From a virus (taxonomy: Duplodnaviria; Caudoviricetes), in the IMG/VR virus record IMGVR_UViG_3300033148_002840, positions 1 to 54,369 of that record: a stretch of DNA of 54,369 nt; one strand, written 5' to 3'. Below, piece after piece: positions 1 through 54,369 of the stretch (the stretch's first letter is position 1; the number at the start of each line of letters is the position of its first letter). The position numbers and the translations under genes were made by a program. The notes under the pieces were generated by a model that was not told the DNA's origin, did not search any database, and worked only from the letters and a program-made list of their open reading frames with translations.

Positions 1-114
1 ATGGGGAGAGAGTTTCATTTGTTATGTCGGATGATCAGGAGGTAACATACGAGAAAGATGTTTGGTCACGCCGCTTTCCCCGTGGGTCTCACGAGGACCC
101 GCGCCTCTCAGTTT
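1..114. repeat. Terminal direct repeat, copy 1 (circular overlap)
   Basis: Identical to 54256-54369. Confidence 0.97.
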
Positions 115-335
115 TTGCCAGCTACGACGCAGCCCTGACCTTTGCAGAAGGGTTTGGTAACTACATGTTCACTAAACTTGTCTACAATGCAGATACTTAT
201 GTTTGTTGGGAGATTTGGCTTTGTGATTATGAGAAGACAGGGAGTTCTCCATCGGCGCGTCCTAAAGGCACCATCCGAACACCAGCCGTGCGACTCGTCC
301 AATGCAAGCTTTCGGGCCCCTCTTGGAATGGTTAA
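24..335 (+). CDS. C-terminal part of the junction-spanning protein that starts at 53730
   Basis: LSVF..WEIWLCDY..GTIRTPAVRL repeats LSVF..HEIWLCDY..GTIRTSAVRL in the 53730 segment. Confidence 0.85.
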   Translation: MSDDQEVTYEKDVWSRRFPRGSHEDPRLSVFASYDAALTFAEGFGNYMFTKLVYNADTYVCWEIWLCDYEKTGSSPSARPKGTIRTPAVRLVQCKLSGPSWNG

Positions 336-368
336 GATTCTTACACGATGCGATAAAGGAGACCAATT

Positions 369-641
369 ATGAGCACCGAAAACGTACCAACCAAACGATG
401 TGATCGGTGTGGAGTTATGGAGACCAAACTTCGAGATGTGGTAAGTGTAGAATTAGTCCTCTCAATACATTCTGGGTACCAAGATGGAACTATTCCCATT
501 AAGAAGGCTCTTGATCTCTGCGCGAAGTGCCGGAGGCGCTTGGATAGTTTTGTCGCTCGTGCACTGGAGACTCCTTCACTCGATAAAATGCCCCCCATCG
601 AGGGGCCTAAATTAGTGGAGACTAATGATGACCACGAATAA
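369..641 (+). CDS. Hypothetical Zn-finger protein
   Basis: AAGGAGAC-N5-ATG; CDRC and CAKC pairs. Confidence 0.75.
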   Translation: MSTENVPTKRCDRCGVMETKLRDVVSVELVLSIHSGYQDGTIPIKKALDLCAKCRRRLDSFVARALETPSLDKMPPIEGPKLVETNDDHE

Positions 642-957
642 ACAGCAGGAGGCAATTACTAATTGCATAAGGCGGGTAGCGAAGGTCGATGACCGTTATC
701 TGCGGACCCTAGAGACGCGGTATCTCATAGAACTGCGCTCCCTGCTTTGGGATTTAATTGTGCAGATTGGTGGCCCCCATCAGCCCGCCAAATCTGCACC
801 ACCAACCAAGGCTGAGCAGATTCAGGAGCGTATCAAGCGGATCACGGTCGCAGATGACCGGTATCGTGTAACTCACGCCGAGCACCACCTAGCTCGTCTC
901 CGGGCTGAAATGTGGGACTTGCTCTATCTGCTCCAAAATGAGGACTGCAATGCCTAA
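625..957 (+). CDS. Hypothetical protein with an internal duplication
   Basis: Two copies of I.R....DDRY.......L..LR...WDL. Confidence 0.75.
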   Translation: MMTTNKQQEAITNCIRRVAKVDDRYLRTLETRYLIELRSLLWDLIVQIGGPHQPAKSAPPTKAEQIQERIKRITVADDRYRVTHAEHHLARLRAEMWDLLYLLQNEDCNA

Positions 958-1339
958 TATAGCACGGTGGGATGATCCTGAGTTGACGGTAAAGGTGGCG
1001 TGGGCGATGGGCGTTGAAGCAGCAGCAGTGAAGGCCGGGGCCAAAAAGGGCCGATTGAACCGGCCTGCAAGATACAGCGATTTCTACATGGCATTGATAG
1101 CGCGAAATGAAGAGCCCTCGCCTATTGCTTCTAGGACATTGTTGTTGGAACGGTTGTTTAGGAACTTCTACAATGGTTGGCAGGCTGAGCGGTCGGAAAT
1201 GCTCGAAGAACATATTGCTCAGACGCTTAGCAACGCCATGCACCATGCGTGCATTGAAGCCGGCCCGACCGAGCGGGTATTCGAGGAGTTCACCGAGAGG
1301 CTGAACCTCGATGGTTGGTTCGTCGGGGCGAGCGAATAA
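950..1339 (+). CDS. Hypothetical protein
   Basis: GAGGA RBS, ATG 950, coupled to neighbours. Confidence 0.65.
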   Translation: MPNIARWDDPELTVKVAWAMGVEAAAVKAGAKKGRLNRPARYSDFYMALIARNEEPSPIASRTLLLERLFRNFYNGWQAERSEMLEEHIAQTLSNAMHHACIEAGPTERVFEEFTERLNLDGWFVGASE

Positions 1340-1349
1340 GGAGAGCGAA

Positions 1350-1595
1350 ATGGACCCCAAGCAAGATATAGCAGAGATTCCTGAGCTACGGTGTGTAGCA
1401 GATCGCATCAGTACCCAATTGGCTATCACTGAGCGGATCGTCGGCGTTATCGCCAAGCGATTGCCTACTCATGTAATCCCAACAGAGCCCGGAAATAATC
1501 CCGACTTGAACACGCTTGCAGGTGTCCTGGAGGATGTCGAGTCGCGCTTTCGTGCCTTGATTGATGAGCTGGAAGGAATGAGTCAGGTAGTTTGA
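1350..1595 (+). CDS. Hypothetical coiled-coil protein
   Basis: AAGGAG RBS, ATG 1350. Confidence 0.65.
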   Translation: MDPKQDIAEIPELRCVADRISTQLAITERIVGVIAKRLPTHVIPTEPGNNPDLNTLAGVLEDVESRFRALIDELEGMSQVV

Positions 1596-1604
1596 TAAGG
1601 GAGC

Positions 1605-1805
1605 TTGATAATGTCTGATGCACAAGTACGAGCTGTGGTCTTAGGAATGAAGATGGGCGAGGAGCTTTTTCGTGGGGCTCGCCGAAATGCCGCGAGCATT
1701 GAAGCGACTCGAAACGATTCAGACCGCTGTGATGAAGGTCAACCGATTGCGCCGGGAGTGGGGGGTGCTCAAGACGCAAGCGGCGGAGAAGAAGACACGC
1801 AGTAG
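1605..1805 (+). CDS. Hypothetical protein
   Basis: AAGGGAG RBS; fills the gap before the RNA genes. Confidence 0.5.
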   Translation: MIMSDAQVRAVVLGMKMGEELFRGARRNAASIEATRNDSDRCDEGQPIAPGVGGAQDASGGEEDTQ

Positions 1806-1824
1806 CTCTTTGACATGTGAATAT

Positions 1825-1965
1825 GCGGCGGCGGCGTGAATAGACGACGGTAAAGTGGATAATCCGTCCTAGGTGTTCGCGGGCGTTCAGTGGGGTACAA
1901 GCGAGTCACCGCATTGCCCACCAAGAGCCGAGCCGTTTGAGCTGGGTCGCGACCAGCCCGCCGCA
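1825..1965 (+). ncRNA. tRNA-like RNA with an 80-nt insertion replacing the anticodon loop
   Basis: Acceptor GCGGCGG/CCGCCGC; D arm CGT-GAATAG-ACG; stem ACGGT(1847-51)/GCCGT(1932-36); 4-nt variable region; T arm GCTGG-GTCGCGA-CCAGC. Confidence 0.7.
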
Positions 1966-1981
1966 TTTGAAAAGTGAATGT

Positions 1982-2052
1982 GCCCCGCTGGTGCAAGGGC
2001 AGCATCTCAGCCTTTCGAGTTGAGGATGTAGGTTCGAATCCTACGCGGGGCA
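1982..2052 (+). tRNA. tRNA-Glu (TTC)
   Basis: Acceptor GCCCCGC/GCGGGGC; D stem GTGC/GCAT; anticodon arm TCAGC-CTTTCGA-GTTGA; T arm GTAGG-TTCGAAT-CCTAC; no encoded CCA. Confidence 0.9.
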
Positions 2053-2067
2053 GTAAAGGAGTTCAAT

Positions 2068-2331
2068 ATGCGATACCTCCCAATCCTGCTAATCCTGGCC
2101 GTCCTGGGAATCGGGGCGAGTTTACCCACCAGCACTCAGCCGGGCGTAATTGTTGGGGGCTGCTTGCTCCCAGAGCCTGCGGGCAACCAGATACTTGATC
2201 TACACTTTGACGTGTCGGGAACGTACATAACGGGCTGGACTCTACGAAATAGATTCGACGCCGATAGGGATGGGGATGTGGACCTAGAGGACTACGCGGC
2301 GTTTGCTGCGGCTTTTACGGGACCGAAATGA
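2068..2331 (+). CDS. Secreted small protein with a C-terminal dockerin/EF-hand-like motif
   Basis: Signal peptide MRYLPILLILAVLGIGA; ends DADRDGDVDLEDYAAFAAAFTGP. Confidence 0.75.
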   Translation: MRYLPILLILAVLGIGASLPTSTQPGVIVGGCLLPEPAGNQILDLHFDVSGTYITGWTLRNRFDADRDGDVDLEDYAAFAAAFTGPK

Positions 2332-2537
2332 CAGGGGATTATCCAGAATTACACCGAAAAGCATACATCTGTGCTGACGGGGGCGTCGCTCAGTTTATAC
2401 CAGTTTGTCCAATATGTGCACGATTTGTTAAAGCTGATCTCCAGGTATGGATGAACGAGCACGGCGAAGTGCGAATGCCAAATGCCACTTGTTCTCGCTG
2501 CGGTCGGGTGAATATGCCTTTTGAGGGATACTTCTAA
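2328..2537 (+). CDS. Zn-ribbon protein
   Basis: CPIC and CSRC; ATGA overlap with upstream gene. Confidence 0.7.
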   Translation: MTGDYPELHRKAYICADGGVAQFIPVCPICARFVKADLQVWMNEHGEVRMPNATCSRCGRVNMPFEGYF

Positions 2538-2560
2538 CCGAACTTTACGGGAGCGAAATA

Positions 2561-2752
2561 ATGACCACTCGTGAACTGAAACGTGCGATACGCAGACATA
2601 TGACGACGGCCAGGCAGCACGCTAGGATCGCAGCCGATTTACAAGACGGCGTGCCTGATCCAGATCACAACATACCAGACGATATATACTACGCATGGCG
2701 AGATATGGTTGACCGTTGCGATGCCTGCCACTCCTGGTGGAAGAACGCATAG
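2561..2752 (+). CDS. Hypothetical protein
   Basis: GGGAG RBS. Confidence 0.6.
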   Translation: MTTRELKRAIRRHMTTARQHARIAADLQDGVPDPDHNIPDDIYYAWRDMVDRCDACHSWWKNA

Positions 2753-2790
2753 CCGCCGCGGCTGACGAAAGCGATAAAGGAGCCCCCATA

Positions 2791-2862
2791 GTGGACCTTA
2801 CTCTACTGTTAGTTGTGATAGTAATCGCGTTGTGTTTTATAGATTGGTTTCAAGGAGGTTAG
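2791..2862 (+). CDS. 23-aa single-TM peptide
   Basis: AAGGAG RBS, GTG start, MDLTLLLVVIVIALCFIDWFQGG. Confidence 0.45.
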   Translation: MDLTLLLVVIVIALCFIDWFQGG

Positions 2863-2865
2863 CAG

Positions 2866-3072
2866 ATGATGATAGAGAATCGCGGTCAACCAATCAGGGG
2901 ATCATGCTTTTTCCGTGATTTCTGCGCTCATTGCGGCGAGCCCATGCGAGTCAAGAAAAGCGCCTTGGGCTGTAAGAATTACTGTCAGGATTGTAACGGT
3001 CTACCTGCCGCCCCGGCTCACACGGGTCTCTGCCAACGGCAACGGTATAAATTGGGCCATACTGATGGATGA
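2866..3072 (+). CDS. Zn-finger protein, paralog of 3830-4072
   Basis: AAGGAGG RBS; CAHCGEPMRVK..CQDC. Confidence 0.7.
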   Translation: MMIENRGQPIRGSCFFRDFCAHCGEPMRVKKSALGCKNYCQDCNGLPAAPAHTGLCQRQRYKLGHTDG

Positions 3073-3094
3073 TTAGAAAGGAAGGAGTCTAACG

Positions 3095-3382
3095 ATGGCA
3101 ACGATGGTTGACGTAGAGAAGCTGAAAGGGCGAATGGAGGATAGCCCTGCGTACCGACTCGGCGGTGTACTGCTTCCAAAAAGTCTGCTGTTCTGGATCG
3201 ACGAACTCGCCGTCGAAGTGCTGGGCACGCCCGACGTGCTGAGGGAGTCAAGCAACCAAACAATTATAGAGGCTCTACACGTTCTGAACGATGAGGTGGC
3301 AACTCGGCTAGGCGTAAAAATCATGGTGGACACATACGACGTACTCCAGGCGAAGAAGGAGAATCACGATGGCATGGCCTAA
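3095..3382 (+). CDS. Hypothetical protein, paralog of 3511-3837
   Basis: Shared MA.MVD.EKL, TPDVL.E and LQAKKE blocks. Confidence 0.75.
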   Translation: MATMVDVEKLKGRMEDSPAYRLGGVLLPKSLLFWIDELAVEVLGTPDVLRESSNQTIIEALHVLNDEVATRLGVKIMVDTYDVLQAKKENHDGMA

Positions 3383-3527
3383 GAGGGTGTGCCGTTGGCT
3401 GGCCTACAAGCTTCCTTGGTGCGTGGTCGAAAAAGCATATAACCGCTGGATGGGTTGCGGCGACCACAGTTGGGCGGATAAGTATTACGAGCCGGACTCG
3501 GAGAATCACGATGGCAAAGATGGTTGA
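3369..3527 (+). CDS. 52-aa hypothetical protein
   Basis: GGAG RBS, MAWPKRVCRWLAYKLPW...; flanked by a 17-bp direct repeat. Confidence 0.55.
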   Translation: MAWPKRVCRWLAYKLPWCVVEKAYNRWMGCGDHSWADKYYEPDSENHDGKDG

Positions 3528-3837
3528 TGCAGAAAAGTTGCAAAGGTTAATCCAAACGCTGAGCCTGCCACCTACTTGGGAGGGTCGGCGGTACATTTTC
3601 ACATATGTTGTGGCAAATGCTATCGACCGCCTCTCTGTTGAAGTGCCCGACACGCCCGACGTGTTGGGGGAGTTAAAGAAGTGGCTGGATGCAGAGGTGG
3701 CTCATTCGTATGAGGTGGCTGCTCGTAATAATGACCCACTGAAGGATTATTGGAAAAGCCGAATAGATGGTTTGCTCGGTGCGCGTACCAAACTGGCCGA
3801 ACTCCAGGCGAAGAAGGAGGAACCCGCTAATGGCTAA
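3511..3837 (+). CDS. Hypothetical protein, paralog of 3095-3382
   Basis: Shared motifs as above. Confidence 0.75.
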   Translation: MAKMVDAEKLQRLIQTLSLPPTWEGRRYIFTYVVANAIDRLSVEVPDTPDVLGELKKWLDAEVAHSYEVAARNNDPLKDYWKSRIDGLLGARTKLAELQAKKEEPANG

Positions 3838-4072
3838 AGGAATCACCCCCGCGTTGATAGCAAAGTACGGAGAGCCAGGGAGCATAATCCCTGGAACAAA
3901 GCACAGGCGAGCCTACTGCGGTGTTTGTGGAGAGCCCATTCGCATTAAGGCGCGGGGCCGTTATAGTCATGGAACCTGCGATCGGTGCATGGGAATGCGA
4001 CCGCGAACTCGTACGAGCACAGACCCCCGACGACAGGGTGATTCTAGTCACCGTGTTGTTGCGTCATTTTAA
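3830..4072 (+). CDS. Zn-finger protein, paralog of 2866-3072
   Basis: AAGGAGG RBS, ATG 3830; CGVCGEPIRIK..CDRC. Confidence 0.7.
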   Translation: MAKGITPALIAKYGEPGSIIPGTKHRRAYCGVCGEPIRIKARGRYSHGTCDRCMGMRPRTRTSTDPRRQGDSSHRVVASF

Positions 4073-4083
4073 GGAGACTACAG

Positions 4084-4347
4084 ATGGGAATGTTAGTTCT
4101 ATCACGCTACCCGAATACCCCCCGTGATCTACTAGAAATGGAGTGCTCGGATGGAACCAAAATCGAGGTCCGGGTCTTAGAGGCGTTCGATGGTGGAAAA
4201 GGCGTAAAGGTTGGGATTACGGCGCCCAAGACCTGCGCCATCTATCGGTCTGAGGTACCAGAGTCTCGAAGAAAGCGCCCGCAGGCCGCAAAGGGCATCC
4301 GTGTGTTTCGTGTTAGGGTGCCTAATGGCGCGGGGGGCAAGACATGA
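4084..4347 (+). CDS. csrA: CsrA/RsmA-family translational regulator
   Basis: MLVLSR...IEVRVLE...VKVGITAPK..AIYRSEV matches the CsrA pattern (MLVLSR..I.V.V....V..GI.AP....V.R.E). Confidence 0.85.
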   Translation: MGMLVLSRYPNTPRDLLEMECSDGTKIEVRVLEAFDGGKGVKVGITAPKTCAIYRSEVPESRRKRPQAAKGIRVFRVRVPNGAGGKT

Positions 4348-4670
4348 AATGGTCATATAAAGTTGTAATGACACCCTATTCCGATGGCGACTACTGCGTC
4401 AACTGGGGTGAAAAGGAGTTCAATGGACCGAAACTTCGATCCCATTGTGGGCAACCAGAGGTCCAATGTTCCGATGAGGTGGCAAATCAGATCATTGCGA
4501 TTCCGCTATTGTTGGCGGCATGTCGGCGATATATCAAGTGGCAAGATGAGTTGAACGCTGAGCGCCGCCCCCCATTGCCATTGTGCGACTGTGGAAAATG
4601 TACGCTTTGTCAAATGCGAGAGGCGGTTGCCGTCGCTGATGAGGAAGCAAAGGAGAAATCAGGTGAGTAA
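4344..4670 (+). CDS. Hypothetical protein
   Basis: ATGA overlap; IIAIPLLLAAC resembles AAAPDLLAAC in 52619-52894. Confidence 0.7.
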   Translation: MKWSYKVVMTPYSDGDYCVNWGEKEFNGPKLRSHCGQPEVQCSDEVANQIIAIPLLLAACRRYIKWQDELNAERRPPLPLCDCGKCTLCQMREAVAVADEEAKEKSGE

Positions 4671-5157
4671 TACAACGTGGTTTTCATCGCACTATCTGGA
4701 ACGAGGCCACTATGATCTTATGTGCGTTAAGTGTGGTGACATTTTTTATCGCTTCGAGGGGGATTTCCCACCTTTATGCCCTAGGTGTGGGTATGCTGGC
4801 AATAAGGAGAAAAAAGACATGACTGAGAAATGGTATCTCAACGAACCCCGGGTTTTACGCCTGTATGAGGTTGTTTGCGCAGACTGCAATAAACGTTATA
4901 GAACTCCGGTAAGCAATGCGTTACCCAATGCGTGCCCTTATTGCGGGTATATGGGTCCCCCAACTATTACACAAGAGGAGTACGTAGAACTCACGTTGAT
5001 ACAGGCCATAAGAAAGGCTTGTGGGGCCCCCCACATTAACCTACGTAAAAAACTACGTGAGCGTGAACTGCTTGCTTATGATTTTGGCGCCCTCAATCTT
5101 ACACGAAAGGGTAAGGAAGCTTTAGAAGCATGGGAGCGCACCCATGAGAAATCCTAA
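4663..5157 (+). CDS. Protein with two Zn ribbons and a winged-helix-like tail
   Basis: AAGGAG RBS, GTG 4663; CVKC..CPRCGY and CADC..CPYCGY; LTRKGKEAL. Confidence 0.7.
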   Translation: MSNTTWFSSHYLERGHYDLMCVKCGDIFYRFEGDFPPLCPRCGYAGNKEKKDMTEKWYLNEPRVLRLYEVVCADCNKRYRTPVSNALPNACPYCGYMGPPTITQEEYVELTLIQAIRKACGAPHINLRKKLRERELLAYDFGALNLTRKGKEALEAWERTHEKS

Positions 5158-7537
5158 CTGTACGAAATGCGATCTACACAAAGGTGCCCACACCCCCTGT
5201 CTTTGGGGTCGTGGTGATCCCGGTGGTGTCATCATCTTCGGACAAAATCCCGGTGCCGTTGAGGACCGCGAGGGCAGCGTTTTCATTGGGCGGTCTGGTA
5301 AGCTTCTCGATATGTATCTAAAGGTGTCGAGGCTTGATAAGCATCCCGTCTATATCTCGAATGTCGTGAAGTGTTTGACGCCTGAAAATCGGCCGCCATC
5401 TGGCGCTGAGTGCAAAGCTTGTCGGGAGTATGGGGCCGAAGAAATCGAGCAGTGTAAGCCGCGGGCGATTTTGTGTTTGGGGCGGGTCGCCGCAGAGAGC
5501 ATCCTAGGGAGGAATATCGGGCCACTGTCAGCAGCCAGGGGGCAGCGCTATGATCTAAATGGGGTTCCACTATTGGTTACTTATCATCCCGCGTTTTTGA
5601 TGAGGCCGCAGGGGCGACGACTGGTTGATGAGGTTACTGAGGACTATCGGAGAGTGGAGGCGCTGCTTTCTGGGACGTTGCCGGAGGGAGACGCGGAGAT
5701 TGTTCCAGCGTGGGAAATGGACCCCGTTGAGCTTATGGGTGCGAAATCTCTAGTTGTGGATATTGAGACTACATGCTTAAATCCCCGAGAGGCTGGGGCC
5801 AGTATTTTACTCGTTGGGGTTGCAAACATCAATAAACCACGACGAGTGTTTGGCTTTCTTCCTTATTGTCCTCAACATGCTAAAGATGGAGAACTTTGGG
5901 TTAAGAAGATTCTTGAAGGCGCATATACGATCATCGGCCACAACCTAAAGTTCGACGCCAGTTGGCTGAAGATTCATTGGGGAATTGACCTGTTTAGCAA
6001 GGAATGGTTTGATACCTATTCGGCATGTGGGCTCATCTTTCCAGAGTCGCCGAGCCTCAGTCTCAAGGTAATCGGTCCAACTGTAACCGGAATTCCGTAT
6101 GATGAGACCCTAAAGGACTTTGATCCGGGGGACACAGCGAATCTGGAAAGACTCCTAAGTTACTGTGGCAAAGACGTTTACATCACTGGACTGGTGCACG
6201 ATTGGTGTCAACTGCGGTTGGCTAAGCGGAAGCCACTATTGGATTTCACACAAGAGTTGACGAGAACTGTCGCTAAGATGCAGCTATTGGGGGTGAGGAT
6301 TGACCCCAAGGCATTTGAGTCATTGGCTGTGGCAGTGCATAATAGACTGGATACTGCTGCTGAGGCTCTCGGTAAGATTCCGAATGATTTTGATGTCGGC
6401 CTCAAGCAGAAGAAGGATGGAAGTTGGGGGCTATCGACCAAGAAAACCTATGAGTATATCTTTTCGATACTTGGGCTACCAGTGGTGAAGTTGACGGCGA
6501 AGCGCAAACCATCGCTTGACGATGAGGCGCGTAGTGAACTGGAGGCGCTTGACCCCACGGGGTTTGTTAAACAGTATGGCACTTTTCGGAAGGCACAGAA
6601 GCTACTGGGTACTTATATTTTGGGGATTCAGAAGCATACCACGCTGCCACGATTGTACCCCGAGTTCCATATCGTTAAGGGAGATCGTGGGGGCACCGTA
6701 TCCGGCCGCATTACGGTTACAAAACCCGCCATACAGACTACCCCACGGGATGACCCTGAATTGGCCAAGCGTTTCAAGAATATTTATGTGGCCAGAACGC
6801 CAGGGAACCTGGTGATAAATGCTGACCTTGCGCAGATTGAACTGAGGATAGCTGCTGATCTCGCGAACGATGAAGCGATGCTTGCAATCTTTCGGAATGG
6901 GAGAGACCCCCATAAAGAGGCCGCGGCAAAGCTCTTTGGGGTTTCCTTCGATGAAGTTACAGATGGAATGCGGCAACGAGGAAAAACCGCCAACTTTCAG
7001 ATCATTTATGGGTGCTCTGCGTATGGGCTACAAACGGAATTGGCTAAGGCGGGCATTGTAGAATCTGTGCCATCTTGCCAAGATATCATTGACCGATGGT
7101 ATGCGGAATTTCCTGACATTAAAGCGTGGCAGGAAGAGTGGTTAGCTCGAGCGAGAGTAACTAAGCGCGTAACGACACCGCTAAAGCGCGTGCGAACCGT
7201 ACCTAATATCGCAGCGCATGGGCCTGCCGGTAGACACGAGGAACGAGAGGCGTTGAACTTTCCGATTCAGGGCGGGGCGACAGAGGTTTCGAACGTGGGA
7301 CTCATCTTAGTTGAACAGATGCCGAAAGAACCCCATGAACTTTCTCCTATGTTCGTGGTGTACGATTCGATCGTGTTTGATGTAGGGAGTGCTGACGAAG
7401 AAAGGGCTACCCTACTTGCATCTGGAATTGAGACACTTTTCTCTAGAGATGTTCCCCAGTATCTCACGGATAAGTTCGGTTGGAAACTAAAGGCCCCTAT
7501 CGTAATGGACGTTGAGATCGGAGACTGTTGGGCGTAG
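5144..7537 (+). CDS. polA: Family A DNA polymerase with N-terminal family-4-like uracil-DNA glycosylase and 3'-5' exonuclease domains
   Basis: UDG: CxxC, GQNPG, FIGRSG, NVVKC..NRPP..C, TYHPA. Exonuclease: DIET, HNLKFD, YCGKD. Polymerase: DLAQIELR, RQRGKTANFQIIYG, NFPIQG, VYDS. Confidence 0.95.
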   Translation: MRNPNCTKCDLHKGAHTPCLWGRGDPGGVIIFGQNPGAVEDREGSVFIGRSGKLLDMYLKVSRLDKHPVYISNVVKCLTPENRPPSGAECKACREYGAEEIEQCKPRAILCLGRVAAESILGRNIGPLSAARGQRYDLNGVPLLVTYHPAFLMRPQGRRLVDEVTEDYRRVEALLSGTLPEGDAEIVPAWEMDPVELMGAKSLVVDIETTCLNPREAGASILLVGVANINKPRRVFGFLPYCPQHAKDGELWVKKILEGAYTIIGHNLKFDASWLKIHWGIDLFSKEWFDTYSACGLIFPESPSLSLKVIGPTVTGIPYDETLKDFDPGDTANLERLLSYCGKDVYITGLVHDWCQLRLAKRKPLLDFTQELTRTVAKMQLLGVRIDPKAFESLAVAVHNRLDTAAEALGKIPNDFDVGLKQKKDGSWGLSTKKTYEYIFSILGLPVVKLTAKRKPSLDDEARSELEALDPTGFVKQYGTFRKAQKLLGTYILGIQKHTTLPRLYPEFHIVKGDRGGTVSGRITVTKPAIQTTPRDDPELAKRFKNIYVARTPGNLVINADLAQIELRIAADLANDEAMLAIFRNGRDPHKEAAAKLFGVSFDEVTDGMRQRGKTANFQIIYGCSAYGLQTELAKAGIVESVPSCQDIIDRWYAEFPDIKAWQEEWLARARVTKRVTTPLKRVRTVPNIAAHGPAGRHEEREALNFPIQGGATEVSNVGLILVEQMPKEPHELSPMFVVYDSIVFDVGSADEERATLLASGIETLFSRDVPQYLTDKFGWKLKAPIVMDVEIGDCWA

Positions 7538-7547
7538 GAGATTAACA

Positions 7548-8087
7548 ATGTCACATGATTTTGGTTGGGCGTTTGAGCAGATGAAAAGGGGGGCGCACGT
7601 TTGTCTCCCTGCTGGTCGTGATAGTGATGAGTATTGGTATATCAAAGGTGGAAAAATATGGGTCCATCAGGACTCTCTCTCCGACGCCCCCCTGGGTTTT
7701 TGCATGGGACCAGTTATAGCGTCAACTAATTGGGAACTATACGAACCCAAACCCAAGGACGTATCACCCCCATTCAACGCTTTGGATGTAGCGCGATTGG
7801 TTGGGGAGGTCCCTACTGATGAGTTGGTGGCGATTCAAGATGCCGCTCGCGGGGAGCTAGCGAAGCGGGAGACCCCCCGCTTTTGCCACAGCTTTACATG
7901 GGCCGTAGGTAAACTGTTTGTTGGGCAGACAGTACAATATGTTAAATGGAATCGTTTAGCTTACGCTTGGTATGTGGCCCGAAACGGGCGGTTGTACCTA
8001 AAAGACAAATACGGTGGGGTAACATTTTGGTATCCTTCTATAGATGAGATGCGGTCCGTTAGCGGTTGGCGGTTATATACCAAGTGA
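7548..8087 (+). CDS. Hypothetical protein with two similar domains (DUF2829/Thoeris anti-defence Tad2-like, tentative)
   Basis: HDFGWAFEQMKRGAHV..NWELY and HSFTWAVGKLFVGQTV..PSIDEM..GWRLY. Confidence 0.6.
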   Translation: MSHDFGWAFEQMKRGAHVCLPAGRDSDEYWYIKGGKIWVHQDSLSDAPLGFCMGPVIASTNWELYEPKPKDVSPPFNALDVARLVGEVPTDELVAIQDAARGELAKRETPRFCHSFTWAVGKLFVGQTVQYVKWNRLAYAWYVARNGRLYLKDKYGGVTFWYPSIDEMRSVSGWRLYTK

Positions 8088-8113
8088 TACCTTAGTGTCT
8101 GGGAGACAATAAT

Positions 8114-8284
8114 ATGGTTCCATTACTGAAAGTGATGATGATACTGTTTGCAGCGATCGCGGGATCGTTAGGTGTTTCAATTTTTCTCTATGACTTGCAC
8201 CCTTTATGGTGGGGATGGGTCATTGCATCCTATGTGGCATCTCTGCTCTTGGGATTTGCCGTAGAGGGCTTAGCATCAAAATGA
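8114..8284 (+). CDS. 56-aa two-TM membrane protein
   Basis: GGGAGAC-N6-ATG; two hydrophobic segments. Confidence 0.6.
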   Translation: MVPLLKVMMILFAAIAGSLGVSIFLYDLHPLWWGWVIASYVASLLLGFAVEGLASK

Positions 8285-8301
8285 CACTAACGATCCAAGG
8301 G

Positions 8302-8330
8302 TTGACAAAGTGGCATCGCGGGCCTAGAAT
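8302..8330 (+). promoter_or_regulatory. Sigma70-type promoter
   Basis: TTGACA-17 nt-TAGAAT, 12 nt before the HTH gene ATG. Confidence 0.8.
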
Positions 8331-8342
8331 TAGGGTGCACGC

Positions 8343-8636
8343 ATGACAACTCCCGACAATAAAAAGTTCGCCGCCTGGGTCCGGGAGCATCGCACGGTTT
8401 CAATGCGGGACGCGGCCTATTTGGGGGACCTGCGGTATGACTCTTGGAGGCATCTGGAGACTGGGAAATGGGTGCCTGTGGCACTCTACACCTTTTATCG
8501 GATTTCGCTGGGGCTGCAACTTCCGATTGCTGTAGTGTTGGCTGCGGCTGTTGAGTGTGGGCTACATAAAATTGGGCGACCACGGTTGTTCGATCAAGAT
8601 GCCCCAGGACTTTTTTCTACTACGGAGGACCTATAA
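8343..8636 (+). CDS. XRE-like helix-turn-helix regulator
   Basis: FAAWVREHR..SMRDAA......WRHLETGK..P..TFYRISLGL. Confidence 0.7.
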   Translation: MTTPDNKKFAAWVREHRTVSMRDAAYLGDLRYDSWRHLETGKWVPVALYTFYRISLGLQLPIAVVLAAAVECGLHKIGRPRLFDQDAPGLFSTTEDL

Positions 8637-8959
8637 TGTTTAGTAGCCCGGCTACCTTAGAAACAAGAATCATTCAATGCGAGAAGAACATCATGGCGCT
8701 TATGGAGCATGTGGATACGCTCCGTTTACAAAAGGCCGTTTCTCCAATAGCTGACGACTGGAGAAAACTCATGGTACGTGAGCATAAAAGCGTTTTCATT
8801 GTTCTCACCGGCAGCCCAACAGATTTTAGTGATGAGATTCACGCCATCTTCACAACACAAGAGGTGGCAGACGCTTTTGTGGCTGCTCGCCCAGATGGTT
8901 ATTGCCACGTTGTCGAATGGGCAGTTGATGAGCCCGATATAAACTTTGGCAACCGATAG
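8636..8959 (+). CDS. Hypothetical protein
   Basis: GGAGG RBS; TAATG overlap. Confidence 0.7.
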   Translation: MFSSPATLETRIIQCEKNIMALMEHVDTLRLQKAVSPIADDWRKLMVREHKSVFIVLTGSPTDFSDEIHAIFTTQEVADAFVAARPDGYCHVVEWAVDEPDINFGNR

Positions 8960-8979
8960 GGCAGTTGATGAGGAGGACA

Positions 8980-9519
8980 ATGGTGACTAAACCACTCATG
9001 ATTCTGGTTGACACCCGAGAGAAGAAGCCACTATCTTTTCCTGGGCTTTATGGCCGCAACGCAAAATCGGTCGCCGTTAAGGCCGCAGATTATGCCTTCG
9101 AGGGTCTAGAAGGAATAGTAGGAATCGAAAGGAAAGTCGGTATCGACGAGCTTGCGGCGTGTGTAACGCGGCGATCTGGGTGGTCCCGACTCGGCAGTCA
9201 ATTAAGGAGACTATGCTGTGAATACTCAATCCCAATCCTCCTCACGGAAGCCAGCGCCTCCGAGATCATGTTCGGAGAGCCAAAAAAGTCCACCCTGTCC
9301 GGGACCGAAATCTTCCGGCGAACCTTGTCCACCTGCCTGCGGTTCGGAGTCACGCCCATCTTTGCGGGGGGGCGCGTCGCAGCAAGTCGCATCGTCATTA
9401 CCATCGGGGACACCATCTGGGACCTCAAAAGGCGCCGTGTTCGAGAGTTCAACGCTATCGTCGCCGCTCGGGACCGTGCGATTGCCGTTATCAATATCGC
9501 CCAGTCGGCTAAAGACTAG
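8980..9519 (+). CDS. ERCC4-domain nuclease (putative junction resolvase)
   Basis: ILVDTREK, ADY and GIERK motifs. Confidence 0.85.
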   Translation: MVTKPLMILVDTREKKPLSFPGLYGRNAKSVAVKAADYAFEGLEGIVGIERKVGIDELAACVTRRSGWSRLGSQLRRLCCEYSIPILLTEASASEIMFGEPKKSTLSGTEIFRRTLSTCLRFGVTPIFAGGRVAASRIVITIGDTIWDLKRRRVREFNAIVAARDRAIAVINIAQSAKD

Positions 9520-10414
9520 ACAAGTGTGCCCGCGAAAGGAGTTCTATCAGTATGGGCTAGAGATTAGCCCACGGGGCATTAAGAAGGGGGCGTCGATTGG
9601 CACCCTAGTGCATACGTTTACGGAGACTGTCCGCGCCATGAAGTCGCATAAGATGGCGTTCGAGTTGGTGGAGCAAGACATTGAGAAGTTACGTAAGCGG
9701 GCGGTAGCAAGCGATTGGGAATCTGATATCTTGACGTATGCTGATGTGACCGCGAAGACTCGCGCTATGATACACGCCTATGCCGAGTTCTACGGTGAGG
9801 ACGATGAGTGGAATTGCCCGGACGTTGAGAGTTGGATTCAGGTGCCCAACTGGCCATGCGAGGGGATTAGATTTAATGGTCGGTTGGATGCGATGGCGGA
9901 AATTGAGCGGCGGGGGCTTGCACTAACTGAAACGAAGACGGGTACGCGGCTTGATCCCAATAGGTGGTCGCTAACTCCGTTTGAGGTCGCTGCCGTTATG
10001 TACGCTTATGCGTACAGAAAGATGTTCGGGAAGGCGCCATTTGGGGTCCTATGGGATTGGGTACGGACACCGAGTCTTCGCGTCAAGGCGGATGAAGGGA
10101 TTAACGAGTTTTCAGCGAGACTTCAGGCGGACATGTTGAAGCGGCCACTTGAGTACTTTTCGAGAGAGATCGTCCCCTTTGGGCCGAATGATATTGAACT
10201 TGGGGAGCGAGAGCAGCGACGAGACGCGCTAGACTTATTGGATGATTACTTGTACTGCTGTGAGTACGGTTTCGATATTAGAATATTCCGTCGTCGGTCT
10301 GAGAACTGCCTGCGATATGGGGCCTGCGAGTACCGACAGTTGTGCACGCAACCGATTACGCCTGAAATGCTAGATGAGTTTGATAAGAAGGAGAGGTATC
10401 ATGGCAAGCGTTAG
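9218..10414 (+). CDS. PD-(D/E)XK Cas4/RecB-like exonuclease (start 9218 or 9476)
   Basis: SPSRLK..CPRK, GTLVH, GRLD, ETKT, C-terminal C..YG.C.Y..LC. Confidence 0.85.
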   Translation: MNTQSQSSSRKPAPPRSCSESQKSPPCPGPKSSGEPCPPACGSESRPSLRGGASQQVASSLPSGTPSGTSKGAVFESSTLSSPLGTVRLPLSISPSRLKTRQVCPRKEFYQYGLEISPRGIKKGASIGTLVHTFTETVRAMKSHKMAFELVEQDIEKLRKRAVASDWESDILTYADVTAKTRAMIHAYAEFYGEDDEWNCPDVESWIQVPNWPCEGIRFNGRLDAMAEIERRGLALTETKTGTRLDPNRWSLTPFEVAAVMYAYAYRKMFGKAPFGVLWDWVRTPSLRVKADEGINEFSARLQADMLKRPLEYFSREIVPFGPNDIELGEREQRRDALDLLDDYLYCCEYGFDIRIFRRRSENCLRYGACEYRQLCTQPITPEMLDEFDKKERYHGKR

Positions 10415-10715
10415 CCCTTACAAGCTCGTGAACCCTACAAGCCCCGTTAATCACTTCGTGTGTAAGTTGTGCGGTGAATATTGGGCCGGGCGTCTTGAGG
10501 AAACCCCGCCGACACAATGTAAAAGCTGCGGGGGGTCAATAGACGAAGTGCGTGATGTAGCAGGTTGGATTAAGTTTTGCAAGAAACGGATAGCGATCGC
10601 CCACGAAAAGGCCGCGGTGTTTGATTCATGGCCAAAAACGCATCCTGACCCTAGGTCTTTTTGGGTTGGATATGCGGCGGCATTAGAGGATGTGCTTATC
10701 ACATGTGAGGAGTAA
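10401..10715 (+). CDS. Zn-ribbon protein
   Basis: AAGGAG RBS; CKLC and CKSC. Confidence 0.7.
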   Translation: MASVSPYKLVNPTSPVNHFVCKLCGEYWAGRLEETPPTQCKSCGGSIDEVRDVAGWIKFCKKRIAIAHEKAAVFDSWPKTHPDPRSFWVGYAAALEDVLITCEE

Positions 10716-10719
10716 TTTC

Positions 10720-11187
10720 ATGGCAAGTAGCGTCGATAAAAATTATCCACTGTTTCCTGGAGATTTTGAAGAGAACGACCGAATAATGCTTATGGCGGTA
10801 TATAATATACGCCCGAAGATACACCCCTCCGATGACCACTTACCCCACCAGGAGGCGTTAAGGATCATCTCCAAACTTCTACGATTAAACACGATAGGCT
10901 TTCACCCCAATGGAGCCCCCTACCTTACTGGACGTGGCCATGCAGTTTTGAATGCCTTGCTTCACAACGGCCAAACCGAAGGGGAGATTAAATGCCCACC
11001 AATGCCTACGATGAAGTTCTCCCCAGAAGATATTCGCCAATGCCATGAGATCATCGCGAAATATATAGCCAATGAGCTATTTGGTTGGCCAAGCATTACT
11101 TATCAATGTTCGGGGGCAGGGGTTGGTGCGACAGTTGACCAAACCCTTCAAGAGTTATATGCGGCGTGTCGAAAAGGACCTTGCTAA
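10720..11187 (+). CDS. Hypothetical winged-helix-like protein
   Basis: GAGGAG RBS; KLLRL...YLTGRG, similar to the next gene. Confidence 0.65.
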   Translation: MASSVDKNYPLFPGDFEENDRIMLMAVYNIRPKIHPSDDHLPHQEALRIISKLLRLNTIGFHPNGAPYLTGRGHAVLNALLHNGQTEGEIKCPPMPTMKFSPEDIRQCHEIIAKYIANELFGWPSITYQCSGAGVGATVDQTLQELYAACRKGPC

Positions 11188-11399
11188 TGTCTCCAGACCT
11201 AAATGATCTCGACTGGAATATACTCACCGCGACCAACGACGAGAATCATCCTGCGGTCCGGGCGGACGAGACAAAGGCGATGATCTCTATCGGGAAGTTG
11301 TTTAGACTAAAGCTAGTTGAATATGGAATCAAGGGTAATTTGTTGCCGACTGAACTAGGAAAGCTCGCGTTAGCTGAAAAGGAGACCTTAGATGCCTAA
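11187..11399 (+). CDS. Small winged-helix-like protein, paralog of the previous gene
   Basis: KLFRL...PTELGKLAL. Confidence 0.6.
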   Translation: MSPDLNDLDWNILTATNDENHPAVRADETKAMISIGKLFRLKLVEYGIKGNLLPTELGKLALAEKETLDA

Positions 11400-12255
11400 G
11401 TTTACGGTTGATAGCCGAACCGTCGTGACCGCGGATACCACTAAGAAGAAGCTCGGCGATGTCTTCGAGACTTATAGCCCTAAACAGGCCAAAGTACAGG
11501 ACATCACTGCACTGGTGCATGGTGAGAGCGGCGTGGGTAAGACCGCATTTCTGTCTGGGTTTCCAAACCCGATCTTCATTTTCACGGAAGATAGCGGGCA
11601 GTTTATGGAGTGCCGACGAACGCTGGTCTACGCCTGGAAGGATTTCTGTAAAACTATTGTAACCTTGGAGAGATTGAAGTCTACCTTCAAGGATGAGGAC
11701 CCCCCACCCACGCTTATCATTGACACCGTGGACCAGCTCTATACCATGTGTGAGAATCACGTCTGCGAAGTGCGTGGTATGGAGTATCCATCAGATGCTA
11801 CCAGCGGGGCAGGTTGGGCGTACGTTGGTAATGAGTTTGCTCAGTGGTTCCGACGCGCCCGCGCACTCTTTGGCGGCGTTTGGATGACTACACATACCAC
11901 GGAACTTTATACGATAGATGCAGGCTTCGATGAGCGAAAGGGAAAAAAGGTTCCCGAGATGGGGAAGCGCGCATGGCGGGTTATTCGTCCACACCTCGCC
12001 GTAACAATCTTCCTCGATGCTGTGCGGATGCAGAACAAAGATGGCAAGCTGCATAATGCGCGGGTGGCTAAGATAAGCGTTGATCCGCACCACGCGGCAA
12101 AGAAGCGGCATGGGCTTAATCTCCCGGACCAGGTGTTGTGTCCTGATCCCAATGCCGGACACAATCCGGCAGGCCCCTTCTTAGATGCGTTTAAGCAAGC
12201 CCTCATTAAGGGCGAAACCATAACCCCCAGTACAGGAGGCCAATCAAATGGCTGA
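11392..12255 (+). CDS. AAA_24/Sak4-like ATPase recombinase
   Basis: Walker A GESGVGKT; Walker B LIIDTVDQL; next to exonuclease and SSB-like genes. Confidence 0.85.
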   Translation: MPKFTVDSRTVVTADTTKKKLGDVFETYSPKQAKVQDITALVHGESGVGKTAFLSGFPNPIFIFTEDSGQFMECRRTLVYAWKDFCKTIVTLERLKSTFKDEDPPPTLIIDTVDQLYTMCENHVCEVRGMEYPSDATSGAGWAYVGNEFAQWFRRARALFGGVWMTTHTTELYTIDAGFDERKGKKVPEMGKRAWRVIRPHLAVTIFLDAVRMQNKDGKLHNARVAKISVDPHHAAKKRHGLNLPDQVLCPDPNAGHNPAGPFLDAFKQALIKGETITPSTGGQSNG

Positions 12256-12694
12256 GAACGAGGAGTTGGTAAGTCAACTATTGGATGAGCAGGACGAAAA
12301 GGATTTCGCAGTAGCGGGGTCTGGTATCCCCCTCGATGTGGGGGACCATACCGTAGATGTTGTGGCCCTTGAGGGTAAGACCACAGAAAAGGCGAAGGTT
12401 GTCACCCTCAGTATTGAAACCGTTGATGACGTGGGGCCGACGGGCGCTCCCATCAAGTTCACTTGTGATTATTGGATCGTGAACGAGGCTGGTCAGCGCC
12501 GGGACATTGAACTGGGCAGGCTTCGTAAGGAACTCGGTATTATGATGCGGGGTGCCGATTTAGACCCCACTGGACTGAGCGGGAATGATCGTTTGGCGGC
12601 CGTTCAGAGTGCGTTGCCCCTTCGAGTTGCCTTCAATGTGAAGCAATCCGGCGAGTTCAAAAACTGGAAGATCGTCAGAGTAGTCAGCGGTTAG
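12248..12694 (+). CDS. Putative ssDNA-binding protein
   Basis: Follows the Sak4-like gene; beta-rich with an acidic N terminus. Confidence 0.55.
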   Translation: MAENEELVSQLLDEQDEKDFAVAGSGIPLDVGDHTVDVVALEGKTTEKAKVVTLSIETVDDVGPTGAPIKFTCDYWIVNEAGQRRDIELGRLRKELGIMMRGADLDPTGLSGNDRLAAVQSALPLRVAFNVKQSGEFKNWKIVRVVSG

Positions 12695-12701
12695 GACCAC
12701 T

Positions 12702-13940
12702 ATGTCCCAGGTATCGGAGGAGGGGGCGCAGACTGTTTGGACGCCCCCTCCAGGCCCGAATTTGCAGGACGTGCGAGATGCCTACAGGGAACTTCTATAC
12801 CTGGAGAAGGCGCATCTGGCGATGATTGATTATGTGATGGCGCTAGTGCTCGGGCAACGACTCCAGGGGGAGAATGTCTGGTCGTATATTATTGGGCCTC
12901 CGAGTTGTGGGAAGGGGGTCCTGTTAGATGGACTCCGGGGGGAGCGTGGTGATAAAGGCGTCGATGACATTGTTTGGTTGTCGCAGATGTCGGACGCCGC
13001 ACTCGTATCCGGGTATAAGAAACCGGGCGCAAAAAAGAGCCCGGACTACGGACTCCTTCCAAAGTTGAACGGCAAGATTCTGGTGATTAAGGAGTTGACG
13101 CCATTACTGACCACGATGCCGCAATCACGGGACAAAATACTAGGGCAGTTCCGCGATGCCTACGATCAGTTCTTTGCAAAGAAGCATGGAAATGAAACCG
13201 ACATCAGTGGCTATTATTCTAAGTTCGGGTTTATCGCTGCGGTAACACCGGAGATCGACAGATTTCGGTCCGCGATGCAAGCGCTTGGAGAGCGCTGCTT
13301 GGCGATTCGTTGGCCGCCATATGGTAACTTACGGGCGCTAGCTCGAAAGGCAGCACTCGCCAATGACACGCCACTGGCGGACAAACAGAAAATTATGAAG
13401 CCTGTTAAGACCTTCTTGGAGAAGCGGCCTGGGTGCCTCTCTCGGGATGTTGTGATTAGTCCAGAGTTGTTGGATAAGATTATTGATCTTGGGATGTTGA
13501 CGGCACGATTGCGGTCTACGGTAGCGCGGAAGGATAGCGCTTTTGGGGAGCAAACGGTACTTTATCGCCCGGAGCCAGAGGTCAGCCCGCGACTTGTTAA
13601 GCAGCTTGTTGCGTTAGCTAAGGGGATCGCGGTTTCTCGGGATCGACACTATGTTATCGAGGACGATCTATGGTTGGTGCGGCAAGTTACTCGGGGGTGT
13701 TTAACCAAGAGAACACTACAGTTATTGGATACTATTCATGGGACTAAAGCCGCCACAGTGAAATATCTTCATGCCGCTACGGATGACAGCTATTCAACAC
13801 TGGCGAGAGATGTTGGGGACTTGGTGATGTTGGGGGTGCTACGAAAGACTCGCGTTGCTAAAGAGAACTATTACTCGTTTATTGACGAGTATTTGAAGTT
13901 GATTGATGATACGGGGTATTTTGATGATGGGATTGAGTAA
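12702..13940 (+). CDS. MCM-like AAA+ ATPase, putative replicative helicase with C-terminal wHTH
   Basis: GPPSCGKG, GLL..L.GKILVIKE, FIAAVTP, ERCL, SPRLVKQL. Confidence 0.75.
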   Translation: MSQVSEEGAQTVWTPPPGPNLQDVRDAYRELLYLEKAHLAMIDYVMALVLGQRLQGENVWSYIIGPPSCGKGVLLDGLRGERGDKGVDDIVWLSQMSDAALVSGYKKPGAKKSPDYGLLPKLNGKILVIKELTPLLTTMPQSRDKILGQFRDAYDQFFAKKHGNETDISGYYSKFGFIAAVTPEIDRFRSAMQALGERCLAIRWPPYGNLRALARKAALANDTPLADKQKIMKPVKTFLEKRPGCLSRDVVISPELLDKIIDLGMLTARLRSTVARKDSAFGEQTVLYRPEPEVSPRLVKQLVALAKGIAVSRDRHYVIEDDLWLVRQVTRGCLTKRTLQLLDTIHGTKAATVKYLHAATDDSYSTLARDVGDLVMLGVLRKTRVAKENYYSFIDEYLKLIDDTGYFDDGIE

Positions 13941-13952
13941 AGGAGACTCATT

Positions 13953-14165
13953 ATGACCAAAATTACGCTATGTGTGACACCCGAACCAAAGACACGGTGT
14001 ATTGGGGACCTTCCAGTAGGGACGTGTTACAGTCGGGAGCATGAGTTATTTATTAGACAAAAGGGACCGTATGCTTTGCGCCTGGATGATATGGAGTCCG
14101 TACAGGTTCATTTATATTCTGATATAGAACGGGTCTTTGATAGCGTTACGATTACTGCGGAATAG
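13953..14165 (+). CDS. Hypothetical protein
   Basis: AAGGAGAC-N5-ATG. Confidence 0.7.
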   Translation: MTKITLCVTPEPKTRCIGDLPVGTCYSREHELFIRQKGPYALRLDDMESVQVHLYSDIERVFDSVTITAE

Positions 14166-14178
14166 AAGGAGCCACCCG

Positions 14179-14508
14179 ATGGCAGAGTATAACTCTTTGA
14201 CTGCGTTGTCCCAGAGTATTCATGCTTGGGCGCATAGAAAGGGATTCTACACTGGGGAGCATCGACCCCCGTGTGTTCATGTTGGAGGGAATCGCCTTGC
14301 CGTTTTGATGTTGGTTGTTACGGAATTGGGGGAGGCCGCAGAGGCCATTCGTCGGGATGATGAAAGTAATTTTAGGGAGGAGATCGCTGATGCTATCATC
14401 CGTCTGTTGGATTTAGCGGCCGCAGATGGGATGGATATTCACCAGGAGATAGAGGATAAAATGGCCTTTAATGAGCAACGTCCGGTGCGGCATGGAAAGG
14501 TTTGTTAA
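14179..14508 (+). CDS. MazG-like NTP pyrophosphohydrolase
   Basis: LMLVVTELGEAAEAIR..FREEIADAIIRLLDL. Confidence 0.85.
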   Translation: MAEYNSLTALSQSIHAWAHRKGFYTGEHRPPCVHVGGNRLAVLMLVVTELGEAAEAIRRDDESNFREEIADAIIRLLDLAAADGMDIHQEIEDKMAFNEQRPVRHGKVC

Positions 14509-14522
14509 GAAGGAGACCAATA

Positions 14523-15182
14523 ATGCCCTGGATACAACTAAATGACGGTACTAAAATTGATTATGGGAAACCGGAGTTTCTCACTGAGAATTGGGGGACG
14601 ATCTTCGTGGCGGCGGTCGCTTCAATTGCGCAGCAGGTCCGCTTTCAGGGGCACACTTATCCCTGTTTAACGGTTGCTGAGCATAGTATGGTTGCCGCGG
14701 CCATTAAGCCGGAGATTGTTGGGATTGATCCCGAGGATAAGGTTGCTGTTGTGGAGTACCCTATTCGGGCGCTACTGCACGATGTATCTGAGGCATTCTT
14801 TTCTGATATACCAGGGCCCGCGAAGCTACACATGTACTGGAAGGTCGGAAAAAAATATGCGCCATTGCGGGAGTTCATGGGTCGTTTTGATGATGCCATT
14901 GGGAAGGCCTTCGAGTTAGCCCCGCCCCTTATCACGGAGGCAGTCGGCCGTGGGGATAAGATTGCAACTGCTGTTGAAGGGGTTGCAGGGCTTTCAGAGA
15001 TTACCGATAAGTGGACGGACGGGTATTTCGATGAGAGGGTTGTTATTCCGCCCAGGTTTCTTGACCGTAAGAGTCGAACGGTAACGGACATTATGGCTGA
15101 GTATTTTCTGGCATTTCAAGGGTACAAGGCTGATATGACGCTAGCGCGGAGACAAGAGAAATTGGAAGGAGACCAAAAATGA
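14523..15182 (+). CDS. HD-domain 5'-deoxynucleotidase (YfbR/YfdR-like)
   Basis: RFQGH, TVAEHS, ALLHDVSEAF.SDIP.PAK. Confidence 0.85.
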   Translation: MPWIQLNDGTKIDYGKPEFLTENWGTIFVAAVASIAQQVRFQGHTYPCLTVAEHSMVAAAIKPEIVGIDPEDKVAVVEYPIRALLHDVSEAFFSDIPGPAKLHMYWKVGKKYAPLREFMGRFDDAIGKAFELAPPLITEAVGRGDKIATAVEGVAGLSEITDKWTDGYFDERVVIPPRFLDRKSRTVTDIMAEYFLAFQGYKADMTLARRQEKLEGDQK

Positions 15183-15613
15183 CCGGAGAGCAATTCGATA
15201 GGGTTGTAGAGGAAACTCTACAGAAGTGTAAGGGAATTCGGGAAGCTAAGGGGGCAGATTACACTGATGGGCGAGACCGCCTCAGTAACTTTAAGGAGAT
15301 TGCTCAGTCGTTAGGATTGACGCCATTACAGGTATGGGCGGTCTACTTTATGAAGGGCATCACCGCGATTCTTCGCTATGCAAATCATGGAGTGTTGGAA
15401 TCGGAGCCCATTGATGCCCGGTTTCAGGATGCGATCAACTACCTACTACTTGGACAGGCGATTGTTAAGGAGGCCGGGCTTGAACCCATGCACACGAATG
15501 GTTGGCAGTTTACGGGCCAAGTGGCTCCTGGCTTTCAGGTATTAAGTGGGGGCAGCCTTGCAAAAAGACCCAACCAGGCAAGGAAGAGGGTAAATGGTGA
15601 GACAGATGAGTAA
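15179..15613 (+). CDS. DUF1599/nucleotide-modification-associated domain 1-like protein
   Basis: KGADY..DRLSNF...K....SEPIDARFQDAINYLLL. Confidence 0.65.
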   Translation: MTGEQFDRVVEETLQKCKGIREAKGADYTDGRDRLSNFKEIAQSLGLTPLQVWAVYFMKGITAILRYANHGVLESEPIDARFQDAINYLLLGQAIVKEAGLEPMHTNGWQFTGQVAPGFQVLSGGSLAKRPNQARKRVNGETDE

Positions 15614-16781
15614 ATTCTGGACACAAAATGAAACCAATCTCTTAAAAGACTATTGGGAGAGTGATCCTAATAGGGTCCTTACCACACTCAATAGAACCCG
15701 AGAGGGTATTCGTCATAAGGCGCGACAGTTGGGACTAACGCAAGCGGCGATTGCCCCAACTGAACCCGTAGATATTGATATGGAGGCGCGCCTTCAGGTC
15801 GCCCATGCGTCCGTTCGGGAGGGGCAGCGCACCATTCAACTATTGAAGAAGTACCTAGGGGAGGCGCTTGAATACCGCGATGAGTTGATGGATGCCTGCC
15901 GGACATTACCGGTACCCAAATCCCCACCACAGTTACCTAAACCCCATAAGAGCACGCACCCCTGTTCTATTGTATCGTTGATTAGTGACTGGCATATCGG
16001 GGAGAAGGTTAGCGCCGAGGAGACCCAAGGGTTCGGTGGGTTTGATCTGGCTATTGCGGAGAGACGGGTCGCAGAGTTGGGCGATACGATTATTCGTTAC
16101 ACACAGGCGCAACGATCTGCCTACCAAATCGAACACTGCGCGGTCTTGGTTCTGGGTGATATGATTTCTGGAGAGCTGCATGAGGATTTTGTGAGGACTA
16201 ATGAGCTGGCGATTGCGGAGCAGCCCGCGAGAGCCGCGGGGCTCCTGGCTGAATATCTGAATCGGCTCTCCGGCGCATTCAAACGTGTTGATGTCTATAT
16301 CATACCAGGAAATCACGGCCGTAGCCAGAGGAAGCCCCCGTCTAAGCTCGCGGTGGTCTCAAATTATGAGTGGACTATGCAGCAAATCCTGTGCGTTATG
16401 CTACGGGATAACCATCGGATTAAGATTACGGCGTATAAGAGTGCGATGGAGGTCGTGCACGTTACTGGACACAGATTTTTGATTATGCACGGAGATGGGA
16501 TTGCAGCTTATAAGAGGACACCATTTTATGGGTTCCAGAATCTTGTGAGTTCAGAGGCGCTGAAACGGTTGGGCACTGATCGCTGGTTCGACTTCGTGAC
16601 TATTGGGCATTGGCATGTGCCCGCAGACTTTGCTGGGAAGCTCTTTATCAATGGGTGCCTGTGCGGGTATACTGAGTATAATCAGAAGCAGAGTCACCAA
16701 CATTGTGGGGCATCGCAGGTAGCCTTTTTGCTGCACCCGAAGCATGGGATATTTAATAGGATTGTGGTTAAGCTTACGTAA
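15606..16781 (+). CDS. Calcineurin-like metallophosphoesterase with N-terminal HTH
   Basis: SDWHIG, LGDMI, PGNHG, MHGD, GHWH. Confidence 0.85.
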   Translation: MSKFWTQNETNLLKDYWESDPNRVLTTLNRTREGIRHKARQLGLTQAAIAPTEPVDIDMEARLQVAHASVREGQRTIQLLKKYLGEALEYRDELMDACRTLPVPKSPPQLPKPHKSTHPCSIVSLISDWHIGEKVSAEETQGFGGFDLAIAERRVAELGDTIIRYTQAQRSAYQIEHCAVLVLGDMISGELHEDFVRTNELAIAEQPARAAGLLAEYLNRLSGAFKRVDVYIIPGNHGRSQRKPPSKLAVVSNYEWTMQQILCVMLRDNHRIKITAYKSAMEVVHVTGHRFLIMHGDGIAAYKRTPFYGFQNLVSSEALKRLGTDRWFDFVTIGHWHVPADFAGKLFINGCLCGYTEYNQKQSHQHCGASQVAFLLHPKHGIFNRIVVKLT

Positions 16782-16794
16782 GAGGAGACTACTA

Positions 16795-17088
16795 ATGTGC
16801 ATTATCTTAGGATTCGGTCATGTGGAAGGGGGGGAGCGCACAAAGATCAGGGCGGCGTTACTCGATCATGCAAAATGCGGCCGTACTGTTTCAGACATCT
16901 TGGCGATCTGGAACGACAAGGCCGACGAATACGATGACCTACCGCGTGGCGAAGCTCCAGAACGATATACACGCATCTTTTGTTATGGTGGTAAATTGCA
17001 CTTCCATCATATAAACCGCAATCACCCCTTTTCGCCTGACGGCTGGGCCTTACTGCAAGTGAATGAGCCTTTTGACGTAGGAGACTAA
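16795..17088 (+). CDS. Hypothetical protein
   Basis: AGGAGAC-N5-ATG. Confidence 0.65.
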   Translation: MCIILGFGHVEGGERTKIRAALLDHAKCGRTVSDILAIWNDKADEYDDLPRGEAPERYTRIFCYGGKLHFHHINRNHPFSPDGWALLQVNEPFDVGD

Positions 17089-18002
17089 TGATGTCTATTG
17101 AATTGAAGCCGTGTCCAAATCCAGAATGTAGAGAGAAGAAGCCCAATCTGCGAATCGAAGGACACGAAGATGGTATCAGGTACGTCGAGTGTCATCATTG
17201 TGGCATGACCGGGCCTTCATCCTTTGGGAATAGTTTCTCGATTGGGTTGTGGAACAACCTGCCCCGTGAAGATAGCGAGACTGATAAGATATTGGCTGAT
17301 ATGGATCGAGATATAAAGGAGGCAGCAACCGCAGCCTTTTGTCCGGGGTTTTTCTCGCCCCGCGAAGACAAGACCGAGCCTGTCAAGCCCGAGAGGAAGT
17401 GCCCGCATTGTGGAGGTAATGTTATCCGTGGCTGTAATAGCGATGCGCAGTGGTGCCAATGTACCAACTGCTTTGCAGCCAGTCCTCACTGTTATCTCCT
17501 AAATGAAGCCTACGATGCGTGGTGGGCACCATTCAGGGCGCGAGATGTCGCGCCGGTTAACAAGAAGGTTGTAGAGGATAAACAAATGGCTAACCTGAAT
17601 GGATTTGACGCGCGCACTGTGGAACCCACCGCCAATTTTGAGCCAATTCCGGCGGGCAAGTATCTGGCAGCCATCACCGCCAGCGAAATGAAAACCACTA
17701 AGAAAGGTGACGGCGGCTACCTGCAACTGGAGTTCACCGTCCTCGACGGCGACTGCAAGGGCCAAAAGGTTTGGGATCGGCTGTGCATCAATCACCCAAA
17801 CGGCCTGACGCAGAAGATCGCAAGGGGCAATCTCTCGGCGATCTGTCGGGCGGTTGGGGTGATGCAGCCTTACGACTCGGTCGAACTTCACAACCTGCCG
17901 CTGTTGATCACCGTCAAGCTCAAGAAGTGTGAGGACACCGGCGAGCTGACCAACGAGGTCAAGGGCTACGCCAAGAAAGAGACGGCCGCCAGTCAGTCGT
18001 AG
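17088..18002 (+). CDS. Two Lar-like (restriction alleviation) Zn domains fused to a DUF669 SSB-like domain; internal start at 17586
   Basis: ELKPCP..YVECHHCG.TGP..WNN; CPHCGG..CTNC; MANLNGFDA..FEPIPAGKY..YLQLEF..NEVKGY. Confidence 0.8.
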   Translation: MMSIELKPCPNPECREKKPNLRIEGHEDGIRYVECHHCGMTGPSSFGNSFSIGLWNNLPREDSETDKILADMDRDIKEAATAAFCPGFFSPREDKTEPVKPERKCPHCGGNVIRGCNSDAQWCQCTNCFAASPHCYLLNEAYDAWWAPFRARDVAPVNKKVVEDKQMANLNGFDARTVEPTANFEPIPAGKYLAAITASEMKTTKKGDGGYLQLEFTVLDGDCKGQKVWDRLCINHPNGLTQKIARGNLSAICRAVGVMQPYDSVELHNLPLLITVKLKKCEDTGELTNEVKGYAKKETAASQS

Positions 18003-18066
18003 CTGGTTCTCAGCGCCCCACTGCCTACGCCGCGTGGTGGGCGCTATTCAGGGCGCGAGATGCCGC
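17508..18066. repeat. 44-bp imperfect direct repeat (17508-17551 and 18023-18066) flanking DUF669
   Basis: 39/44 identical. Confidence 0.9.
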
Positions 18067-18105
18067 CTGGAAATCGTTGGAGCGTATGAATAGGAAACTT
18101 CTAAA

Positions 18106-18466
18106 ATGATCCTACAGGCTGCTGTCCACCATATACCACTAGCGGATAACTCCGTGGACTTGGTATTCTGCTCGCCGCCCTATGAGGATGCGAGGACCTA
18201 TGACATTGATTTCTCGCTGAAGGGGGAAGCCTGGGTCGCGTGGGCGATTCCCGGCTTCATGGAGTGTTTGCGAGTTTGTCGGGGGCTGGTTGCCTGGGGG
18301 AATCGTGCTTGACCCATTTTCGGGTAGTGGAACTACACTAGCAGTAGCCCTGAAGAATGGCCGCAGAGCGATTGCATCCGATCTGAGATTCAGTCAGGTG
18401 GAGTTGACGGTGCGTCGCGCCAAAGAGGCTCAAATAGCCAACGGTTCCTCAGCACCAAACCTGTAA
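18106..18466 (+). pseudogene. Internally deleted, frameshifted beta-class N4/N6 DNA methyltransferase
   Basis: SVDLVFCSPPY in 18106-18312; [15 protein letters not shown] in the +1 frame 18293-18466; intervening target-recognition region absent. Confidence 0.8.
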
Positions 18467-18731
18467 TCAGCGACGCCAAACAATCAATGTCGTCTTCGTT
18501 GTCATCTATTTCTCGCATCGTTGGAGGGAGCAGTTTTAGTCCCGCGACGGCGTGAATCCACTCGTGAACAGCGCGCTGGACATGAACTGCTGGAGCGCCG
18601 GATGGGGATAGCGTAATCTTCATGTCTAGCTTATCGACCTGACCGACGCAGCCCGTTCGATCAGCAAACTCAGCATCGTGGACCAACGTATGTGGGAATC
18701 CGCAGACATCGAAGGTCTGGTCGTTGGGCAT
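18390..18731 (-). CDS. Small HEXXH metallopeptidase-like protein
   Basis: GGGAG RBS, MPNDQTF; VHEWIHA followed by downstream E. Confidence 0.7.
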
Positions 18732-18744
18732 CGTATTACTCTCC

Positions 18745-18870
18745 CTATGTCTTTTTTGGGGGTTGCCGGGAAGTATTCCGATTGCCCCGACCGCCACCGG
18801 ACCCGTCTCGCCTGCGAGTACCGCCGCAAGCCCCTCGTGAGCCTCTGCCTGGATGTCCACGTCTAGCCAT
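18745..18870 (-). CDS. 41-aa Arg/Gly-rich basic peptide
   Basis: AGGAGA-N6-ATG; MARRGHPGRGSRGACGGTRRRDGSGGGRGNRNTSRQPPKKT. Confidence 0.65.
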   Translation of the reverse strand: MARRGHPGRGSRGACGGTRRRDGSGGGRGNRNTSRQPPKKT

Positions 18871-18882
18871 AACCATTCTCCT

Positions 18883-19638
18883 TTATCGCTCCTGCCAAAC
18901 AGTGAAAAAATCCATTCCTAGCGTTTCCGCGTTGCTGGTGCCATTCCGTACAGACATATGGGCACGCATCATAGCATCTAATCCGCTAATCGTTATGCTA
19001 TGCGTAGCGCCATATACAAAATCTCCCCCGTCGTGCCCTACATATGGCGTGAGGATGCCCGTAACACCATCATGCGGATCATAATCGAAGCCCACCACGT
19101 CCCAGGTGTTATCGGTGTAGGTTCCTAACGTTGTCGTTGTGCTCTTAGATGCACCGTTGGAGGTCAAGAACGACCACACGCTAGCCATTGTTCCGGCGGT
19201 CTCAGTAACGAACAGGAACGCGCCGTCATAAGTAACATCGTTTGGCCCCGCGCCGTCCTCATCAAGTATTTCACCAGCGCCGTGTGACCCTAGGCCAACT
19301 AGAAAGCTGGCGCCGCCGACTTTGGCGAGTCGAGTTCTGGCCTGGAAACTGACCCGTTTATTCGTCTGGAATTTCCAATGTGCATGTGTGGTGTGTAGAC
19401 AAGCATCGTGGGTGTCATCGCCGTGTGTCGTAATTTCAACTACACCGCAAAGATCGTCGGCATTTTCTTGGGTTGCTGGATGGTGATCTTCAAGGAAAAA
19501 TTCGCCTGGTATGTCAAGTTCCTCATGGAAATCTCGGTGGTATATGCTGACTAAGTGATCGGGTAGCGCACGCGCAATCGTAAACTGATGGGGTGTATAT
19601 CTTCGTGGGATGTTTATTGTAATTTCGCGTAGCGTCAT
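18883..19638 (-). CDS. Putative virion protein (beta-sandwich, lectin-like)
   Basis: Beta-rich, T/G-rich; at the end of the structural operon. Confidence 0.55.
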   Translation of the reverse strand: MTLREITINIPRRYTPHQFTIARALPDHLVSIYHRDFHEELDIPGEFFLEDHHPATQENADDLCGVVEITTHGDDTHDACLHTTHAHWKFQTNKRVSFQARTRLAKVGGASFLVGLGSHGAGEILDEDGAGPNDVTYDGAFLFVTETAGTMASVWSFLTSNGASKSTTTTLGTYTDNTWDVVGFDYDPHDGVTGILTPYVGHDGGDFVYGATHSITISGLDAMMRAHMSVRNGTSNAETLGMDFFTVWQER

Positions 19639-19646
19639 GGCTTCCT

Positions 19647-20216
19647 CTAGGCAACGACGCCGGACACCCAACCTCTACGGTATGTGTTTAAGGGGACACG
19701 GCGCCATCGCGCTGCTTGAAAGATAATGTTGGTATTCCCGCCCAGGTTCATGCTGCCATAGGCCACAACCTGATTGCCGCCACTAGCGTCCAACTGAATA
19801 ATCGTGCCGCCCAATATTACGGCCTGGCCACTGACGGTTAAGGTAAGCGGGCCTATTTCGCGTCCCGTGATTTCCATGCGCCCGGTAACAGTCAGAATAT
19901 CCATCGCACAAGGGCCAGCGCCAGACTCCACAATACAGTCACCACCTACTACTAGGGTATCTGCCGTACTGCCAGCAGTTATTGCCCCATTAGTGCCAAT
20001 CCGGCAATCCCCCCCAACCGTTGAAGTCTGGTCGAAAATCCGCAAGGCGCCATTTTTGATTAACAATGATGCTGCTGCACCTGCACCAGCGACAAGATTA
20101 ACGGTATAGCCGCCGTCGATAATTACAGCATCGCCAGCACCCGGCGTGGCGCCCTCCTGATCCCAGGTCGTGCCCACGCTATACATCCCATCAGCTATGC
20201 TGGTGAAGGTCGCCAT
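19647..20216 (-). CDS. Putative tail/receptor-binding protein (G8/beta-helix-like)
   Basis: TW...TPGAGDAVII; repeated VGGDC.I. Confidence 0.55.
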   Translation of the reverse strand: MATFTSIADGMYSVGTTWDQEGATPGAGDAVIIDGGYTVNLVAGAGAAASLLIKNGALRIFDQTSTVGGDCRIGTNGAITAGSTADTLVVGGDCIVESGAGPCAMDILTVTGRMEITGREIGPLTLTVSGQAVILGGTIIQLDASGGNQVVAYGSMNLGGNTNIIFQAARWRRVPLNTYRRGWVSGVVA

Positions 20217-20226
20217 CTAATACCTC

Positions 20227-20820
20227 TTATACCTGAACGCTAACGAGCACTTCGTCGATCAAACCCGTCCAAGTATCTGTATAGACTGCAATGCGGTCGT
20301 ATCCCTTAGGGTCTATTTGTAGCATGGCCTCAACGTCGTCTTCATTGTCGTAAGCAATGGCCCCAATGGTGTTCTTGACGAGGGTGTTGAAACTTTGGGC
20401 CTCATACCAATTTGCAGACGTGGCGACTCCCGTACAGGGGTGCGTGGCTGACTTACTAGTTCCGAACGTGACGGGGACCTGTACGGCGAGGATACCCTTA
20501 GCGCCCAGGACCCCGGTGTACGGTTTCGGCCACATATAGACGTAGAGGTTCGCCGTGGCTGCATCGCAATCGTCGGACGTACCATTGTCGATTGCAAACG
20601 CCCGCAAGATCAAAGAGGGCGCACCCCCAATCACCTTATAGTTGGCCATGTTTGCCATCTTGAGGTCGGTGATAAGGTTCTCATCGCCACCAGCCCGCGT
20701 GACGTGCCGTAGTACAACGGGCGGCGCGGGAGCGTCCCTCAACTGTACTTTATTACGGGCGCCTCCACGTAGGGTGTCAAGACTCCCCGTAAAGTTCAAA
20801 ATCTCTGGTATCTGAAGCAT
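20227..20820 (-). CDS. Putative structural protein
   Basis: AAGGAGG RBS; position in late operon. Confidence 0.6.
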   Translation of the reverse strand: MLQIPEILNFTGSLDTLRGGARNKVQLRDAPAPPVVLRHVTRAGGDENLITDLKMANMANYKVIGGAPSLILRAFAIDNGTSDDCDAATANLYVYMWPKPYTGVLGAKGILAVQVPVTFGTSKSATHPCTGVATSANWYEAQSFNTLVKNTIGAIAYDNEDDVEAMLQIDPKGYDRIAVYTDTWTGLIDEVLVSVQV

Positions 20821-20834
20821 CTCTCTCCTCCTTA

Positions 20835-23800
20835 CTATCGTATCAGAGCGGAAGCGGCGGGGCCTGCTGTCTGGAGAGCCCGGGTGAGCCGGTCCATGTC
20901 CTGATATCTATTATAGCGTCGAAAGTCCTGCCGGGAAATAGCCAACTCTGGGAGCATTGGGTAGCGTTTTTTGTAGTCTGCTCGGATGCCATCCGCGGCC
21001 TCTGTATCAAAGTTCGTTAGAGCGTGTGCAAGCCTACGCCTATAGAGGCGGACGTTATCCCGCATTCTAAGGAGTTGCTGGAGTTGGAGGCGCTGACGAG
21101 CGTTCATTGAGGGATATAGACCCATCGCCACCAGGTATTTGTCACCCGGTCGGTGTTGCATAATGGCTCGGCCTGTATCATCATAGAGGACATCGCCCTT
21201 AAACTGATTGATTACGCGAGCGACGCGCGTTAGAGGGAGGCCACCGGGGACTAGCACGCGAGGGAATGGTATCTGACCGACATAGGGGACCTTTATGGGT
21301 TGTATCGCGTCTACGTCCCCAGTGACCATGAATTTGGCGAGGCCGATTCCGAGGCTCGGGATAGGGGGGATCGGTAGCGGGTAAAATGGCGCATTGGGGG
21401 GCGGCACGTTAATGAAGCCGGGGAGGGTCGCACGAGATACGTCGATCCCCGCCACGTCTCTAAAGAAGTTGAAGAGGCCCAGAGAGGCGGCAGTGGTGCG
21501 AGCCATCGGACCCCAGTTGCGCCCGCCGAAAGCGCGTTGGAGACCACCGGCTAAAGCGAGTTCCTTGTCGGACATTGCGCCCTTGATCGTAGAGTCTACG
21601 AGGTAGTTTATTGAGCGTACGGGGAAGGTACTAAACTGCCGTAGGGTGGGAGGGAGTTTCCCGAGGACCGGACTTGTCGCCAAACGATGCGGAATAAACT
21701 GGGTATCGGATACTACTTGGCGACCGTACCACTGTCGGATCATTTCACGACCTTCAGTGGTGGCGGTCATAAACTTTGGAAAGTGCTCACGATAGATGCC
21801 ACGTGCGAGTTCGGTGTTTACCTTATGGCGAGCGCCGTAAAAGGCCGCTAGTCGATTGAAGCGCTCGGCGCCAGTAAACAGTGATAGGAGCGCCTTATTG
21901 AAGCCTTCAACATAGCCCCCGATGCCACGACGCTCTACGGCACCCCAAGCCATATCTGGAATATCGAAAGCTCTGGGGTCTATATCAAGGCCCGCGGCGG
22001 AGAACTCCGGTGCAGAGGTTTTCCATGCGTTAGCGGTGGCTTGCCGACGGGACATACCACGGATGCGGTTCATTAAGCGAGCGCCGGTAAAGGCTTTCAG
22101 TCGCGTGGCTGATTCCTTAACCCCGAGGAGACCCGGCCCCCAACCCAATTCAGAGAAGGTTATCAGCGGAGTCTGAAATAGGTTTACGATTGCGGAGCTG
22201 GGACCGGATAGAACGCTAGCGTATACCCAGTTGGTTAGAGCGCGCTCGCGAAGCTTCACATTGCGGAAGCTGGCCTGTTTTTCCAGCCAGTCAGCGACCT
22301 TTATACCGGCCGCACTTTTGGGTCCAAGGGATTTAATCCAAGAGGATGCCTTGAGTGCGAAGTTCGGCCAGAAGGCAGACATTATGAGTTCGTCTTCGCT
22401 GAGGTCGCCAACAGTCCCCCGAATGTATTCGGAGACGAGGTTACCGACGCGCTTCTTATCGGGAGACATTAAGTGGTTGCGAAGTGGTTGCCAGCGGGGC
22501 TCGTCGAGAACCTTTTGGGCTTCGACGATCATTTGGTTTTGGAGGGGAGCGGTGTGTGCACTGCGCTCCGCAATCGTGGAGTATTCACTATTGAGGGTAC
22601 GGAGTTTTCCGGCGGCGCTGATAGCACGACGTTCGACGGCACGAACCGTTGCAATTGGTGCCCCCTGTCGTGCGCGTGAAAGTTCGCTGCGGAGGGCCGC
22701 GAGTCGTTGCTTCTGCGTGGCAATTTGTTTACTGAGGACGCCGAGCGCAGCAGGTGGGGTCTCAATTAGGCCAGCACCATGTACTAGGGCAGCTTCGTAT
22801 TTCGAGATGGGTTGAGCGGCGGCAAAAGTTTTGGAGGCTCGTCGAATGTACTCGTAAGTAATCTGGTCAATGTCCCAGACTAGATTTTCGGGGGTAGTTA
22901 TCGACTTACGGCTCATAAGGGAGGGATTGAAGACCGTACTGCCCCCATTGTTCAGCCAGCTTTGGAAGCCCTTCATATCGAGGACAACGTTATCGCCCTC
23001 TCGCCAGACCCATTTGCCCACATCCGTCATGTCAACACCTGGGCGATTTAGCAGTTGAAGCATCTCACGGGAGCGGGTCTTATGGCGGAGGGCAACGGCC
23101 ATCTGCTTGGGATTGAGGGTAAGGTGGTCGCCCTTTTGGATCATCCAGGGGAGGTACTTATGGATGTAGCCAGCTTGGCCGATTTGAGTGAGTTTGGTGC
23201 CGCGGACTCCCCACTTCTTAGAGATCATTTCCCAAATGGGGTCCATGATCTCACTGCGCCAAGCGTTGGCGGTGGCCTGAAGTTTGGGGGTCAACGAAAA
23301 TGAAGGGTCTTGTACCCAACGACCCAATATCTCTTTCTCTTGGGAGGATAAGGTGTTGAATAGGCGCATTCGCTTGCCCTCGAAGCCCATTGATAGGTCA
23401 CCGGGGACACGAGTATTGCCGTAGAGAAAGCGAGTTATACGTTGACTGACAAGGGTGTGCATCTTAGGAAGCTTCGTTCCTGCAAGATGGGAGTGGTAGG
23501 GCCTGAAGACTAGGGATAGACCAGAGATTCGGCGACGGAGTTCTTCAAAGCGGACGGGCACCTTATCGGCGGTGAAGGCCCGCGGAGGGTTCCGCTTTGC
23601 GATCATCATCGAGGCGAGAAATATGGGGTCGGTTGCCGTGTCTACAAAGAACTTAGCGACGCCTTCCTGGAGACCGAAGACACGAGTCGCAATCGTTTGC
23701 ATGTCCTCGGGGAGGGCGCTCTCGGGACTGACGAGGACACGAACCGCCCGGTTGAAGTCCTTAGTGGTTAGAAGGGTAGCAACCGTTGGGTTGACCCGTA

Positions 23801-23840
23801 GCATGGTGGTCAACATATTCGTAATGAAGTCTACGGCCAC
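20835..23840 (-). CDS. Large internal virion/DNA ejection protein
   Basis: 1001 aa, helical and basic; last of the ejection-type genes after the tail protein. Confidence 0.6.
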   Translation of the reverse strand: MAVDFITNMLTTMLRVNPTVATLLTTKDFNRAVRVLVSPESALPEDMQTIATRVFGLQEGVAKFFVDTATDPIFLASMMIAKRNPPRAFTADKVPVRFEELRRRISGLSLVFRPYHSHLAGTKLPKMHTLVSQRITRFLYGNTRVPGDLSMGFEGKRMRLFNTLSSQEKEILGRWVQDPSFSLTPKLQATANAWRSEIMDPIWEMISKKWGVRGTKLTQIGQAGYIHKYLPWMIQKGDHLTLNPKQMAVALRHKTRSREMLQLLNRPGVDMTDVGKWVWREGDNVVLDMKGFQSWLNNGGSTVFNPSLMSRKSITTPENLVWDIDQITYEYIRRASKTFAAAQPISKYEAALVHGAGLIETPPAALGVLSKQIATQKQRLAALRSELSRARQGAPIATVRAVERRAISAAGKLRTLNSEYSTIAERSAHTAPLQNQMIVEAQKVLDEPRWQPLRNHLMSPDKKRVGNLVSEYIRGTVGDLSEDELIMSAFWPNFALKASSWIKSLGPKSAAGIKVADWLEKQASFRNVKLRERALTNWVYASVLSGPSSAIVNLFQTPLITFSELGWGPGLLGVKESATRLKAFTGARLMNRIRGMSRRQATANAWKTSAPEFSAAGLDIDPRAFDIPDMAWGAVERRGIGGYVEGFNKALLSLFTGAERFNRLAAFYGARHKVNTELARGIYREHFPKFMTATTEGREMIRQWYGRQVVSDTQFIPHRLATSPVLGKLPPTLRQFSTFPVRSINYLVDSTIKGAMSDKELALAGGLQRAFGGRNWGPMARTTAASLGLFNFFRDVAGIDVSRATLPGFINVPPPNAPFYPLPIPPIPSLGIGLAKFMVTGDVDAIQPIKVPYVGQIPFPRVLVPGGLPLTRVARVINQFKGDVLYDDTGRAIMQHRPGDKYLVAMGLYPSMNARQRLQLQQLLRMRDNVRLYRRRLAHALTNFDTEAADGIRADYKKRYPMLPELAISRQDFRRYNRYQDMDRLTRALQTAGPAASALIR

Positions 23841-23849
23841 GGGTGCTCC

Positions 23850-24713
23850 TTAGATTACAGGTTGGATGGCCTGGAGCCAGGGGTTTACTTCTTGACCGGC
23901 GGTGCTTATGGATTGAAGCTCCTTCATGGCCTTGATAAGCTGGATAACTTGGGTCATTTCTTTGACGTTGGCTATGCCCCCACCACCCTCTAGGCCGCCA
24001 CTTTGGAGGAGTGCCGCGATGTCTGGCTGGCCGCCGGGAGCGCCCGGCTGTCCAGGACGCCCCCGGGCGCCAACTTGTAGGGTCTGGGGGGGCTTTCTAC
24101 GCTGGAGGGCAGCACCACCAAGTGTGGCACCCATTATACCGTACATTACTTTTTGCCCGGTGGGGAGGGCCTGGAACTTACGGACCCACGATACTGGCCA
24201 CTCCCCCTTCGCGGCAGCAGCAGCCACATCTTCACCTCTAGTGATCGTAGCTTGGAGTTCTGCGAGGGCTTCTGGAGAGCGCCCCGCAGCCGCCTCTACT
24301 CTAGCTAATGTCTCTGTACGACCGCCACGCTTAACGGTAGCCATTACGCCTCTATCTTTAACGTAGCTTTTGGCGCCCGAGACTGCCTTAGAAATCTTCT
24401 GGGTTATTGCCTTATCGCCACCGCCGATGCGCTGCATTGCCGCAAGGTGTTCTTTTTTGATGCCGCCAGGGAGTTTACCCTGAATGAATAAGCGTAGAAT
24501 CTCGAAAACGCTACCATCTCGTCCGGCACGGGACGCGGTTCCCTTGAGATTGGAGATTGCTTTGAGGATTTGTGTTTTGTAGGCGCGTGACCCAAGGAGT
24601 TTAATCACTCGTGATAGCGCAAACGCTATGCTGGCACCCCCCCGCATTACGGTAGGCGCAGCGATACGAGCAACAGATGCAGAAAGCGGTCCGGCAACAA
24701 GTGGAATCGGCAT
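23850..24713 (-). CDS. Putative internal virion protein
   Basis: Ala/Gly-rich helical composition; synteny. Confidence 0.55.
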   Translation of the reverse strand: MPIPLVAGPLSASVARIAAPTVMRGGASIAFALSRVIKLLGSRAYKTQILKAISNLKGTASRAGRDGSVFEILRLFIQGKLPGGIKKEHLAAMQRIGGGDKAITQKISKAVSGAKSYVKDRGVMATVKRGGRTETLARVEAAAGRSPEALAELQATITRGEDVAAAAAKGEWPVSWVRKFQALPTGQKVMYGIMGATLGGAALQRRKPPQTLQVGARGRPGQPGAPGGQPDIAALLQSGGLEGGGGIANVKEMTQVIQLIKAMKELQSISTAGQEVNPWLQAIQPVI

Positions 24714-24717
24714 CTAA

Positions 24718-25746
24718 TTATCTCCTAGTCTCGGGGGACGGAACAGGGCCTCGTCGCGTTGGGGTCACGCCAGGAGAAGCTGGAAATGGAATATCCTTCG
24801 GCCAGGACCCCTTCAACAAAGACAACAACATAGCTTGCGTTCGTGGGTCGCCTCCCCTTTGGGCCTCTTGCTCGACACGCCGAACCGTAGCGGAGTGGCG
24901 AGAAACATCACCTTCTACGAGCATCGCTAATGCGAGGTCTACTTGGTCTTTATCTACAAAGGTCGCTGATCCCAGGTATCTCCCAACTATTGGAACTTGC
25001 GCCCCAAGAGCTTGACTGGCGCGAGTGATAATGTCACGCTGCGCCACAGGGGTCTCGGACAGACTAAAACTTACCTTGTCTGCCATTCGTGGAGAGAAGT
25101 CCGCCATTGCGGCGCCAATGGTGCCCTCCGAGAAGCCTTGTGCTTTTAGGTGGTTACGAAGATCGCTTCGATACCAATTGAACAGCTTGGTGGCGGTTTC
25201 AGTGGGCTCATCGCCATGGTATGCGGCACCTCGAACATTCGTGGCGATGTTGCTGGCCATGTCAGGAAAATGGCGCCACTGTTGGATAGCGTGGGTAGCT
25301 TCAGAAATGGATCGCTCATCAAGACCCGCCTCCTGTCGAACACGGTAGGCGCGAGAGCCTGCGGTACTTGCTGTATATGCCTGCATCATTAGACTGGCGC
25401 GAGACATAGCTGTGTTTTGTTGAGAGGATTCAAGGGCGCTCTTTTGGAGATCGTAACTGCGACGTTGGGCCTCTGTGGTAGCAGCAAAACGTTTATCCTC
25501 AATGACGGAGGCTTTATTGGCCAACTTTAGTTGGAAATTTCTATTCTCTCGGGCTTCCTCTCGGATAGCTAGAGCGCGACCCTCTTCGATCTCAAATCCC
25601 CGCTCACCAAGGCGCACCTGGGCGGCAGTTCGCTCTCGCTCGATTTGAGCTTGTTTGGATGCGATTGCAAGCTGGGTGGCCATCGCGATGAGTTGCTGGT
25701 TCCCTTGCATTTGCATCAGGTCTCGTTGGCTTATGTCTCTAGGCAT
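24718..25746 (-). CDS. Putative internal virion (ejection) protein
   Basis: Q/A/R-rich coiled coil; synteny. Confidence 0.55.
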   Translation of the reverse strand: MPRDISQRDLMQMQGNQQLIAMATQLAIASKQAQIERERTAAQVRLGERGFEIEEGRALAIREEARENRNFQLKLANKASVIEDKRFAATTEAQRRSYDLQKSALESSQQNTAMSRASLMMQAYTASTAGSRAYRVRQEAGLDERSISEATHAIQQWRHFPDMASNIATNVRGAAYHGDEPTETATKLFNWYRSDLRNHLKAQGFSEGTIGAAMADFSPRMADKVSFSLSETPVAQRDIITRASQALGAQVPIVGRYLGSATFVDKDQVDLALAMLVEGDVSRHSATVRRVEQEAQRGGDPRTQAMLLSLLKGSWPKDIPFPASPGVTPTRRGPVPSPETRR

Positions 25747-25767
25747 GATTATACCGCCTTAACTTTA

Positions 25768-26604
25768 CTACATTCGTTCTTTGTACCATTGCGCAAAACC
25801 GCGCGGGCCATACCCGGGTTTGTTGCCCAGAATAATACGCATTATCGTATCAAGAGGGTCGCTCTTTTTTGCTTTTTTTGGGGCGCGAGTTACTTTCTCT
25901 TTAAGGGCCTCCTTCGCCTGTAGAAGTGAAGCATCCGGCCACCCAACGCTTCGTACTGTTCCCTTTCGGGTTTCCCAAACAAGGGGATCGCGGGTTACGG
26001 CGTTCTCTACTGCTTCTGCCTGGGATGGTTGTGTCGTAGGGGGCGCCGCTAAAGATGCCGTTGCTGCAATCTGTTGCAGCCCTTTACCGAGCCAATCTAC
26101 AGTACCCCTAACTTTTTTGGATAAGCGCTCGCGCGCTTTCTTTGTTGCAACCTCCGTGTATTGGGTAGCGGCGCGTTTACGTTTACCAGCCGCCATTGCA
26201 CTGATTGCTTCCTGCAACTTATCAACCTTTTCTGGCGCTGGCGATGCTTGGTCGCCCCTCCCAAACCCTTTGATCGCTGCAAGCATCTCCGGGGTCCAAT
26301 CTCGAATGGGCTTCTCTGCGACGTGGAAACCCGTGAATGGCGCCTGCGCGGAACCAAGACGTGGCATGGTGCCGCCCTTCCCATATGTGCCCAACAACTG
26401 CGGCGCCATTAGAATGTTCTGGGCAGTACGCATTGATTGGGCTTCACGGACGGCTGCTTGCTGCGGGGTGATCCTAGGGCGCCTTCGTCGCTGTCCAAGT
26501 TGCATGAGCGCCGCCAGTAGACGATCCTGAGACATACCGGCGGGAACGTCACCAATCAATTGGTTGACTACGCCCGGCATTGTTAACTCTTGAAGTGTTA
26601 GCAT
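25768..26604 (-). CDS. Putative internal virion protein
   Basis: AGGAGG RBS; synteny. Confidence 0.55.
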   Translation of the reverse strand: MLTLQELTMPGVVNQLIGDVPAGMSQDRLLAALMQLGQRRRRPRITPQQAAVREAQSMRTAQNILMAPQLLGTYGKGGTMPRLGSAQAPFTGFHVAEKPIRDWTPEMLAAIKGFGRGDQASPAPEKVDKLQEAISAMAAGKRKRAATQYTEVATKKARERLSKKVRGTVDWLGKGLQQIAATASLAAPPTTQPSQAEAVENAVTRDPLVWETRKGTVRSVGWPDASLLQAKEALKEKVTRAPKKAKKSDPLDTIMRIILGNKPGYGPRGFAQWYKERM

Positions 26605-26616
26605 CTTGTTTACCTC

Positions 26617-27276
26617 CTAGAAATAAGCGCCCCGGCGACGAGTGCTTTGCCCTTGCGTTTTGCGCTTTCGGAGTAGTGCCATCAAAGGCCCCAGCATTTG
26701 GTCGGCGCCCATATGAGGCTCCTCAAAGCCTAGAAGCATCTGGGCGGCACCTGCGTGAGCGCCCGCGGTATATGGCGCGGTGAGTTCTGCGCCACGTTGC
26801 CCGAACTCCGCACCCAAGCGAGCGTACTGCCCGGAAGCTTGTTCTTGGGCGCCCAATCGTTGCTCGGTAAGTTGTCTACCAAGGTCTTGTTTGCTTCGTT
26901 TGTAGTATCGGGAGCCCGGAGAGATACCAGCACCCCGCATCGCACCACCAAGTTGCGTCATTGAGGAGGCTTGACGGGCGCCATATGCCTTAGCGATGTC
27001 AGCGAGGCGACGGGACTCTTCACCACGAAGGAAGCCACTGGAGGGGAGGGATTCCTTAATGCGCTCGGGCACGGAGAGTGTTAGACCCATTGCGGAGCGG
27101 AAACGGTCCAAACCGCGTTGCTCACGGCCTTGCATTTGGCCCATAAGATCGGAGAGAACACCCATGCCACCACTCGCTTGTGGCTGCCTCTGTAGAATAT
27201 AGTCGGGGACCTGCCCAGGGCGGCGCTTTCGCTTGCGACCAACCCCAGTGGTGAGTTGTCCTGGTAAGTACGCCAT
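26617..27276 (-). CDS. Putative internal virion (pilot/ejection) protein
   Basis: G/Q/A-rich; directly after the tail protein. Confidence 0.55.
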   Translation of the reverse strand: MAYLPGQLTTGVGRKRKRRPGQVPDYILQRQPQASGGMGVLSDLMGQMQGREQRGLDRFRSAMGLTLSVPERIKESLPSSGFLRGEESRRLADIAKAYGARQASSMTQLGGAMRGAGISPGSRYYKRSKQDLGRQLTEQRLGAQEQASGQYARLGAEFGQRGAELTAPYTAGAHAGAAQMLLGFEEPHMGADQMLGPLMALLRKRKTQGQSTRRRGAYF

Positions 27277-27296
27277 GCTCTCTCCCTCCAAGGAGA

Positions 27297-29273
27297 CTAC
27301 GGTATCATGCTCGCCTGTTTCATTATAGTCAGGCCGGGGTCCTCAGTATAGCATAGTCCTATGGCTAAAATATCAAGGCACGGAAGAGTTCCTGGAAAAG
27401 ACATTTGTAGATCGAAGGCCCTTCCTGCCAGATTACAGACCTGGAAGCGCCCGGCGACACCATCATCGGTGTAATCATCTGGGTCCTTCTGCACACGGAA
27501 TGTTAGACGTTTGCCGACCACGCCGGTTTCAATGCCATTGTCTACATAGATGTCTACGGTAATGGAGTAGTAGTCGGCGGATTCCAACCACTTGTTCGTA
27601 TTGTGCGCCTCAACAAGAAGGTAAACAGCGCGAAGTTGCTTGATGGCTAGTGGGTTCTTTCCGTAGAAGCTGGGAAGACGAATGCGGCCACTGGTGTTTA
27701 TCATTGTGGATAGCAGGGCCCCAGCATCATACGCGGAAGGAACCGGCCATATATAAGATGCGGCACTCTTTGCATCAATGACATACATAACGTTCTTGCC
27801 ACCGATAGAAGCCGTGTTGATCATGGGACCGGTCATCACCCCTGAGACCCCATCCGTAAATGCAGAGATACCCTTCCAAGTCCTATCACTCATACAGTAA
27901 GATACGCCGCCGGGGTCCTGATCCGCACTACTACTAAACCAATTCAAGGTGTTTGTGGAGGGGTCGTAGCCACCATAAATTGTATAGCCCTCACGAATGG
28001 CTTCATTTATCCACGGCCAAACCTCACGGCCAATTGGCTGTGGTGTCCCCCCCGCAACGTCCATCACGAAGAAACAGTCCGTTCCCATCCAAGCGATGTA
28101 GTTCAGGAACTTAAAGACGGAAGTACGGTGAAAGGTGCCTACACCAGCACCACCGATCTGCTCGGTAGAGAGGGCGGGACCGGCCCGCTGCACGCGGACA
28201 ACAGAGTGTTTCATTATGGCAAATGCAGCACCACGAACCTGAACCCAAGTAACGAATTGATCGCCAACGTCGGAGAGTGTTAGGCGATTTTTGGCGGGGA
28301 AGGCTTCTATTTCTTCGATGTCTGTGCGAGAGAAGGCCATTTCGTTGGATTTGAGGGCGCCGTAGTTTCCGGTTGCCGTTCCCTTACCCCCGAGGATCGC
28401 CACTCCTTCAACGATGCAGGCTTCTAGACCATTGGGGGGGAGACTCTTATCCTTATCTTCTTCGTAGAGGTAGTCTTGACGTTCGAGTACGGGGTCTGAC
28501 ATTGTGAGGTAAACGGTCCCTGTACCGTCTGCGAGATCACCAGTGTCATCAACGCCTACTATCTTCTCTAAGAAGAAGTGGCGGCCCGTTCGTGAACAGG
28601 TACGAAAGATTTCAACGTGGGTCGCTCGTGCAGGAACGCTCGTTAGTGCGAAGTCTAACCGTATGATGTCACCGTTGGATACGTCCATGACTTCTTCGCC
28701 GTCGGTGGTATCCGCAACTGCATAGAGGAGACTTGAGCGGGCGTTCTTTGCGGAGTCATAGTAGCGGACGGCAACTTGACAACTGCCCTCATCGACATCG
28801 CTGCTTTTTTCGGTGCCCTCGGGGGTTGCTGACATAATGATGAGGGGAGAGGGGGCGGGGATGCCGATATTTTGGAAGTCGCCGTCCCGCCAGATTTGGG
28901 GGGCACCGGTGCCGTTCGCGGCTACAACCATATTGTCCCAGACGCCGAAGCCCGCAGACCCTAATGTTGATACTGTTGTTGTCCCCTGGGCAGTTTTGTA
29001 TTTTACAGTGGATACGTCACTGTATATAAGTCCAAAGGGGTTCCTACCTGCAATGTCAAGACCGGAAGCCGCACCTTTTACTATGGTCTCGGGGAGCGCA
29101 GTACCCGAGGGGCGCCTTCCCGGATCACGACGGAGTAGATTTCCTACACCTGGAAGGAAGCCATAAAGCTCGCGGGCACGATTGTCACTACGGACAAGAC
29201 GGTTGGCGTACATATCGAGCGTCATGTTGCCGCCAATCGTTACGTCTTTATCGCCGTACTTAGCGCTGGCCAC
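27297..29273 (-). CDS. Podovirus tail nozzle/stabilisation protein (P22 gp10/T7 gp12-like)
   Basis: 658 aa, beta-propeller-like; position before the ejection genes. Confidence 0.6.
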   Translation of the reverse strand: MASAKYGDKDVTIGGNMTLDMYANRLVRSDNRARELYGFLPGVGNLLRRDPGRRPSGTALPETIVKGAASGLDIAGRNPFGLIYSDVSTVKYKTAQGTTTVSTLGSAGFGVWDNMVVAANGTGAPQIWRDGDFQNIGIPAPSPLIIMSATPEGTEKSSDVDEGSCQVAVRYYDSAKNARSSLLYAVADTTDGEEVMDVSNGDIIRLDFALTSVPARATHVEIFRTCSRTGRHFFLEKIVGVDDTGDLADGTGTVYLTMSDPVLERQDYLYEEDKDKSLPPNGLEACIVEGVAILGGKGTATGNYGALKSNEMAFSRTDIEEIEAFPAKNRLTLSDVGDQFVTWVQVRGAAFAIMKHSVVRVQRAGPALSTEQIGGAGVGTFHRTSVFKFLNYIAWMGTDCFFVMDVAGGTPQPIGREVWPWINEAIREGYTIYGGYDPSTNTLNWFSSSADQDPGGVSYCMSDRTWKGISAFTDGVSGVMTGPMINTASIGGKNVMYVIDAKSAASYIWPVPSAYDAGALLSTMINTSGRIRLPSFYGKNPLAIKQLRAVYLLVEAHNTNKWLESADYYSITVDIYVDNGIETGVVGKRLTFRVQKDPDDYTDDGVAGRFQVCNLAGRAFDLQMSFPGTLPCLDILAIGLCYTEDPGLTIMKQASMIP

Positions 29274-29638
29274 TATTTAGTCTCCCCAAAAGGGGGCGTT
29301 GGTCCTAACTTTCGTACCGCTTGGCTAATACGTTTGGCGGGACTGGGTAGAAGCAGCGCGATTATCGTGATAGCGGCTGCAATTGCTAAGATTCGCCCCG
29401 TCCAACTCTCATGGGTGATGATTGTGGTGCTTCCGGGGCTGCCACTTACTGTAGGACCCCCAATTTCATCAAAGATGGTGGCATCACCGCCCGCCTTCTG
29501 GTCTGTGTGTTTTTGGGATTGACCGAGGCCCGCTTGATTTTGGGGTTCTCCGAACTGGGAGAGGAGAGCGCAACCCGACAACAGAAGGAATACGACGGCT
29601 ATTTCAATTACTATCAGTCGCATTTTATTCACCGTCAT
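29273..29638 (-). CDS. Lipoprotein with C-terminal TM segment (unimolecular spanin candidate)
   Basis: Lipobox LSGC; C-terminal ILAIAAAITIIALLL. Confidence 0.55.
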   Translation of the reverse strand: MTVNKMRLIVIEIAVVFLLLSGCALLSQFGEPQNQAGLGQSQKHTDQKAGGDATIFDEIGGPTVSGSPGSTTIITHESWTGRILAIAAAITIIALLLPSPAKRISQAVRKLGPTPPFGETK

Positions 29639-30212
29639 TGCCTGACATAAAGTCCCGTAGCAATTCGATTAAAATGTCGATCTTGGATTCAAGGGATTGG
29701 GAGCCGCCGGTCGTGTCCGCGGTACTAGATTCTACGGCTTGGCCGGAAGTGCCGCTCATCTGAGCGAGGAGCGCTTGTTGGTATTGGAGCATGAGTTCGA
29801 GAGCGGTTCGGACAGTTTGGTCGGCCGTGGTCTCTTGGACCTGGGAGCCATCGGCTTCACCGCCCTGGGAACTGTCACCCCATGCACGAAAGACTAGATT
29901 TAGGTTCATGGTATGAGTGGCGCTAGCTCCGGAGGCGGACGCAAGCTCTTCGCCATCGTCGCTAACGACTGCGGAGGCGAGGACGGGAGGATCACTCTCA
30001 TAACCAACGTTACCGGCGTTCAGCACTTCCGCAAGTCGTTGGGGAACGTTCCCATTAAAAATGTAGAAGTTGCGCACATCATTGGCGGTCTCCTGGGGTA
30101 ACTCCTGCGCGACGGCGCTTGTCTGTTGAGCGAAGGGCTCGGTATTCTGGGCACAACCAAACGCAGCAAACAGCAGTAGCCCAACAATAAATGAATAGAA
30201 TAGTGTTCTCAT
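29625..30212 (-). CDS. Lipoprotein
   Basis: AAGGAGAC-N5-ATG; MRTLFYSFIVGLLLFAAFGC. Confidence 0.7.
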   Translation of the reverse strand: MRTLFYSFIVGLLLFAAFGCAQNTEPFAQQTSAVAQELPQETANDVRNFYIFNGNVPQRLAEVLNAGNVGYESDPPVLASAVVSDDGEELASASGASATHTMNLNLVFRAWGDSSQGGEADGSQVQETTADQTVRTALELMLQYQQALLAQMSGTSGQAVESSTADTTGGSQSLESKIDILIELLRDFMSGNDGE

Positions 30213-30214
30213 TA

Positions 30215-30466
30215 CTAGTCTCCTTGCTTTTCCATGTCTTTTCGTATCCAATTGATATCCCGCTCCAATACGCTTAATCTGGCGGGTATCAACTGCACGA
30301 TTTCGGTTAGTGACTTTTGGGTGTTTTCGAGTGTGGATACTCGGGAGATCGTGGAGCCCCAGGCAACTCCAATTCCAATGAGAATCACGGCAACCGTGAT
30401 GATCCATGGAATGGGGTTACGAAGCCAGCCCCGAGAGTTCGCATTAGTGTGGTTTCCGTTGGTCAT
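30215..30466 (-). CDS. Holin-like single-TM plus coiled-coil protein
   Basis: WIITVAVILIGIGVAWG followed by a heptad pattern. Confidence 0.55.
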   Translation of the reverse strand: MTNGNHTNANSRGWLRNPIPWIITVAVILIGIGVAWGSTISRVSTLENTQKSLTEIVQLIPARLSVLERDINWIRKDMEKQGD

Positions 30467-31301
30467 AAAGGCCCTCCGAGCGTTCGTGATCTATGTCGAT
30501 GTTGCCCCATTCCTGGAGGGCTTGGGCGACGGCCTCATCGTAGGACATCCGGGGGAAGGCCGTTAGAGAGCTTCCTTCCGTACAATTATACACCGTGAAT
30601 CCTACCTTGTCAAAGTAGGGGCGGAGAGCCGTAAGTCGTGTGTTGACAAGGGTATACATCTGGTTGTTTCGATCGGCGGTGTGCTGGTCACGGGTTTGTG
30701 CGAAGTGGTAGGGTCTACCGGGAGACATTTTGAAGTCGGTGCCCAGGAGATAGACCGTTTTGATGCCCAGGATGTAGAGGAGCTTGAGAGCGGGAAGGAG
30801 GACGCTACGGCCCGGGAAGCCACCTTCGGGCGTGCCCCCCCAACAGAAGGAGTCCTCAACGAGGAAGTCCGCGGCCTTGAATATGTTGTTTCGCATGAAG
30901 AAGAAGACCCCAGGGCATTTTTCTATGGTGGTGGCCATTAGTTTCCACGCATCGCTGTCGAACACCTTTCGGTCGGCGTTAACCGCCGGGGTGAATTTTA
31001 GGATGGTGGGATCGAGCCAAATGGAGCGGAGGAATTGACAGGGGGAATCGAGGCCGACCCAAAGATGGGGGCGAATGGTCTTGGGCGCGTTGTTCATGGC
31101 TGCAATCAAGACTCCTGGGACCTGAAGTTTAGTTGTGTCTACGCTCTTGAGGGATGGGCCGCAGCCGACCAAGAACGCACTATGGCCCGCATAGAGTCCA
31201 TCGAGATTTGTGGGTCGGAATCTACTGGTGTAGAGCGCGGAGTGGATATTGGAGTGCTTAGCTATGATCTCGTGGTCGCGGGTATGCGGGCGAGCACTCA
31301 T
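30444..31301 (-). CDS. DUF115/Maf-like glycosyltransferase-family protein
   Basis: AFLVGCGPSL, AMNN, LGIKTVYLLGTDF, VYNCT..S.L.AFP. Confidence 0.75.
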   Translation of the reverse strand: MSARPHTRDHEIIAKHSNIHSALYTSRFRPTNLDGLYAGHSAFLVGCGPSLKSVDTTKLQVPGVLIAAMNNAPKTIRPHLWVGLDSPCQFLRSIWLDPTILKFTPAVNADRKVFDSDAWKLMATTIEKCPGVFFFMRNNIFKAADFLVEDSFCWGGTPEGGFPGRSVLLPALKLLYILGIKTVYLLGTDFKMSPGRPYHFAQTRDQHTADRNNQMYTLVNTRLTALRPYFDKVGFTVYNCTEGSSLTAFPRMSYDEAVAQALQEWGNIDIDHERSEGLYDQRKPH

Positions 31302-31471
31302 TTCTCGGAGTCCTTAGAGAAGTTGTCGGCGAAGTATTCGTCGAGTTTGCCCTCGAAGATTTCTTCCCATTGGGCGTTGACATAACGGGTCACGAATTTA
31401 GATGTGATGAAGGCCGTTATGGCGCAGCCGAGACCGAAGATTACGATGTCTTTGAAGAGAAGAGTGGTCAT
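31298..31471 (-). CDS. 57-aa membrane protein
   Basis: GGGAGG RBS; MTTLLFKDIVIFGLGCAITAF...; coupled to neighbours. Confidence 0.6.
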   Translation of the reverse strand: MTTLLFKDIVIFGLGCAITAFITSKFVTRYVNAQWEEIFEGKLDEYFADNFSKDSEK

Positions 31472-31731
31472 TTTACTGCCTCCCAGCGAGGTGGGTTATC
31501 GGGGCATTTGCTACTCGCCCAACCGATCTTCCAGGGTACGCGACAGCCGCACAGGGCGCAGCGCTTGCCGCTTTTGGTGCGGTAGTGCTCGCATTCTGCG
31601 CATATTGCATCGCGGGCCCGGCGGGTTGCTCGGTCGGCGTGGGTAAGACCGCTGTTAATATGACGTTTAGTTTCACTAGCTAAGCCTACTCCTAAACGAA
31701 GGGCTCGTTTTACTTGTGGCGACTGTCTCAT
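31468..31731 (-). CDS. Cys-rich small protein (DUF6171-like)
   Basis: R.AICAEC..RCALCGC...K......CP....W. Confidence 0.7.
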   Translation of the reverse strand: MRQSPQVKRALRLGVGLASETKRHINSGLTHADRATRRARDAICAECEHYRTKSGKRCALCGCRVPWKIGWASSKCPDNPPRWEAVK

Positions 31732-32333
31732 GCTGCTCGTCCTGCTCTATGTGCGCATTGGCCATCCTTAGCGGCGATGGGAATCTGGCCAACACAATCG
31801 CAATCTGCTGAATCAACTATGTTGTTACTAGAAGCATCAATGGCGTCGCAATCTATAGGAGGCGTAATAGCTAGAAAAGCATTGAATAAATAGGCCCCGT
31901 CGGTAGGTAAACCAAGCGGTTTATACATTCGCGCTTCCAGCTCGTAATGATCGACCTGGAAGACAATGTGGACCTGAAGCGTCCAATCAGAGCAGCCACT
32001 GGTTAATGCAACTTCCGACATATAATAACACGGGTAGTCGGGTTGCTGTTCGAGTTCCCATGTTCCATTCAACAGAACCAACGCCGCATCAATGCACTCA
32101 AATGGACAGTCCGCATCATCACCACTTGTACATTTGACCACATCGGTAAACGTCAAAGTAAAATACTTAGGCGTTGTACCTGTATTACAACGTTCACAGC
32201 CGTCCCCAGGAGGATTCTCCCAACAACAAGCAGGACATTTCCCATCCCCATTAAACAACGCCCCCTTACCGCTGGACAAGACGCCGCCCTTGCCGCTTGG
32301 TAACACTATACCTGCACCAGGTGTATTGGCCAT
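31728..32333 (-). CDS. Cys-rich acidic putative virion protein
   Basis: AAGGAGG RBS; CPACC, CERC, many Cys. Confidence 0.6.
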   Translation of the reverse strand: MANTPGAGIVLPSGKGGVLSSGKGALFNGDGKCPACCWENPPGDGCERCNTGTTPKYFTLTFTDVVKCTSGDDADCPFECIDAALVLLNGTWELEQQPDYPCYYMSEVALTSGCSDWTLQVHIVFQVDHYELEARMYKPLGLPTDGAYLFNAFLAITPPIDCDAIDASSNNIVDSADCDCVGQIPIAAKDGQCAHRAGRAA

Positions 32334-32335
32334 TA

Positions 32336-33079
32336 CTAGCAAGCCTCCTTGATTTCCGCCTCGTTGATCCAACCGATTACCAAGTTGCCGCTAGCATCAT
32401 AAGAAGCGAAACCGTAGGTGGCCTTTGACATCTGGCCAAGGCTCTGTCGCACAAACTTATGGTTGCCCGTCGTTGGATTGACGCCGGTGCCTAATTCTGC
32501 GCCAGTTATCGCGTCCGTTACAGTGTACGTCCAACTGGTCGCAGCAGATTCGGTTCCCGCGTCGCCGCCCGTTTGTGAAAGTGTAATAGGAAACACATGC
32601 CCAACTTTAATATTGTACGCCTGAAACCAATACTCATCGCCGATCTCTCGCACGTGAACAATGGTGTCATTCTGAACGTGGTCCTTGAGTTGAGTGTTGG
32701 CGTCCTCCGCGAAGTTGTAGGCGGTAACAGATTTCCCCCCCGACTTCGCTGTCCAGTTACTATACCCCGATGACGACTGCTCTTGTTCGACTACAGTATA
32801 CGACCAGGGGCCGGAACCCGAGTTAGCTGTAATCTTCCCGGGCCAGGATGTAGTCGTTGGAGCATCGGGTGACGGGTCCCAAGAAGGATCAGGTGGCAAC
32901 AATTCACCTATGGTGCCCGGTTTGGCGTGGCCGGGCCGCCCACCGGGAACTATCATATCCTTTTCGGGAGATACGGGAATCTTGCGAACTACGTTCATAC
33001 GTAGACCTGGATCGCCCGAGTTTTCGTTGGGGTTAAAACGCCCGATGCCAAGTTGTTGAAGTTGGCCAACGCGGATCAC
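32336..33079 (-). CDS. Putative tail/structural protein
   Basis: T/S/G-rich, duplicated W.YTV motif. Confidence 0.55.
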   Translation of the reverse strand: MIRVGQLQQLGIGRFNPNENSGDPGLRMNVVRKIPVSPEKDMIVPGGRPGHAKPGTIGELLPPDPSWDPSPDAPTTTSWPGKITANSGSGPWSYTVVEQEQSSSGYSNWTAKSGGKSVTAYNFAEDANTQLKDHVQNDTIVHVREIGDEYWFQAYNIKVGHVFPITLSQTGGDAGTESAATSWTYTVTDAITGAELGTGVNPTTGNHKFVRQSLGQMSKATYGFASYDASGNLVIGWINEAEIKEAC

Positions 33080-33082
33080 AAT

Positions 33083-33766
33083 TTAGCCCTCCCACGGATC
33101 AAAACTATCGAAGCCTTCCGCCATTGGAGGGGCAGGCGCTGGGTGATTTCTGCCCTGGGTGTCTCGAATGCGACCAATTAGATCAGATAGGGCGGCATTG
33201 TATCGTCGGAGCATTCGCTCATGGATGGGGCCTTCCATTGAGGCTGATAGATCGCACGCTACACAGAGAGCGAGGACCTTCTTATCCAGGGTGTCGTTGC
33301 CATCATCCGTAGGTTGTGTAAAGGCCGCTTTTTGGATGTACTCTAGAACCCAGATTTCTCCTGTGGTGCCATCATCGTTTATGGGTGTCGGATACACATA
33401 GAGTAGTGGGGTCGTGGGTCCTGTAATCCAACAGCCCCGCTCTCCGGAGTAAGGACTCGTCGGAAATAGCTCATCGAGGATGTTATCCTTGTCAGGGTAC
33501 GTAGTGCTAGACCGCTGCGTGAGGCGAAGGAAGGACCGAAAATCACTGGGCAATGACGTATACGGGATGTCATCATGTAGGTACACATTAGTGGACTTGT
33601 ACCCAATGAAGTTCTCAGAACCGAAACTAGAGCGCACGATCTCCTCATTGATTTGATCGACAGCCATATCGACGAAAGGCTCGAGGTTGGTGGCTGCTGG
33701 GAACCGCCCTAAGATTGTTGGATCGTCGATGAGATTCCGAACGATGTTGAGTACAGTGATTGCCAT
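33083..33766 (-). CDS. Head-tail adaptor (tail tubular protein A-like)
   Basis: VRNLIDD..., YTSLPSDF, LYVYPTP, LEY; synteny. Confidence 0.65.
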   Translation of the reverse strand: MAITVLNIVRNLIDDPTILGRFPAATNLEPFVDMAVDQINEEIVRSSFGSENFIGYKSTNVYLHDDIPYTSLPSDFRSFLRLTQRSSTTYPDKDNILDELFPTSPYSGERGCWITGPTTPLLYVYPTPINDDGTTGEIWVLEYIQKAAFTQPTDDGNDTLDKKVLALCVACDLSASMEGPIHERMLRRYNAALSDLIGRIRDTQGRNHPAPAPPMAEGFDSFDPWEG

Positions 33767-34209
33767 TATCGCGCACTCCGGGGTTCATTTTTGGCGGTGC
33801 GGGTAGCTACCGCGACAGCCCCCAAGCGCTTCTTTGTGATGCCGTATTTGCGCAGAGAACTCTCCACTAATGGATCAATCTTTTCTCGGTATTGCTCTTT
33901 GGCTGCGTCATCCGCGGCGACCTGTTGTTTGAACTCGGCCTCCGCGATCTGGGATGTGGTCATATGCCGCCACTTGTAGAAGCTTTCCCGGAGGACGCGA
34001 TAGTCGTCATCGGTTGGTTCCATGTGGGGAGCCGCGAACCATAGACATCGGGGATAGAGTTTGTATGGGATACCGCGCCGGAACCCCTCTTTTGTTGGAG
34101 AGCCTGGAACACGGAAAAACGCGCCGTAGCGACCGTGGCTCTTCATCCACACCCAAATAAGCCGGGGGTCAATACTATGGAGCTTATCTGTAAGCAGAAA
34201 AGCCTTCAA
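33766..34209 (-). CDS. Hypothetical protein (TTG start)
   Basis: TAAGGAGGTGATCC immediately upstream. Confidence 0.7.
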   Translation of the reverse strand: MKAFLLTDKLHSIDPRLIWVWMKSHGRYGAFFRVPGSPTKEGFRRGIPYKLYPRCLWFAAPHMEPTDDDYRVLRESFYKWRHMTTSQIAEAEFKQQVAADDAAKEQYREKIDPLVESSLRKYGITKKRLGAVAVATRTAKNEPRSAR

Positions 34210-34229
34210 GGATCACCTCCTTAAAGTTA

Positions 34230-34271
34230 TCCCCGCCCGAGCCCGCAATCCAATGGGTGACCGGGCGGGGA
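34230..34271 (-). terminator. GC-rich hairpin after the capsid genes
   Basis: TCCCCGCCCG/CGGGCGGGGA 10-bp stem; weak U tail. Confidence 0.55.
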
Positions 34272-34283
34272 CCAAAGCCAACT

Positions 34284-34751
34284 TTAACGCGCATACGGTA
34301 CAGGCTCAACGGCCAGAGTCATTACAGGATTGAGTACCGTATCACCAACGCCTACCCCAAGAATACTCATAATGTAGATCGTCGGACCATGCAGTACCTT
34401 CCTGCGAGCAACAATGGGACGAACCCCAGTGACGATGTGATACTTGTTTGCACTATCAGTCAACGTCACTGTGTACTCCGTGGCGGCGTCACTAGATGCC
34501 AGTGTTGGACTGTCATCGTTATCGACATCGTTCTCCGCGGAGTAGAGCGTCATAACCATCGTATCCGCAATGGTTGCACCCTCAGTGATATTCTCGAAGC
34601 CATAATCAATCCGCCTCAAGTAATGCTTATAGGGTACAAAAATTGCGAGGCAACGCTTCGCTGTGTTTACATCGAGAGCGGCACCTCCAGACTGCGCGTG
34701 AAATACCTCCAGGAACTTAAACCAAAGGGGGTCTTTAGGATCATTAGGCAT
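34284..34751 (-). CDS. Putative capsid decoration protein
   Basis: Directly follows the capsid gene; beta-rich; AGGAGG RBS. Confidence 0.55.
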   Translation of the reverse strand: MPNDPKDPLWFKFLEVFHAQSGGAALDVNTAKRCLAIFVPYKHYLRRIDYGFENITEGATIADTMVMTLYSAENDVDNDDSPTLASSDAATEYTVTLTDSANKYHIVTGVRPIVARRKVLHGPTIYIMSILGVGVGDTVLNPVMTLAVEPVPYAR

Positions 34752-34765
34752 TTGAGTACCCTCCT

Positions 34766-36235
34766 TTAGCTCACGCTATACTGGTCGGAAACCTCTTCGA
34801 GTAGGGTCCAGACCGCGTTATTGAATGGCGCCTCGGACGCGAACTCCGCGTAGACACTGAAGGGCGCTTCCATCAGTGAGGAGCGCTGTGTAGCGCCCGC
34901 AGAGCTGCCCGCTTGGTAAGATACCGGGCTAAAGACACCACTGGGGCCGCCACCTGAACCCGTCAGATCGTTAATCCATTCGACGCCTTCAAGGCCGTCC
35001 GGTGTATAGCGAACGTTCGTCGGCTCATGGATACCCCACGCGCGTTCTGGCGTGGCGATTCTTGACGGTTTGATCGGGATTACGGTCTCACCAAAGGTGA
35101 CGTTATCACCTGTGGACTTACCGCCACCCGCCGACAACACACCGAGACCCGCAGAAGGTGACCACATCTGCATACCCTTGAGGGCTTCGGCGCGAGCGTG
35201 ACAGACACCCATTGAGGTGACGATCACGGTTGGGAGTTGACGGCCAGCCGTCCACATCTCAGTCAGCAATCGCTCAAACATGAGATTGCTGGCAGGACGC
35301 TTGTTGGTGCCACCTCCATTATCGACCCAGGCCCGCAACTCAGGGTTGTTGGTGAGATCGAGATTGAAGACGGTGCCGGTGTTTACGATCCAGTCCGGCA
35401 GACCAGAGCAAGCATTGCTGTTGGAGCCTGATGGGTCCGCCATGTAGAGACCATACTCCGTTGCCGTGGACAGCGTAACGGTCGTCGTACCATCCTCCGT
35501 CAGAACCAGGTCCACGGTTCCATTCGTAGACTTCGGGTTCACGGATTGGATGATGAAAACACCACCGGAAAGCTGACTATAGGTGGCCGTTGCGGAGATA
35601 GACACACGTTGACCGCGACGGAAGCGACCCGGAGGTGCATCCGTCAGTGTAATAGTATTCGTGTAGTCATTGTTAGGCGTCAGGTCGTTGAACACAATGT
35701 TGGAGCCGGGATCATAAATAGTCCCCAACTTCGCAGACTTGCCTACGTGCATTAGGGTAGCCATGTCTTGGGCGACGTTGAACGCCTGATCGGTGACAAC
35801 CATTGTTGCGATGTCGCCGAGGGTTGGACCCAGAGTCATACCCTTCAACTGATTGATGTCTAGTGCGCAATTGCCCATCAGCCACTTAAGGTAGATCATC
35901 TGGGTTAGGAATGTAGGTTGTGTCGCCTTACCCGCGCTCGGAAAAACCGTAGTTTCGGGAAGCATCGGAATACTGCCAACACCACCAGTGGCATGATTAA
36001 GCCCGTGGAAGTATTGGACACCGGAGCGTCCCATCCGAATGCGGTGCTTGGCAACGAAAGTGCCCGCACTGCCCGCAGCAGGGGTCGTGTCATCACGGCC
36101 CAACTGAGTCACCGCCTTGGTGTTCAGTTGCATGTTACGAGTAACAGGATCGACGTGACTCAGCACTTCAGTTAATGCTGGAGCAAGTCGCTCCTTCAGT
36201 AGCGGGCTGATTACCTGAATCGGGTAAACAGCCAT
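34766..36235 (-). CDS. Major capsid protein
   Basis: 489 aa after portal and scaffold; GL..WI..TGTVFNLD..NPE motif seen in podo-type capsids. Confidence 0.75.
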   Translation of the reverse strand: MAVYPIQVISPLLKERLAPALTEVLSHVDPVTRNMQLNTKAVTQLGRDDTTPAAGSAGTFVAKHRIRMGRSGVQYFHGLNHATGGVGSIPMLPETTVFPSAGKATQPTFLTQMIYLKWLMGNCALDINQLKGMTLGPTLGDIATMVVTDQAFNVAQDMATLMHVGKSAKLGTIYDPGSNIVFNDLTPNNDYTNTITLTDAPPGRFRRGQRVSISATATYSQLSGGVFIIQSVNPKSTNGTVDLVLTEDGTTTVTLSTATEYGLYMADPSGSNSNACSGLPDWIVNTGTVFNLDLTNNPELRAWVDNGGGTNKRPASNLMFERLLTEMWTAGRQLPTVIVTSMGVCHARAEALKGMQMWSPSAGLGVLSAGGGKSTGDNVTFGETVIPIKPSRIATPERAWGIHEPTNVRYTPDGLEGVEWINDLTGSGGGPSGVFSPVSYQAGSSAGATQRSSLMEAPFSVYAEFASEAPFNNAVWTLLEEVSDQYSVS

Positions 36236-36256
36236 ATGTAATCTCCCTGGTGGGGA

Positions 36257-37177
36257 TTAAAGCTGCCCGATAGACTGTTGTTCGAGGGCGGCTCCTATCC
36301 TCACCGTTTGATCTGCTGACCACTTTGCGTACTCAGGGGAGACCTCCATTGAACCCTCCTTAAACATGGGAGGGGCCTTCTCCGTTTGGGGCGTGGTAGC
36401 AGGGCCAGCACCCATTGGAGAGGGAAGCACCGCGCCCGGAGGCGCCGGTGCCGCGGGGGTCGTACCTGATTGCCCGGTCAGGGCTTGGGAGATTCCAGTG
36501 AAATCCTGTTCAATTAAGGCGAGTCCTTGAGATAAAATTTCCGGGGATGGTTCCTCGTCTCCACACAATTCTGCTAGTTTTGACTGTAGCGCATTGATGA
36601 CCGGAGCGACAACTCCGCCACTTGCCATACGAGCAAGTGTCGGATAACGGGCGTTTCCTTCCGGGTCCTGTTCCTGTGAAACTATGGTTTGTACGGTTTG
36701 CTGTAGGAAACCCTGTTTGAAGTGCGCGAGCATGGGGAGCATTCCGCCCATCTGTTCCATGATGGATAGTTGCTCGGGGCTTAACTGCGGGCCTTCCGCG
36801 CTAGGAGTGGCTTCCTCCGGGGGCGTCTCCCCAATAGCGCTCTGCGCCATCTTTCGGGTGAGTTCCGCAACAGCATCGGGGTCTCCTGACTGCAACTTTT
36901 GGAGCGCCGCGAGGCCATCCTTGCCACCAATGGCACGCAAAGTGTCGTGCGCTTCGATCATTTCGCGGATCGCTGCACTTTGCTGTGTGCCATCAGCCCC
37001 CGCCCAATTTACGGTATCAGATAGATTTAGGGGCTCCTGCTCTGGGGGCGCAGCCGCCGGGGAGGCGACAGGCGTCGAAGCAGGCGCCGGAGTGGCGGGT
37101 TCCTGTACTGGTACTGACGCTACATCCTGAATAGGGGGGGCATCCTGTACGTTAGGTTCCTGTGTGGGGTCTGCCAT
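36257..37177 (-). CDS. Scaffolding protein
   Basis: Acidic, P/A-rich; between portal and capsid. Confidence 0.65.
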   Translation of the reverse strand: MADPTQEPNVQDAPPIQDVASVPVQEPATPAPASTPVASPAAAPPEQEPLNLSDTVNWAGADGTQQSAAIREMIEAHDTLRAIGGKDGLAALQKLQSGDPDAVAELTRKMAQSAIGETPPEEATPSAEGPQLSPEQLSIMEQMGGMLPMLAHFKQGFLQQTVQTIVSQEQDPEGNARYPTLARMASGGVVAPVINALQSKLAELCGDEEPSPEILSQGLALIEQDFTGISQALTGQSGTTPAAPAPPGAVLPSPMGAGPATTPQTEKAPPMFKEGSMEVSPEYAKWSADQTVRIGAALEQQSIGQL

Positions 37178-37215
37178 TTCTCTCTCCTCCTCTTTCCTGT
37201 TAGATTATACTAGTG

Positions 37216-39081
37216 TTAAGCTTCCGCGGCAAGTTCCTCTCCGAGGGCTTCCGCATCTGACATTTCTGCGATTTCGTCAATGTCTGGACCGGCGGGGTCT
37301 CCTGACATTTCTATGGCATACTCGGTCATACGTTGCACAAAGGCCGCTTTTACCTCGGGAGCAGCAGCCAAATTGAACATGGGATCGGATACAAAGTCCT
37401 TGAATACACGGATCACACGGGGGACATCCACGAATTGTGGCATGGGTTCGGGGAGCTGTCCGGGTAGTTTCCAATCACCCGCGAGGACCTGGCATTCACT
37501 CATGGCGAGGATTTCAGAGTTGGTTATGAGGTCTACACCCGGTAAATTATAGTTGATGGCGGCCAGACCCCGACGGAATTCTATGGGGTCTATGGCTTGC
37601 GTATTGAGCATTCCGATGAGGTCCTGGACGGTGTCTTCTGTGGCGTCTGTCGTGATCGAACCGGGGAGAACCTGAGTTTCTTGGGAGGCTAATAGTTGCG
37701 GGGTTACGGACATCGTTAGCGGAAGATTAAAGGTGCCCAGGTAGCTCATTATGCGCTCATCTTTGGGGTCCCATTTGCGGGCGGCCATCTGGAGTACCAT
37801 TCTACTAAGGCCAGTAAGGACGTCGCTTACTTCACGGGCGGGCTGCGAGGAGGGAGCGCCGGTCTCACGTTTAAGGAGTTGGAGGCCAGCAAAAGAATCC
37901 ACGCGACCGGGGGCATCCCCTTCGGTGAGTTCGGGCTGGTTGGCCATGCGACGGATCATATCGGTAACGGTACCCATGAGAAGTTGGCCGCGAGGGCTCT
38001 GGCGAGCAGACGATACAGTATGGAAGGGTTGCGTGCTACCGAAGATGTTATGCGAGCGATATTGAACGACGGGGGATGGGTCGTTGCCCTTGAGGTCGTT
38101 CATTACGATGGAGCCCTCAGGCGCTAGTGTGAAGTTCTTTTCTTGGATGCGGGCACGAATCTCTAAGGAGAGTTGGCGATTGAGTTCACGGTTGAGTTGC
38201 GTGATCGGCCACACATAAGACATCCCGAACCAGTTATTTAGAGAGGGCGCGAAGCGGCCGGTAACTATGGGTAGCGCGCGCTCGTGTGGACTCTTCCAGT
38301 AGTCGAGTTGGCCAGCACGGGCGGCAAGCTGCTCGTGGACTACAATGGCCTCTTCACCTTGAGGGAAATCGGGGTTCGGTAGTGAGTAAAACCAATGTAC
38401 CCAGACGCCCTTCTTCAGTAGGGGGTGGTGGGACTCCCCGGAGCCGCTTACTGATGGGGAGCCGCCCTCGCCCTTTTCCAGCTTATCGGCAAGTTCTGGG
38501 AAGACCGCCTGTACCCAACTTTTTGGCATCACGCGGGAGCGAATGATTCCCGTCATGTCGTTATCTTGGAGGACACCACCGGGGACTGGGTAGAGTTCCC
38601 ACGCGGGGACGGCGCCAATTCGTATCTGTCCACGACCAGCCTCGGCGTTGGGGTCCCAAGAGATTTGGAAGGCCGCAGTCCCACAAACATGAAGAAACCG
38701 AATGAACGCACAGTACTCTCGTGGGAAGTTAATTGAGTCCTGTTCGATGAGGGACTTGAGGACGGCTTCTTGCATACGAGATGCAAAGATCGGCCCAGGT
38801 GCAAGATTTCTGGGACTGACCTTTATTTTAGGTGGAGATTGTATCCAACGGCTCAAGGCGCGAAGATAACGATTGTGGACCTCCATTATGATGGCGCGGA
38901 CCTCGCCGGGCTTGGGGTCTGCAAGACGGCGAACGGTTCGAGATTCCCGGCTTGCTTTTATCCAGTGGTCGCCATCGAGCATCGCAATGTTGACCTGCCA
39001 TTGGTGCTCGGGGTCCTTACGGGCAGCATAAGAGTCCCGTTGAGACTTCTTGACAAAGGTTACAAGGTCCTGATCGTTCAT
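37216..39081 (-). CDS. Portal protein
   Basis: 621 aa; LDGDHW, VCGTAAFQISWDP, WFGMSYVWPITQLNRELN, G..PGRV.S..GL..L. Confidence 0.85.
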   Translation of the reverse strand: MNDQDLVTFVKKSQRDSYAARKDPEHQWQVNIAMLDGDHWIKASRESRTVRRLADPKPGEVRAIIMEVHNRYLRALSRWIQSPPKIKVSPRNLAPGPIFASRMQEAVLKSLIEQDSINFPREYCAFIRFLHVCGTAAFQISWDPNAEAGRGQIRIGAVPAWELYPVPGGVLQDNDMTGIIRSRVMPKSWVQAVFPELADKLEKGEGGSPSVSGSGESHHPLLKKGVWVHWFYSLPNPDFPQGEEAIVVHEQLAARAGQLDYWKSPHERALPIVTGRFAPSLNNWFGMSYVWPITQLNRELNRQLSLEIRARIQEKNFTLAPEGSIVMNDLKGNDPSPVVQYRSHNIFGSTQPFHTVSSARQSPRGQLLMGTVTDMIRRMANQPELTEGDAPGRVDSFAGLQLLKRETGAPSSQPAREVSDVLTGLSRMVLQMAARKWDPKDERIMSYLGTFNLPLTMSVTPQLLASQETQVLPGSITTDATEDTVQDLIGMLNTQAIDPIEFRRGLAAINYNLPGVDLITNSEILAMSECQVLAGDWKLPGQLPEPMPQFVDVPRVIRVFKDFVSDPMFNLAAAPEVKAAFVQRMTEYAIEMSGDPAGPDIDEIAEMSDAEALGEELAAEA

Positions 39082-39362
39082 TTTGGTTCCACCGAGACTG
39101 GTTTGAACTCCGCGGCGAAGTCCTCCGGGGGACGGACCGAGAAGTTACCGGAGGCCGCACGAATCACCCAATAATCTTTTGTGGCGGAGTCAACACCATT
39201 AAGAGTAGCTACAAAGATGCTGCCCTCAAAACGGCCGCGAACGCCGTAGCTCGGCCACACTTTTTCGCCGAACTCGGCGCGGAGCATTAGTGCCGATTCT
39301 TCAGTTCCGGTGAACTGTAGGGCGACGATCTCGGCGCTCTCTTTTGGTTCGTAACTAGACAT
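39078..39362 (-). CDS. Conserved phage protein (A.QF..DYWVI..F...F.P type)
   Basis: Similar to 46686-46949. Confidence 0.7.
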   Translation of the reverse strand: MSSYEPKESAEIVALQFTGTEESALMLRAEFGEKVWPSYGVRGRFEGSIFVATLNGVDSATKDYWVIRAASGNFSVRPPEDFAAEFKPVSVEPK

Positions 39363-39537
39363 GTTTCTTTCCCCTTCTCCGTTGTTTAGCTCGGAGAGCC
39401 GCGTCAGCTAAAATGAACTCGCGGGCCACCTTTTGTGGGATACCGAGACGCTTAGCGAATGCCGGGTCGTGCGCGGCGGCTCTCATTGTACGAGCTTGTT
39501 TAGCGGACTTGGTTGGCAAGGCTTCTCTCCCCTCCAA
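39355..39537 (-). CDS. Small basic phage protein
   Basis: P.KSAKQARTMRAAAHDPAFAKRLGIPQKVAREF; start uncertain. Confidence 0.65.
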   Translation of the reverse strand: MEGREALPTKSAKQARTMRAAAHDPAFAKRLGIPQKVAREFILADAALRAKQRRRGKKHV

Positions 39538-39834
39538 CTACGGCATACTAATAGGTTCCCCGCCCGTGTCCACGGGCTCCTGTCCGATAGCGGGTTGAAT
39601 GTCGGTGGCCTGCTCTTCAGCGAGTGCCCGGATTCGCTCCTCAGAGATACGGTGCAGAAGCGCGGGGTCCGTAGTACTAGATGCTTGGACGAGGCGCTCG
39701 ATGGCGTTGCGTTGCCCCCGTTGCTCTTTGTAGACGTAGCCAACGAAGCCGAGCGCAATTATAATGAGACTAGCGGCTAACGAGGCGACTGCAATCCCTG
39801 CAACCACAAGTAAAATACCGGTAGTATCCATCAT
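39538..39834 (-). CDS. Membrane protein
   Basis: N-terminal TM segment; AGGAG RBS. Confidence 0.65.
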   Translation of the reverse strand: MMDTTGILLVVAGIAVASLAASLIIIALGFVGYVYKEQRGQRNAIERLVQASSTTDPALLHRISEERIRALAEEQATDIQPAIGQEPVDTGGEPISMP

Positions 39835-39841
39835 CTATCTC

Positions 39842-41656
39842 CTAGGGTAAGGATAGCGCGTCTTCTTGAACGCGACCCATAGAACGCTGTTTGCGGCGTT
39901 GGACGGCCGCATAATAGCCCACGTCTCCTGCATTATAGACGTGTACAGGGTTCAAGCCCATCGCTTCCATTTCCTCCTCTGTCGGGAGGTTATCGGGCTC
40001 CTTGGACTCCTCACGACCGAGACCAGCGCCAAGTGCCTCCAAAACATTTACGAGGGCATCCAGCATATCATCATGCGTTTGACCCAAGCTTTCCGCGGAG
40101 AAGGTCTGAATCTGTCGGATGAGGTCTTCTTGCCCGCGCGCCCTCAGTTTAATTCTATTCGCGTCAAACCGCCATTGCAAGCCCAAGATTCGGACGCCCT
40201 TGCCCATCGCTTTACCATAGTGCTCTAGGGTACGAATGGTGGGGACGTGATCCTTGCGGGCTCTGGCCTCCCGAATGTGGTCTTGTACGAGGTCTAGAGC
40301 GAGCTTTTGAAAGGCGTTGGTTTCTATGCCTAGGACTACAGCTTTGAAGCGGGCCGCAATCATCAAGGCACGGAGAAGGACGCGACCGGGGTGCTCACGT
40401 CCTCTCCAGGTATCTAGGACCCATAGGGTGTTATCGGCGTCAACGCCCCCTGTGATTATGGAGGAGTAGTCCGCGGTGGTCCGACGCGAGATGGCAAGGT
40501 CTACGCCCACACCAACCAGGAGACGTTCCTTCCAATCAGAATAGGACTCCTTTTTCTCGGTAAGGACATTAAAGGTGAAGCGTTTTTCGCCTTCGTCGAG
40601 GACGCGATAAGTGTGCCGAATGGGACGGAAATCAAGGGTGGAGGCCTCACCGCGAGCGGGCTCATTTTGGTATTCTGCGTAAAATGATGCCAGTCCGAAG
40701 CCCTGCACACGGCCATCCGGGGAGCCCCCTCCCATCATATAACGAATGTCTTTCATGGGGTAGCGATCTGGCCACGCAGATGTGTCCTCACCATCATCGC
40801 TTTTGGTAAGTAGCTTATAGATGCCAGTCGCGTATCCACTGAACCGCGTATCCTCATGGTGGACTACCCGATAGAGAAGAGCCCTGGGGACCAGCAGAGT
40901 GCCAATCCAAGACAGATGGCAGCTAGTTGAAACAATTGGCAGGAAAGTCTGAAAGAACCAATGATCGAACTTGGCTAAGAGGGCATCGCTGCTAACGCCC
41001 TCATCGCGCTCGGGATCATCGAGGATGGCCCATGTTGTACGCAGGCCACGTTGGTGGGAGCCAACCGAGAAGTTCTGTACGAGCGCTCGGTTGGGTAGTT
41101 CTAAGCGGCCAGGGCTCCAAGCTCTACCGGAGAAACGCTTAGCTTTGAGGCGACCCATATCGGGCTCGAAATCACGCATGAGAAGTTCATTTTCCTCGAA
41201 CTGTAGCTGCATGGAGGCCATACGGAGGTTTCCGAGGCGTTCATTTGACATTACAAGGAGGACTTCAGTTCGCGGGCGGGAAAGCATCAGGAACATTGGC
41301 AGTCGCCAGCTAAACTTTGTGCTCTTTGCGGAGTCACGAAAACCTGCGATCGCAGAGCGGTAGCGTGATGAGATCAACAGGTCCCACTCATGGTGCATGG
41401 GAGCGTTCTTAAAGGTATAGAGGTGTTTGTTTCCGGACCACCCTTTGAGGTAGTATTCCTCGAACCAATTGAGGCAGAGCGCAAAGAGATTGGGGTTAGC
41501 TATACGCAAGAATGGGGAGTCTAAGTCCGCCCAGAGTGAGCAGGCGGCGACACGGGCCTGCCGACGGCCGTCCGCGGTCAGGTGCGGGTAGTCATCAGGC
41601 AGTGGAAAGAGGTCGCCCTTAGTTCTATGAACTTTTTGTGTCTGGGGGGTCGTCAC
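39842..41656 (-). CDS. terL: Terminase large subunit
   Basis: FRDSAKST, RGLR, ILDDPE, IGT, AEYQNEP, GVDLAIS..ADYS, HDDMLDAL. Confidence 0.92.
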   Translation of the reverse strand: MTTPQTQKVHRTKGDLFPLPDDYPHLTADGRRQARVAACSLWADLDSPFLRIANPNLFALCLNWFEEYYLKGWSGNKHLYTFKNAPMHHEWDLLISSRYRSAIAGFRDSAKSTKFSWRLPMFLMLSRPRTEVLLVMSNERLGNLRMASMQLQFEENELLMRDFEPDMGRLKAKRFSGRAWSPGRLELPNRALVQNFSVGSHQRGLRTTWAILDDPERDEGVSSDALLAKFDHWFFQTFLPIVSTSCHLSWIGTLLVPRALLYRVVHHEDTRFSGYATGIYKLLTKSDDGEDTSAWPDRYPMKDIRYMMGGGSPDGRVQGFGLASFYAEYQNEPARGEASTLDFRPIRHTYRVLDEGEKRFTFNVLTEKKESYSDWKERLLVGVGVDLAISRRTTADYSSIITGGVDADNTLWVLDTWRGREHPGRVLLRALMIAARFKAVVLGIETNAFQKLALDLVQDHIREARARKDHVPTIRTLEHYGKAMGKGVRILGLQWRFDANRIKLRARGQEDLIRQIQTFSAESLGQTHDDMLDALVNVLEALGAGLGREESKEPDNLPTEEEMEAMGLNPVHVYNAGDVGYYAAVQRRKQRSMGRVQEDALSLP

Positions 41657-41939
41657 TAGGGTCGTCCTCTAGGGTTCCTATGCTATCGCGCATTCGATTA
41701 ACGCCGGGCTCAATAGGGTCTGGAAAGATGTCGAAGTCAATTAGCGTCATAATGTCACTTTTGGCAACGCGGAGGATATCATCGGCCTCGAATAGATTGC
41801 CGCCGTCCGGGTCTTGCAGGAGGCCGCCACTTCTCGCTAGCGTCATATCGCCAAGAGTTTCCGCTAGAACGATGCCCACTGCCCATTTTGTGCGGCCGTC
41901 CGGTTGCCCGACTCTAGCCACTCGGAGTTTCATCGCCAT
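41625..41939 (-). CDS. Hypothetical protein
   Basis: AAGGAG RBS. Confidence 0.65.
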   Translation of the reverse strand: MAMKLRVARVGQPDGRTKWAVGIVLAETLGDMTLARSGGLLQDPDGGNLFEADDILRVAKSDIMTLIDFDIFPDPIEPGVNRMRDSIGTLEDDPSDDPPDTKSS

Positions 41940-42204
41940 CAGTTGACTCCTTACTAGTCGTACGTTTAACCGGCGAAGGGACTGTTGGCTTCCGGGATAC
42001 TGGTGGCTTCACCTTGGGGGCATCATCCTTCATCAAGCGCTCAATAGCAGCCAATACCACAATACCGGGGAGCATTAAGGCCGCAGTCCGTTCTGGCTCG
42101 GGTACATTCGGTAGTACATACTTATCTAAGAAGCGTTCGAAGCTAGTCGGCGTCAACTTCTGCGGATTCGACATCAATGATAGGAGTCTCTTCTCCAGGT
42201 CCAT
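41914..42204 (-). CDS. Hypothetical protein (start uncertain)
   Basis: Fills the operon gap. Confidence 0.5.
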   Translation of the reverse strand: MDLEKRLLSLMSNPQKLTPTSFERFLDKYVLPNVPEPERTAALMLPGIVVLAAIERLMKDDAPKVKPPVSRKPTVPSPVKRTTSKESTDGDETPSG

Positions 42205-42829
42205 TATCGTCTGGGCTGACTTGCCCCCCTGACCTCCCGCCAGTAGGCGGAACGAGAACCCGACTAGCCTCGACCATCCTGCTCCGAACTGACCCCGGAA
42301 GCTCTGGCGAACTAAGTCCTGTATTCGTTTGTTTTCTAACACGGGCGGTTATCTCCTTTATTTCGATTACCATATCGTCCATAGCGCGGCGTTCCCCGAC
42401 AGCGAGCCGGAGACTATCGCGCATTGCTTTGCTGCTGGACATTCCAACAGCCGCTAATTTTGTTTGATTGACTGTACGCATCGCGGCCATCGCGGAGCGT
42501 GGGTCCTCCTCCCAATTCTCGATAATGCCCTTGAGGACGCCCATCATATAGAGAGCAGAGAGTTTGTTACGTTTGCAGGCCGCTTCAATGACCAGTGGAT
42601 TGAAGGAGTTTTGGAGGCGATCAGCCGCCAGTTGCTCAAGTTTGGTAACTGCATCCGGTGGAAGGGGCTTCCCCTCTACGATGACCGCATCGTCGCCCTC
42701 GTAGGCCTCTAGCCGCTTTACGAGCTCAACTACGGCCGTGGGGTCCTTCAGCGTCACAGATGGAATGTAGAGGTTCCCAGGGGGGTCCTTGGCGATCGGA
42801 GCAATATCTATGGATTTCTTGGCTGCCAT
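42143..42829 (-). CDS. Possible terminase small subunit
   Basis: First gene of the packaging operon; helical with a low-complexity tail ending IIDVE. Confidence 0.45.
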   Translation of the reverse strand: MAAKKSIDIAPIAKDPPGNLYIPSVTLKDPTAVVELVKRLEAYEGDDAVIVEGKPLPPDAVTKLEQLAADRLQNSFNPLVIEAACKRNKLSALYMMGVLKGIIENWEEDPRSAMAAMRTVNQTKLAAVGMSSSKAMRDSLRLAVGERRAMDDMVIEIKEITARVRKQTNTGLSSPELPGSVRSRMVEASRVLVPPTGGRSGGQVSPDDNGPGEETPIIDVESAEVDAD

Positions 42830-42952
42830 CAGTAAATCGTACCCCAAAATGCACTCGAAAGCAACTCCATTCCAGTCGTTTTATACATTACTCGCATGTC
42901 TTAAACCCCCTATAATCGTCTAAAAACGGCACCCAATTTCAGAAAAAAAGCC

Positions 42953-42981
42953 CGTAACCCCCTTCTGCTCAAGGGGTTACG
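42953..42981. promoter_or_regulatory. Palindromic IHF-like site
   Basis: CG-TAA-cccc-CTT-ctgct-CAA-gggg-TTA-CG. Confidence 0.5.
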
Positions 42982-43200
42982 CAAAAACAGTACTTTCCTT
43001 TTCACAAAACTAGGGGGGGTAGGGTAGGGCGGGCGGCCTATATACTCCCCCACTCCCCCATCCCTCCCTAATATCCTGAAAAGGATGGTGGGTGAATCGT
43101 TGTAAACACTTGTGGACACTGGAGTTATGGATTTTTAGATCATTTGCGATGGCCGTTTCTAGGCTCTGGTGGGGGGATTTCGGACTAGCTAGCATTAAAC

Positions 43201-43815
43201 TCATGGCCTCCACTCTCGGCTGTACCCAAAGGTATTGAAATCTTCGTCGCACCACTCACGGATGAGAGCGGCACGCTCCTCATTCATGTAGTGTGTCCAG
43301 GACTTTCTTGCATGAGAAGGATTCGACACGGGAACTTTAATGTCTGGCTGCCAAAATGGCAACGTTATAAGGTCCCTCTCTAGAGACTCCAAGCGCAGCG
43401 TTCTGTCGAGTTTAACATCGCGCAGCCATCGCGTTTGCGTGATCGCAAGATGTCGCCCTACAAGCATATGAGGTTTAGTCAACAAGAAGTGTAAAAACTT
43501 CGTGAAATCCGTGGTGCCTAATTCCACGTAACAATACTTCTGTTTGAGGGTCTTTGTCGGGTCTACGGTTGTTGACCACCAAAGGGAGACCGCGCGAGCA
43601 TAGGGATTCCGCACAATTGACCATGTAAAGAGGTCGCGGTACTCCTTGGGCACTACATTAGAGTGGAATGGCCTTGGGCGAGAGCCTTTTTTTAGTACCC
43701 CATTTACCAAAAAGTAGCCATCCGGGAACACCTTGGGGAGTAGCTCCCACATACTATTGGTGGCACATTTGGTCGTGGAGACGAATACGAATTTATCGTG
43801 TGGGCTAATAAACAT
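43201..43815 (-). CDS. Sulfotransferase family 2 protein
   Basis: FVFVSTTKCATNS (5'-PSB-like), SIVRNPYARAVSLW (3'-PB-like), RLESLERD, EDFNTFGY. Confidence 0.85.
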   Translation of the reverse strand: MFISPHDKFVFVSTTKCATNSMWELLPKVFPDGYFLVNGVLKKGSRPRPFHSNVVPKEYRDLFTWSIVRNPYARAVSLWWSTTVDPTKTLKQKYCYVELGTTDFTKFLHFLLTKPHMLVGRHLAITQTRWLRDVKLDRTLRLESLERDLITLPFWQPDIKVPVSNPSHARKSWTHYMNEERAALIREWCDEDFNTFGYSREWRP

Positions 43816-43816
43816 A

Positions 43817-44395
43817 TTAGGGTCTCACAAAAAACCAGGTCATTGTCTCTGGGGGGCCGAGAAGCAGAGAACCAGGGTTGTTAGAGAGATATTTTTCTAC
43901 TGCTTGCCGGACACGCCAATTAAAGGTCTTGGCGTGTCTACGGGGGTTGTCTATATCGTGTCCACAAACCACGCCACCATGTTTTACCTTTGGAGTCCAT
44001 ACTTGAATGTCACTGAGAACTTCAGGATATTGGTGCCCGGCGTCAATAAATACGAAATCGAAGAAATCAAGGGGAAAATCTTTTGCCGCAAGTAGGGAAG
44101 GCTTTTTAACTACGGAGCGTCTATTGCTAAATGGTGATGTTTTATCTAGGGCTTCTCGGTGCACTTTATCCCACCACTTTTGTGGGCGGAACCCCTCTCG
44201 CAATTCACAATCTAATGTTTGATTGGTTTTCCACGTATCAACCATTACAAGATGTAAATTTGCAAAAGTGGTAAGGAGCCACTTGGATAATGCACCACGG
44301 TAGACGCCTATCTCAGCAGCATTTCGCACATCTTTTGGCGCCCAATTAAGGTGATCTTTGATGGCGTGCGCTACATCTTCTTGCGGCGTAGTCAT
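43817..44395 (-). CDS. Class I SAM methyltransferase (Methyltransf_24)
   Basis: AEIGVYRG, VDTW, FDFVFIDAGH.Y, VKHGGVVCGHD. Confidence 0.88.
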   Translation of the reverse strand: MTTPQEDVAHAIKDHLNWAPKDVRNAAEIGVYRGALSKWLLTTFANLHLVMVDTWKTNQTLDCELREGFRPQKWWDKVHREALDKTSPFSNRRSVVKKPSLLAAKDFPLDFFDFVFIDAGHQYPEVLSDIQVWTPKVKHGGVVCGHDIDNPRRHAKTFNWRVRQAVEKYLSNNPGSLLLGPPETMTWFFVRP

Positions 44396-44397
44396 TA

Positions 44398-45723
44398 TTA
44401 TACTTTCCTCCCGCTACTGCCTTCGATGCCCCACAGGTGGACGGCATAGGGGTCTTTCTTTCCAAGCATCTCTATACGGGCGGCTTCGGGCGCTTTCCAA
44501 AAGGCCCGCGCTTTCTCACGTTCCCGCCAGGACCACGGATAAAAATAACTCCACGGTAGGATGCGCATATCACTATCGCCGTTTTCTGTAAAGAGTCCAG
44601 TTAGCATACTTGGTCCGAAGCGTGTGCGAGGGCGGCGCTCCGTCTCCGGCGTTATCTTCGGTATTCTGGCAAGGCACCGCATGAACGCATTACTGTGGCG
44701 AATAGCACCCATACACCCATTGGTTAGCTTCTTAGAGCCCTCGTGGAGTGTAGTCCAGGCAGGTCCCTTCTTGCGCAGCGGATCAAAACTTTTACGTGTT
44801 ATAAGATCAGTATTGAGGGTGACACCACCATAATGATAGAGTAGCCAACAGTATAAGATATCGGCGCGTTGACAAAGTTGTTCACAACTAGACCATGCGG
44901 GGACCAAATCATCCTGAAATGTTGGGGGGCGCCCCGTCCACAGATTGATCTTCCAACGAGGATTATGCGCTCGAAAGGCGTCCATAATACCTTGAAGCCA
45001 ATTGGGTTTAGGCCCCAACCACACAAAGTGCGCGATCCGTGGTATAATGTTGGGTAAATCGGCGTCCTGAACGTACGTGTAGTCAATGTCTAATAGTTTG
45101 CACTCTTCTTCTTGCAGGTTGCGGAGTTCTGGAAAGATACCTTGCCCTCGACCACTGGATAGTATGGACAATCGGGGATCATAGGGACTTCCTAGTTTAG
45201 AAGGAGTGTTTCCGTCGCACCCAATGTACACGATCTCGGAGGCGCCACAAATCCACGCGAAATGTGTGGCTAGATGACACACGCTTCCGGCCTTATATAA
45301 TGACCCGGACACAGCCGCTTCCTCTCTAGAGAGTTTGAGTAGACTTTTATCCTTGTATCCACTCCAATCATATCCAACGATTGTGCCATGTTCAGTGGGA
45401 TTGAGGTCCCGCGCGAAGATACGACCTCGATTGTGAATGTGTTCGATGCCTGCTGGCGGGTTCTTGGTCGGTCCCTGGGGTAAGACAAGTGTACTCGTTC
45501 TATTCGATGTGAGGAGCACCTTCATGGATTTGTGGGCCGTTACCAAGAAAGTCTCAATGGATTTAGTCACCTTATCTTCTAGGAGGACAGCATCATTCAA
45601 GAAGATGATGGGGTCCGTTATCTTCGTTAGGTTCTCATAGTCGTAGGGGGTAATGCCCTTACCCACAATTATGAATCGGTAACCAGCGTACTTATTGAGA
45701 TAATCTTTGAGAGTTAGCATCAT
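44398..45723 (-). CDS. DUF115/Maf-like domain fused to a GT32 glycosyltransferase
   Basis: FIIVGKG, FLND, EIVYIGCD; IPRIAHFVWLG, ADIL..WLLYHYGGV.L.TD. Confidence 0.82.
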   Translation of the reverse strand: MMLTLKDYLNKYAGYRFIIVGKGITPYDYENLTKITDPIIFLNDAVLLEDKVTKSIETFLVTAHKSMKVLLTSNRTSTLVLPQGPTKNPPAGIEHIHNRGRIFARDLNPTEHGTIVGYDWSGYKDKSLLKLSREEAAVSGSLYKAGSVCHLATHFAWICGASEIVYIGCDGNTPSKLGSPYDPRLSILSSGRGQGIFPELRNLQEEECKLLDIDYTYVQDADLPNIIPRIAHFVWLGPKPNWLQGIMDAFRAHNPRWKINLWTGRPPTFQDDLVPAWSSCEQLCQRADILYCWLLYHYGGVTLNTDLITRKSFDPLRKKGPAWTTLHEGSKKLTNGCMGAIRHSNAFMRCLARIPKITPETERRPRTRFGPSMLTGLFTENGDSDMRILPWSYFYPWSWREREKARAFWKAPEAARIEMLGKKDPYAVHLWGIEGSSGRKV

Positions 45724-46403
45724 TCACTCGCTCTTGGGGCGCCAACTTCACGAAAAGTCTTAAATAGGTGCAGCCCAAATGGGGGAACCCCATCTACCCA
45801 CTTGGATTTAGTGCTATCTAGAAGGATTTTGCGCTCCGTTAGGGATGCTTTCCAAAACTTCCTACAGTCTTCAGGCTCCGGTAAAACATTGAAATAGTGT
45901 GCGGGGAGAAGCTCCATCATTCCATGAGAGCAGCAGTAGTGTACTAGCCGGGCACCCCTCCCTGTATGGTGTTTGGATAGTTGCTCCTCACGCTTCATGT
46001 AGACATCAACCAAGAATCTGAAGGCCGCGCATCCCTGTTGCCCACCTAAGACGCCATTATAACAGGCGTTCTTAGTTTGATGCCAGGCATAGGTAAACGC
46101 CGTGTACTTCAATAGCGGGTTGAATGATCGGAAGGTTATCACATCGGAGTCAACATAGACGCCGCCGTAAGTCGAAAGCAACCAATATCGTATTATGTTA
46201 CTCTTCTTTGAGAAGATGGGGTTTTCATCACACCGACAGCGGAGGGCCGTTGGGAACCTGTCAGGAACGTCCTCCCACAATTTTACTTCCCAATCGGGGT
46301 GAAATTGTCGAAAGGTCTCCATGTTCGCGGTCGCCCATGCAGGGGGTGGCGACCCCAACCAGATGAAGTGACATAGTTTTGGGATCATTCTAAGGGTCCC
46401 CAC
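45720..46403 (-). CDS. GT32 (DXD) glycosyltransferase
   Basis: MIPKLCHFIWLG, HPDWEVKLW, IIRYWLL..YGGVYVDSD. Confidence 0.9.
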   Translation of the reverse strand: MGTLRMIPKLCHFIWLGSPPPAWATANMETFRQFHPDWEVKLWEDVPDRFPTALRCRCDENPIFSKKSNIIRYWLLSTYGGVYVDSDVITFRSFNPLLKYTAFTYAWHQTKNACYNGVLGGQQGCAAFRFLVDVYMKREEQLSKHHTGRGARLVHYCCSHGMMELLPAHYFNVLPEPEDCRKFWKASLTERKILLDSTKSKWVDGVPPFGLHLFKTFREVGAPRASE

Positions 46404-46692
46404 TCTCGGTTGGCTCCTCCTGAATTATACCCTCTCGTAAGAGATAGTAGTAGAACGCTTCCAAGAGACACGATGGCGACCAACTTGCCAGGTGGGGTGC
46501 CGTCAATTCGCAGCCATGTAGCGCCATTGGTTCACCGGAGGCGATCTTTCGTAGGAAGTCTTCCCAGTGTTTGGGCATCTGTGCTCCTCCAAGGTCATCG
46601 ACGTTACTGTTCGTTATGGTACCATTCTGACTACCTAAAATTCTAGGCAACAGTGGCTTAACCCGCATTATGTTATCTCCAGGCATTAGCAA
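46390..46692 (-). CDS. Hypothetical protein (true start probably MPKHW near 46578)
   Basis: GGAGGAG before the internal ATG. Confidence 0.5.
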   Translation of the reverse strand: MLMPGDNIMRVKPLLPRILGSQNGTITNSNVDDLGGAQMPKHWEDFLRKIASGEPMALHGCELTAPHLASWSPSCLLEAFYYYLLREGIIQEEPTESGDP

Positions 46693-46949
46693 GCGGCGTG
46701 CTCCAGGGGCTCATACAGCGTGAGGAAGTCACGTTCCTTGACTATCGAGCGATAGCCATCCTGATCGGCCACAATCCAATCCCCAGGTTGAATTGGAATT
46801 GGCATAACGATATGGTCAACATTATCGGATATGAGTCTGTAGACCGTTCCCGCAAGAGCACTTCGGTCCTCTAAGACACCAGAGATTCCCCTACCAGGCT
46901 GAAACTGTACTGCACTAACTACCTCTCGACTTCGGAACTTGGCCATCAT
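46686..46949 (-). CDS. Conserved phage protein
   Basis: AVQF..IQPGDWIV..F...YEP; AAGGAG RBS. Confidence 0.7.
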   Translation of the reverse strand: MMAKFRSREVVSAVQFQPGRGISGVLEDRSALAGTVYRLISDNVDHIVMPIPIQPGDWIVADQDGYRSIVKERDFLTLYEPLEHAAC

Positions 46950-46968
46950 TAGGCTCCTTTAAGTTCAA

Positions 46969-47382
46969 GGTATCTCCAAGCGCAACGTACTCAATACGTT
47001 CATACTTCTACAACCATAAGATTGTACTTTTCCGTTGGCACTGATGGCTTAAAGTTTGGGTACAACGCCCGCACGTCAAAACAATGCTTGGTAAACTTAA
47101 CTGGGTACTTTTTCAACAGCCACCGAGGAAACCAGCGGTCCTTAAAAGCCTGCCACCAATCAGATGGGTGCGATATAGATAGAGCGTCTACCCGTTCGCC
47201 CCAGACGAACCCACGAACCTGCGCAATGATGTCACCTGCTGCGTGTTCCAGGAAGGTGGCCTCCGTCTCACATAGATAACGATCGAGTCTTTGGCTGAGT
47301 CCAACACAAAATTTCTCCAGGCGGACTGTTCTGAAATCGGAATTCATTATGGTATCTCCAAGCGCAACGCACCTAATACGTT
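46969..47382. repeat. 32-bp imperfect direct repeat (46969-47000 and 47351-47382)
   Basis: 29/32 identical; duplicates the protease 3' end. Confidence 0.9.
47000..47347 (-). CDS. Hypothetical phage protein
   Basis: P.DWWQAFK.RWFP.WLLKKYPV; coupled to neighbours. Confidence 0.75.
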   Translation of the reverse strand: MNSDFRTVRLEKFCVGLSQRLDRYLCETEATFLEHAAGDIIAQVRGFVWGERVDALSISHPSDWWQAFKDRWFPRWLLKKYPVKFTKHCFDVRALYPNFKPSVPTEKYNLMVVEV

Positions 47383-48408
47383 GAGCGCCGTGTTTGCGAT
47401 CGTTATCTGTTCGGAGCCAGCAAACAACAGGCCAACGAGCGTTGCGCGGCCGTGATCGCTACCTATTGTTACGATTGCACTACCGGAATCGCCGCCCTGA
47501 CTCATAGCGCTCAGTAGAATCTGGTCCTCGAAGGTTGCAATCTTTCCACTACCGTAGTTGACCTTGACGGTAGCTCCCGTGTACTGTACGACGCCGGTTG
47601 TGGTTTCCGTGGTGCGACCCCTCTTGTATACTATATCGCCTGGGAACGCGGGTGCAAAGTCATCTATTGGTGACCAGCCCGTTCCAACAAATTCATCGGT
47701 GATATCATCGAGTTTTGTGGGCATTGCATAGGCGGCGTCTACTAGATTTACGTCGCTTCTAATCGAGGTAGCAATGAGACGAGTTTTGCGGCCCGTAGCC
47801 CACAATACGAGATTCATAACCTTGGTAGCAGCCTTAACAACGGGGCATTTATTAGGCTCCTCACTGAATGATATCGGAATGTACCCGTGTAGCGTTCCAA
47901 TTCTACTAAACGCGGCGAAACCACCATCCGCAGGTCCGGGCTGCAAAATGGCGTCCCCGATCTTGGCGGCATTACTATTGGCTAAGACATGGTTATTGGA
48001 GACAATGACGGGGACTTTTGTGCCCCCCGGGCGCGCAACGAATCCGAACGTCCCGGCTGTAATGTCCTTGTGTCCGATACTCACCCCTGGGAATGCCGGT
48101 CGATGTCGCTTCTTGAGATTAACTGCTTTTGGGGACGCGCTGAGCGCCCAAATGTCACCAACTTCGACGACATCCGTTCTATATGGATGCAGTTTAAGTC
48201 CGCACTCCAATGAGACTTGCGTTGGGATCATTGTCTCCGTGGTTAGCGCACTAGGCGGCAGCTTCTTACGTACAAAGAATACTACAGCTTGTATACTGGT
48301 GGGACGACCACCGCGCTTCTTAGTACCCTTGGCGACCCCTACGATATTGGAGTCGGTCAGGAGTTTACGAATGGTGGCGCTTTTTGCGAATTGGGAATCG
48401 GACTTCAT
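47347..48408 (-). CDS. Trypsin-like serine protease (Nal1-like)
   Basis: Catalytic triad SNNHVL, VDAA, GGDSGS; AGTFG, LQPG..DGG, KRGRTT. Confidence 0.88.
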   Translation of the reverse strand: MKSDSQFAKSATIRKLLTDSNIVGVAKGTKKRGGRPTSIQAVVFFVRKKLPPSALTTETMIPTQVSLECGLKLHPYRTDVVEVGDIWALSASPKAVNLKKRHRPAFPGVSIGHKDITAGTFGFVARPGGTKVPVIVSNNHVLANSNAAKIGDAILQPGPADGGFAAFSRIGTLHGYIPISFSEEPNKCPVVKAATKVMNLVLWATGRKTRLIATSIRSDVNLVDAAYAMPTKLDDITDEFVGTGWSPIDDFAPAFPGDIVYKRGRTTETTTGVVQYTGATVKVNYGSGKIATFEDQILLSAMSQGGDSGSAIVTIGSDHGRATLVGLLFAGSEQITIANTALNVLGALRLEIP

Positions 48409-48420
48409 ATCGTGGTCTCC

Positions 48421-48452
48421 TCTAGTGCTCTAGTGCTCTAGTGCTCTAGTGC
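48421..48452. repeat. Tandem repeat (TCTAGTGC)x4
   Basis: Four exact 8-mers abutting the protease RBS. Confidence 0.95.
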
Positions 48453-48533
48453 TATATATGCCTAAGACCTGCCACTCACTGCCATCATCTCTATTACCGC
48501 TCGTTACAGGGTAGACACTCTTGGGTTTAGGCA

Positions 48534-48734
48534 TTAGGCACCGTCCCTTACACGCTGTAGGAGGTCTATCCTGCCAATGGTCTTGCCACACTTCACGCAA
48601 TAGTAAGCATCATGGTATGGCACCGGCTCCAAACGACCACCACAAACTGAAGCCACTGCCCGACACCGAGGAAGATCACCCTCGCCCGCATCCAGGCGAG
48701 CCTGCGCCTCCAAATATGTCATCTTCTTGGCCAT
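48534..48734 (-). CDS. Zn-ribbon protein
   Basis: C....CGG..YYCVKCG; GAGG RBS. Confidence 0.65.
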   Translation of the reverse strand: MAKKMTYLEAQARLDAGEGDLPRCRAVASVCGGRLEPVPYHDAYYCVKCGKTIGRIDLLQRVRDGA

Positions 48735-49005
48735 GAGTTTCCTCGCAGAACTCTTTTGTTTGATTTATGAAGTCTTCCCAATTCTTTCCACATTCTGGGC
48801 ATCCACCAATCGACTGCATATATTTTGTTGAGAAGATCGTCCCGCACATCGCACACTGGACGACGCCTCTCCTGATTCGTGTGGGACTAAAACGAAGGGG
48901 TGCTCCAGATTGCCGTGCATTTAGGTCGATCTCCACGATAATGTCGCTTTGGTACCCTATTTTAGGCTCTAAACCCCAAATTGTCAACGCAAAAAGCGGC
49001 CCCAT
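48676..49005 (-). CDS. Zn-ribbon protein
   Basis: CAMC..CPEC; start uncertain. Confidence 0.55.
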   Translation of the reverse strand: MGPLFALTIWGLEPKIGYQSDIIVEIDLNARQSGAPLRFSPTRIRRGVVQCAMCGTIFSTKYMQSIGGCPECGKNWEDFINQTKEFCEETHGQEDDIFGGAGSPGCGRG

Positions 49006-49106
49006 TTACTCATTAGGAATCAATTACTAATCGGCCAGAATTTAGTATTTTGCTGTTTTTGGCTACTAGTGGGCACTTTTCACTTCAATCGTCACATGGC
49101 CACAAT

Positions 49107-49159
49107 AAAAAACCTGCCCTTGATGCGCGTCACCCTTGTAGGGGAGAGGCGCGGCAGGT
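49107..49159 (-). terminator. Hairpin with U-tract
   Basis: ACCTGCC/GGCAGGT outer stem, TTTTT on the - strand. Confidence 0.5.
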
Positions 49160-49687
49160 GTGTTACTATCTTTATACGGTGCAGAAGGCCCGCGGTCAAC
49201 AGGAATATCGGAAAAAGTCCCAAGTTTTAGTAAAATTCTTGGTGTTTGCCGGTCTGGCCTAAAATTCAGGCCACTTTTTTGTGAAATTTTGGGGGCCCGG
49301 CAAAAAATACAGGGGCGTCGAATGGGGCGAGAGGTGATAAATCTCTACTATCGGCAAAACGTTATGGGCCTGTACCCCCCACCGTTTGTCGCATTATGCA
49401 CCCGATGCACATTGGACACCGCATGTCGGGAACCAGCCCCCGTTGTGCACACCGCACACCCCAGGACAGCCCATGTCGGGAATCTTGCCCACGGTTGGTA
49501 ATCATTCCGACACTGCATGTCGTGTATGGTAGGGGGCCGACGACATCCAACATCCGGCATCTACCCGCCGCCAGGTATCCGGGCGACAAACAGACTCCGA
49601 TATCCACCAGTCGGACCTAACAACTATCTAACTCGTCGATCATAAGTGCCTAGTGGGTAAGGGTTTACAATTATTCTTGAGATTACC

Positions 49688-49716
49688 TTGACAACCGGCG
49701 AATCATGTTGTAGGCT
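49688..49716 (+). promoter_or_regulatory. Sigma70-type early promoter
   Basis: TTGACA-17 nt-TAGGCT at the start of the + strand arm. Confidence 0.75.
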
Positions 49717-49765
49717 TAGAGTGTTCATTGACAACAACATACACTAACGCAAAGGGGTAATGATT

Positions 49766-49864
49766 ATGGACACAGAAGAAGTGACAGTATCCGACGACCT
49801 GGTTGACGAGCTCGGCGATATACTCACGGCGCCAGCCGATCAAAATGACGATAATACGGTGTGA
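49766..49864 (+). CDS. 32-aa acidic peptide, first early gene
   Basis: AAGGGG RBS; MDTEEVTVSDDLVDELGDILTAPADQNDDNTV. Confidence 0.6.
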   Translation: MDTEEVTVSDDLVDELGDILTAPADQNDDNTV

Positions 49865-49880
49865 ACATCCGTTGTGCGGG

Positions 49881-49966
49881 AGTGCCTAGCACCTATCCAC
49901 CAGCTCCAAACGGCCCCGGAGTTGGAGTAGGCGGGCGAAAGACGGGTTCGATTCCTGTCGGGCACT
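49881..49966 (+). ncRNA. Degenerate tRNA-like element
   Basis: T arm ACGGG-TTCGATT-CCTGT; closing stem AGTGCCT/GGGCACT; inner stem CTCCAA/TTGGAG; no D arm. Confidence 0.45.
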
Positions 49967-50025
49967 ATGACGATAAAAAGAACATAAATCCTTATGAGAT
50001 GGGCACTTACGAGCGCTGTAAAAAG

Positions 50026-50085
50026 TGACAGATGTCTGTCAGAATTGTGACAGGAATCTCCCAAAATTATGACGGATTTCCGTCA
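50026..50085. promoter_or_regulatory. Three 16-bp operator/iteron-like sites at 22-bp period
   Basis: TGACAGATGTCTGTCA (50026), TGACAGGAATCTCCCA (50048), TGACGGATTTCCGTCA (50070). Confidence 0.7.
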
Positions 50086-50152
50086 CTTGTAAACCCTTGT
50101 GCGACAGGGGGTTAGGACAGTGTGGAAATGTTTACACAGAGGGGCACGACCA

Positions 50153-50404
50153 ATGATCTATGCAGAGCTATTATCAAAACCCGGCGGTTTGCCAGTAAGG
50201 GGCAGCGAGACCGTTTTCCTAAACATGGCAGAACTGGCCGCAGCCGACGAACGGCAACGACAGTGTGGCAAGTGCTATTCTGGCGCCCTGGCCACCAATA
50301 TTGCCTTAAACCGACACCGACACAACCGTTGCATGTGGTGCGGGGCGAAAGTGGGGAGCGACCACGTTGATTGCCAAGTTGGGCGAATCAGTAACACAGC
50401 CTAG
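50153..50404 (+). CDS. Zn-finger early protein
   Basis: GAGGGG RBS; CGKC and CMWC. Confidence 0.55.
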   Translation: MIYAELLSKPGGLPVRGSETVFLNMAELAAADERQRQCGKCYSGALATNIALNRHRHNRCMWCGAKVGSDHVDCQVGRISNTA

Positions 50405-50460
50405 CCGGATAGACGTAACGCCTGCGCATAGGGTGCAGGCTAACGAATAAGGGGCGAATT

Positions 50461-50778
50461 ATGCAAACATACCACAATCTACAGACACCAATCCCATTAG
50501 GCTACGACGGACCGCTATCTGTGCGCGACGTAAAGCGATGGCTACAGCATGGTCCCACCGCTTGGCCCGGTGGCGACCCACTATTTTTCATAACCAGTGA
50601 TGGCGCCGCCCTAGCGTTTTCGACAGTTCGGGCAGAATGGCCACTAATATGTTCGGCGATTCGAGACAACCGCCCGGACGGTTGGCAGGTAGTAGCTGTC
50701 GCTGTGAATTATGAGGACGGCGCCCTGTTTGATGCGCACACCGAGCAACGTATTGAGTGCGCGTATGGCGCTGACTAA
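50461..50778 (+). CDS. Hypothetical early protein (AWPGG.P motif)
   Basis: AAGGGG RBS. Confidence 0.75.
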   Translation: MQTYHNLQTPIPLGYDGPLSVRDVKRWLQHGPTAWPGGDPLFFITSDGAALAFSTVRAEWPLICSAIRDNRPDGWQVVAVAVNYEDGALFDAHTEQRIECAYGAD

Positions 50779-50794
50779 CATAAGGAGCTGAATT

Positions 50795-51091
50795 ATGAGC
50801 ACGAAACAAAATGCTCTAGCGTATACCATTGTCGACGGCGTGGTGCGGCAGGTTCGCGTCAGCAGCAACGGCAACCTAGTCGATGCCTGCGAGCCCAGCC
50901 GATGCTACGCACTAGCACGATGCCGTCTGCACAGCCAGCCGTGGCCGCCAATATATCCCACCGCAGACGCCGCAGACGCCGTACAGGACGCTGTAATTGC
51001 TGCCTGTACGCATGACTGGCGCGTGCTAAGCCATGAAGAGATAGAATGTCGCATCTGCAAAACAGTGCGGCTCATCCCGGATGTAGATTGA
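50795..51091 (+). CDS. Hypothetical early protein
   Basis: AAGGAG RBS; CTHDW..CRIC. Confidence 0.65.
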   Translation: MSTKQNALAYTIVDGVVRQVRVSSNGNLVDACEPSRCYALARCRLHSQPWPPIYPTADAADAVQDAVIAACTHDWRVLSHEEIECRICKTVRLIPDVD

Positions 51092-51129
51092 CAACATTAA
51101 CCCTAGCCCGGCTAGGCGGAGGATTGCAC

Positions 51130-51333
51130 ATGATAGGAGCTAGACCGATGCGATTAGGAAACACAGCAAGGGCGCGATTGTTGTACTCGGACGGGCGGAT
51201 TGAACACTACACTGACCAGCGGTTATGCCTGGCGGTGTGGTACGCCTTGCCCAAAGGGATACGGGCTGCGTTCCGGGGCGCTGGTGACACCCAGCCCGTT
51301 TACCCTTGGGATTGTGTGGATAGACTCCCGTAA
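51130..51333 (+). CDS. Hypothetical early protein
   Basis: GGAGG RBS. Confidence 0.6.
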   Translation: MIGARPMRLGNTARARLLYSDGRIEHYTDQRLCLAVWYALPKGIRAAFRGAGDTQPVYPWDCVDRLP

Positions 51334-51362
51334 TGGTGCGGGTGTGAATAAGGGGCGAAATA

Positions 51363-51593
51363 ATGATTACACTAGGGTTGATGGTGCGTGACCGGCAGAC
51401 TGGTGAAACCTTCCATATCGGGAATAACCCGCCGAGAAAATGGTTGTTGCGGCACTTTTGCCGACAGCACGCGACTAAAATCTACCGATATACTAAAGAC
51501 GGACGGCGTCGGCACATTGGGTATATCATCGCAGGGCGGTGGTTGGATGTCTTTCGGGTATGCTCATGGAAAGAACCAGAAGGGGTGAAATAA
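51363..51593 (+). CDS. Hypothetical early protein
   Basis: AAGGGG RBS; HIGYIIAGRW. Confidence 0.7.
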   Translation: MITLGLMVRDRQTGETFHIGNNPPRKWLLRHFCRQHATKIYRYTKDGRRRHIGYIIAGRWLDVFRVCSWKEPEGVK

Positions 51594-51778
51594 TGTCGAC
51601 ATTAGGTGACGCTAACGCAGCTAGTGAAGACGCAGTAGGTCTAATGGATTGGTTGGCTGATAACCCAAATGCGTTTACTCCTGTGGATCACCGCAAGGCA
51701 ATTACTGCCCTCTGTCTGGTGTACGACGCCGCAATGGCTATCGTTGATGCGGAGTACAAAGAGCTTGGAGAACAATAA
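51593..51778 (+). CDS. Hypothetical acidic early protein
   Basis: AAGGGG RBS, ATG 51593. Confidence 0.6.
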   Translation: MSTLGDANAASEDAVGLMDWLADNPNAFTPVDHRKAITALCLVYDAAMAIVDAEYKELGEQ

Positions 51779-51779
51779 C

Positions 51780-52157
51780 ATGATAACGTATAGCGAGTTT
51801 CAACCCACTGTGTTCGATTCAAAGGGCGCATTTTTGCCCGATCGACAGGACTGGATAGTAGTGCTGGCCGGTCGCACACGAGACAGCGGGGCGCTAGAGC
51901 AATCTAATTTCGCCACGGCGCTAAAACGGTTGGGGGGTGAATCCAATAGTGTTGAGGTGCATCGGTTTGATCATTGGACGGTTGGTTGGTTAGAGATTAT
52001 TCTCGTTGAGAGGGGATCGGATCAGGTGCACATTGCGGACGCTATTGAGGACGCGCTAGCTGATTACCCTGTGCTTGACGATGACGACTATGCAGACCGC
52101 CAAGCAGAGGAACTTCAGGAGCAATCAGACTATGAAAACTGTCCAACTACATCTTGA
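51780..52157 (+). CDS. Hypothetical acidic early protein
   Basis: GGAG RBS; SNF..HWTVGWLE..LADYPVLDDDDY. Confidence 0.75.
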   Translation: MITYSEFQPTVFDSKGAFLPDRQDWIVVLAGRTRDSGALEQSNFATALKRLGGESNSVEVHRFDHWTVGWLEIILVERGSDQVHIADAIEDALADYPVLDDDDYADRQAEELQEQSDYENCPTTS

Positions 52158-52338
52158 CGAACAAGACACGCTTGACTTGATTGCGGACCTAAAGGGTGCA
52201 CTCAAGCTGGCGAGGCGGAGTGCGGCCCATCGGACGGTCTGGCGACAAGGTAAAGATGGGCGAGTTTTCATGTATGTTGATGTTCCGCTTGTGGATTGTA
52301 TTGATTGCTGTCTAAAGGAGGATTCAAGTTATGGGTAA
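52132..52338 (+). CDS. Hypothetical protein
   Basis: AGGAG RBS, MKTVQL. Confidence 0.6.
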   Translation: MKTVQLHLDEQDTLDLIADLKGALKLARRSAAHRTVWRQGKDGRVFMYVDVPLVDCIDCCLKEDSSYG

Positions 52339-52516
52339 ACAAGAGGATTTCAATCAGGCGGAAAGCATCCTGTTTAACTTTGTCAAGGTGGTGCAAGCCG
52401 CTGGTGGACGTTCCGAGCTAGAAACTGTCTGGCCGGAATTGCTGCCTGTGTACAATGATGCTTTTGGCTTAATGATGGTAGCTGCCATGCAAAAAGATGC
52501 CCAGGAAAAGGCATAG
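52331..52516 (+). CDS. Hypothetical protein
   Basis: AAGGAGG RBS. Confidence 0.65.
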   Translation: MGKQEDFNQAESILFNFVKVVQAAGGRSELETVWPELLPVYNDAFGLMMVAAMQKDAQEKA

Positions 52517-52529
52517 TGTGGTGTTGTCT

Positions 52530-52579
52530 GTCGGGCGGCGCCCCGGTGTAACGCCCCTTGCATCGGGGTTGCTCCCGAC
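52530..52579 (+). other. Long intergenic hairpin
   Basis: GTCGGG..CCCCGGTGTAA/TTGCATCGGGG..CCCGAC. Confidence 0.6.
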
Positions 52580-52618
52580 TGGATGAATTGGAATCTAGGG
52601 GCAAAAGGGGTATAAACT

Positions 52619-52894
52619 ATGGCGATAGAACCGGAACCTTATTTGTGGATGCAGGAGAATGAAGTCAGTGCACAGGCGGAGTGTGGTTGCGAGCTACACT
52701 TTCTCCGGGGTCCAATGGATGCGGCTTATTTCCAGTGCCCGCTGCACGCCGCTGCCCCGGACCTGCTGGCGGCGTGCGAACACTTCGAGGCAGTCTATGG
52801 GCCTGACCGAACATTCTACGAAATGCAACAGACAATGAAGATGATCCATGAGGCCATTGCTAAGGCCAAGGGGGTGAAAGCATGTTCGGAGTAG
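52619..52894 (+). CDS. Hypothetical protein (AAAPDLLAAC..AIAKA type)
   Basis: AAGGGG RBS. Confidence 0.7.
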   Translation: MAIEPEPYLWMQENEVSAQAECGCELHFLRGPMDAAYFQCPLHAAAPDLLAACEHFEAVYGPDRTFYEMQQTMKMIHEAIAKAKGVKACSE

Positions 52895-53088
52895 CAACAA
52901 AGCGGCAGTTAGTGGGGCGAAAGCACGTGGCGAATACGGCGTGGCGTTACTGGACACGGGGGCGCGGGGTGTTGTGTCCCGTCTGTGAACATGAGTTTCC
53001 GGATCGGGCCGGTGCAATGCGTTGCCTAATGAGCCATGATCCGGAGCTACAAGCGATGTTCGGGGAATTGTTGGCTATGAGGAGATAG
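52882..53088 (+). CDS. C2H2-like Zn-finger protein
   Basis: AAGGGGG RBS; CPVC..C...H. Confidence 0.6.
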   Translation: MFGVATKRQLVGRKHVANTAWRYWTRGRGVLCPVCEHEFPDRAGAMRCLMSHDPELQAMFGELLAMRR

Positions 53089-53092
53089 TCGA

Positions 53093-53260
53093 ATGAGTAA
53101 GGAACTACCATTCATTAGAATTGAAGTGCGGGACGGCGTTGCGGAAGTTGTTACTAAGACCGAGGGCGTTGAGTTGGAACTAGCGGACTATGATAGTCAC
53201 CCCGATGTTCTCTCGACTTTTGACGTGTATGACGTTGTTGTTGAGGGCCGCAGCCCATAA
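53093..53260 (+). CDS. 55-aa acidic protein
   Basis: GAGGAG RBS; MSKELPFIRIEVRDGVAEVV..LADYD. Confidence 0.6.
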   Translation: MSKELPFIRIEVRDGVAEVVTKTEGVELELADYDSHPDVLSTFDVYDVVVEGRSP

Positions 53261-53265
53261 CGGTT

Positions 53266-53655
53266 TTGAAAAAATCTCGTTGCCTTTGTGGGTATGGGTG
53301 CCTAAAATTAAGAAACCGCAAGGACCAAAATCGAGATGCGACCATTATCTACAGGAAATCTATGGCCATCGTTAGGCATGATATTCAGACCACGCAGGGT
53401 TGGCGGGTCGTTCGCGCGAGACCCATCGGGCAGAGCTTCTTTGCGTATGTGCCCAAAGAGCGTCGCTACAGAAAACTGCGGTGGGCACTTTCGCACCGGG
53501 GAACGGGGCTATTAGTGGGGCCGTATCTTAGGACACTAAAGGCGTGCCGATTGAAGGTGGCGGCCTTGGAGAAAACCGAGGTGAACTGGATGACGTTGAC
53601 GGCGCCCAAAATTGAGGTCGCTGAGACAACACAACGGGTAATAGACGCGCCCTAA
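53266..53655 (+). CDS. Hypothetical basic protein (start uncertain)
   Basis: WALSHRGTGLLV motif; fills the gap. Confidence 0.55.
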   Translation: MKKSRCLCGYGCLKLRNRKDQNRDATIIYRKSMAIVRHDIQTTQGWRVVRARPIGQSFFAYVPKERRYRKLRWALSHRGTGLLVGPYLRTLKACRLKVAALEKTEVNWMTLTAPKIEVAETTQRVIDAP

Positions 53656-53729
53656 AAGGAGTTAGATATGAGAGCATTGGCGTGTTGATTCTACGGAGTA
53701 GCTTCCAACGGTGAATGGAGAAGGTAGCC

Positions 53730-54369
53730 ATGTATAAGCTTAGATGTCCAGAATGTAAGAAAACAGATAGATTTCAGGTTGAACAACAGCATGATACAGC
53801 GCGTGCGGAATGCGGGTGGTGTGAATATGTATGGTATCCCCGCTGCCTGCAACCCACCAAGCGGGCTTGGAAACGGGGTTATAAAGTTGTGACTCGTCAT
53901 GGAAGCGGCCAACTGACGTCCTTCTTTTCCGGCACAAAAGACACAGTACTATATCATAAGGGCATCGTAGCCCGCCCGAACGAGGGGTATGGAAAGCTCT
54001 CTGTGTTCGATAGCTTTGAACATGCTAACACTTTTAGATTACAGCACTCCTATCGGGAAAAACTAGAGGGGCAGTCGCATGAAATATGGTTGTGTGATTA
54101 CATGGGGGAGGCCATTGCGGGTGCGAAATCAATCCCAATCGGAACCATACGAACGTCTGCGGTGCGTCTCATAGAGCGTAGGTATCCTGCTCCCCCATCC
54201 GTTCCCCCCAATGTGGTTATATATAGGGGGTGGAAGGTCGTTGCGCGCTGTGGAAATGGGGAGAGAGTTTCATTTGTTATGTCGGATGATCAGGAGGTAA
54301 CATACGAGAAAGATGTTTGGTCACGCCGCTTTCCCCGTGGGTCTCACGAGGACCCGCGCCTCTCAGTTT
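53730..54369 (+). CDS. N-terminal part of a ~286-aa hypothetical protein (Zn ribbon plus two repeated domains) spanning the junction
   Basis: GGAGAAGG RBS, ATG 53730, MYKLRCPEC...CGWC; open frame to the end, in frame with MSDDQ at 54279 (= position 24). Confidence 0.85.
   Translation, partial: MYKLRCPECKKTDRFQVEQQHDTARAECGWCEYVWYPRCLQPTKRAWKRGYKVVTRHGSGQLTSFFSGTKDTVLYHKGIVARPNEGYGKLSVFDSFEHANTFRLQHSYREKLEGQSHEIWLCDYMGEAIAGAKSIPIGTIRTSAVRLIERRYPAPPSVPPNVVIYRGWKVVARCGNGERVSFVMSDDQEVTYEKDVWSRRFPRGSHEDPRLSV
54256..54369. repeat. Terminal direct repeat, copy 2 (circular overlap)
   Basis: Identical to 1-114; an ORF continues in frame across it. Confidence 0.97.

What the first reader, a model, noticed from the sequence alone, without database searches (positions are those of the whole stretch)
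1825..1965. Cloverleaf tRNA mimic with an 80-nt structured insert instead of an anticodon loop
Seen: near-canonical tRNA geometry. There is a 7-bp acceptor stem (1825-31/1958-64) with discriminator A, a 2-nt linker, a short D arm, a 5-bp anticodon-type stem (1847-51/1932-36), a 4-nt variable region and a 5-bp T stem with 7-nt loop. It departs from tRNA in having C8, a non-canonical T loop GTCGCGA, and an insert (1852-1931) that folds on its own (GGT..GGGC/GCCC-ACC, AGTG.GGT/ACC.CATT). It lies 16 nt upstream of a genuine tRNA-Glu. Inference: a functional ncRNA released by RNase P/Z that carries an RNA cargo on a tRNA scaffold. Possible roles are a decoy for tRNA-targeting defence nucleases, a regulator, or an unusual intron-containing tRNA. 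The insert is too short for a group I intron or tmRNA.
Basis: partly seen in the sequence, partly recalled or inferred. Interest (0 to 1): 0.8.

Follow-up and report, generated by a model that had tools for sequence, protein, structure and literature searches.

The report
tRNA-shaped phage RNA without anticodon
Next to a normal tRNA gene, this phage carries a second, tRNA-shaped unit that has an 80-base structured piece where the anticodon loop should be; it looks like a real small-RNA gene of a kind long known in phages T5 and T4, whose job is still unknown.

Summary
In the strict form this geometry occurs twice in the 54-kb phage, at the element and at tRNA-Glu. It appeared in 0 of 20,000 shuffles of the 175-nt gap.

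New evidence: the 16 nt before the element's first base and before tRNA-Glu's first base are 13/16 identical in the same register. Only 9 of 2,000,000 random 16-mer pairs do as well. The same motif (TTGACAWGTGAATA) precedes tRNAs, tRNA-shaped RNAs and other structured units in unrelated IMG/VR phages. So the element is very probably a discrete RNA gene.

It is not a decoding tRNA. ARAGORN and Rfam reject it. It lacks U8, G18G19, U33, T54 and A58, and no way of removing the insert gives a normal anticodon loop.

The architecture is not new. GenBank annotates T5 RNA1 and RNA2 as 'tRNA-like stable RNA with unknown functions', and they fold as cloverleaves with expanded anticodon arms. T4 RNAC is similar.

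No homologue was reachable because the phage is an orphan, so covariation and expression remain untested. I rate it a new, sequence-unrelated variant of a known but unexplained kind, of moderate interest.

The parts
1809..1824 (+). Leader / promoter-like motif, copy 1 (TTTGACATGTGAATAT), ending directly before G+1 of the element
   Evidence: It is 13/16 identical to copy 2 in the same register; 9 of 2,000,000 random 16-mer pairs reach that. These are the only two matches to the 18-nt motif in the window, even with 3 mismatches allowed. The loose form gives 2 hits against 0.10 expected. The same motif occurs in unrelated phages ahead of structured RNAs.
1825..1965 (+). tRNA-shaped RNA unit. Acceptor 1825-31/1958-64; D-like hairpin 1835-37/1844-46; AC-type stem 1847-51/1932-36; T arm 1941-57 (loop GTCGCGA); variable region 1937-40; discriminator A1965
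   Evidence: Pairs listed. Geometry statistics. Not called by ARAGORN or by Rfam at E<=10. No plus-strand ORF of 60 aa or more.
1852..1931 (+). 80-nt insert enclosed by the AC-type stem. It is predicted to form two irregular hairpins, but the fold is not well determined
   Evidence: Constrained fold. No Rfam family matches it. No antisense match of 11 nt or more elsewhere in the phage. No canonical 7-nt anticodon loop with U33 is present (sequence).
1966..1981 (+). Leader / promoter-like motif, copy 2 (TTTGAAAAGTGAATGT). It is also the whole spacer between the element and tRNA-Glu
1982..2052 (+). Genuine tRNA-Glu(UUC), no encoded CCA
   Evidence: Rfam RF00005, 57.6 bits. ARAGORN gives 1981-2053.

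Best explanation
The 141-nt stretch is a separate small-RNA gene encoding a tRNA-shaped RNA that does not decode. Its two ends form a 7-bp acceptor stem stacked on a 5-bp T arm. This 12-bp 'minihelix' is the part of a tRNA that RNase P, RNase Z and the CCA-adding enzyme recognise (established knowledge, recalled). A 5-bp anticodon-type stem carries an 80-nt structured domain instead of an anticodon loop.

It is expressed or processed through the same 16-nt upstream signal as the adjacent tRNA-Glu. This signal is promoter-like or a processing site, and it recurs in front of tRNAs and structured RNAs in unrelated phages.

Inferred, not shown: the RNA is made early and its 5' end lies at G1825. 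Its 3' end is cut after A1965, where the following UUU would suit RNase Z. The host adds CCA, and the product accumulates as a stable RNA.

It is the same kind of molecule as T5 RNA1/RNA2 and T4 RNAC, and like them its target is unknown. My best guess is that it uses tRNA-like ends for maturation and stability, and that the 80-nt domain binds a host or phage factor.
For: (1) All stems are present; 19 of the 20 pairs are Watson-Crick and one is G-U.
(2) The strict geometry occurs only at this site and at tRNA-Glu in the window. It is rare in shuffles: mean 0.09 over 400 window shuffles, and 0 of 20,000 gap shuffles.
(3) The leaders are 13/16 identical in the same register relative to +1, against 9 of 2,000,000 random pairs. 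The motif is found only at these two sites.
(4) The motif TTGACAWGTGAATA recurs 2-3 times per genome, always on one strand, in IMG/VR records G005 and G006 (reversed-pattern control: 0). Structured units follow it directly, with terminal stems starting at the same +1: a 98-nt tRNA-shaped RNA in G006 and 117-135-nt units. In L103 it sits 7 nt before a tRNA array. A one-off variant precedes a tRNA-Val carrying a large insertion.
(5) 15 of 34 distinct motif contexts are non-coding, against 3 of 32 for look-alike control hits.
(6) The stems are intact while the universal tertiary nucleotides (U8, G18G19, T54, A58) are changed. That is not the pattern of neutral decay of a tRNA gene (inference).
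(7) Precedent: T5 RNA1 and RNA2 are annotated as tRNA-like stable RNAs. They fit the same descriptor, with 47- and 55-nt inserts in the AC arm. T4 RNAC has a canonical T arm plus end pairing.
(8) No plus-strand ORF, and the element has the same orientation as the flanking genes and the tRNA.
Against: No homologue of the element was found, so there is no covariation test at all.

Thermodynamics do not single out the cloverleaf. The z-score is -1.62, the D arm probability is 0, the T arm probability is 0.35, and the MFE uses a different inner pairing.

With loose rules such cloverleaves are common in shuffles. The strict rules were chosen after seeing the element.

The acceptor 5' strand lies in a (GCG)4 low-complexity run with alternative registers.

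The T loop lacks the T54-A58 pair and the D loop lacks GG, so a tRNA-like L shape is doubtful.

The nature of the motif is unresolved. It has no sigma-70 spacing, no T7-like RNAP gene is present (though the control for that search was silent), and the four phages share no proteins. In G007 and several other phages the motif precedes ordinary mRNAs. It therefore marks a transcription or processing unit, not specifically a stable RNA.
Confidence: 0.55

Rival explanations
1. It is a cis-acting RNA structure, not a stable trans-acting RNA. Examples would be a processing or insulator module that separates the upstream mRNA from the tRNA, a 3'-end stabiliser for the upstream message, or a 5' structure of the transcript that continues into tRNA-Glu and the downstream ORFs.
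For: There is no terminator between the element, the tRNA and the next ORF. In other phages the same motif is followed by structured 5' UTRs with terminator-like hairpins ahead of genes (L110, L114 and G007). The inner fold is poorly determined.
Against: A simple hairpin would serve those roles. The exact tRNA-like layout is not explained: a 7-bp stem abutting a 5-bp/7-nt hairpin, a 4-nt variable region, A73 and U(-1). Nor is the fact that the element has its own copy of the leader in the same register as the tRNA.
Confidence: 0.17
2. It is a decayed duplicate of a tRNA gene (leader plus tRNA) that acquired an insertion in the anticodon region: a pseudogene without function.
For: The shared leader is what a tandem duplication would leave. 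Universal tRNA nucleotides are lost, and tRNA detectors reject it. The acceptor G1-C72/C2-G71/G3-C70 and a GCC triplet at the end of the insert faintly recall tRNA-Gly. This resemblance is recalled from memory and weak.
Against: All 20 stem pairs are intact while about half of the conserved loop positions differ, which neutral decay would not produce (inference). The leader is better conserved than the body, which argues for selection on expression. The 3' half has no blastn similarity to any annotated phage tRNA: 6 hits, none of them a tRNA.
Confidence: 0.13
3. It is an intron-containing tRNA that is spliced into a working tRNA.
For: The insert sits where tRNA introns sit. In another phage, a genuine tRNA-Val carries a ~64-nt insertion, though in the variable region (L086:1518-1652, Rfam 41.3 bits).
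Against: ARAGORN with intron search does not call it. No group I intron or other ribozyme family matches at E<=10, and 80 nt is far below group I size. Every 7-nt loop obtainable by removing an internal piece has A33. No BHB-type pairing was seen (sequence). The phage has no RtcB or RNA ligase. The T loop and D loop are non-canonical.
Confidence: 0.05
4. It is a chance arrangement of GC-rich complementary runs in a promoter-bearing spacer.
For: The MFE z-score is not significant. Loose-rule cloverleaves are common in shuffles. There is a (GCG)n low-complexity run. The motif may simply be two tandem promoters.
Against: 0 of 20,000 gap shuffles give the full geometry, and 10 of 20,000 give even acceptor plus T arm. 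The helix starts exactly at +1 of the motif, as it does for the tRNA and for units in other phages.
Confidence: 0.1

Closest known systems
Phage T5 RNA1 (144 nt) and RNA2 (125 nt), annotated in NC_005859 as 'tRNA-like stable RNA with unknown functions'
   Same: They lie among tRNA genes. Each has a 7-8-bp acceptor stem abutting a 5-bp T arm with a 7-nt loop. A 5-bp AC-type stem encloses a long structured insert instead of a 7-nt loop: 47 nt in RNA1 and 55 nt in RNA2. RNA2 also has a 4-nt variable region. Sizes are similar and the function is unknown.
   Different: No sequence similarity by nhmmer or blastn-short; L027 was among the 130 loci searched. The T5 RNAs keep a canonical or near-canonical T loop (UUCGAAU, UUCAACU) and GG in the D loop, which the window element does not. 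The insert here is longer, at 80 nt. The T5 RNAs are annotated there as stable RNAs. This one is only predicted.
Phage T4 RNAC (species 1 RNA, 139 nt) and RNAD
   Same: They are small stable RNAs encoded next to the tRNA genes. RNAC folds with a canonical T arm next to end pairing, plus extra hairpins. Their roles are unknown (PMC3014915 and PMC9697503; passages read).
   Different: In RNAC the large extra hairpin sits at the D-arm side, and the acceptor-like stem has mismatches. No sequence similarity. RNAD shows no clear tRNA shape.
tmRNA tRNA-like domain
   Same: The ends form an acceptor stem plus T arm, a weak or absent D stem, and a large insert in place of the anticodon arm.
   Different: ARAGORN's tmRNA search and the Rfam tmRNA models find nothing. 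The pair at positions 3-70 is G3-C70, not G3-U70. The element is far too short and has no credible tag reading frame.
YrlA / bacterial Y-RNA-like tRNA mimics (recalled: Chen et al., RNA 2014)
   Same: It is a non-coding tRNA mimic found in bacteria and phages, and it does not decode.
   Different: In YrlA the RNA ends lie in the extended anticodon-type stem and the acceptor is closed by a loop. Here the ends are in the acceptor. No Ro60/TROVE gene is present in the phage. A permuted unit of the YrlA layout was seen in another motif-bearing phage (L129), not here.
Engineered 'tRNA scaffold' for RNA expression (recalled: Ponchon and Dardel 2007)
   Same: A cargo RNA is inserted at the anticodon stem of a tRNA body so that tRNA-processing enzymes mature and stabilise it.
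   Different: That is a man-made construct built on a canonical tRNA body. Here the body lacks the canonical tertiary nucleotides.

Membership tests
tRNA (Rfam RF00005; ARAGORN) | Covariance-model score at or above 29 bits, or an ARAGORN call (with or without an intron) | tested here: not met
   No match over 1825-1965 at the gathering score or at E<=10. ARAGORN at default settings, with -i, and at lowered thresholds gives no plus-strand call.
tRNA (decoding) | 7-nt anticodon loop with U33; U8; G18G19 in the D loop; T54-A58 in the T loop | tested here: not met
   Read directly. Position 8 is C. The D loop is GAAUAG. The T loop is GUCGCGA (G54, C58). All candidate loops have A33.
tRNA-like minihelix substrate (RNase P / RNase Z / CCA-adding enzyme) | A 7-bp acceptor stacked directly on a 5-bp T stem with a 7-nt loop, plus an unpaired discriminator | tested here: met
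   1825-31/1958-64 plus 1941-57, with A1965. Rare by chance. Actual cleavage and CCA addition cannot be tested here.
Phage tRNA-like stable RNAs (T5 RNA1/RNA2, T4 RNAC) | Encoded beside phage tRNA genes; acceptor plus T arm; an extra structured domain in place of a normal arm | tested here: met
   Adjacent to tRNA-Glu. The same descriptor finds T5 RNA2 (d=20, v=4, insert 55), T5 RNA1 (insert 47) and the element (d=15, v=4, insert 80).
Phage tRNA-like stable RNAs (T5 RNA1/RNA2, T4 RNAC) | Accumulates as a discrete stable RNA in infected cells | not testable with these tools
   The look-up of sequencing runs listed no run.
Phage tRNA-like stable RNAs (T5 RNA1/RNA2, T4 RNAC) | Sequence homology to the T5 or T4 RNAs | tested here: not met
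   nhmmer and blastn-short of the element against 130 loci, including L007 (T4) and L027 (T5), gave no hit there. The likeness is one of kind, not of descent.
tmRNA | G3-U70, a tag ORF with resume codon, pseudoknots; detected by ARAGORN -m or Rfam | tested here: not met
   G3-C70.
YrlA / Y RNA | Ro60 (TROVE) partner gene nearby; RNA ends in a long Ro-binding stem | tested here: not met
   PF05731 is absent from the phage at E<=1, and the control genomes did match. The topology is different.
Group I intron in tRNA | Group I catalytic core in the anticodon loop | tested here: not met
   No Rfam intron match at E<=10. The insert is 80 nt.
attP overlapping a host tRNA 3' end | An integrase gene, and identity to a host tRNA 3' half | tested here: not met
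   No PF00589 match. The 20-mer of T arm plus acceptor hit only chance sites in 18 high-GC genomes.

The most novel reading that the evidence does not exclude
The element belongs to an undescribed, widespread set of phage small-RNA genes marked by a common 16-nt signal (TTTGACAWGTGAATAW) placed directly before the first base of the RNA. The set includes tRNA-shaped RNAs without anticodons (this window and G006), a tRNA-Val with a ~64-nt variable-region insertion (G005, preceded by a one-off variant of the signal), and a permuted Y-RNA-like unit (L129). On this reading, phages use tRNA bodies as natural scaffolds to mature and stabilise 'cargo' RNA domains. The cargo could act on host factors, for instance as decoys for defences that attack tRNAs. 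The signal itself would be a new kind of compact promoter or processing site recognised by a host enzyme, because the phages that carry it share no proteins.
Probability: 0.2. Interest if true: 0.75.

Novelty: new variant of a known kind. Interest (0 to 1): 0.5.

Why it matters
Small stable tRNA-like RNAs have been known in T4 and T5 for decades, and no function has ever been assigned to them (PMC3014915 and PMC9697503, passages read). This is an independent, sequence-unrelated example in an orphan environmental phage. A shared upstream signal also ties together tRNAs, tRNA mimics and other structured RNAs in unrelated phages. Together these suggest that such RNAs are a recurrent phage invention and not an oddity of two model phages. 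The signal also offers a handle for finding more of them. Phage tRNAs are now known to counter tRNA-cleaving defences (PMC11555353 and PMC11464382; titles and abstracts seen in the listing only). That makes a role for anticodon-less tRNA mimics in this conflict a testable idea. Nothing here shows that role.

Tried and rejected
Homologue hunt. All of the following were negative or unusable:
- blastn of 1600-2340 against 50,697 GenBank phages: no match.
- Exact IMG/VR patterns from the element and from tRNA-Glu: 0 useful hits. The tRNA-Glu 3' half hit one unrelated tRNA cluster, L008.
- Polymerase-anchored loci: IMG/VR gave 4 at 25-31% identity with no tRNAs. The JGI metagenomes gave 1 at 31%. 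GTDB genomes gave none.
- Terminase relatives: 30% identity or below. GenBank phages by tblastn: polymerase at most 29.5%, and the 87-aa neighbour had no match.
- Translating the antisense ORF 1769-2005 in the hope that a relative's gene call covers the element: nothing found.
- A 20-mer of the T arm in GTDB genomes: 18 hits, all chance matches in high-GC genomes.
- The look-up of sequencing runs: none was listed and no RNA holder was listed, so read laying could not be used.
- nhmmer and blastn-short of the element against all 130 held loci (1.2 Mb): only the chance 20-mer sites.

Ideas rejected:
- tmRNA.
- YrlA with a Ro60 partner.
- Retron RNA: no reverse transcriptase.
- attP: no integrase.
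- Phage CCA-adding enzyme, RtcB or RNA ligases: none found.
- Antisense regulator of phage genes: no complement of 11 nt or more.
- The third acceptor-plus-T-arm hit, at 49212-49279, is a terminator-like hairpin flanked by A and T runs.

The motif:
- It is not a sigma-70 promoter by spacing (and inspection).
- PF00940 (T7-like RNAP) did not match in the window, G005, G006 or G007. The control genomes were also silent, so this result is weak.
- No DFDGD-type protein was found, and the four phages share no proteins apart from one 164-aa G005-G006 match and a 28-aa window-G006 match.
- The motif is not enriched in 301 Planctomycetota genomes: 5 hits against 3 for the reversed control.
- No paper in the library contains the motif as a literal string in a relevant context: 2 irrelevant hits.
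- blastn of one motif context (L099) against GenBank phages: no match.

Supplementary files of papers were not consulted. The candidate-RNA tables of PMC10690425 might list related IMG/VR motifs, but I could not see them.

Full report
What the window is. The 54,369-base window is a whole IMG/VR virus record with direct terminal repeats. It encodes a family A DNA polymerase, exonucleases and a large terminase. Genes run on the plus strand across the first 18 kb. The phage is an orphan. The nearest polymerase is one 78% relative on a Logan contig I could not fetch, plus a 99% fragment, and everything else is around 30% or lower. The nearest terminase is at 30% or below. GenBank phages reach at most 29.5% for the polymerase.

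The observation. The gap between the stop codon of a 66-aa ORF (1805) and tRNA-Glu (Rfam 1982-2052, 57.6 bits) has no plus-strand ORF of 60 aa or more.
- a 7-bp all-Watson-Crick acceptor (1825-31/1958-64);
- a 3-bp D-like hairpin (1835-37/1844-46);
- a 5-bp anticodon-type stem with one G-U (1847-51/1932-36);
- a 4-nt variable region;
- a 5-bp all-Watson-Crick T stem with the 7-nt loop GTCGCGA;
- discriminator A1965, and C at position 8.

The description 'near-canonical' is generous. Only 15 nt, not the usual ~19, lie between the acceptor and the AC stem. The D hairpin has zero probability in the thermodynamic ensemble, and the T arm has 0.35. The cloverleaf is 3.2 kcal/mol above the MFE. The whole stretch folds no better than shuffles: z = -1.62, with 13 of 200 shuffles at least as stable. 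ARAGORN, with or without intron search and at relaxed thresholds, does not call it. Nor does Rfam at E<=10, for tRNA, tmRNA, ribozymes or introns.

Is it more than chance? I wrote a descriptor: a 7-bp acceptor; a 5-bp/7-nt T arm abutting it; and a 5-bp stem 13-21 nt after the acceptor and 3-6 nt before the T arm, enclosing any insert.
- With one G-U allowed per stem it is common. Shuffled windows give 1.4 hits on average, and 110 of 150 have at least one.
- With the stringency the element actually meets (no G-U in the acceptor or T stem), the window has two sites: the element and tRNA-Glu. 400 shuffles average 0.09 sites, or 0.0125 if a D hairpin is also required.
- Shuffling the 175-nt gap itself 20,000 times gave acceptor plus T arm 10 times and the full geometry never.

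These tests are post hoc, and the (GCG)4 run offers alternative registers. Even so, the acceptor/T-arm minihelix beside a real tRNA is unlikely to be an accident.

Independent evidence: a shared leader. The 16 bases before G1825 (TTTGACATGTGAATAT) and before G1982 of tRNA-Glu (TTTGAAAAGTGAATGT) are identical at 13 positions, in the same register relative to the first acceptor base. Of 2,000,000 random pairs of 16-mers from the window, 9 reach that level. The 18-nt consensus matches nowhere else in the window, even with three mismatches. A loose form matches twice against 0.10 expected. Both units also have U at -1, A at 73 and no encoded CCA. The element is therefore built as a unit equivalent to the tRNA gene.

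The leader is not private to this phage. IMG/VR scans with the motif returned many chance or coding hits, none followed by an ARAGORN tRNA in the first scan. They also returned unrelated phages in which TTGACA[AT]GTGAATA sits ahead of non-coding structured units.
- Record G005 (59.8 kb, terminal repeats) has three copies on one strand about 3 kb apart, and G006 has two adjacent copies. The reversed-pattern control gave none.
- Right after the motif, at the same +1, come several kinds of unit. One is a 98-nt tRNA-shaped RNA in G006, with a 6-bp acceptor, a T arm CAGGG-ATTACAA-CCCTG, and a 4-nt loop where the anticodon loop should be. Another is a ~135-nt unit closed by GTGGCGG/CCGCCAC. There are also 117-170-nt cloverleaf-like units ending in U runs.
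- A one-off variant of the motif in G005 precedes a genuine tRNA-Val(UAC) with a ~64-nt insertion in the variable region. Rfam scores it at 41.3 bits, and ARAGORN misses it.
- In L103 the motif lies 7 nt before a tRNA-Ile-Cys-Thr array. In L129 it precedes a 150-nt unit with a permuted, Y-RNA-like arrangement of tRNA parts. In G007 and a group of AT-rich phages it lies about 25-70 nt before ordinary genes.
- Of 34 distinct contexts, 15 lie outside any open frame of 100 codons or more. For look-alike hits lacking TTGACA the figure is 3 of 32.

The window, G005, G006 and G007 share essentially no proteins, and their GC content ranges from 43% to 63%. A host enzyme presumably reads the signal. 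What it is remains open. It has no sigma-70 spacing (and inspection). PF00940 (T7-like polymerase) did not match, but the control for that search was silent. No DFDGD protein was found. The motif is not enriched in 301 Planctomycetota genomes (5 hits against 3 in the control). In G005 one copy follows a terminator-like hairpin directly, which favours a promoter over a mere processing site. That is an inference.

What the element is not.
- It is not a decoding tRNA. It has no U8, no GG in the D loop, G54/C58 in the T loop, and no 7-nt loop with U33. Whichever internal piece one removes, position 33 is A.
- An intron is unlikely. There is no group I core, I saw no bulge-helix-bulge pairing, and the phage has no RtcB or RNA ligase.
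- It is not tmRNA (G3-C70).
- It is not YrlA: no Ro60 gene, and the ends lie in the acceptor, not in the long stem.
- It is not retron RNA or attP: no reverse transcriptase or integrase.
- It has no antisense match of 11 nt or more elsewhere in the phage.
- Pfam scans of 20 further ORFs found no RNA-handling protein.

What it is like. GenBank's T5 record annotates RNA1 (144 nt) and RNA2 (125 nt) as 'tRNA-like stable RNA with unknown functions', in the middle of the tRNA genes. Folded, both are cloverleaves whose anticodon arm is expanded to about 55-60 nt. My descriptor picks them up with inserts of 47 and 55 nt, and RNA2 has a 4-nt variable region like the element. T4 RNAC (139 nt) has a canonical T arm next to end pairing, plus two extra hairpins. 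Two papers state that the roles of RNAC and RNAD are unknown (PMC3014915 and PMC9697503; passages read). There is no sequence similarity between these RNAs and the element. Unlike them, the element has lost the canonical T-loop and D-loop nucleotides.

Most likely mechanism.
- Shown: a tRNA-type acceptor/T-arm minihelix with an AC-type stem carrying 80 nt, and a dedicated copy of the same upstream signal as the tRNA.
- Inferred: transcription or processing gives a 5' end at G1825. The 3' end is cut after A1965 by the tRNA 3' machinery, where the following UUU would suit RNase Z (recalled). CCA is then added, and the RNA is stable because it looks like a tRNA to the processing enzymes.
- Unknown: what the 80-nt domain does. 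The intact stems, set against the loss of the universal tertiary nucleotides, argue for selection on secondary structure and against neutral decay.

I put 0.55 on 'discrete tRNA-shaped small RNA'. The rest is split among a cis-acting structure (0.17), a decayed duplicate (0.13), chance (0.10) and an intron-bearing tRNA (0.05).

Limits. There is no homologue, hence no covariation test, and there are no RNA data. The geometry statistics were designed after the fact.

Noticed in passing
L086:1518-1652 (-), IMG/VR record G005: A genuine tRNA (Rfam 41.3 bits, anticodon loop CTTACGC = Val-UAC) carries a ~64-nt insertion in the variable region. ARAGORN misses it. It is preceded by a variant of the motif (TTTTACAAATGAATAT) and followed by a full motif copy plus a 117-nt cloverleaf-like RNA.
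   Followed up: partly
G006:C1 about 31019-31116 (-) (in L081/L084): A 98-nt tRNA-shaped RNA starts right after the motif. It has a 6-bp acceptor, a 5-bp D-like arm, a 6-bp stem with a 4-nt loop in place of the anticodon arm, an extra hairpin, and a T arm with the non-canonical loop ATTACAA. There is no Rfam hit at E<=1. A second motif copy and a ~135-nt unit follow.
   Followed up: partly
L129:8422-8571 (+): A 150-nt unit is closed by a 13-bp terminal stem that starts at +1 of the motif. Inside it are a closed 7-bp stem, 'UA', a canonical D arm (GCTC-AACGGGCA-GAGC) and a T-loop-like GGTTCAACTCC. This is a permuted tRNA layout like that of bacterial Y-RNA-like (YrlA) RNAs. No Rfam hit at E<=1.
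   Followed up: partly
IMG/VR loci L042, L046, L047, L056, L098-L131; window 1809-1824 and 1966-1981: The motif TTTGACAWGTGAATAW recurs in many unrelated phage contigs, often non-coding (15 of 34 contexts against 3 of 32 for controls). It lies ahead of tRNA arrays, structured RNAs or genes. It does not fit sigma-70 spacing, and I found no literal match for it in the paper library.
   Followed up: partly
window 2508-2517 (+): There is a third exact copy of GTGAATATGC, inside the ORF 2328-2537, without the TTGACA half and without a tRNA-like structure after it. It is probably chance, but all three exact copies in the window lie within 700 nt.
   Followed up: partly
window 49212-49279 (+), within the non-coding stretch about 48.4-50.1 kb: A terminator-like hairpin (GGCCT-AAAATTC-AGGCC followed by a T run), flanked by complementary A and T runs, mimics acceptor plus T arm in my scan. 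The surrounding ~1.5 kb has few ORFs and separates oppositely oriented gene blocks.
   Followed up: no
window 7512-8087 (+) and 45720-46403 (-): There is a weak, below-cut-off Tad2-like (Thoeris anti-defence) match in a 191-aa ORF (E = 0.0011, 19.9 bits against a cut-off of 25). A 227-aa glycosyltransferase has a DXD sugar-binding domain (44.9 bits), beside a methyltransferase and a sulfotransferase-like ORF.
   Followed up: no
L027 (T5, NC_005859) 10285-13950: Beyond RNA1 and RNA2, the T5 record lists RNAIII, RNAI, RNA2H, RNAIV, RNA3 and RNAX as stable RNAs of unknown function among the tRNA genes. RNAIII also fits the acceptor/T-arm/AC-stem descriptor, with a 32-nt insert.
   Followed up: partly

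Follow-up and report, generated by a model that had tools for sequence, protein, structure and literature searches.

The window analyzed here, a stretch of 54,369 nucleotides, is the complete 54-kb genome of an uncultured phage with 114-nt repeats at its termini. Its minus strand carries a cassette at 43201-46403 that encodes a stand-alone GT32 glycosyltransferase (GT32a; 45720-46403, 227 aa), a Maf-like-GT32 fusion protein (44398-45723, 441 aa), a methyltransferase (43817-44395, 192 aa) and a sulfotransferase (43201-43815, 204 aa). A sequence-only reading of the genome had described four tightly coupled genes in this region, and all four ORFs were recovered on that strand with the same ends. 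The first two overlap by an ATGA (45720-45723) and the remaining junctions are gaps of 2 nt and 1 nt, so that neighbors overlap or lie no more than 2 nt apart. None of the cassette proteins has a hydrophobic segment (maximum Kyte-Doolittle 19-residue mean ≤1.24), and all four enzymes are predicted to be soluble. The GC content of the cassette is 46-50%, versus 55% for the TerL, portal and major capsid protein genes.

The cassette is located beside the packaging genes, as had been claimed, and upstream of them, with TerL (39842-41656; phrog_38, 2.4e-48) on the side of its downstream end, yet a 353-nt gap with a terminator-like hairpin intervenes. This hairpin (42953-42981, minus strand), which has the sulfotransferase gene on one side and the small genes preceding TerL on the other, consists of an 11-bp stem with 6 GC pairs followed by T7; it is a consensus match only, and the region is not enriched in terminator-like sites (5 versus 7.4 in shuffles). 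A promoter-like site at 48959-48987 (minus strand; TTGACA, 17 nt, TAAAAT; 11/12 matches), also a consensus match only, stands at the start of the series of minus-strand genes to which the cassette belongs, although such sites number 9 against 8.5 expected and the consensus may not be of the host's promoter type. Because a terminator of its own appears to close the cassette, its expression may not be late. It is not adjacent to the capsid gene in this phage.

The 227-aa GT32a protein exceeds the gathering cut-off of PF04488 (Gly_transf_sug; 2e-11, 44.9 bits against 23) and retains an intact DXD motif (D85-S86-D87). Translation may in fact begin at residue 6, which is also an ATG. It shares 30% identity over 215 aa with the C-terminal domain of the fusion protein (E 6e-25), and Caps_synth (PF05704) appeared as a weak Pfam co-hit in the cassette scan.

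The N-terminal half of the fusion (about residues 1-222; 45058-45723, minus strand) is predicted to form a Rossmann-type domain of the Maf/MptE/sialyltransferase-like kind, with the conserved motifs VGKGxT, FxNDAV, HFAWxCG and IGCDG. Its description as Maf-like held at the level of fold and found no counterpart in Pfam: residues 1-225 gave no match at E≤0.01, the fusion does not reach the gathering cut-off of MptE-like PF01973 (34.6 bits), and 4/42 family members scanned score 16.9-21.2 bits with that model. In the AF2 model of the fusion (pLDDT 94.6), residues 1-299 superposed on Maf (5mu5) with a VIA-align Z of 13.0 (184 aligned, rmsd 3.7); for the MptE HPPK 8sd5 the Z was 11.4 (residues 1-219, 163 aligned). 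Sialyltransferases followed with Z of 8.5 (5bo8), 8.4 (2wnf) and 8.3 (2p56), and thiamine pyrophosphokinase with 7.8. The domain may not be a glycosyltransferase, because this fold is common to pyrophosphokinases (MptE, thiamine pyrophosphokinase). At ~225 aa its match to Maf, a chain of 632 residues, is limited to residues 260-517, and the full Maf architecture is not present. Judged by fold only, the Maf-like domain might use a nonulosonic-acid donor; no CMP-sugar synthetase (PF02348) is encoded in this genome.

The C-terminal half (about residues 224-441; 44401-45054, minus strand) is a predicted GT-A glycosyltransferase of the GT32/GT44 type. Its PF04488 match is confined to residues 252-318 and, at 20.7 bits, lies just below the cut-off of 23, a cut-off that is passed by 15/15 long fusion homologues scanned (27.0-56.8 bits). 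At the DXD position it has N304-T305-D306 (nt 44806-44814), and among 39 aligned GT32 domains 37 have D-x-D, with N-x-D found only in the window's fusion and in homologue P0002. Degenerate DXD sites had been named as grounds for rejecting the earlier reading; that of GT32a is intact, whereas that of the fusion is degenerate, and the fused GT32 domain may be inactive.

The best fold matches of this domain by VIA-align were 6rtg (YGT; Z 17.2), TcdA 4r04 (16.5), and YeGT and SetA (entries 8ovs and 8x4m, both 15.8), with SetA also found by Foldseek (1.9e-5), and sequence-profile searches returned the same set of toxin/effector glycosyltransferases. We take these enzymes to modify cytoplasmic proteins, and their prominence in both searches would fit a role in which the GT domains act like effectors, glycosylating a cytoplasmic protein of the host or a non-virion phage protein to seize or protect the infected cell. 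We consider this quite improbable, however, since fungal Och1 (9n3s), a glycan mannosyltransferase, fits nearly as well (Z 14.2; PBCV-1 A64R-D1, 2p6w, reached 11.8), since the obligate association, by pairing and by fusion, with an O-methyltransferase of the sugar type and the frequent one with a sulfotransferase of the carbohydrate type point to a decorated glycan and not to a single inactivating sugar, and since related phages carry the module among their head genes. Nothing here suggests a toxin function for the phage GT32 proteins.

The methyltransferase and sulfotransferase assignments of the sequence-only reading, like that of GT32a, were borne out by Pfam scores above the cut-offs. The 192-aa protein matches Methyltransf_24 (PF13578; 2.1e-16, 61.1 bits against 26.3), and two fused homologues (P0017 and that of locus L014) reach the cut-off of 23 for TylF (PF05711) with 23.3 bits. 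By these matches it is a class I SAM-dependent methyltransferase of the TylF/CmcI-like kind and probably a sugar O-methyltransferase. It also matches phrog_2675 (7.6e-20), which is labeled 'DNA methyltransferase', and phage enzymes of the GT-A and GT-B types are known to glycosylate 5hmC (bioRxiv 10.1101/2023.12.21.572611). Both points are compatible with the idea that the cassette hypermodifies phage DNA to evade restriction, a hydroxymethylated base being glycosylated and then methylated or sulfated. The 5hmC-glycosylating pathways described in the available text of that source adjoin genes for a C5-cytosine methyltransferase and 5mYOX, or ThyS-type genes. In a six-frame search of this genome with working controls, neither PF00303 (thymidylate-synthase-like) nor PF00145 (C5-methyltransferase) was present; PF12851 (Tet_JBP) was also searched, with a control that gave no signal, and Pfam scans of the replication genes contained no companion hydroxymethyl-pyrimidine enzymes. 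The methyltransferase itself falls in Methyltransf_24/TylF-type families and has no visible DNA-binding feature. DNA modification, raised earlier as an alternative, is accordingly unlikely, and we give DNA as the substrate only a very slim chance.

The 204-aa protein matches Sulfotransfer_2 (PF03567; 4e-5, with 24.3 bits where the cut-off is 22) and phrog_3347 (4.7e-4). The Pfam domain is also found in homologues P0182 and P0184 and, with 27.5 bits, in the L014 copy. Foldseek returned nothing at E≤1e-3 for the AF2 model (pLDDT 91.6), and VIA-align placed heparan sulfate 2-O-sulfotransferase 3f5f first (Z 10.2, 170 aligned), with sulfotransferase-family entries throughout ranks 1-23. In an alignment of 11 sequences K16, R69 and R74 are invariant, H51 nearly so, and S77 is present in 9/11; the PAPS site, whose degeneration would have spoken against the earlier reading, is thus conserved. 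The corresponding window motifs, T-T-K-C-A-T-N-S and V-R-N-P-Y-A-R-A-V-S, resemble the PAPS-binding signature, a 5'-PSB Lys in a PKxGxT-like loop and a 3'-PB Arg...Ser. The protein is predicted to be a carbohydrate sulfotransferase and would depend on PAPS. All donors of the pathway (nucleotide sugars, SAM and PAPS) would presumably be supplied by the host.

A second Maf-like gene had been noted at 30444-31301, and it is a real gene (minus strand, 285 aa) surrounded by those for the virion. Its DUF115/MptE-like (GT42-like) product scores only 21.1 bits with PF01973 against the cut-off of 34.6, a domain detected in 3/22 of its homologues; it matches phrog_4603, 'alpha-2,3-sialyltransferase' (1.8e-8), and weakly Cst-II (E 0.03-0.07). 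Comparison of its family profile with that of the fusion N-domain gave an hhalign E of 1.9e-5 (probability 77%, 147 columns), by which it is a distant paralogue of that domain. Among the virion genes is also an SU10-type major capsid protein (34766-36235, minus strand, 489 aa), whose look-alikes in the Atlas are SU10_MCP clusters (score 0.97-0.98, TM 0.70). This protein contains 19% Ser+Thr, with an S/T-rich stretch at about residues 231-260, and could be considered a candidate glycan acceptor. No common Ser/Thr-rich C-terminal tail was seen on the virion proteins of the window or the capsid proteins of related loci.

The related loci L002-L018 were searched by tblastn with 35 window proteins as queries, and only the four cassette proteins found matches; structural proteins common to the window and these phages were not detectable by this search. 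Linkage among relatives, the lack of which would have counted against the earlier reading, is conserved. The methyltransferase follows the fusion in 12/13 loci with enough downstream sequence, the exception being L007, which ends inside a sulfotransferase gene, and a sulfotransferase is present in five of the eight loci with ~1.4 kb or more downstream. The activities are often merged: the N-domain, GT32 and Methyltransf_24 form a single protein in 9/15 long family representatives and in L003, L013 and L014, while GT32-MT and ST-MT fusions occur in L006 and L011, respectively. That cassette activities are frequently combined in one polypeptide is a new observation.

The position of the module in other phages is also new. 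It begins directly after Phage_cap_E capsid and Mu-gp36-like genes in four loci (L003, L006, L010, L011), directly after a gp36-like gene in three (L012, L013, L015), and in L014 it follows the capsid gene. The lambda-like L002 has it flanked by head genes (gpA terminase, S49-capsid fusion) on one side and by tail genes (Minor_tail_Z, tail tube) on the other. Counted by their head genes, at least two lineages besides that of the window have the module immediately behind the genes for the capsid or for head completion. In cells it is rare: a scan of 185,579 species genomes for the module pattern returned 3 loci, and the full-length fusion was detected in 2/401 Planctomycetota genomes, both times on short contigs. 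Among 50,697 phage records, a tblastn search with the fusion gave only two partial matches, both to the GT32 domain and both in uncultured records. The fusion and methyltransferase constitute a mobile, mostly phage-borne module.

We propose that the phage-borne cassette was acquired horizontally and that it most likely glycosylates a virion protein in the cytoplasm and decorates the glycan with methyl and sulfate groups, an explanation to which we assign about an even chance. It is favored by unrelated phages in which this set of enzymes comes immediately after the capsid gene; the neighborhood of module and head genes is an association only. The solubility of the enzymes, the lower GC of the cassette and its rarity in cells also speak for it, while the N-T-D of the fused domain, the pyrophosphokinase-like fold of the N-domain and the lack of a common Ser/Thr-rich tail speak against it. 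Among the nearest solved folds of the GT32 and Maf-like domains are entries whose titles give toxins or effectors that glycosylate proteins (TcdA, SetA, YeGT) or the flagellin glycosyltransferase Maf, enzymes that act on proteins. The virion-coat reading put forward earlier thus gains from the homologous modules after capsid and head-completion genes and from the recurrent fusions, but not from the present phage, in which cassette and capsid gene lie apart.

Soluble glycosyltransferases also make lipid-linked envelope glycans, and the enzymes could instead remodel a glycan of the host envelope (LPS, capsule, exopolysaccharide or surface glycoprotein) during infection. Such remodeling could block superinfection or the trapping of progeny on debris, with sulfate or methyl groups masking the receptor. 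The GT32, Sulfotransfer_2 and TylF-like methyltransferase families are ordinary in cellular polysaccharide pathways, with which the weak PF05704 co-hit agrees; the cassette is moron-like, with promoter-like and terminator-like sites of its own and a different GC content; and its soluble glycosyltransferases could use lipid-linked intermediates. Against this, the cassette lacks a flippase, a polymerase, a polyprenyl-phosphate glycosyltransferase and any membrane protein, and the module, which other phages carry in between their head genes and their tail genes, is rare in cellular genomes. No integrase was found in this genome, and there is therefore no setting for lysogenic seroconversion. On balance we regard envelope remodeling as unlikely.

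Under virion decoration, the first sugar would be put directly on a virion protein during particle assembly by one of the GT domains, the candidates being GT32a, with its intact DSD, or the Maf-like domain. The remaining GT domains, including the paralogue at 30444-31301, would then lengthen the chain, the TylF-like methyltransferase would O-methylate a sugar, and the Sulfotransfer_2 enzyme would add sulfate from host PAPS. What the analysis shows are the folds and families of the enzymes, the conservation of residues at their cofactor sites, the conserved linkage and fusions, and the proximity to head genes in other phages; the acceptor, the order of these steps, the sugars and the activity of the N-T-D domain are what we infer.

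Chloroviruses and, of the phages, mycobacteriophages are established cases of viruses that encode the enzymes which glycosylate their own particles. [quoted passage not shown] The likeness, to the extent covered by that text, is that of a tailed phage with its own tandem glycosyltransferases and O-methyltransferase. The present module differs in having a Maf/MptE-fold domain fused to GT32 and a sulfotransferase, in being known from genes alone, and in a host that is apparently not actinobacterial. In PBCV-1, the three-domain protein A064R joins two rhamnosyltransferases, the first of the GT-A type, to a 2-O-methyltransferase, and builds the capsid N-glycan with A061L (PMC9614988, available text). 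Its GT-GT-methyltransferase order parallels that of the N-domain, GT32 and MT in the fused relatives of the window's protein (the 9/15 long representatives), and its first domain is among the GT32-domain fold matches given above (2p6w). Unlike the present phage, PBCV-1 is a giant virus with a eukaryotic host, its second GT domain belongs to another fold family, and the available account of its pathway describes no sulfotransferase; the methyltransferase of the window is a separate gene.

Compared with Magnetospirillum Maf, the fusion N-domain superposes on the central domain and shares the G-x-G-P-S/T and (I/L)G-x-D motifs of the Maf/DUF115/GT42 group, but it lacks the Maf flanking domains, is below the PF01973 threshold and has no flagellin context, with no flagellar gene in the Pfam scans of the window. 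The GT32/GT44 enzymes (retaining GT-A enzymes such as Och1, the large clostridial-type toxins and Legionella SetA) share with the phage proteins the GT-A fold, the HFxW(L/I)G uridine-stacking motif and the GG-x-x-x-D-x-D region. The phage proteins differ from the toxins in that they are minimal catalytic domains of ~220 aa with no delivery or targeting parts, and in the N-T-D of the fused copy.

More broadly, and only tentatively, tailed phages of several unrelated head lineages, this one included, may coat their particles with a self-made, short, O-methylated and sulfated glycan that is started by protein-directed GT32 and Maf-fold transferases. If the module does act in this way, self-glycosylation would prove common in environmental phages whose head types differ considerably, the Maf-fold domain and GT32 would be newly linked to it, and a bacterial virus would for the first time be known to have a sulfated glycoprotein capsid. 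Sulfation would alter the surface charge of the particle and could affect adsorption, aggregation, grazing and host recognition. The conserved fusions (Maf-like-GT32-MT, GT32-MT and ST-MT) are compact, expressible proteins with which the chemistry can be tested without phage culture.

In hosts that harvest sulfated polysaccharides, a sulfated coat, if present, could serve adsorption or camouflage; the earlier reading had suggested a shield or food mimicry. The planctomycete host implied by that reading is not supported: the only signs of it are two short contigs of Planctomycetota MAGs that carry the module and the source names of two homologues of the 285-aa DUF115-like protein. TerL found only matches of ≤45% identity over partial stretches in 25/401 genomes of that phylum (≤32% among the six best).

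The four genes of the cassette were found on the minus strand at 43201-46403, where the sequence-only reading had placed them, with junctions consisting of one ATGA overlap followed by gaps of 2 and 1 nt. Its domain calls also held for the stand-alone GT32 glycosyltransferase (GT32a, 227 aa), the Methyltransf_24 methyltransferase (192 aa) and the Sulfotransfer_2 sulfotransferase (204 aa), each of which exceeds its curated Pfam cut-off. The remaining product, a 441-aa protein (44398-45723, minus strand), had been described as a Maf-like-GT32 fusion. Its C-terminal half scores 20.7 bits for GT32 against a Pfam cut-off of 23, and Pfam recognizes nothing in its N-terminal half. An NCBIfam search returned nothing for the cassette, and a PADLOC search returned nothing.

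An AlphaFold2 model of the fusion, built on a 49-sequence alignment, was confident (pLDDT 94.6, pTM 0.92). Structure comparison of this model identified residues 224-440 as a GT-A domain nearest to GT44/GT32-type enzymes, with matches to 6rtg (Z 17.2), TcdA (16.5), YeGT (15.8), SetA (15.8), Och1 (14.2) and PBCV-1 A64R-D1 (11.8). For the N-domain, the best match is Maf, a flagellin glycosyltransferase (5mu5; Z 13.0 over model residues 1-299); next comes MptE, a pyrophosphokinase of archaea (8sd5; Z 11.4 over residues 1-219), with sialyltransferases ranking after both (Z 7.6-8.5). The Maf-like designation is thus sound as a statement of fold, whereas membership of the Maf family is borne out neither by HMM nor by architecture. 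A single-sequence PDB match of the fusion to Kelch proteins at E 0.036 was dismissed as chance. The 285-aa product of the second DUF115/MptE-like gene (30444-31301, minus strand) has a weak MptE-like match and a weak match to a PHROG annotated as sialyltransferase; its family profile aligns with that of the fusion N-domain at an hhalign E of 1.9e-5, and weakly with Cst-II (E 0.03-0.07).

The fused GT32 domain carries N304-T305-D306 at the position where 37 of 39 aligned family GT32 domains show D-x-D. The window fusion and P0002, a family protein 69% identical to it, are the two exceptions, both with N-x-D. The uridine-stacking HFxWLG and ADI(L) motifs are retained in the fused domain. GT32a, an intact GT32 paralogue (30% identity) with D85-S86-D87, is encoded directly upstream of the fusion, and the presence of this extra copy beside the N-T-D domain would fit compensation or a division of labour. 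The sulfotransferase family shows invariant K16, R69 and R74 and a nearly invariant H51, and S77 occurs in 9 of 11 sequences. The sulfotransferase model (pLDDT 91.6) best matches heparan sulfate 2-O-sulfotransferase (Z 10.2), and structure matches ranked 1-23 are all sulfotransferase-family entries; Foldseek with the same model gave no match at E<=1e-3. PDB sequence searches yielded nothing useful for the sulfotransferase, the methyltransferase, the portal, the major capsid protein or a 306-aa protein.

A fusion-family profile search of 1.84 billion representatives returned 109 proteins at E<=1e-30, and seven full-length relatives lie outside the window's own cluster (37-69% identity over 99-100% of the query). 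The best matches to the fusion (69%), the 285-aa protein (81%) and the sulfotransferase (62%) probably all derive from a single near relative of this phage. No usable locus came from IMG/VR scans that each took one protein as query (TerL, portal, PolA or the 285-aa protein). The fusion is rare in cellular genomes: screening 185,579 species genomes with a pattern found three fusion loci, two of them on short contigs of Planctomycetota MAGs, and two of 401 Planctomycetota genomes had the full-length protein. A tblastn search of 50,697 phage records found no full-length homologue in any cultured phage, the matches being two partial ones to the GT32 domain in uncultured records. The window's TerL had only partial matches, in 25 of 401 Planctomycetota genomes, at <=45% identity (<=32% among the six best), which does not inform on the host.

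Nineteen loci with a fusion homologue were taken for comparison, comprising 5 viral, 12 metagenomic and 2 from MAGs. When 35 window proteins were queried by tblastn against loci L002-L018, only the four cassette proteins were matched, which indicates that these phages are unrelated and have the module in common. Of 13 loci with enough sequence beyond the fusion, 12 have a Methyltransf_24 gene or domain after it and the thirteenth stops within the sulfotransferase gene; a sulfotransferase is present in five of the eight loci having at least about 1.4 kb of downstream sequence. N-domain, GT32 and methyltransferase form one polypeptide in 9 of 15 long representatives, and also in L003, L013 and L014; L006 has a GT32-methyltransferase fusion with the N-domain encoded separately, and in L011 the sulfotransferase is fused to the methyltransferase. 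Such fusions argue for a single substrate shared by the activities. At the contig ends of L004 (11207-11726) and L006 (11624-11758), a second Maf-like N-domain comes after the GT32-methyltransferase fusion. The L011 contig, a fragment of a Mu-head-type phage, also encodes a GSCFA-family protein (PF08885, 8.6e-32) that accompanies the module, the pair of this protein and the 487-aa sulfotransferase-methyltransferase fusion lying at 6651-7664 and 7980-9443.

The module lies directly after a Phage_cap_E capsid gene and a Mu-gp36-like gene in four loci with Mu-type head genes (L003, L006, L010 and L011), directly after the gp36-like gene in L012, L013 and L015, after the capsid gene in L014, and between head and tail genes in the lambda-like L002. 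Several of these loci are near-duplicates, so that they represent about five or six independent lineages rather than nine. In L003, a gene with an ART-PolyVal ADP-ribosyltransferase domain (5314-5802; PF18760, 2.6e-15) adjoins the Mu F-like head gene.

We consider the chances about even that the cassette serves to build and tailor a glycan on a virion protein. This reading is favored by the head-gene neighborhood in unrelated phages, by the enzyme fusions, by the near absence of the module from cells and by the solubility of the enzymes. The cassette proteins have no hydrophobic segment, and remodeling of the host envelope by these enzymes is regarded as unlikely. For each of the two transferase domains, the closest solved structures include some titled as protein glycosyltransferases, which again favors a virion protein as substrate; protein glycosylation of an effector-like kind is improbable. 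Hypermodification of phage DNA is more doubtful still, to the point of being very improbable: the DNA-glycosylation literature (bioRxiv 10.1101/2023.12.21.572611) gives ThyS-like and C5-methyltransferase genes as companions, and neither was found in the genome, which weakens this explanation. In a Tet_JBP search of the genome, the control itself gave no signal.

Two precedents lend support by analogy to modification of the virion. [quoted passage not shown] Virus-encoded virion glycosylation is already known, and what is distinctive here is the Maf-fold-GT32 fusion, the linked sulfotransferase, the altered DXD in this lineage and the unusual site upstream of the packaging genes. At the level of titles and abstract openings, the literature searched contained no description of this module.

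The SU10-type major capsid protein (34766-36235, minus strand) is a candidate acceptor. It has 489 aa, compared with 390-456 aa in most of the look-alike clusters listed. Serine and threonine make up 19% of it, and an S/T-rich stretch near residues 231-260 is possibly an inserted surface domain. No Ser/Thr-rich C-terminal tail common to the virion proteins was evident. An alternative acceptor could be a putative decoration protein of about 250 aa encoded just 5' of the capsid gene in four module loci (L003, 7062-7820; L006, 7252-8010; L011, 2493-3248; L014, 46-687, 213 aa). These proteins share an F-x-F-D-D-like C-terminus, and the L003 copy weakly matches the lambda head decoration protein D.

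In this phage the cassette does not follow the capsid gene but lies upstream of the packaging genes, and downstream, in the same minus-strand run, of a trypsin-like protease gene and three small ORFs. The protease (353 aa; 47347-48408, minus strand) heads this run; it has a GDSGS serine-protease motif, a match to phrog_20754 'protease' (6.1e-48) and a weak NAL1_N match, and tblastn found no counterpart in L002-L018. By consensus match only, a promoter-like site lies near the start of the run (48959-48987) and a strong terminator-like hairpin (42953-42981) between the cassette and the small genes preceding TerL. The cassette has a GC content of 46-50%, compared with 55% in the TerL, portal and capsid genes, which fits recent acquisition.

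The window spans an entire IMG/VR record (54,369 bases). Its first and last 114 bases are identical, so that it represents a complete or terminally redundant phage genome. Its minus-strand genes include TerL (39842-41656; phrog_38, 2.4e-48), a P22/SU10-type portal (37216-39081) and an SU10 adaptor (33083-33766; PF24175, 1.7e-10); no integrase was found in the window. Pfam scans of the plus-strand replication module identified a UDG-PolA fusion, a PD-(D/E)XK nuclease, AAA_24, MazG and DUF669. The 797-aa ORF at 5144-7537 (plus strand) unites a uracil-DNA-glycosylase-superfamily domain, a 3'-5' exonuclease and a family A DNA polymerase. One tRNA-Glu gene (anticodon TTC; 1981-2053, plus strand) is situated among small early ORFs. 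A 44-nt direct repeat (17508-17551 and 18023-18066; 89% identical, 515 nt apart) is located at the switch from plus-strand replication to minus-strand virion genes.
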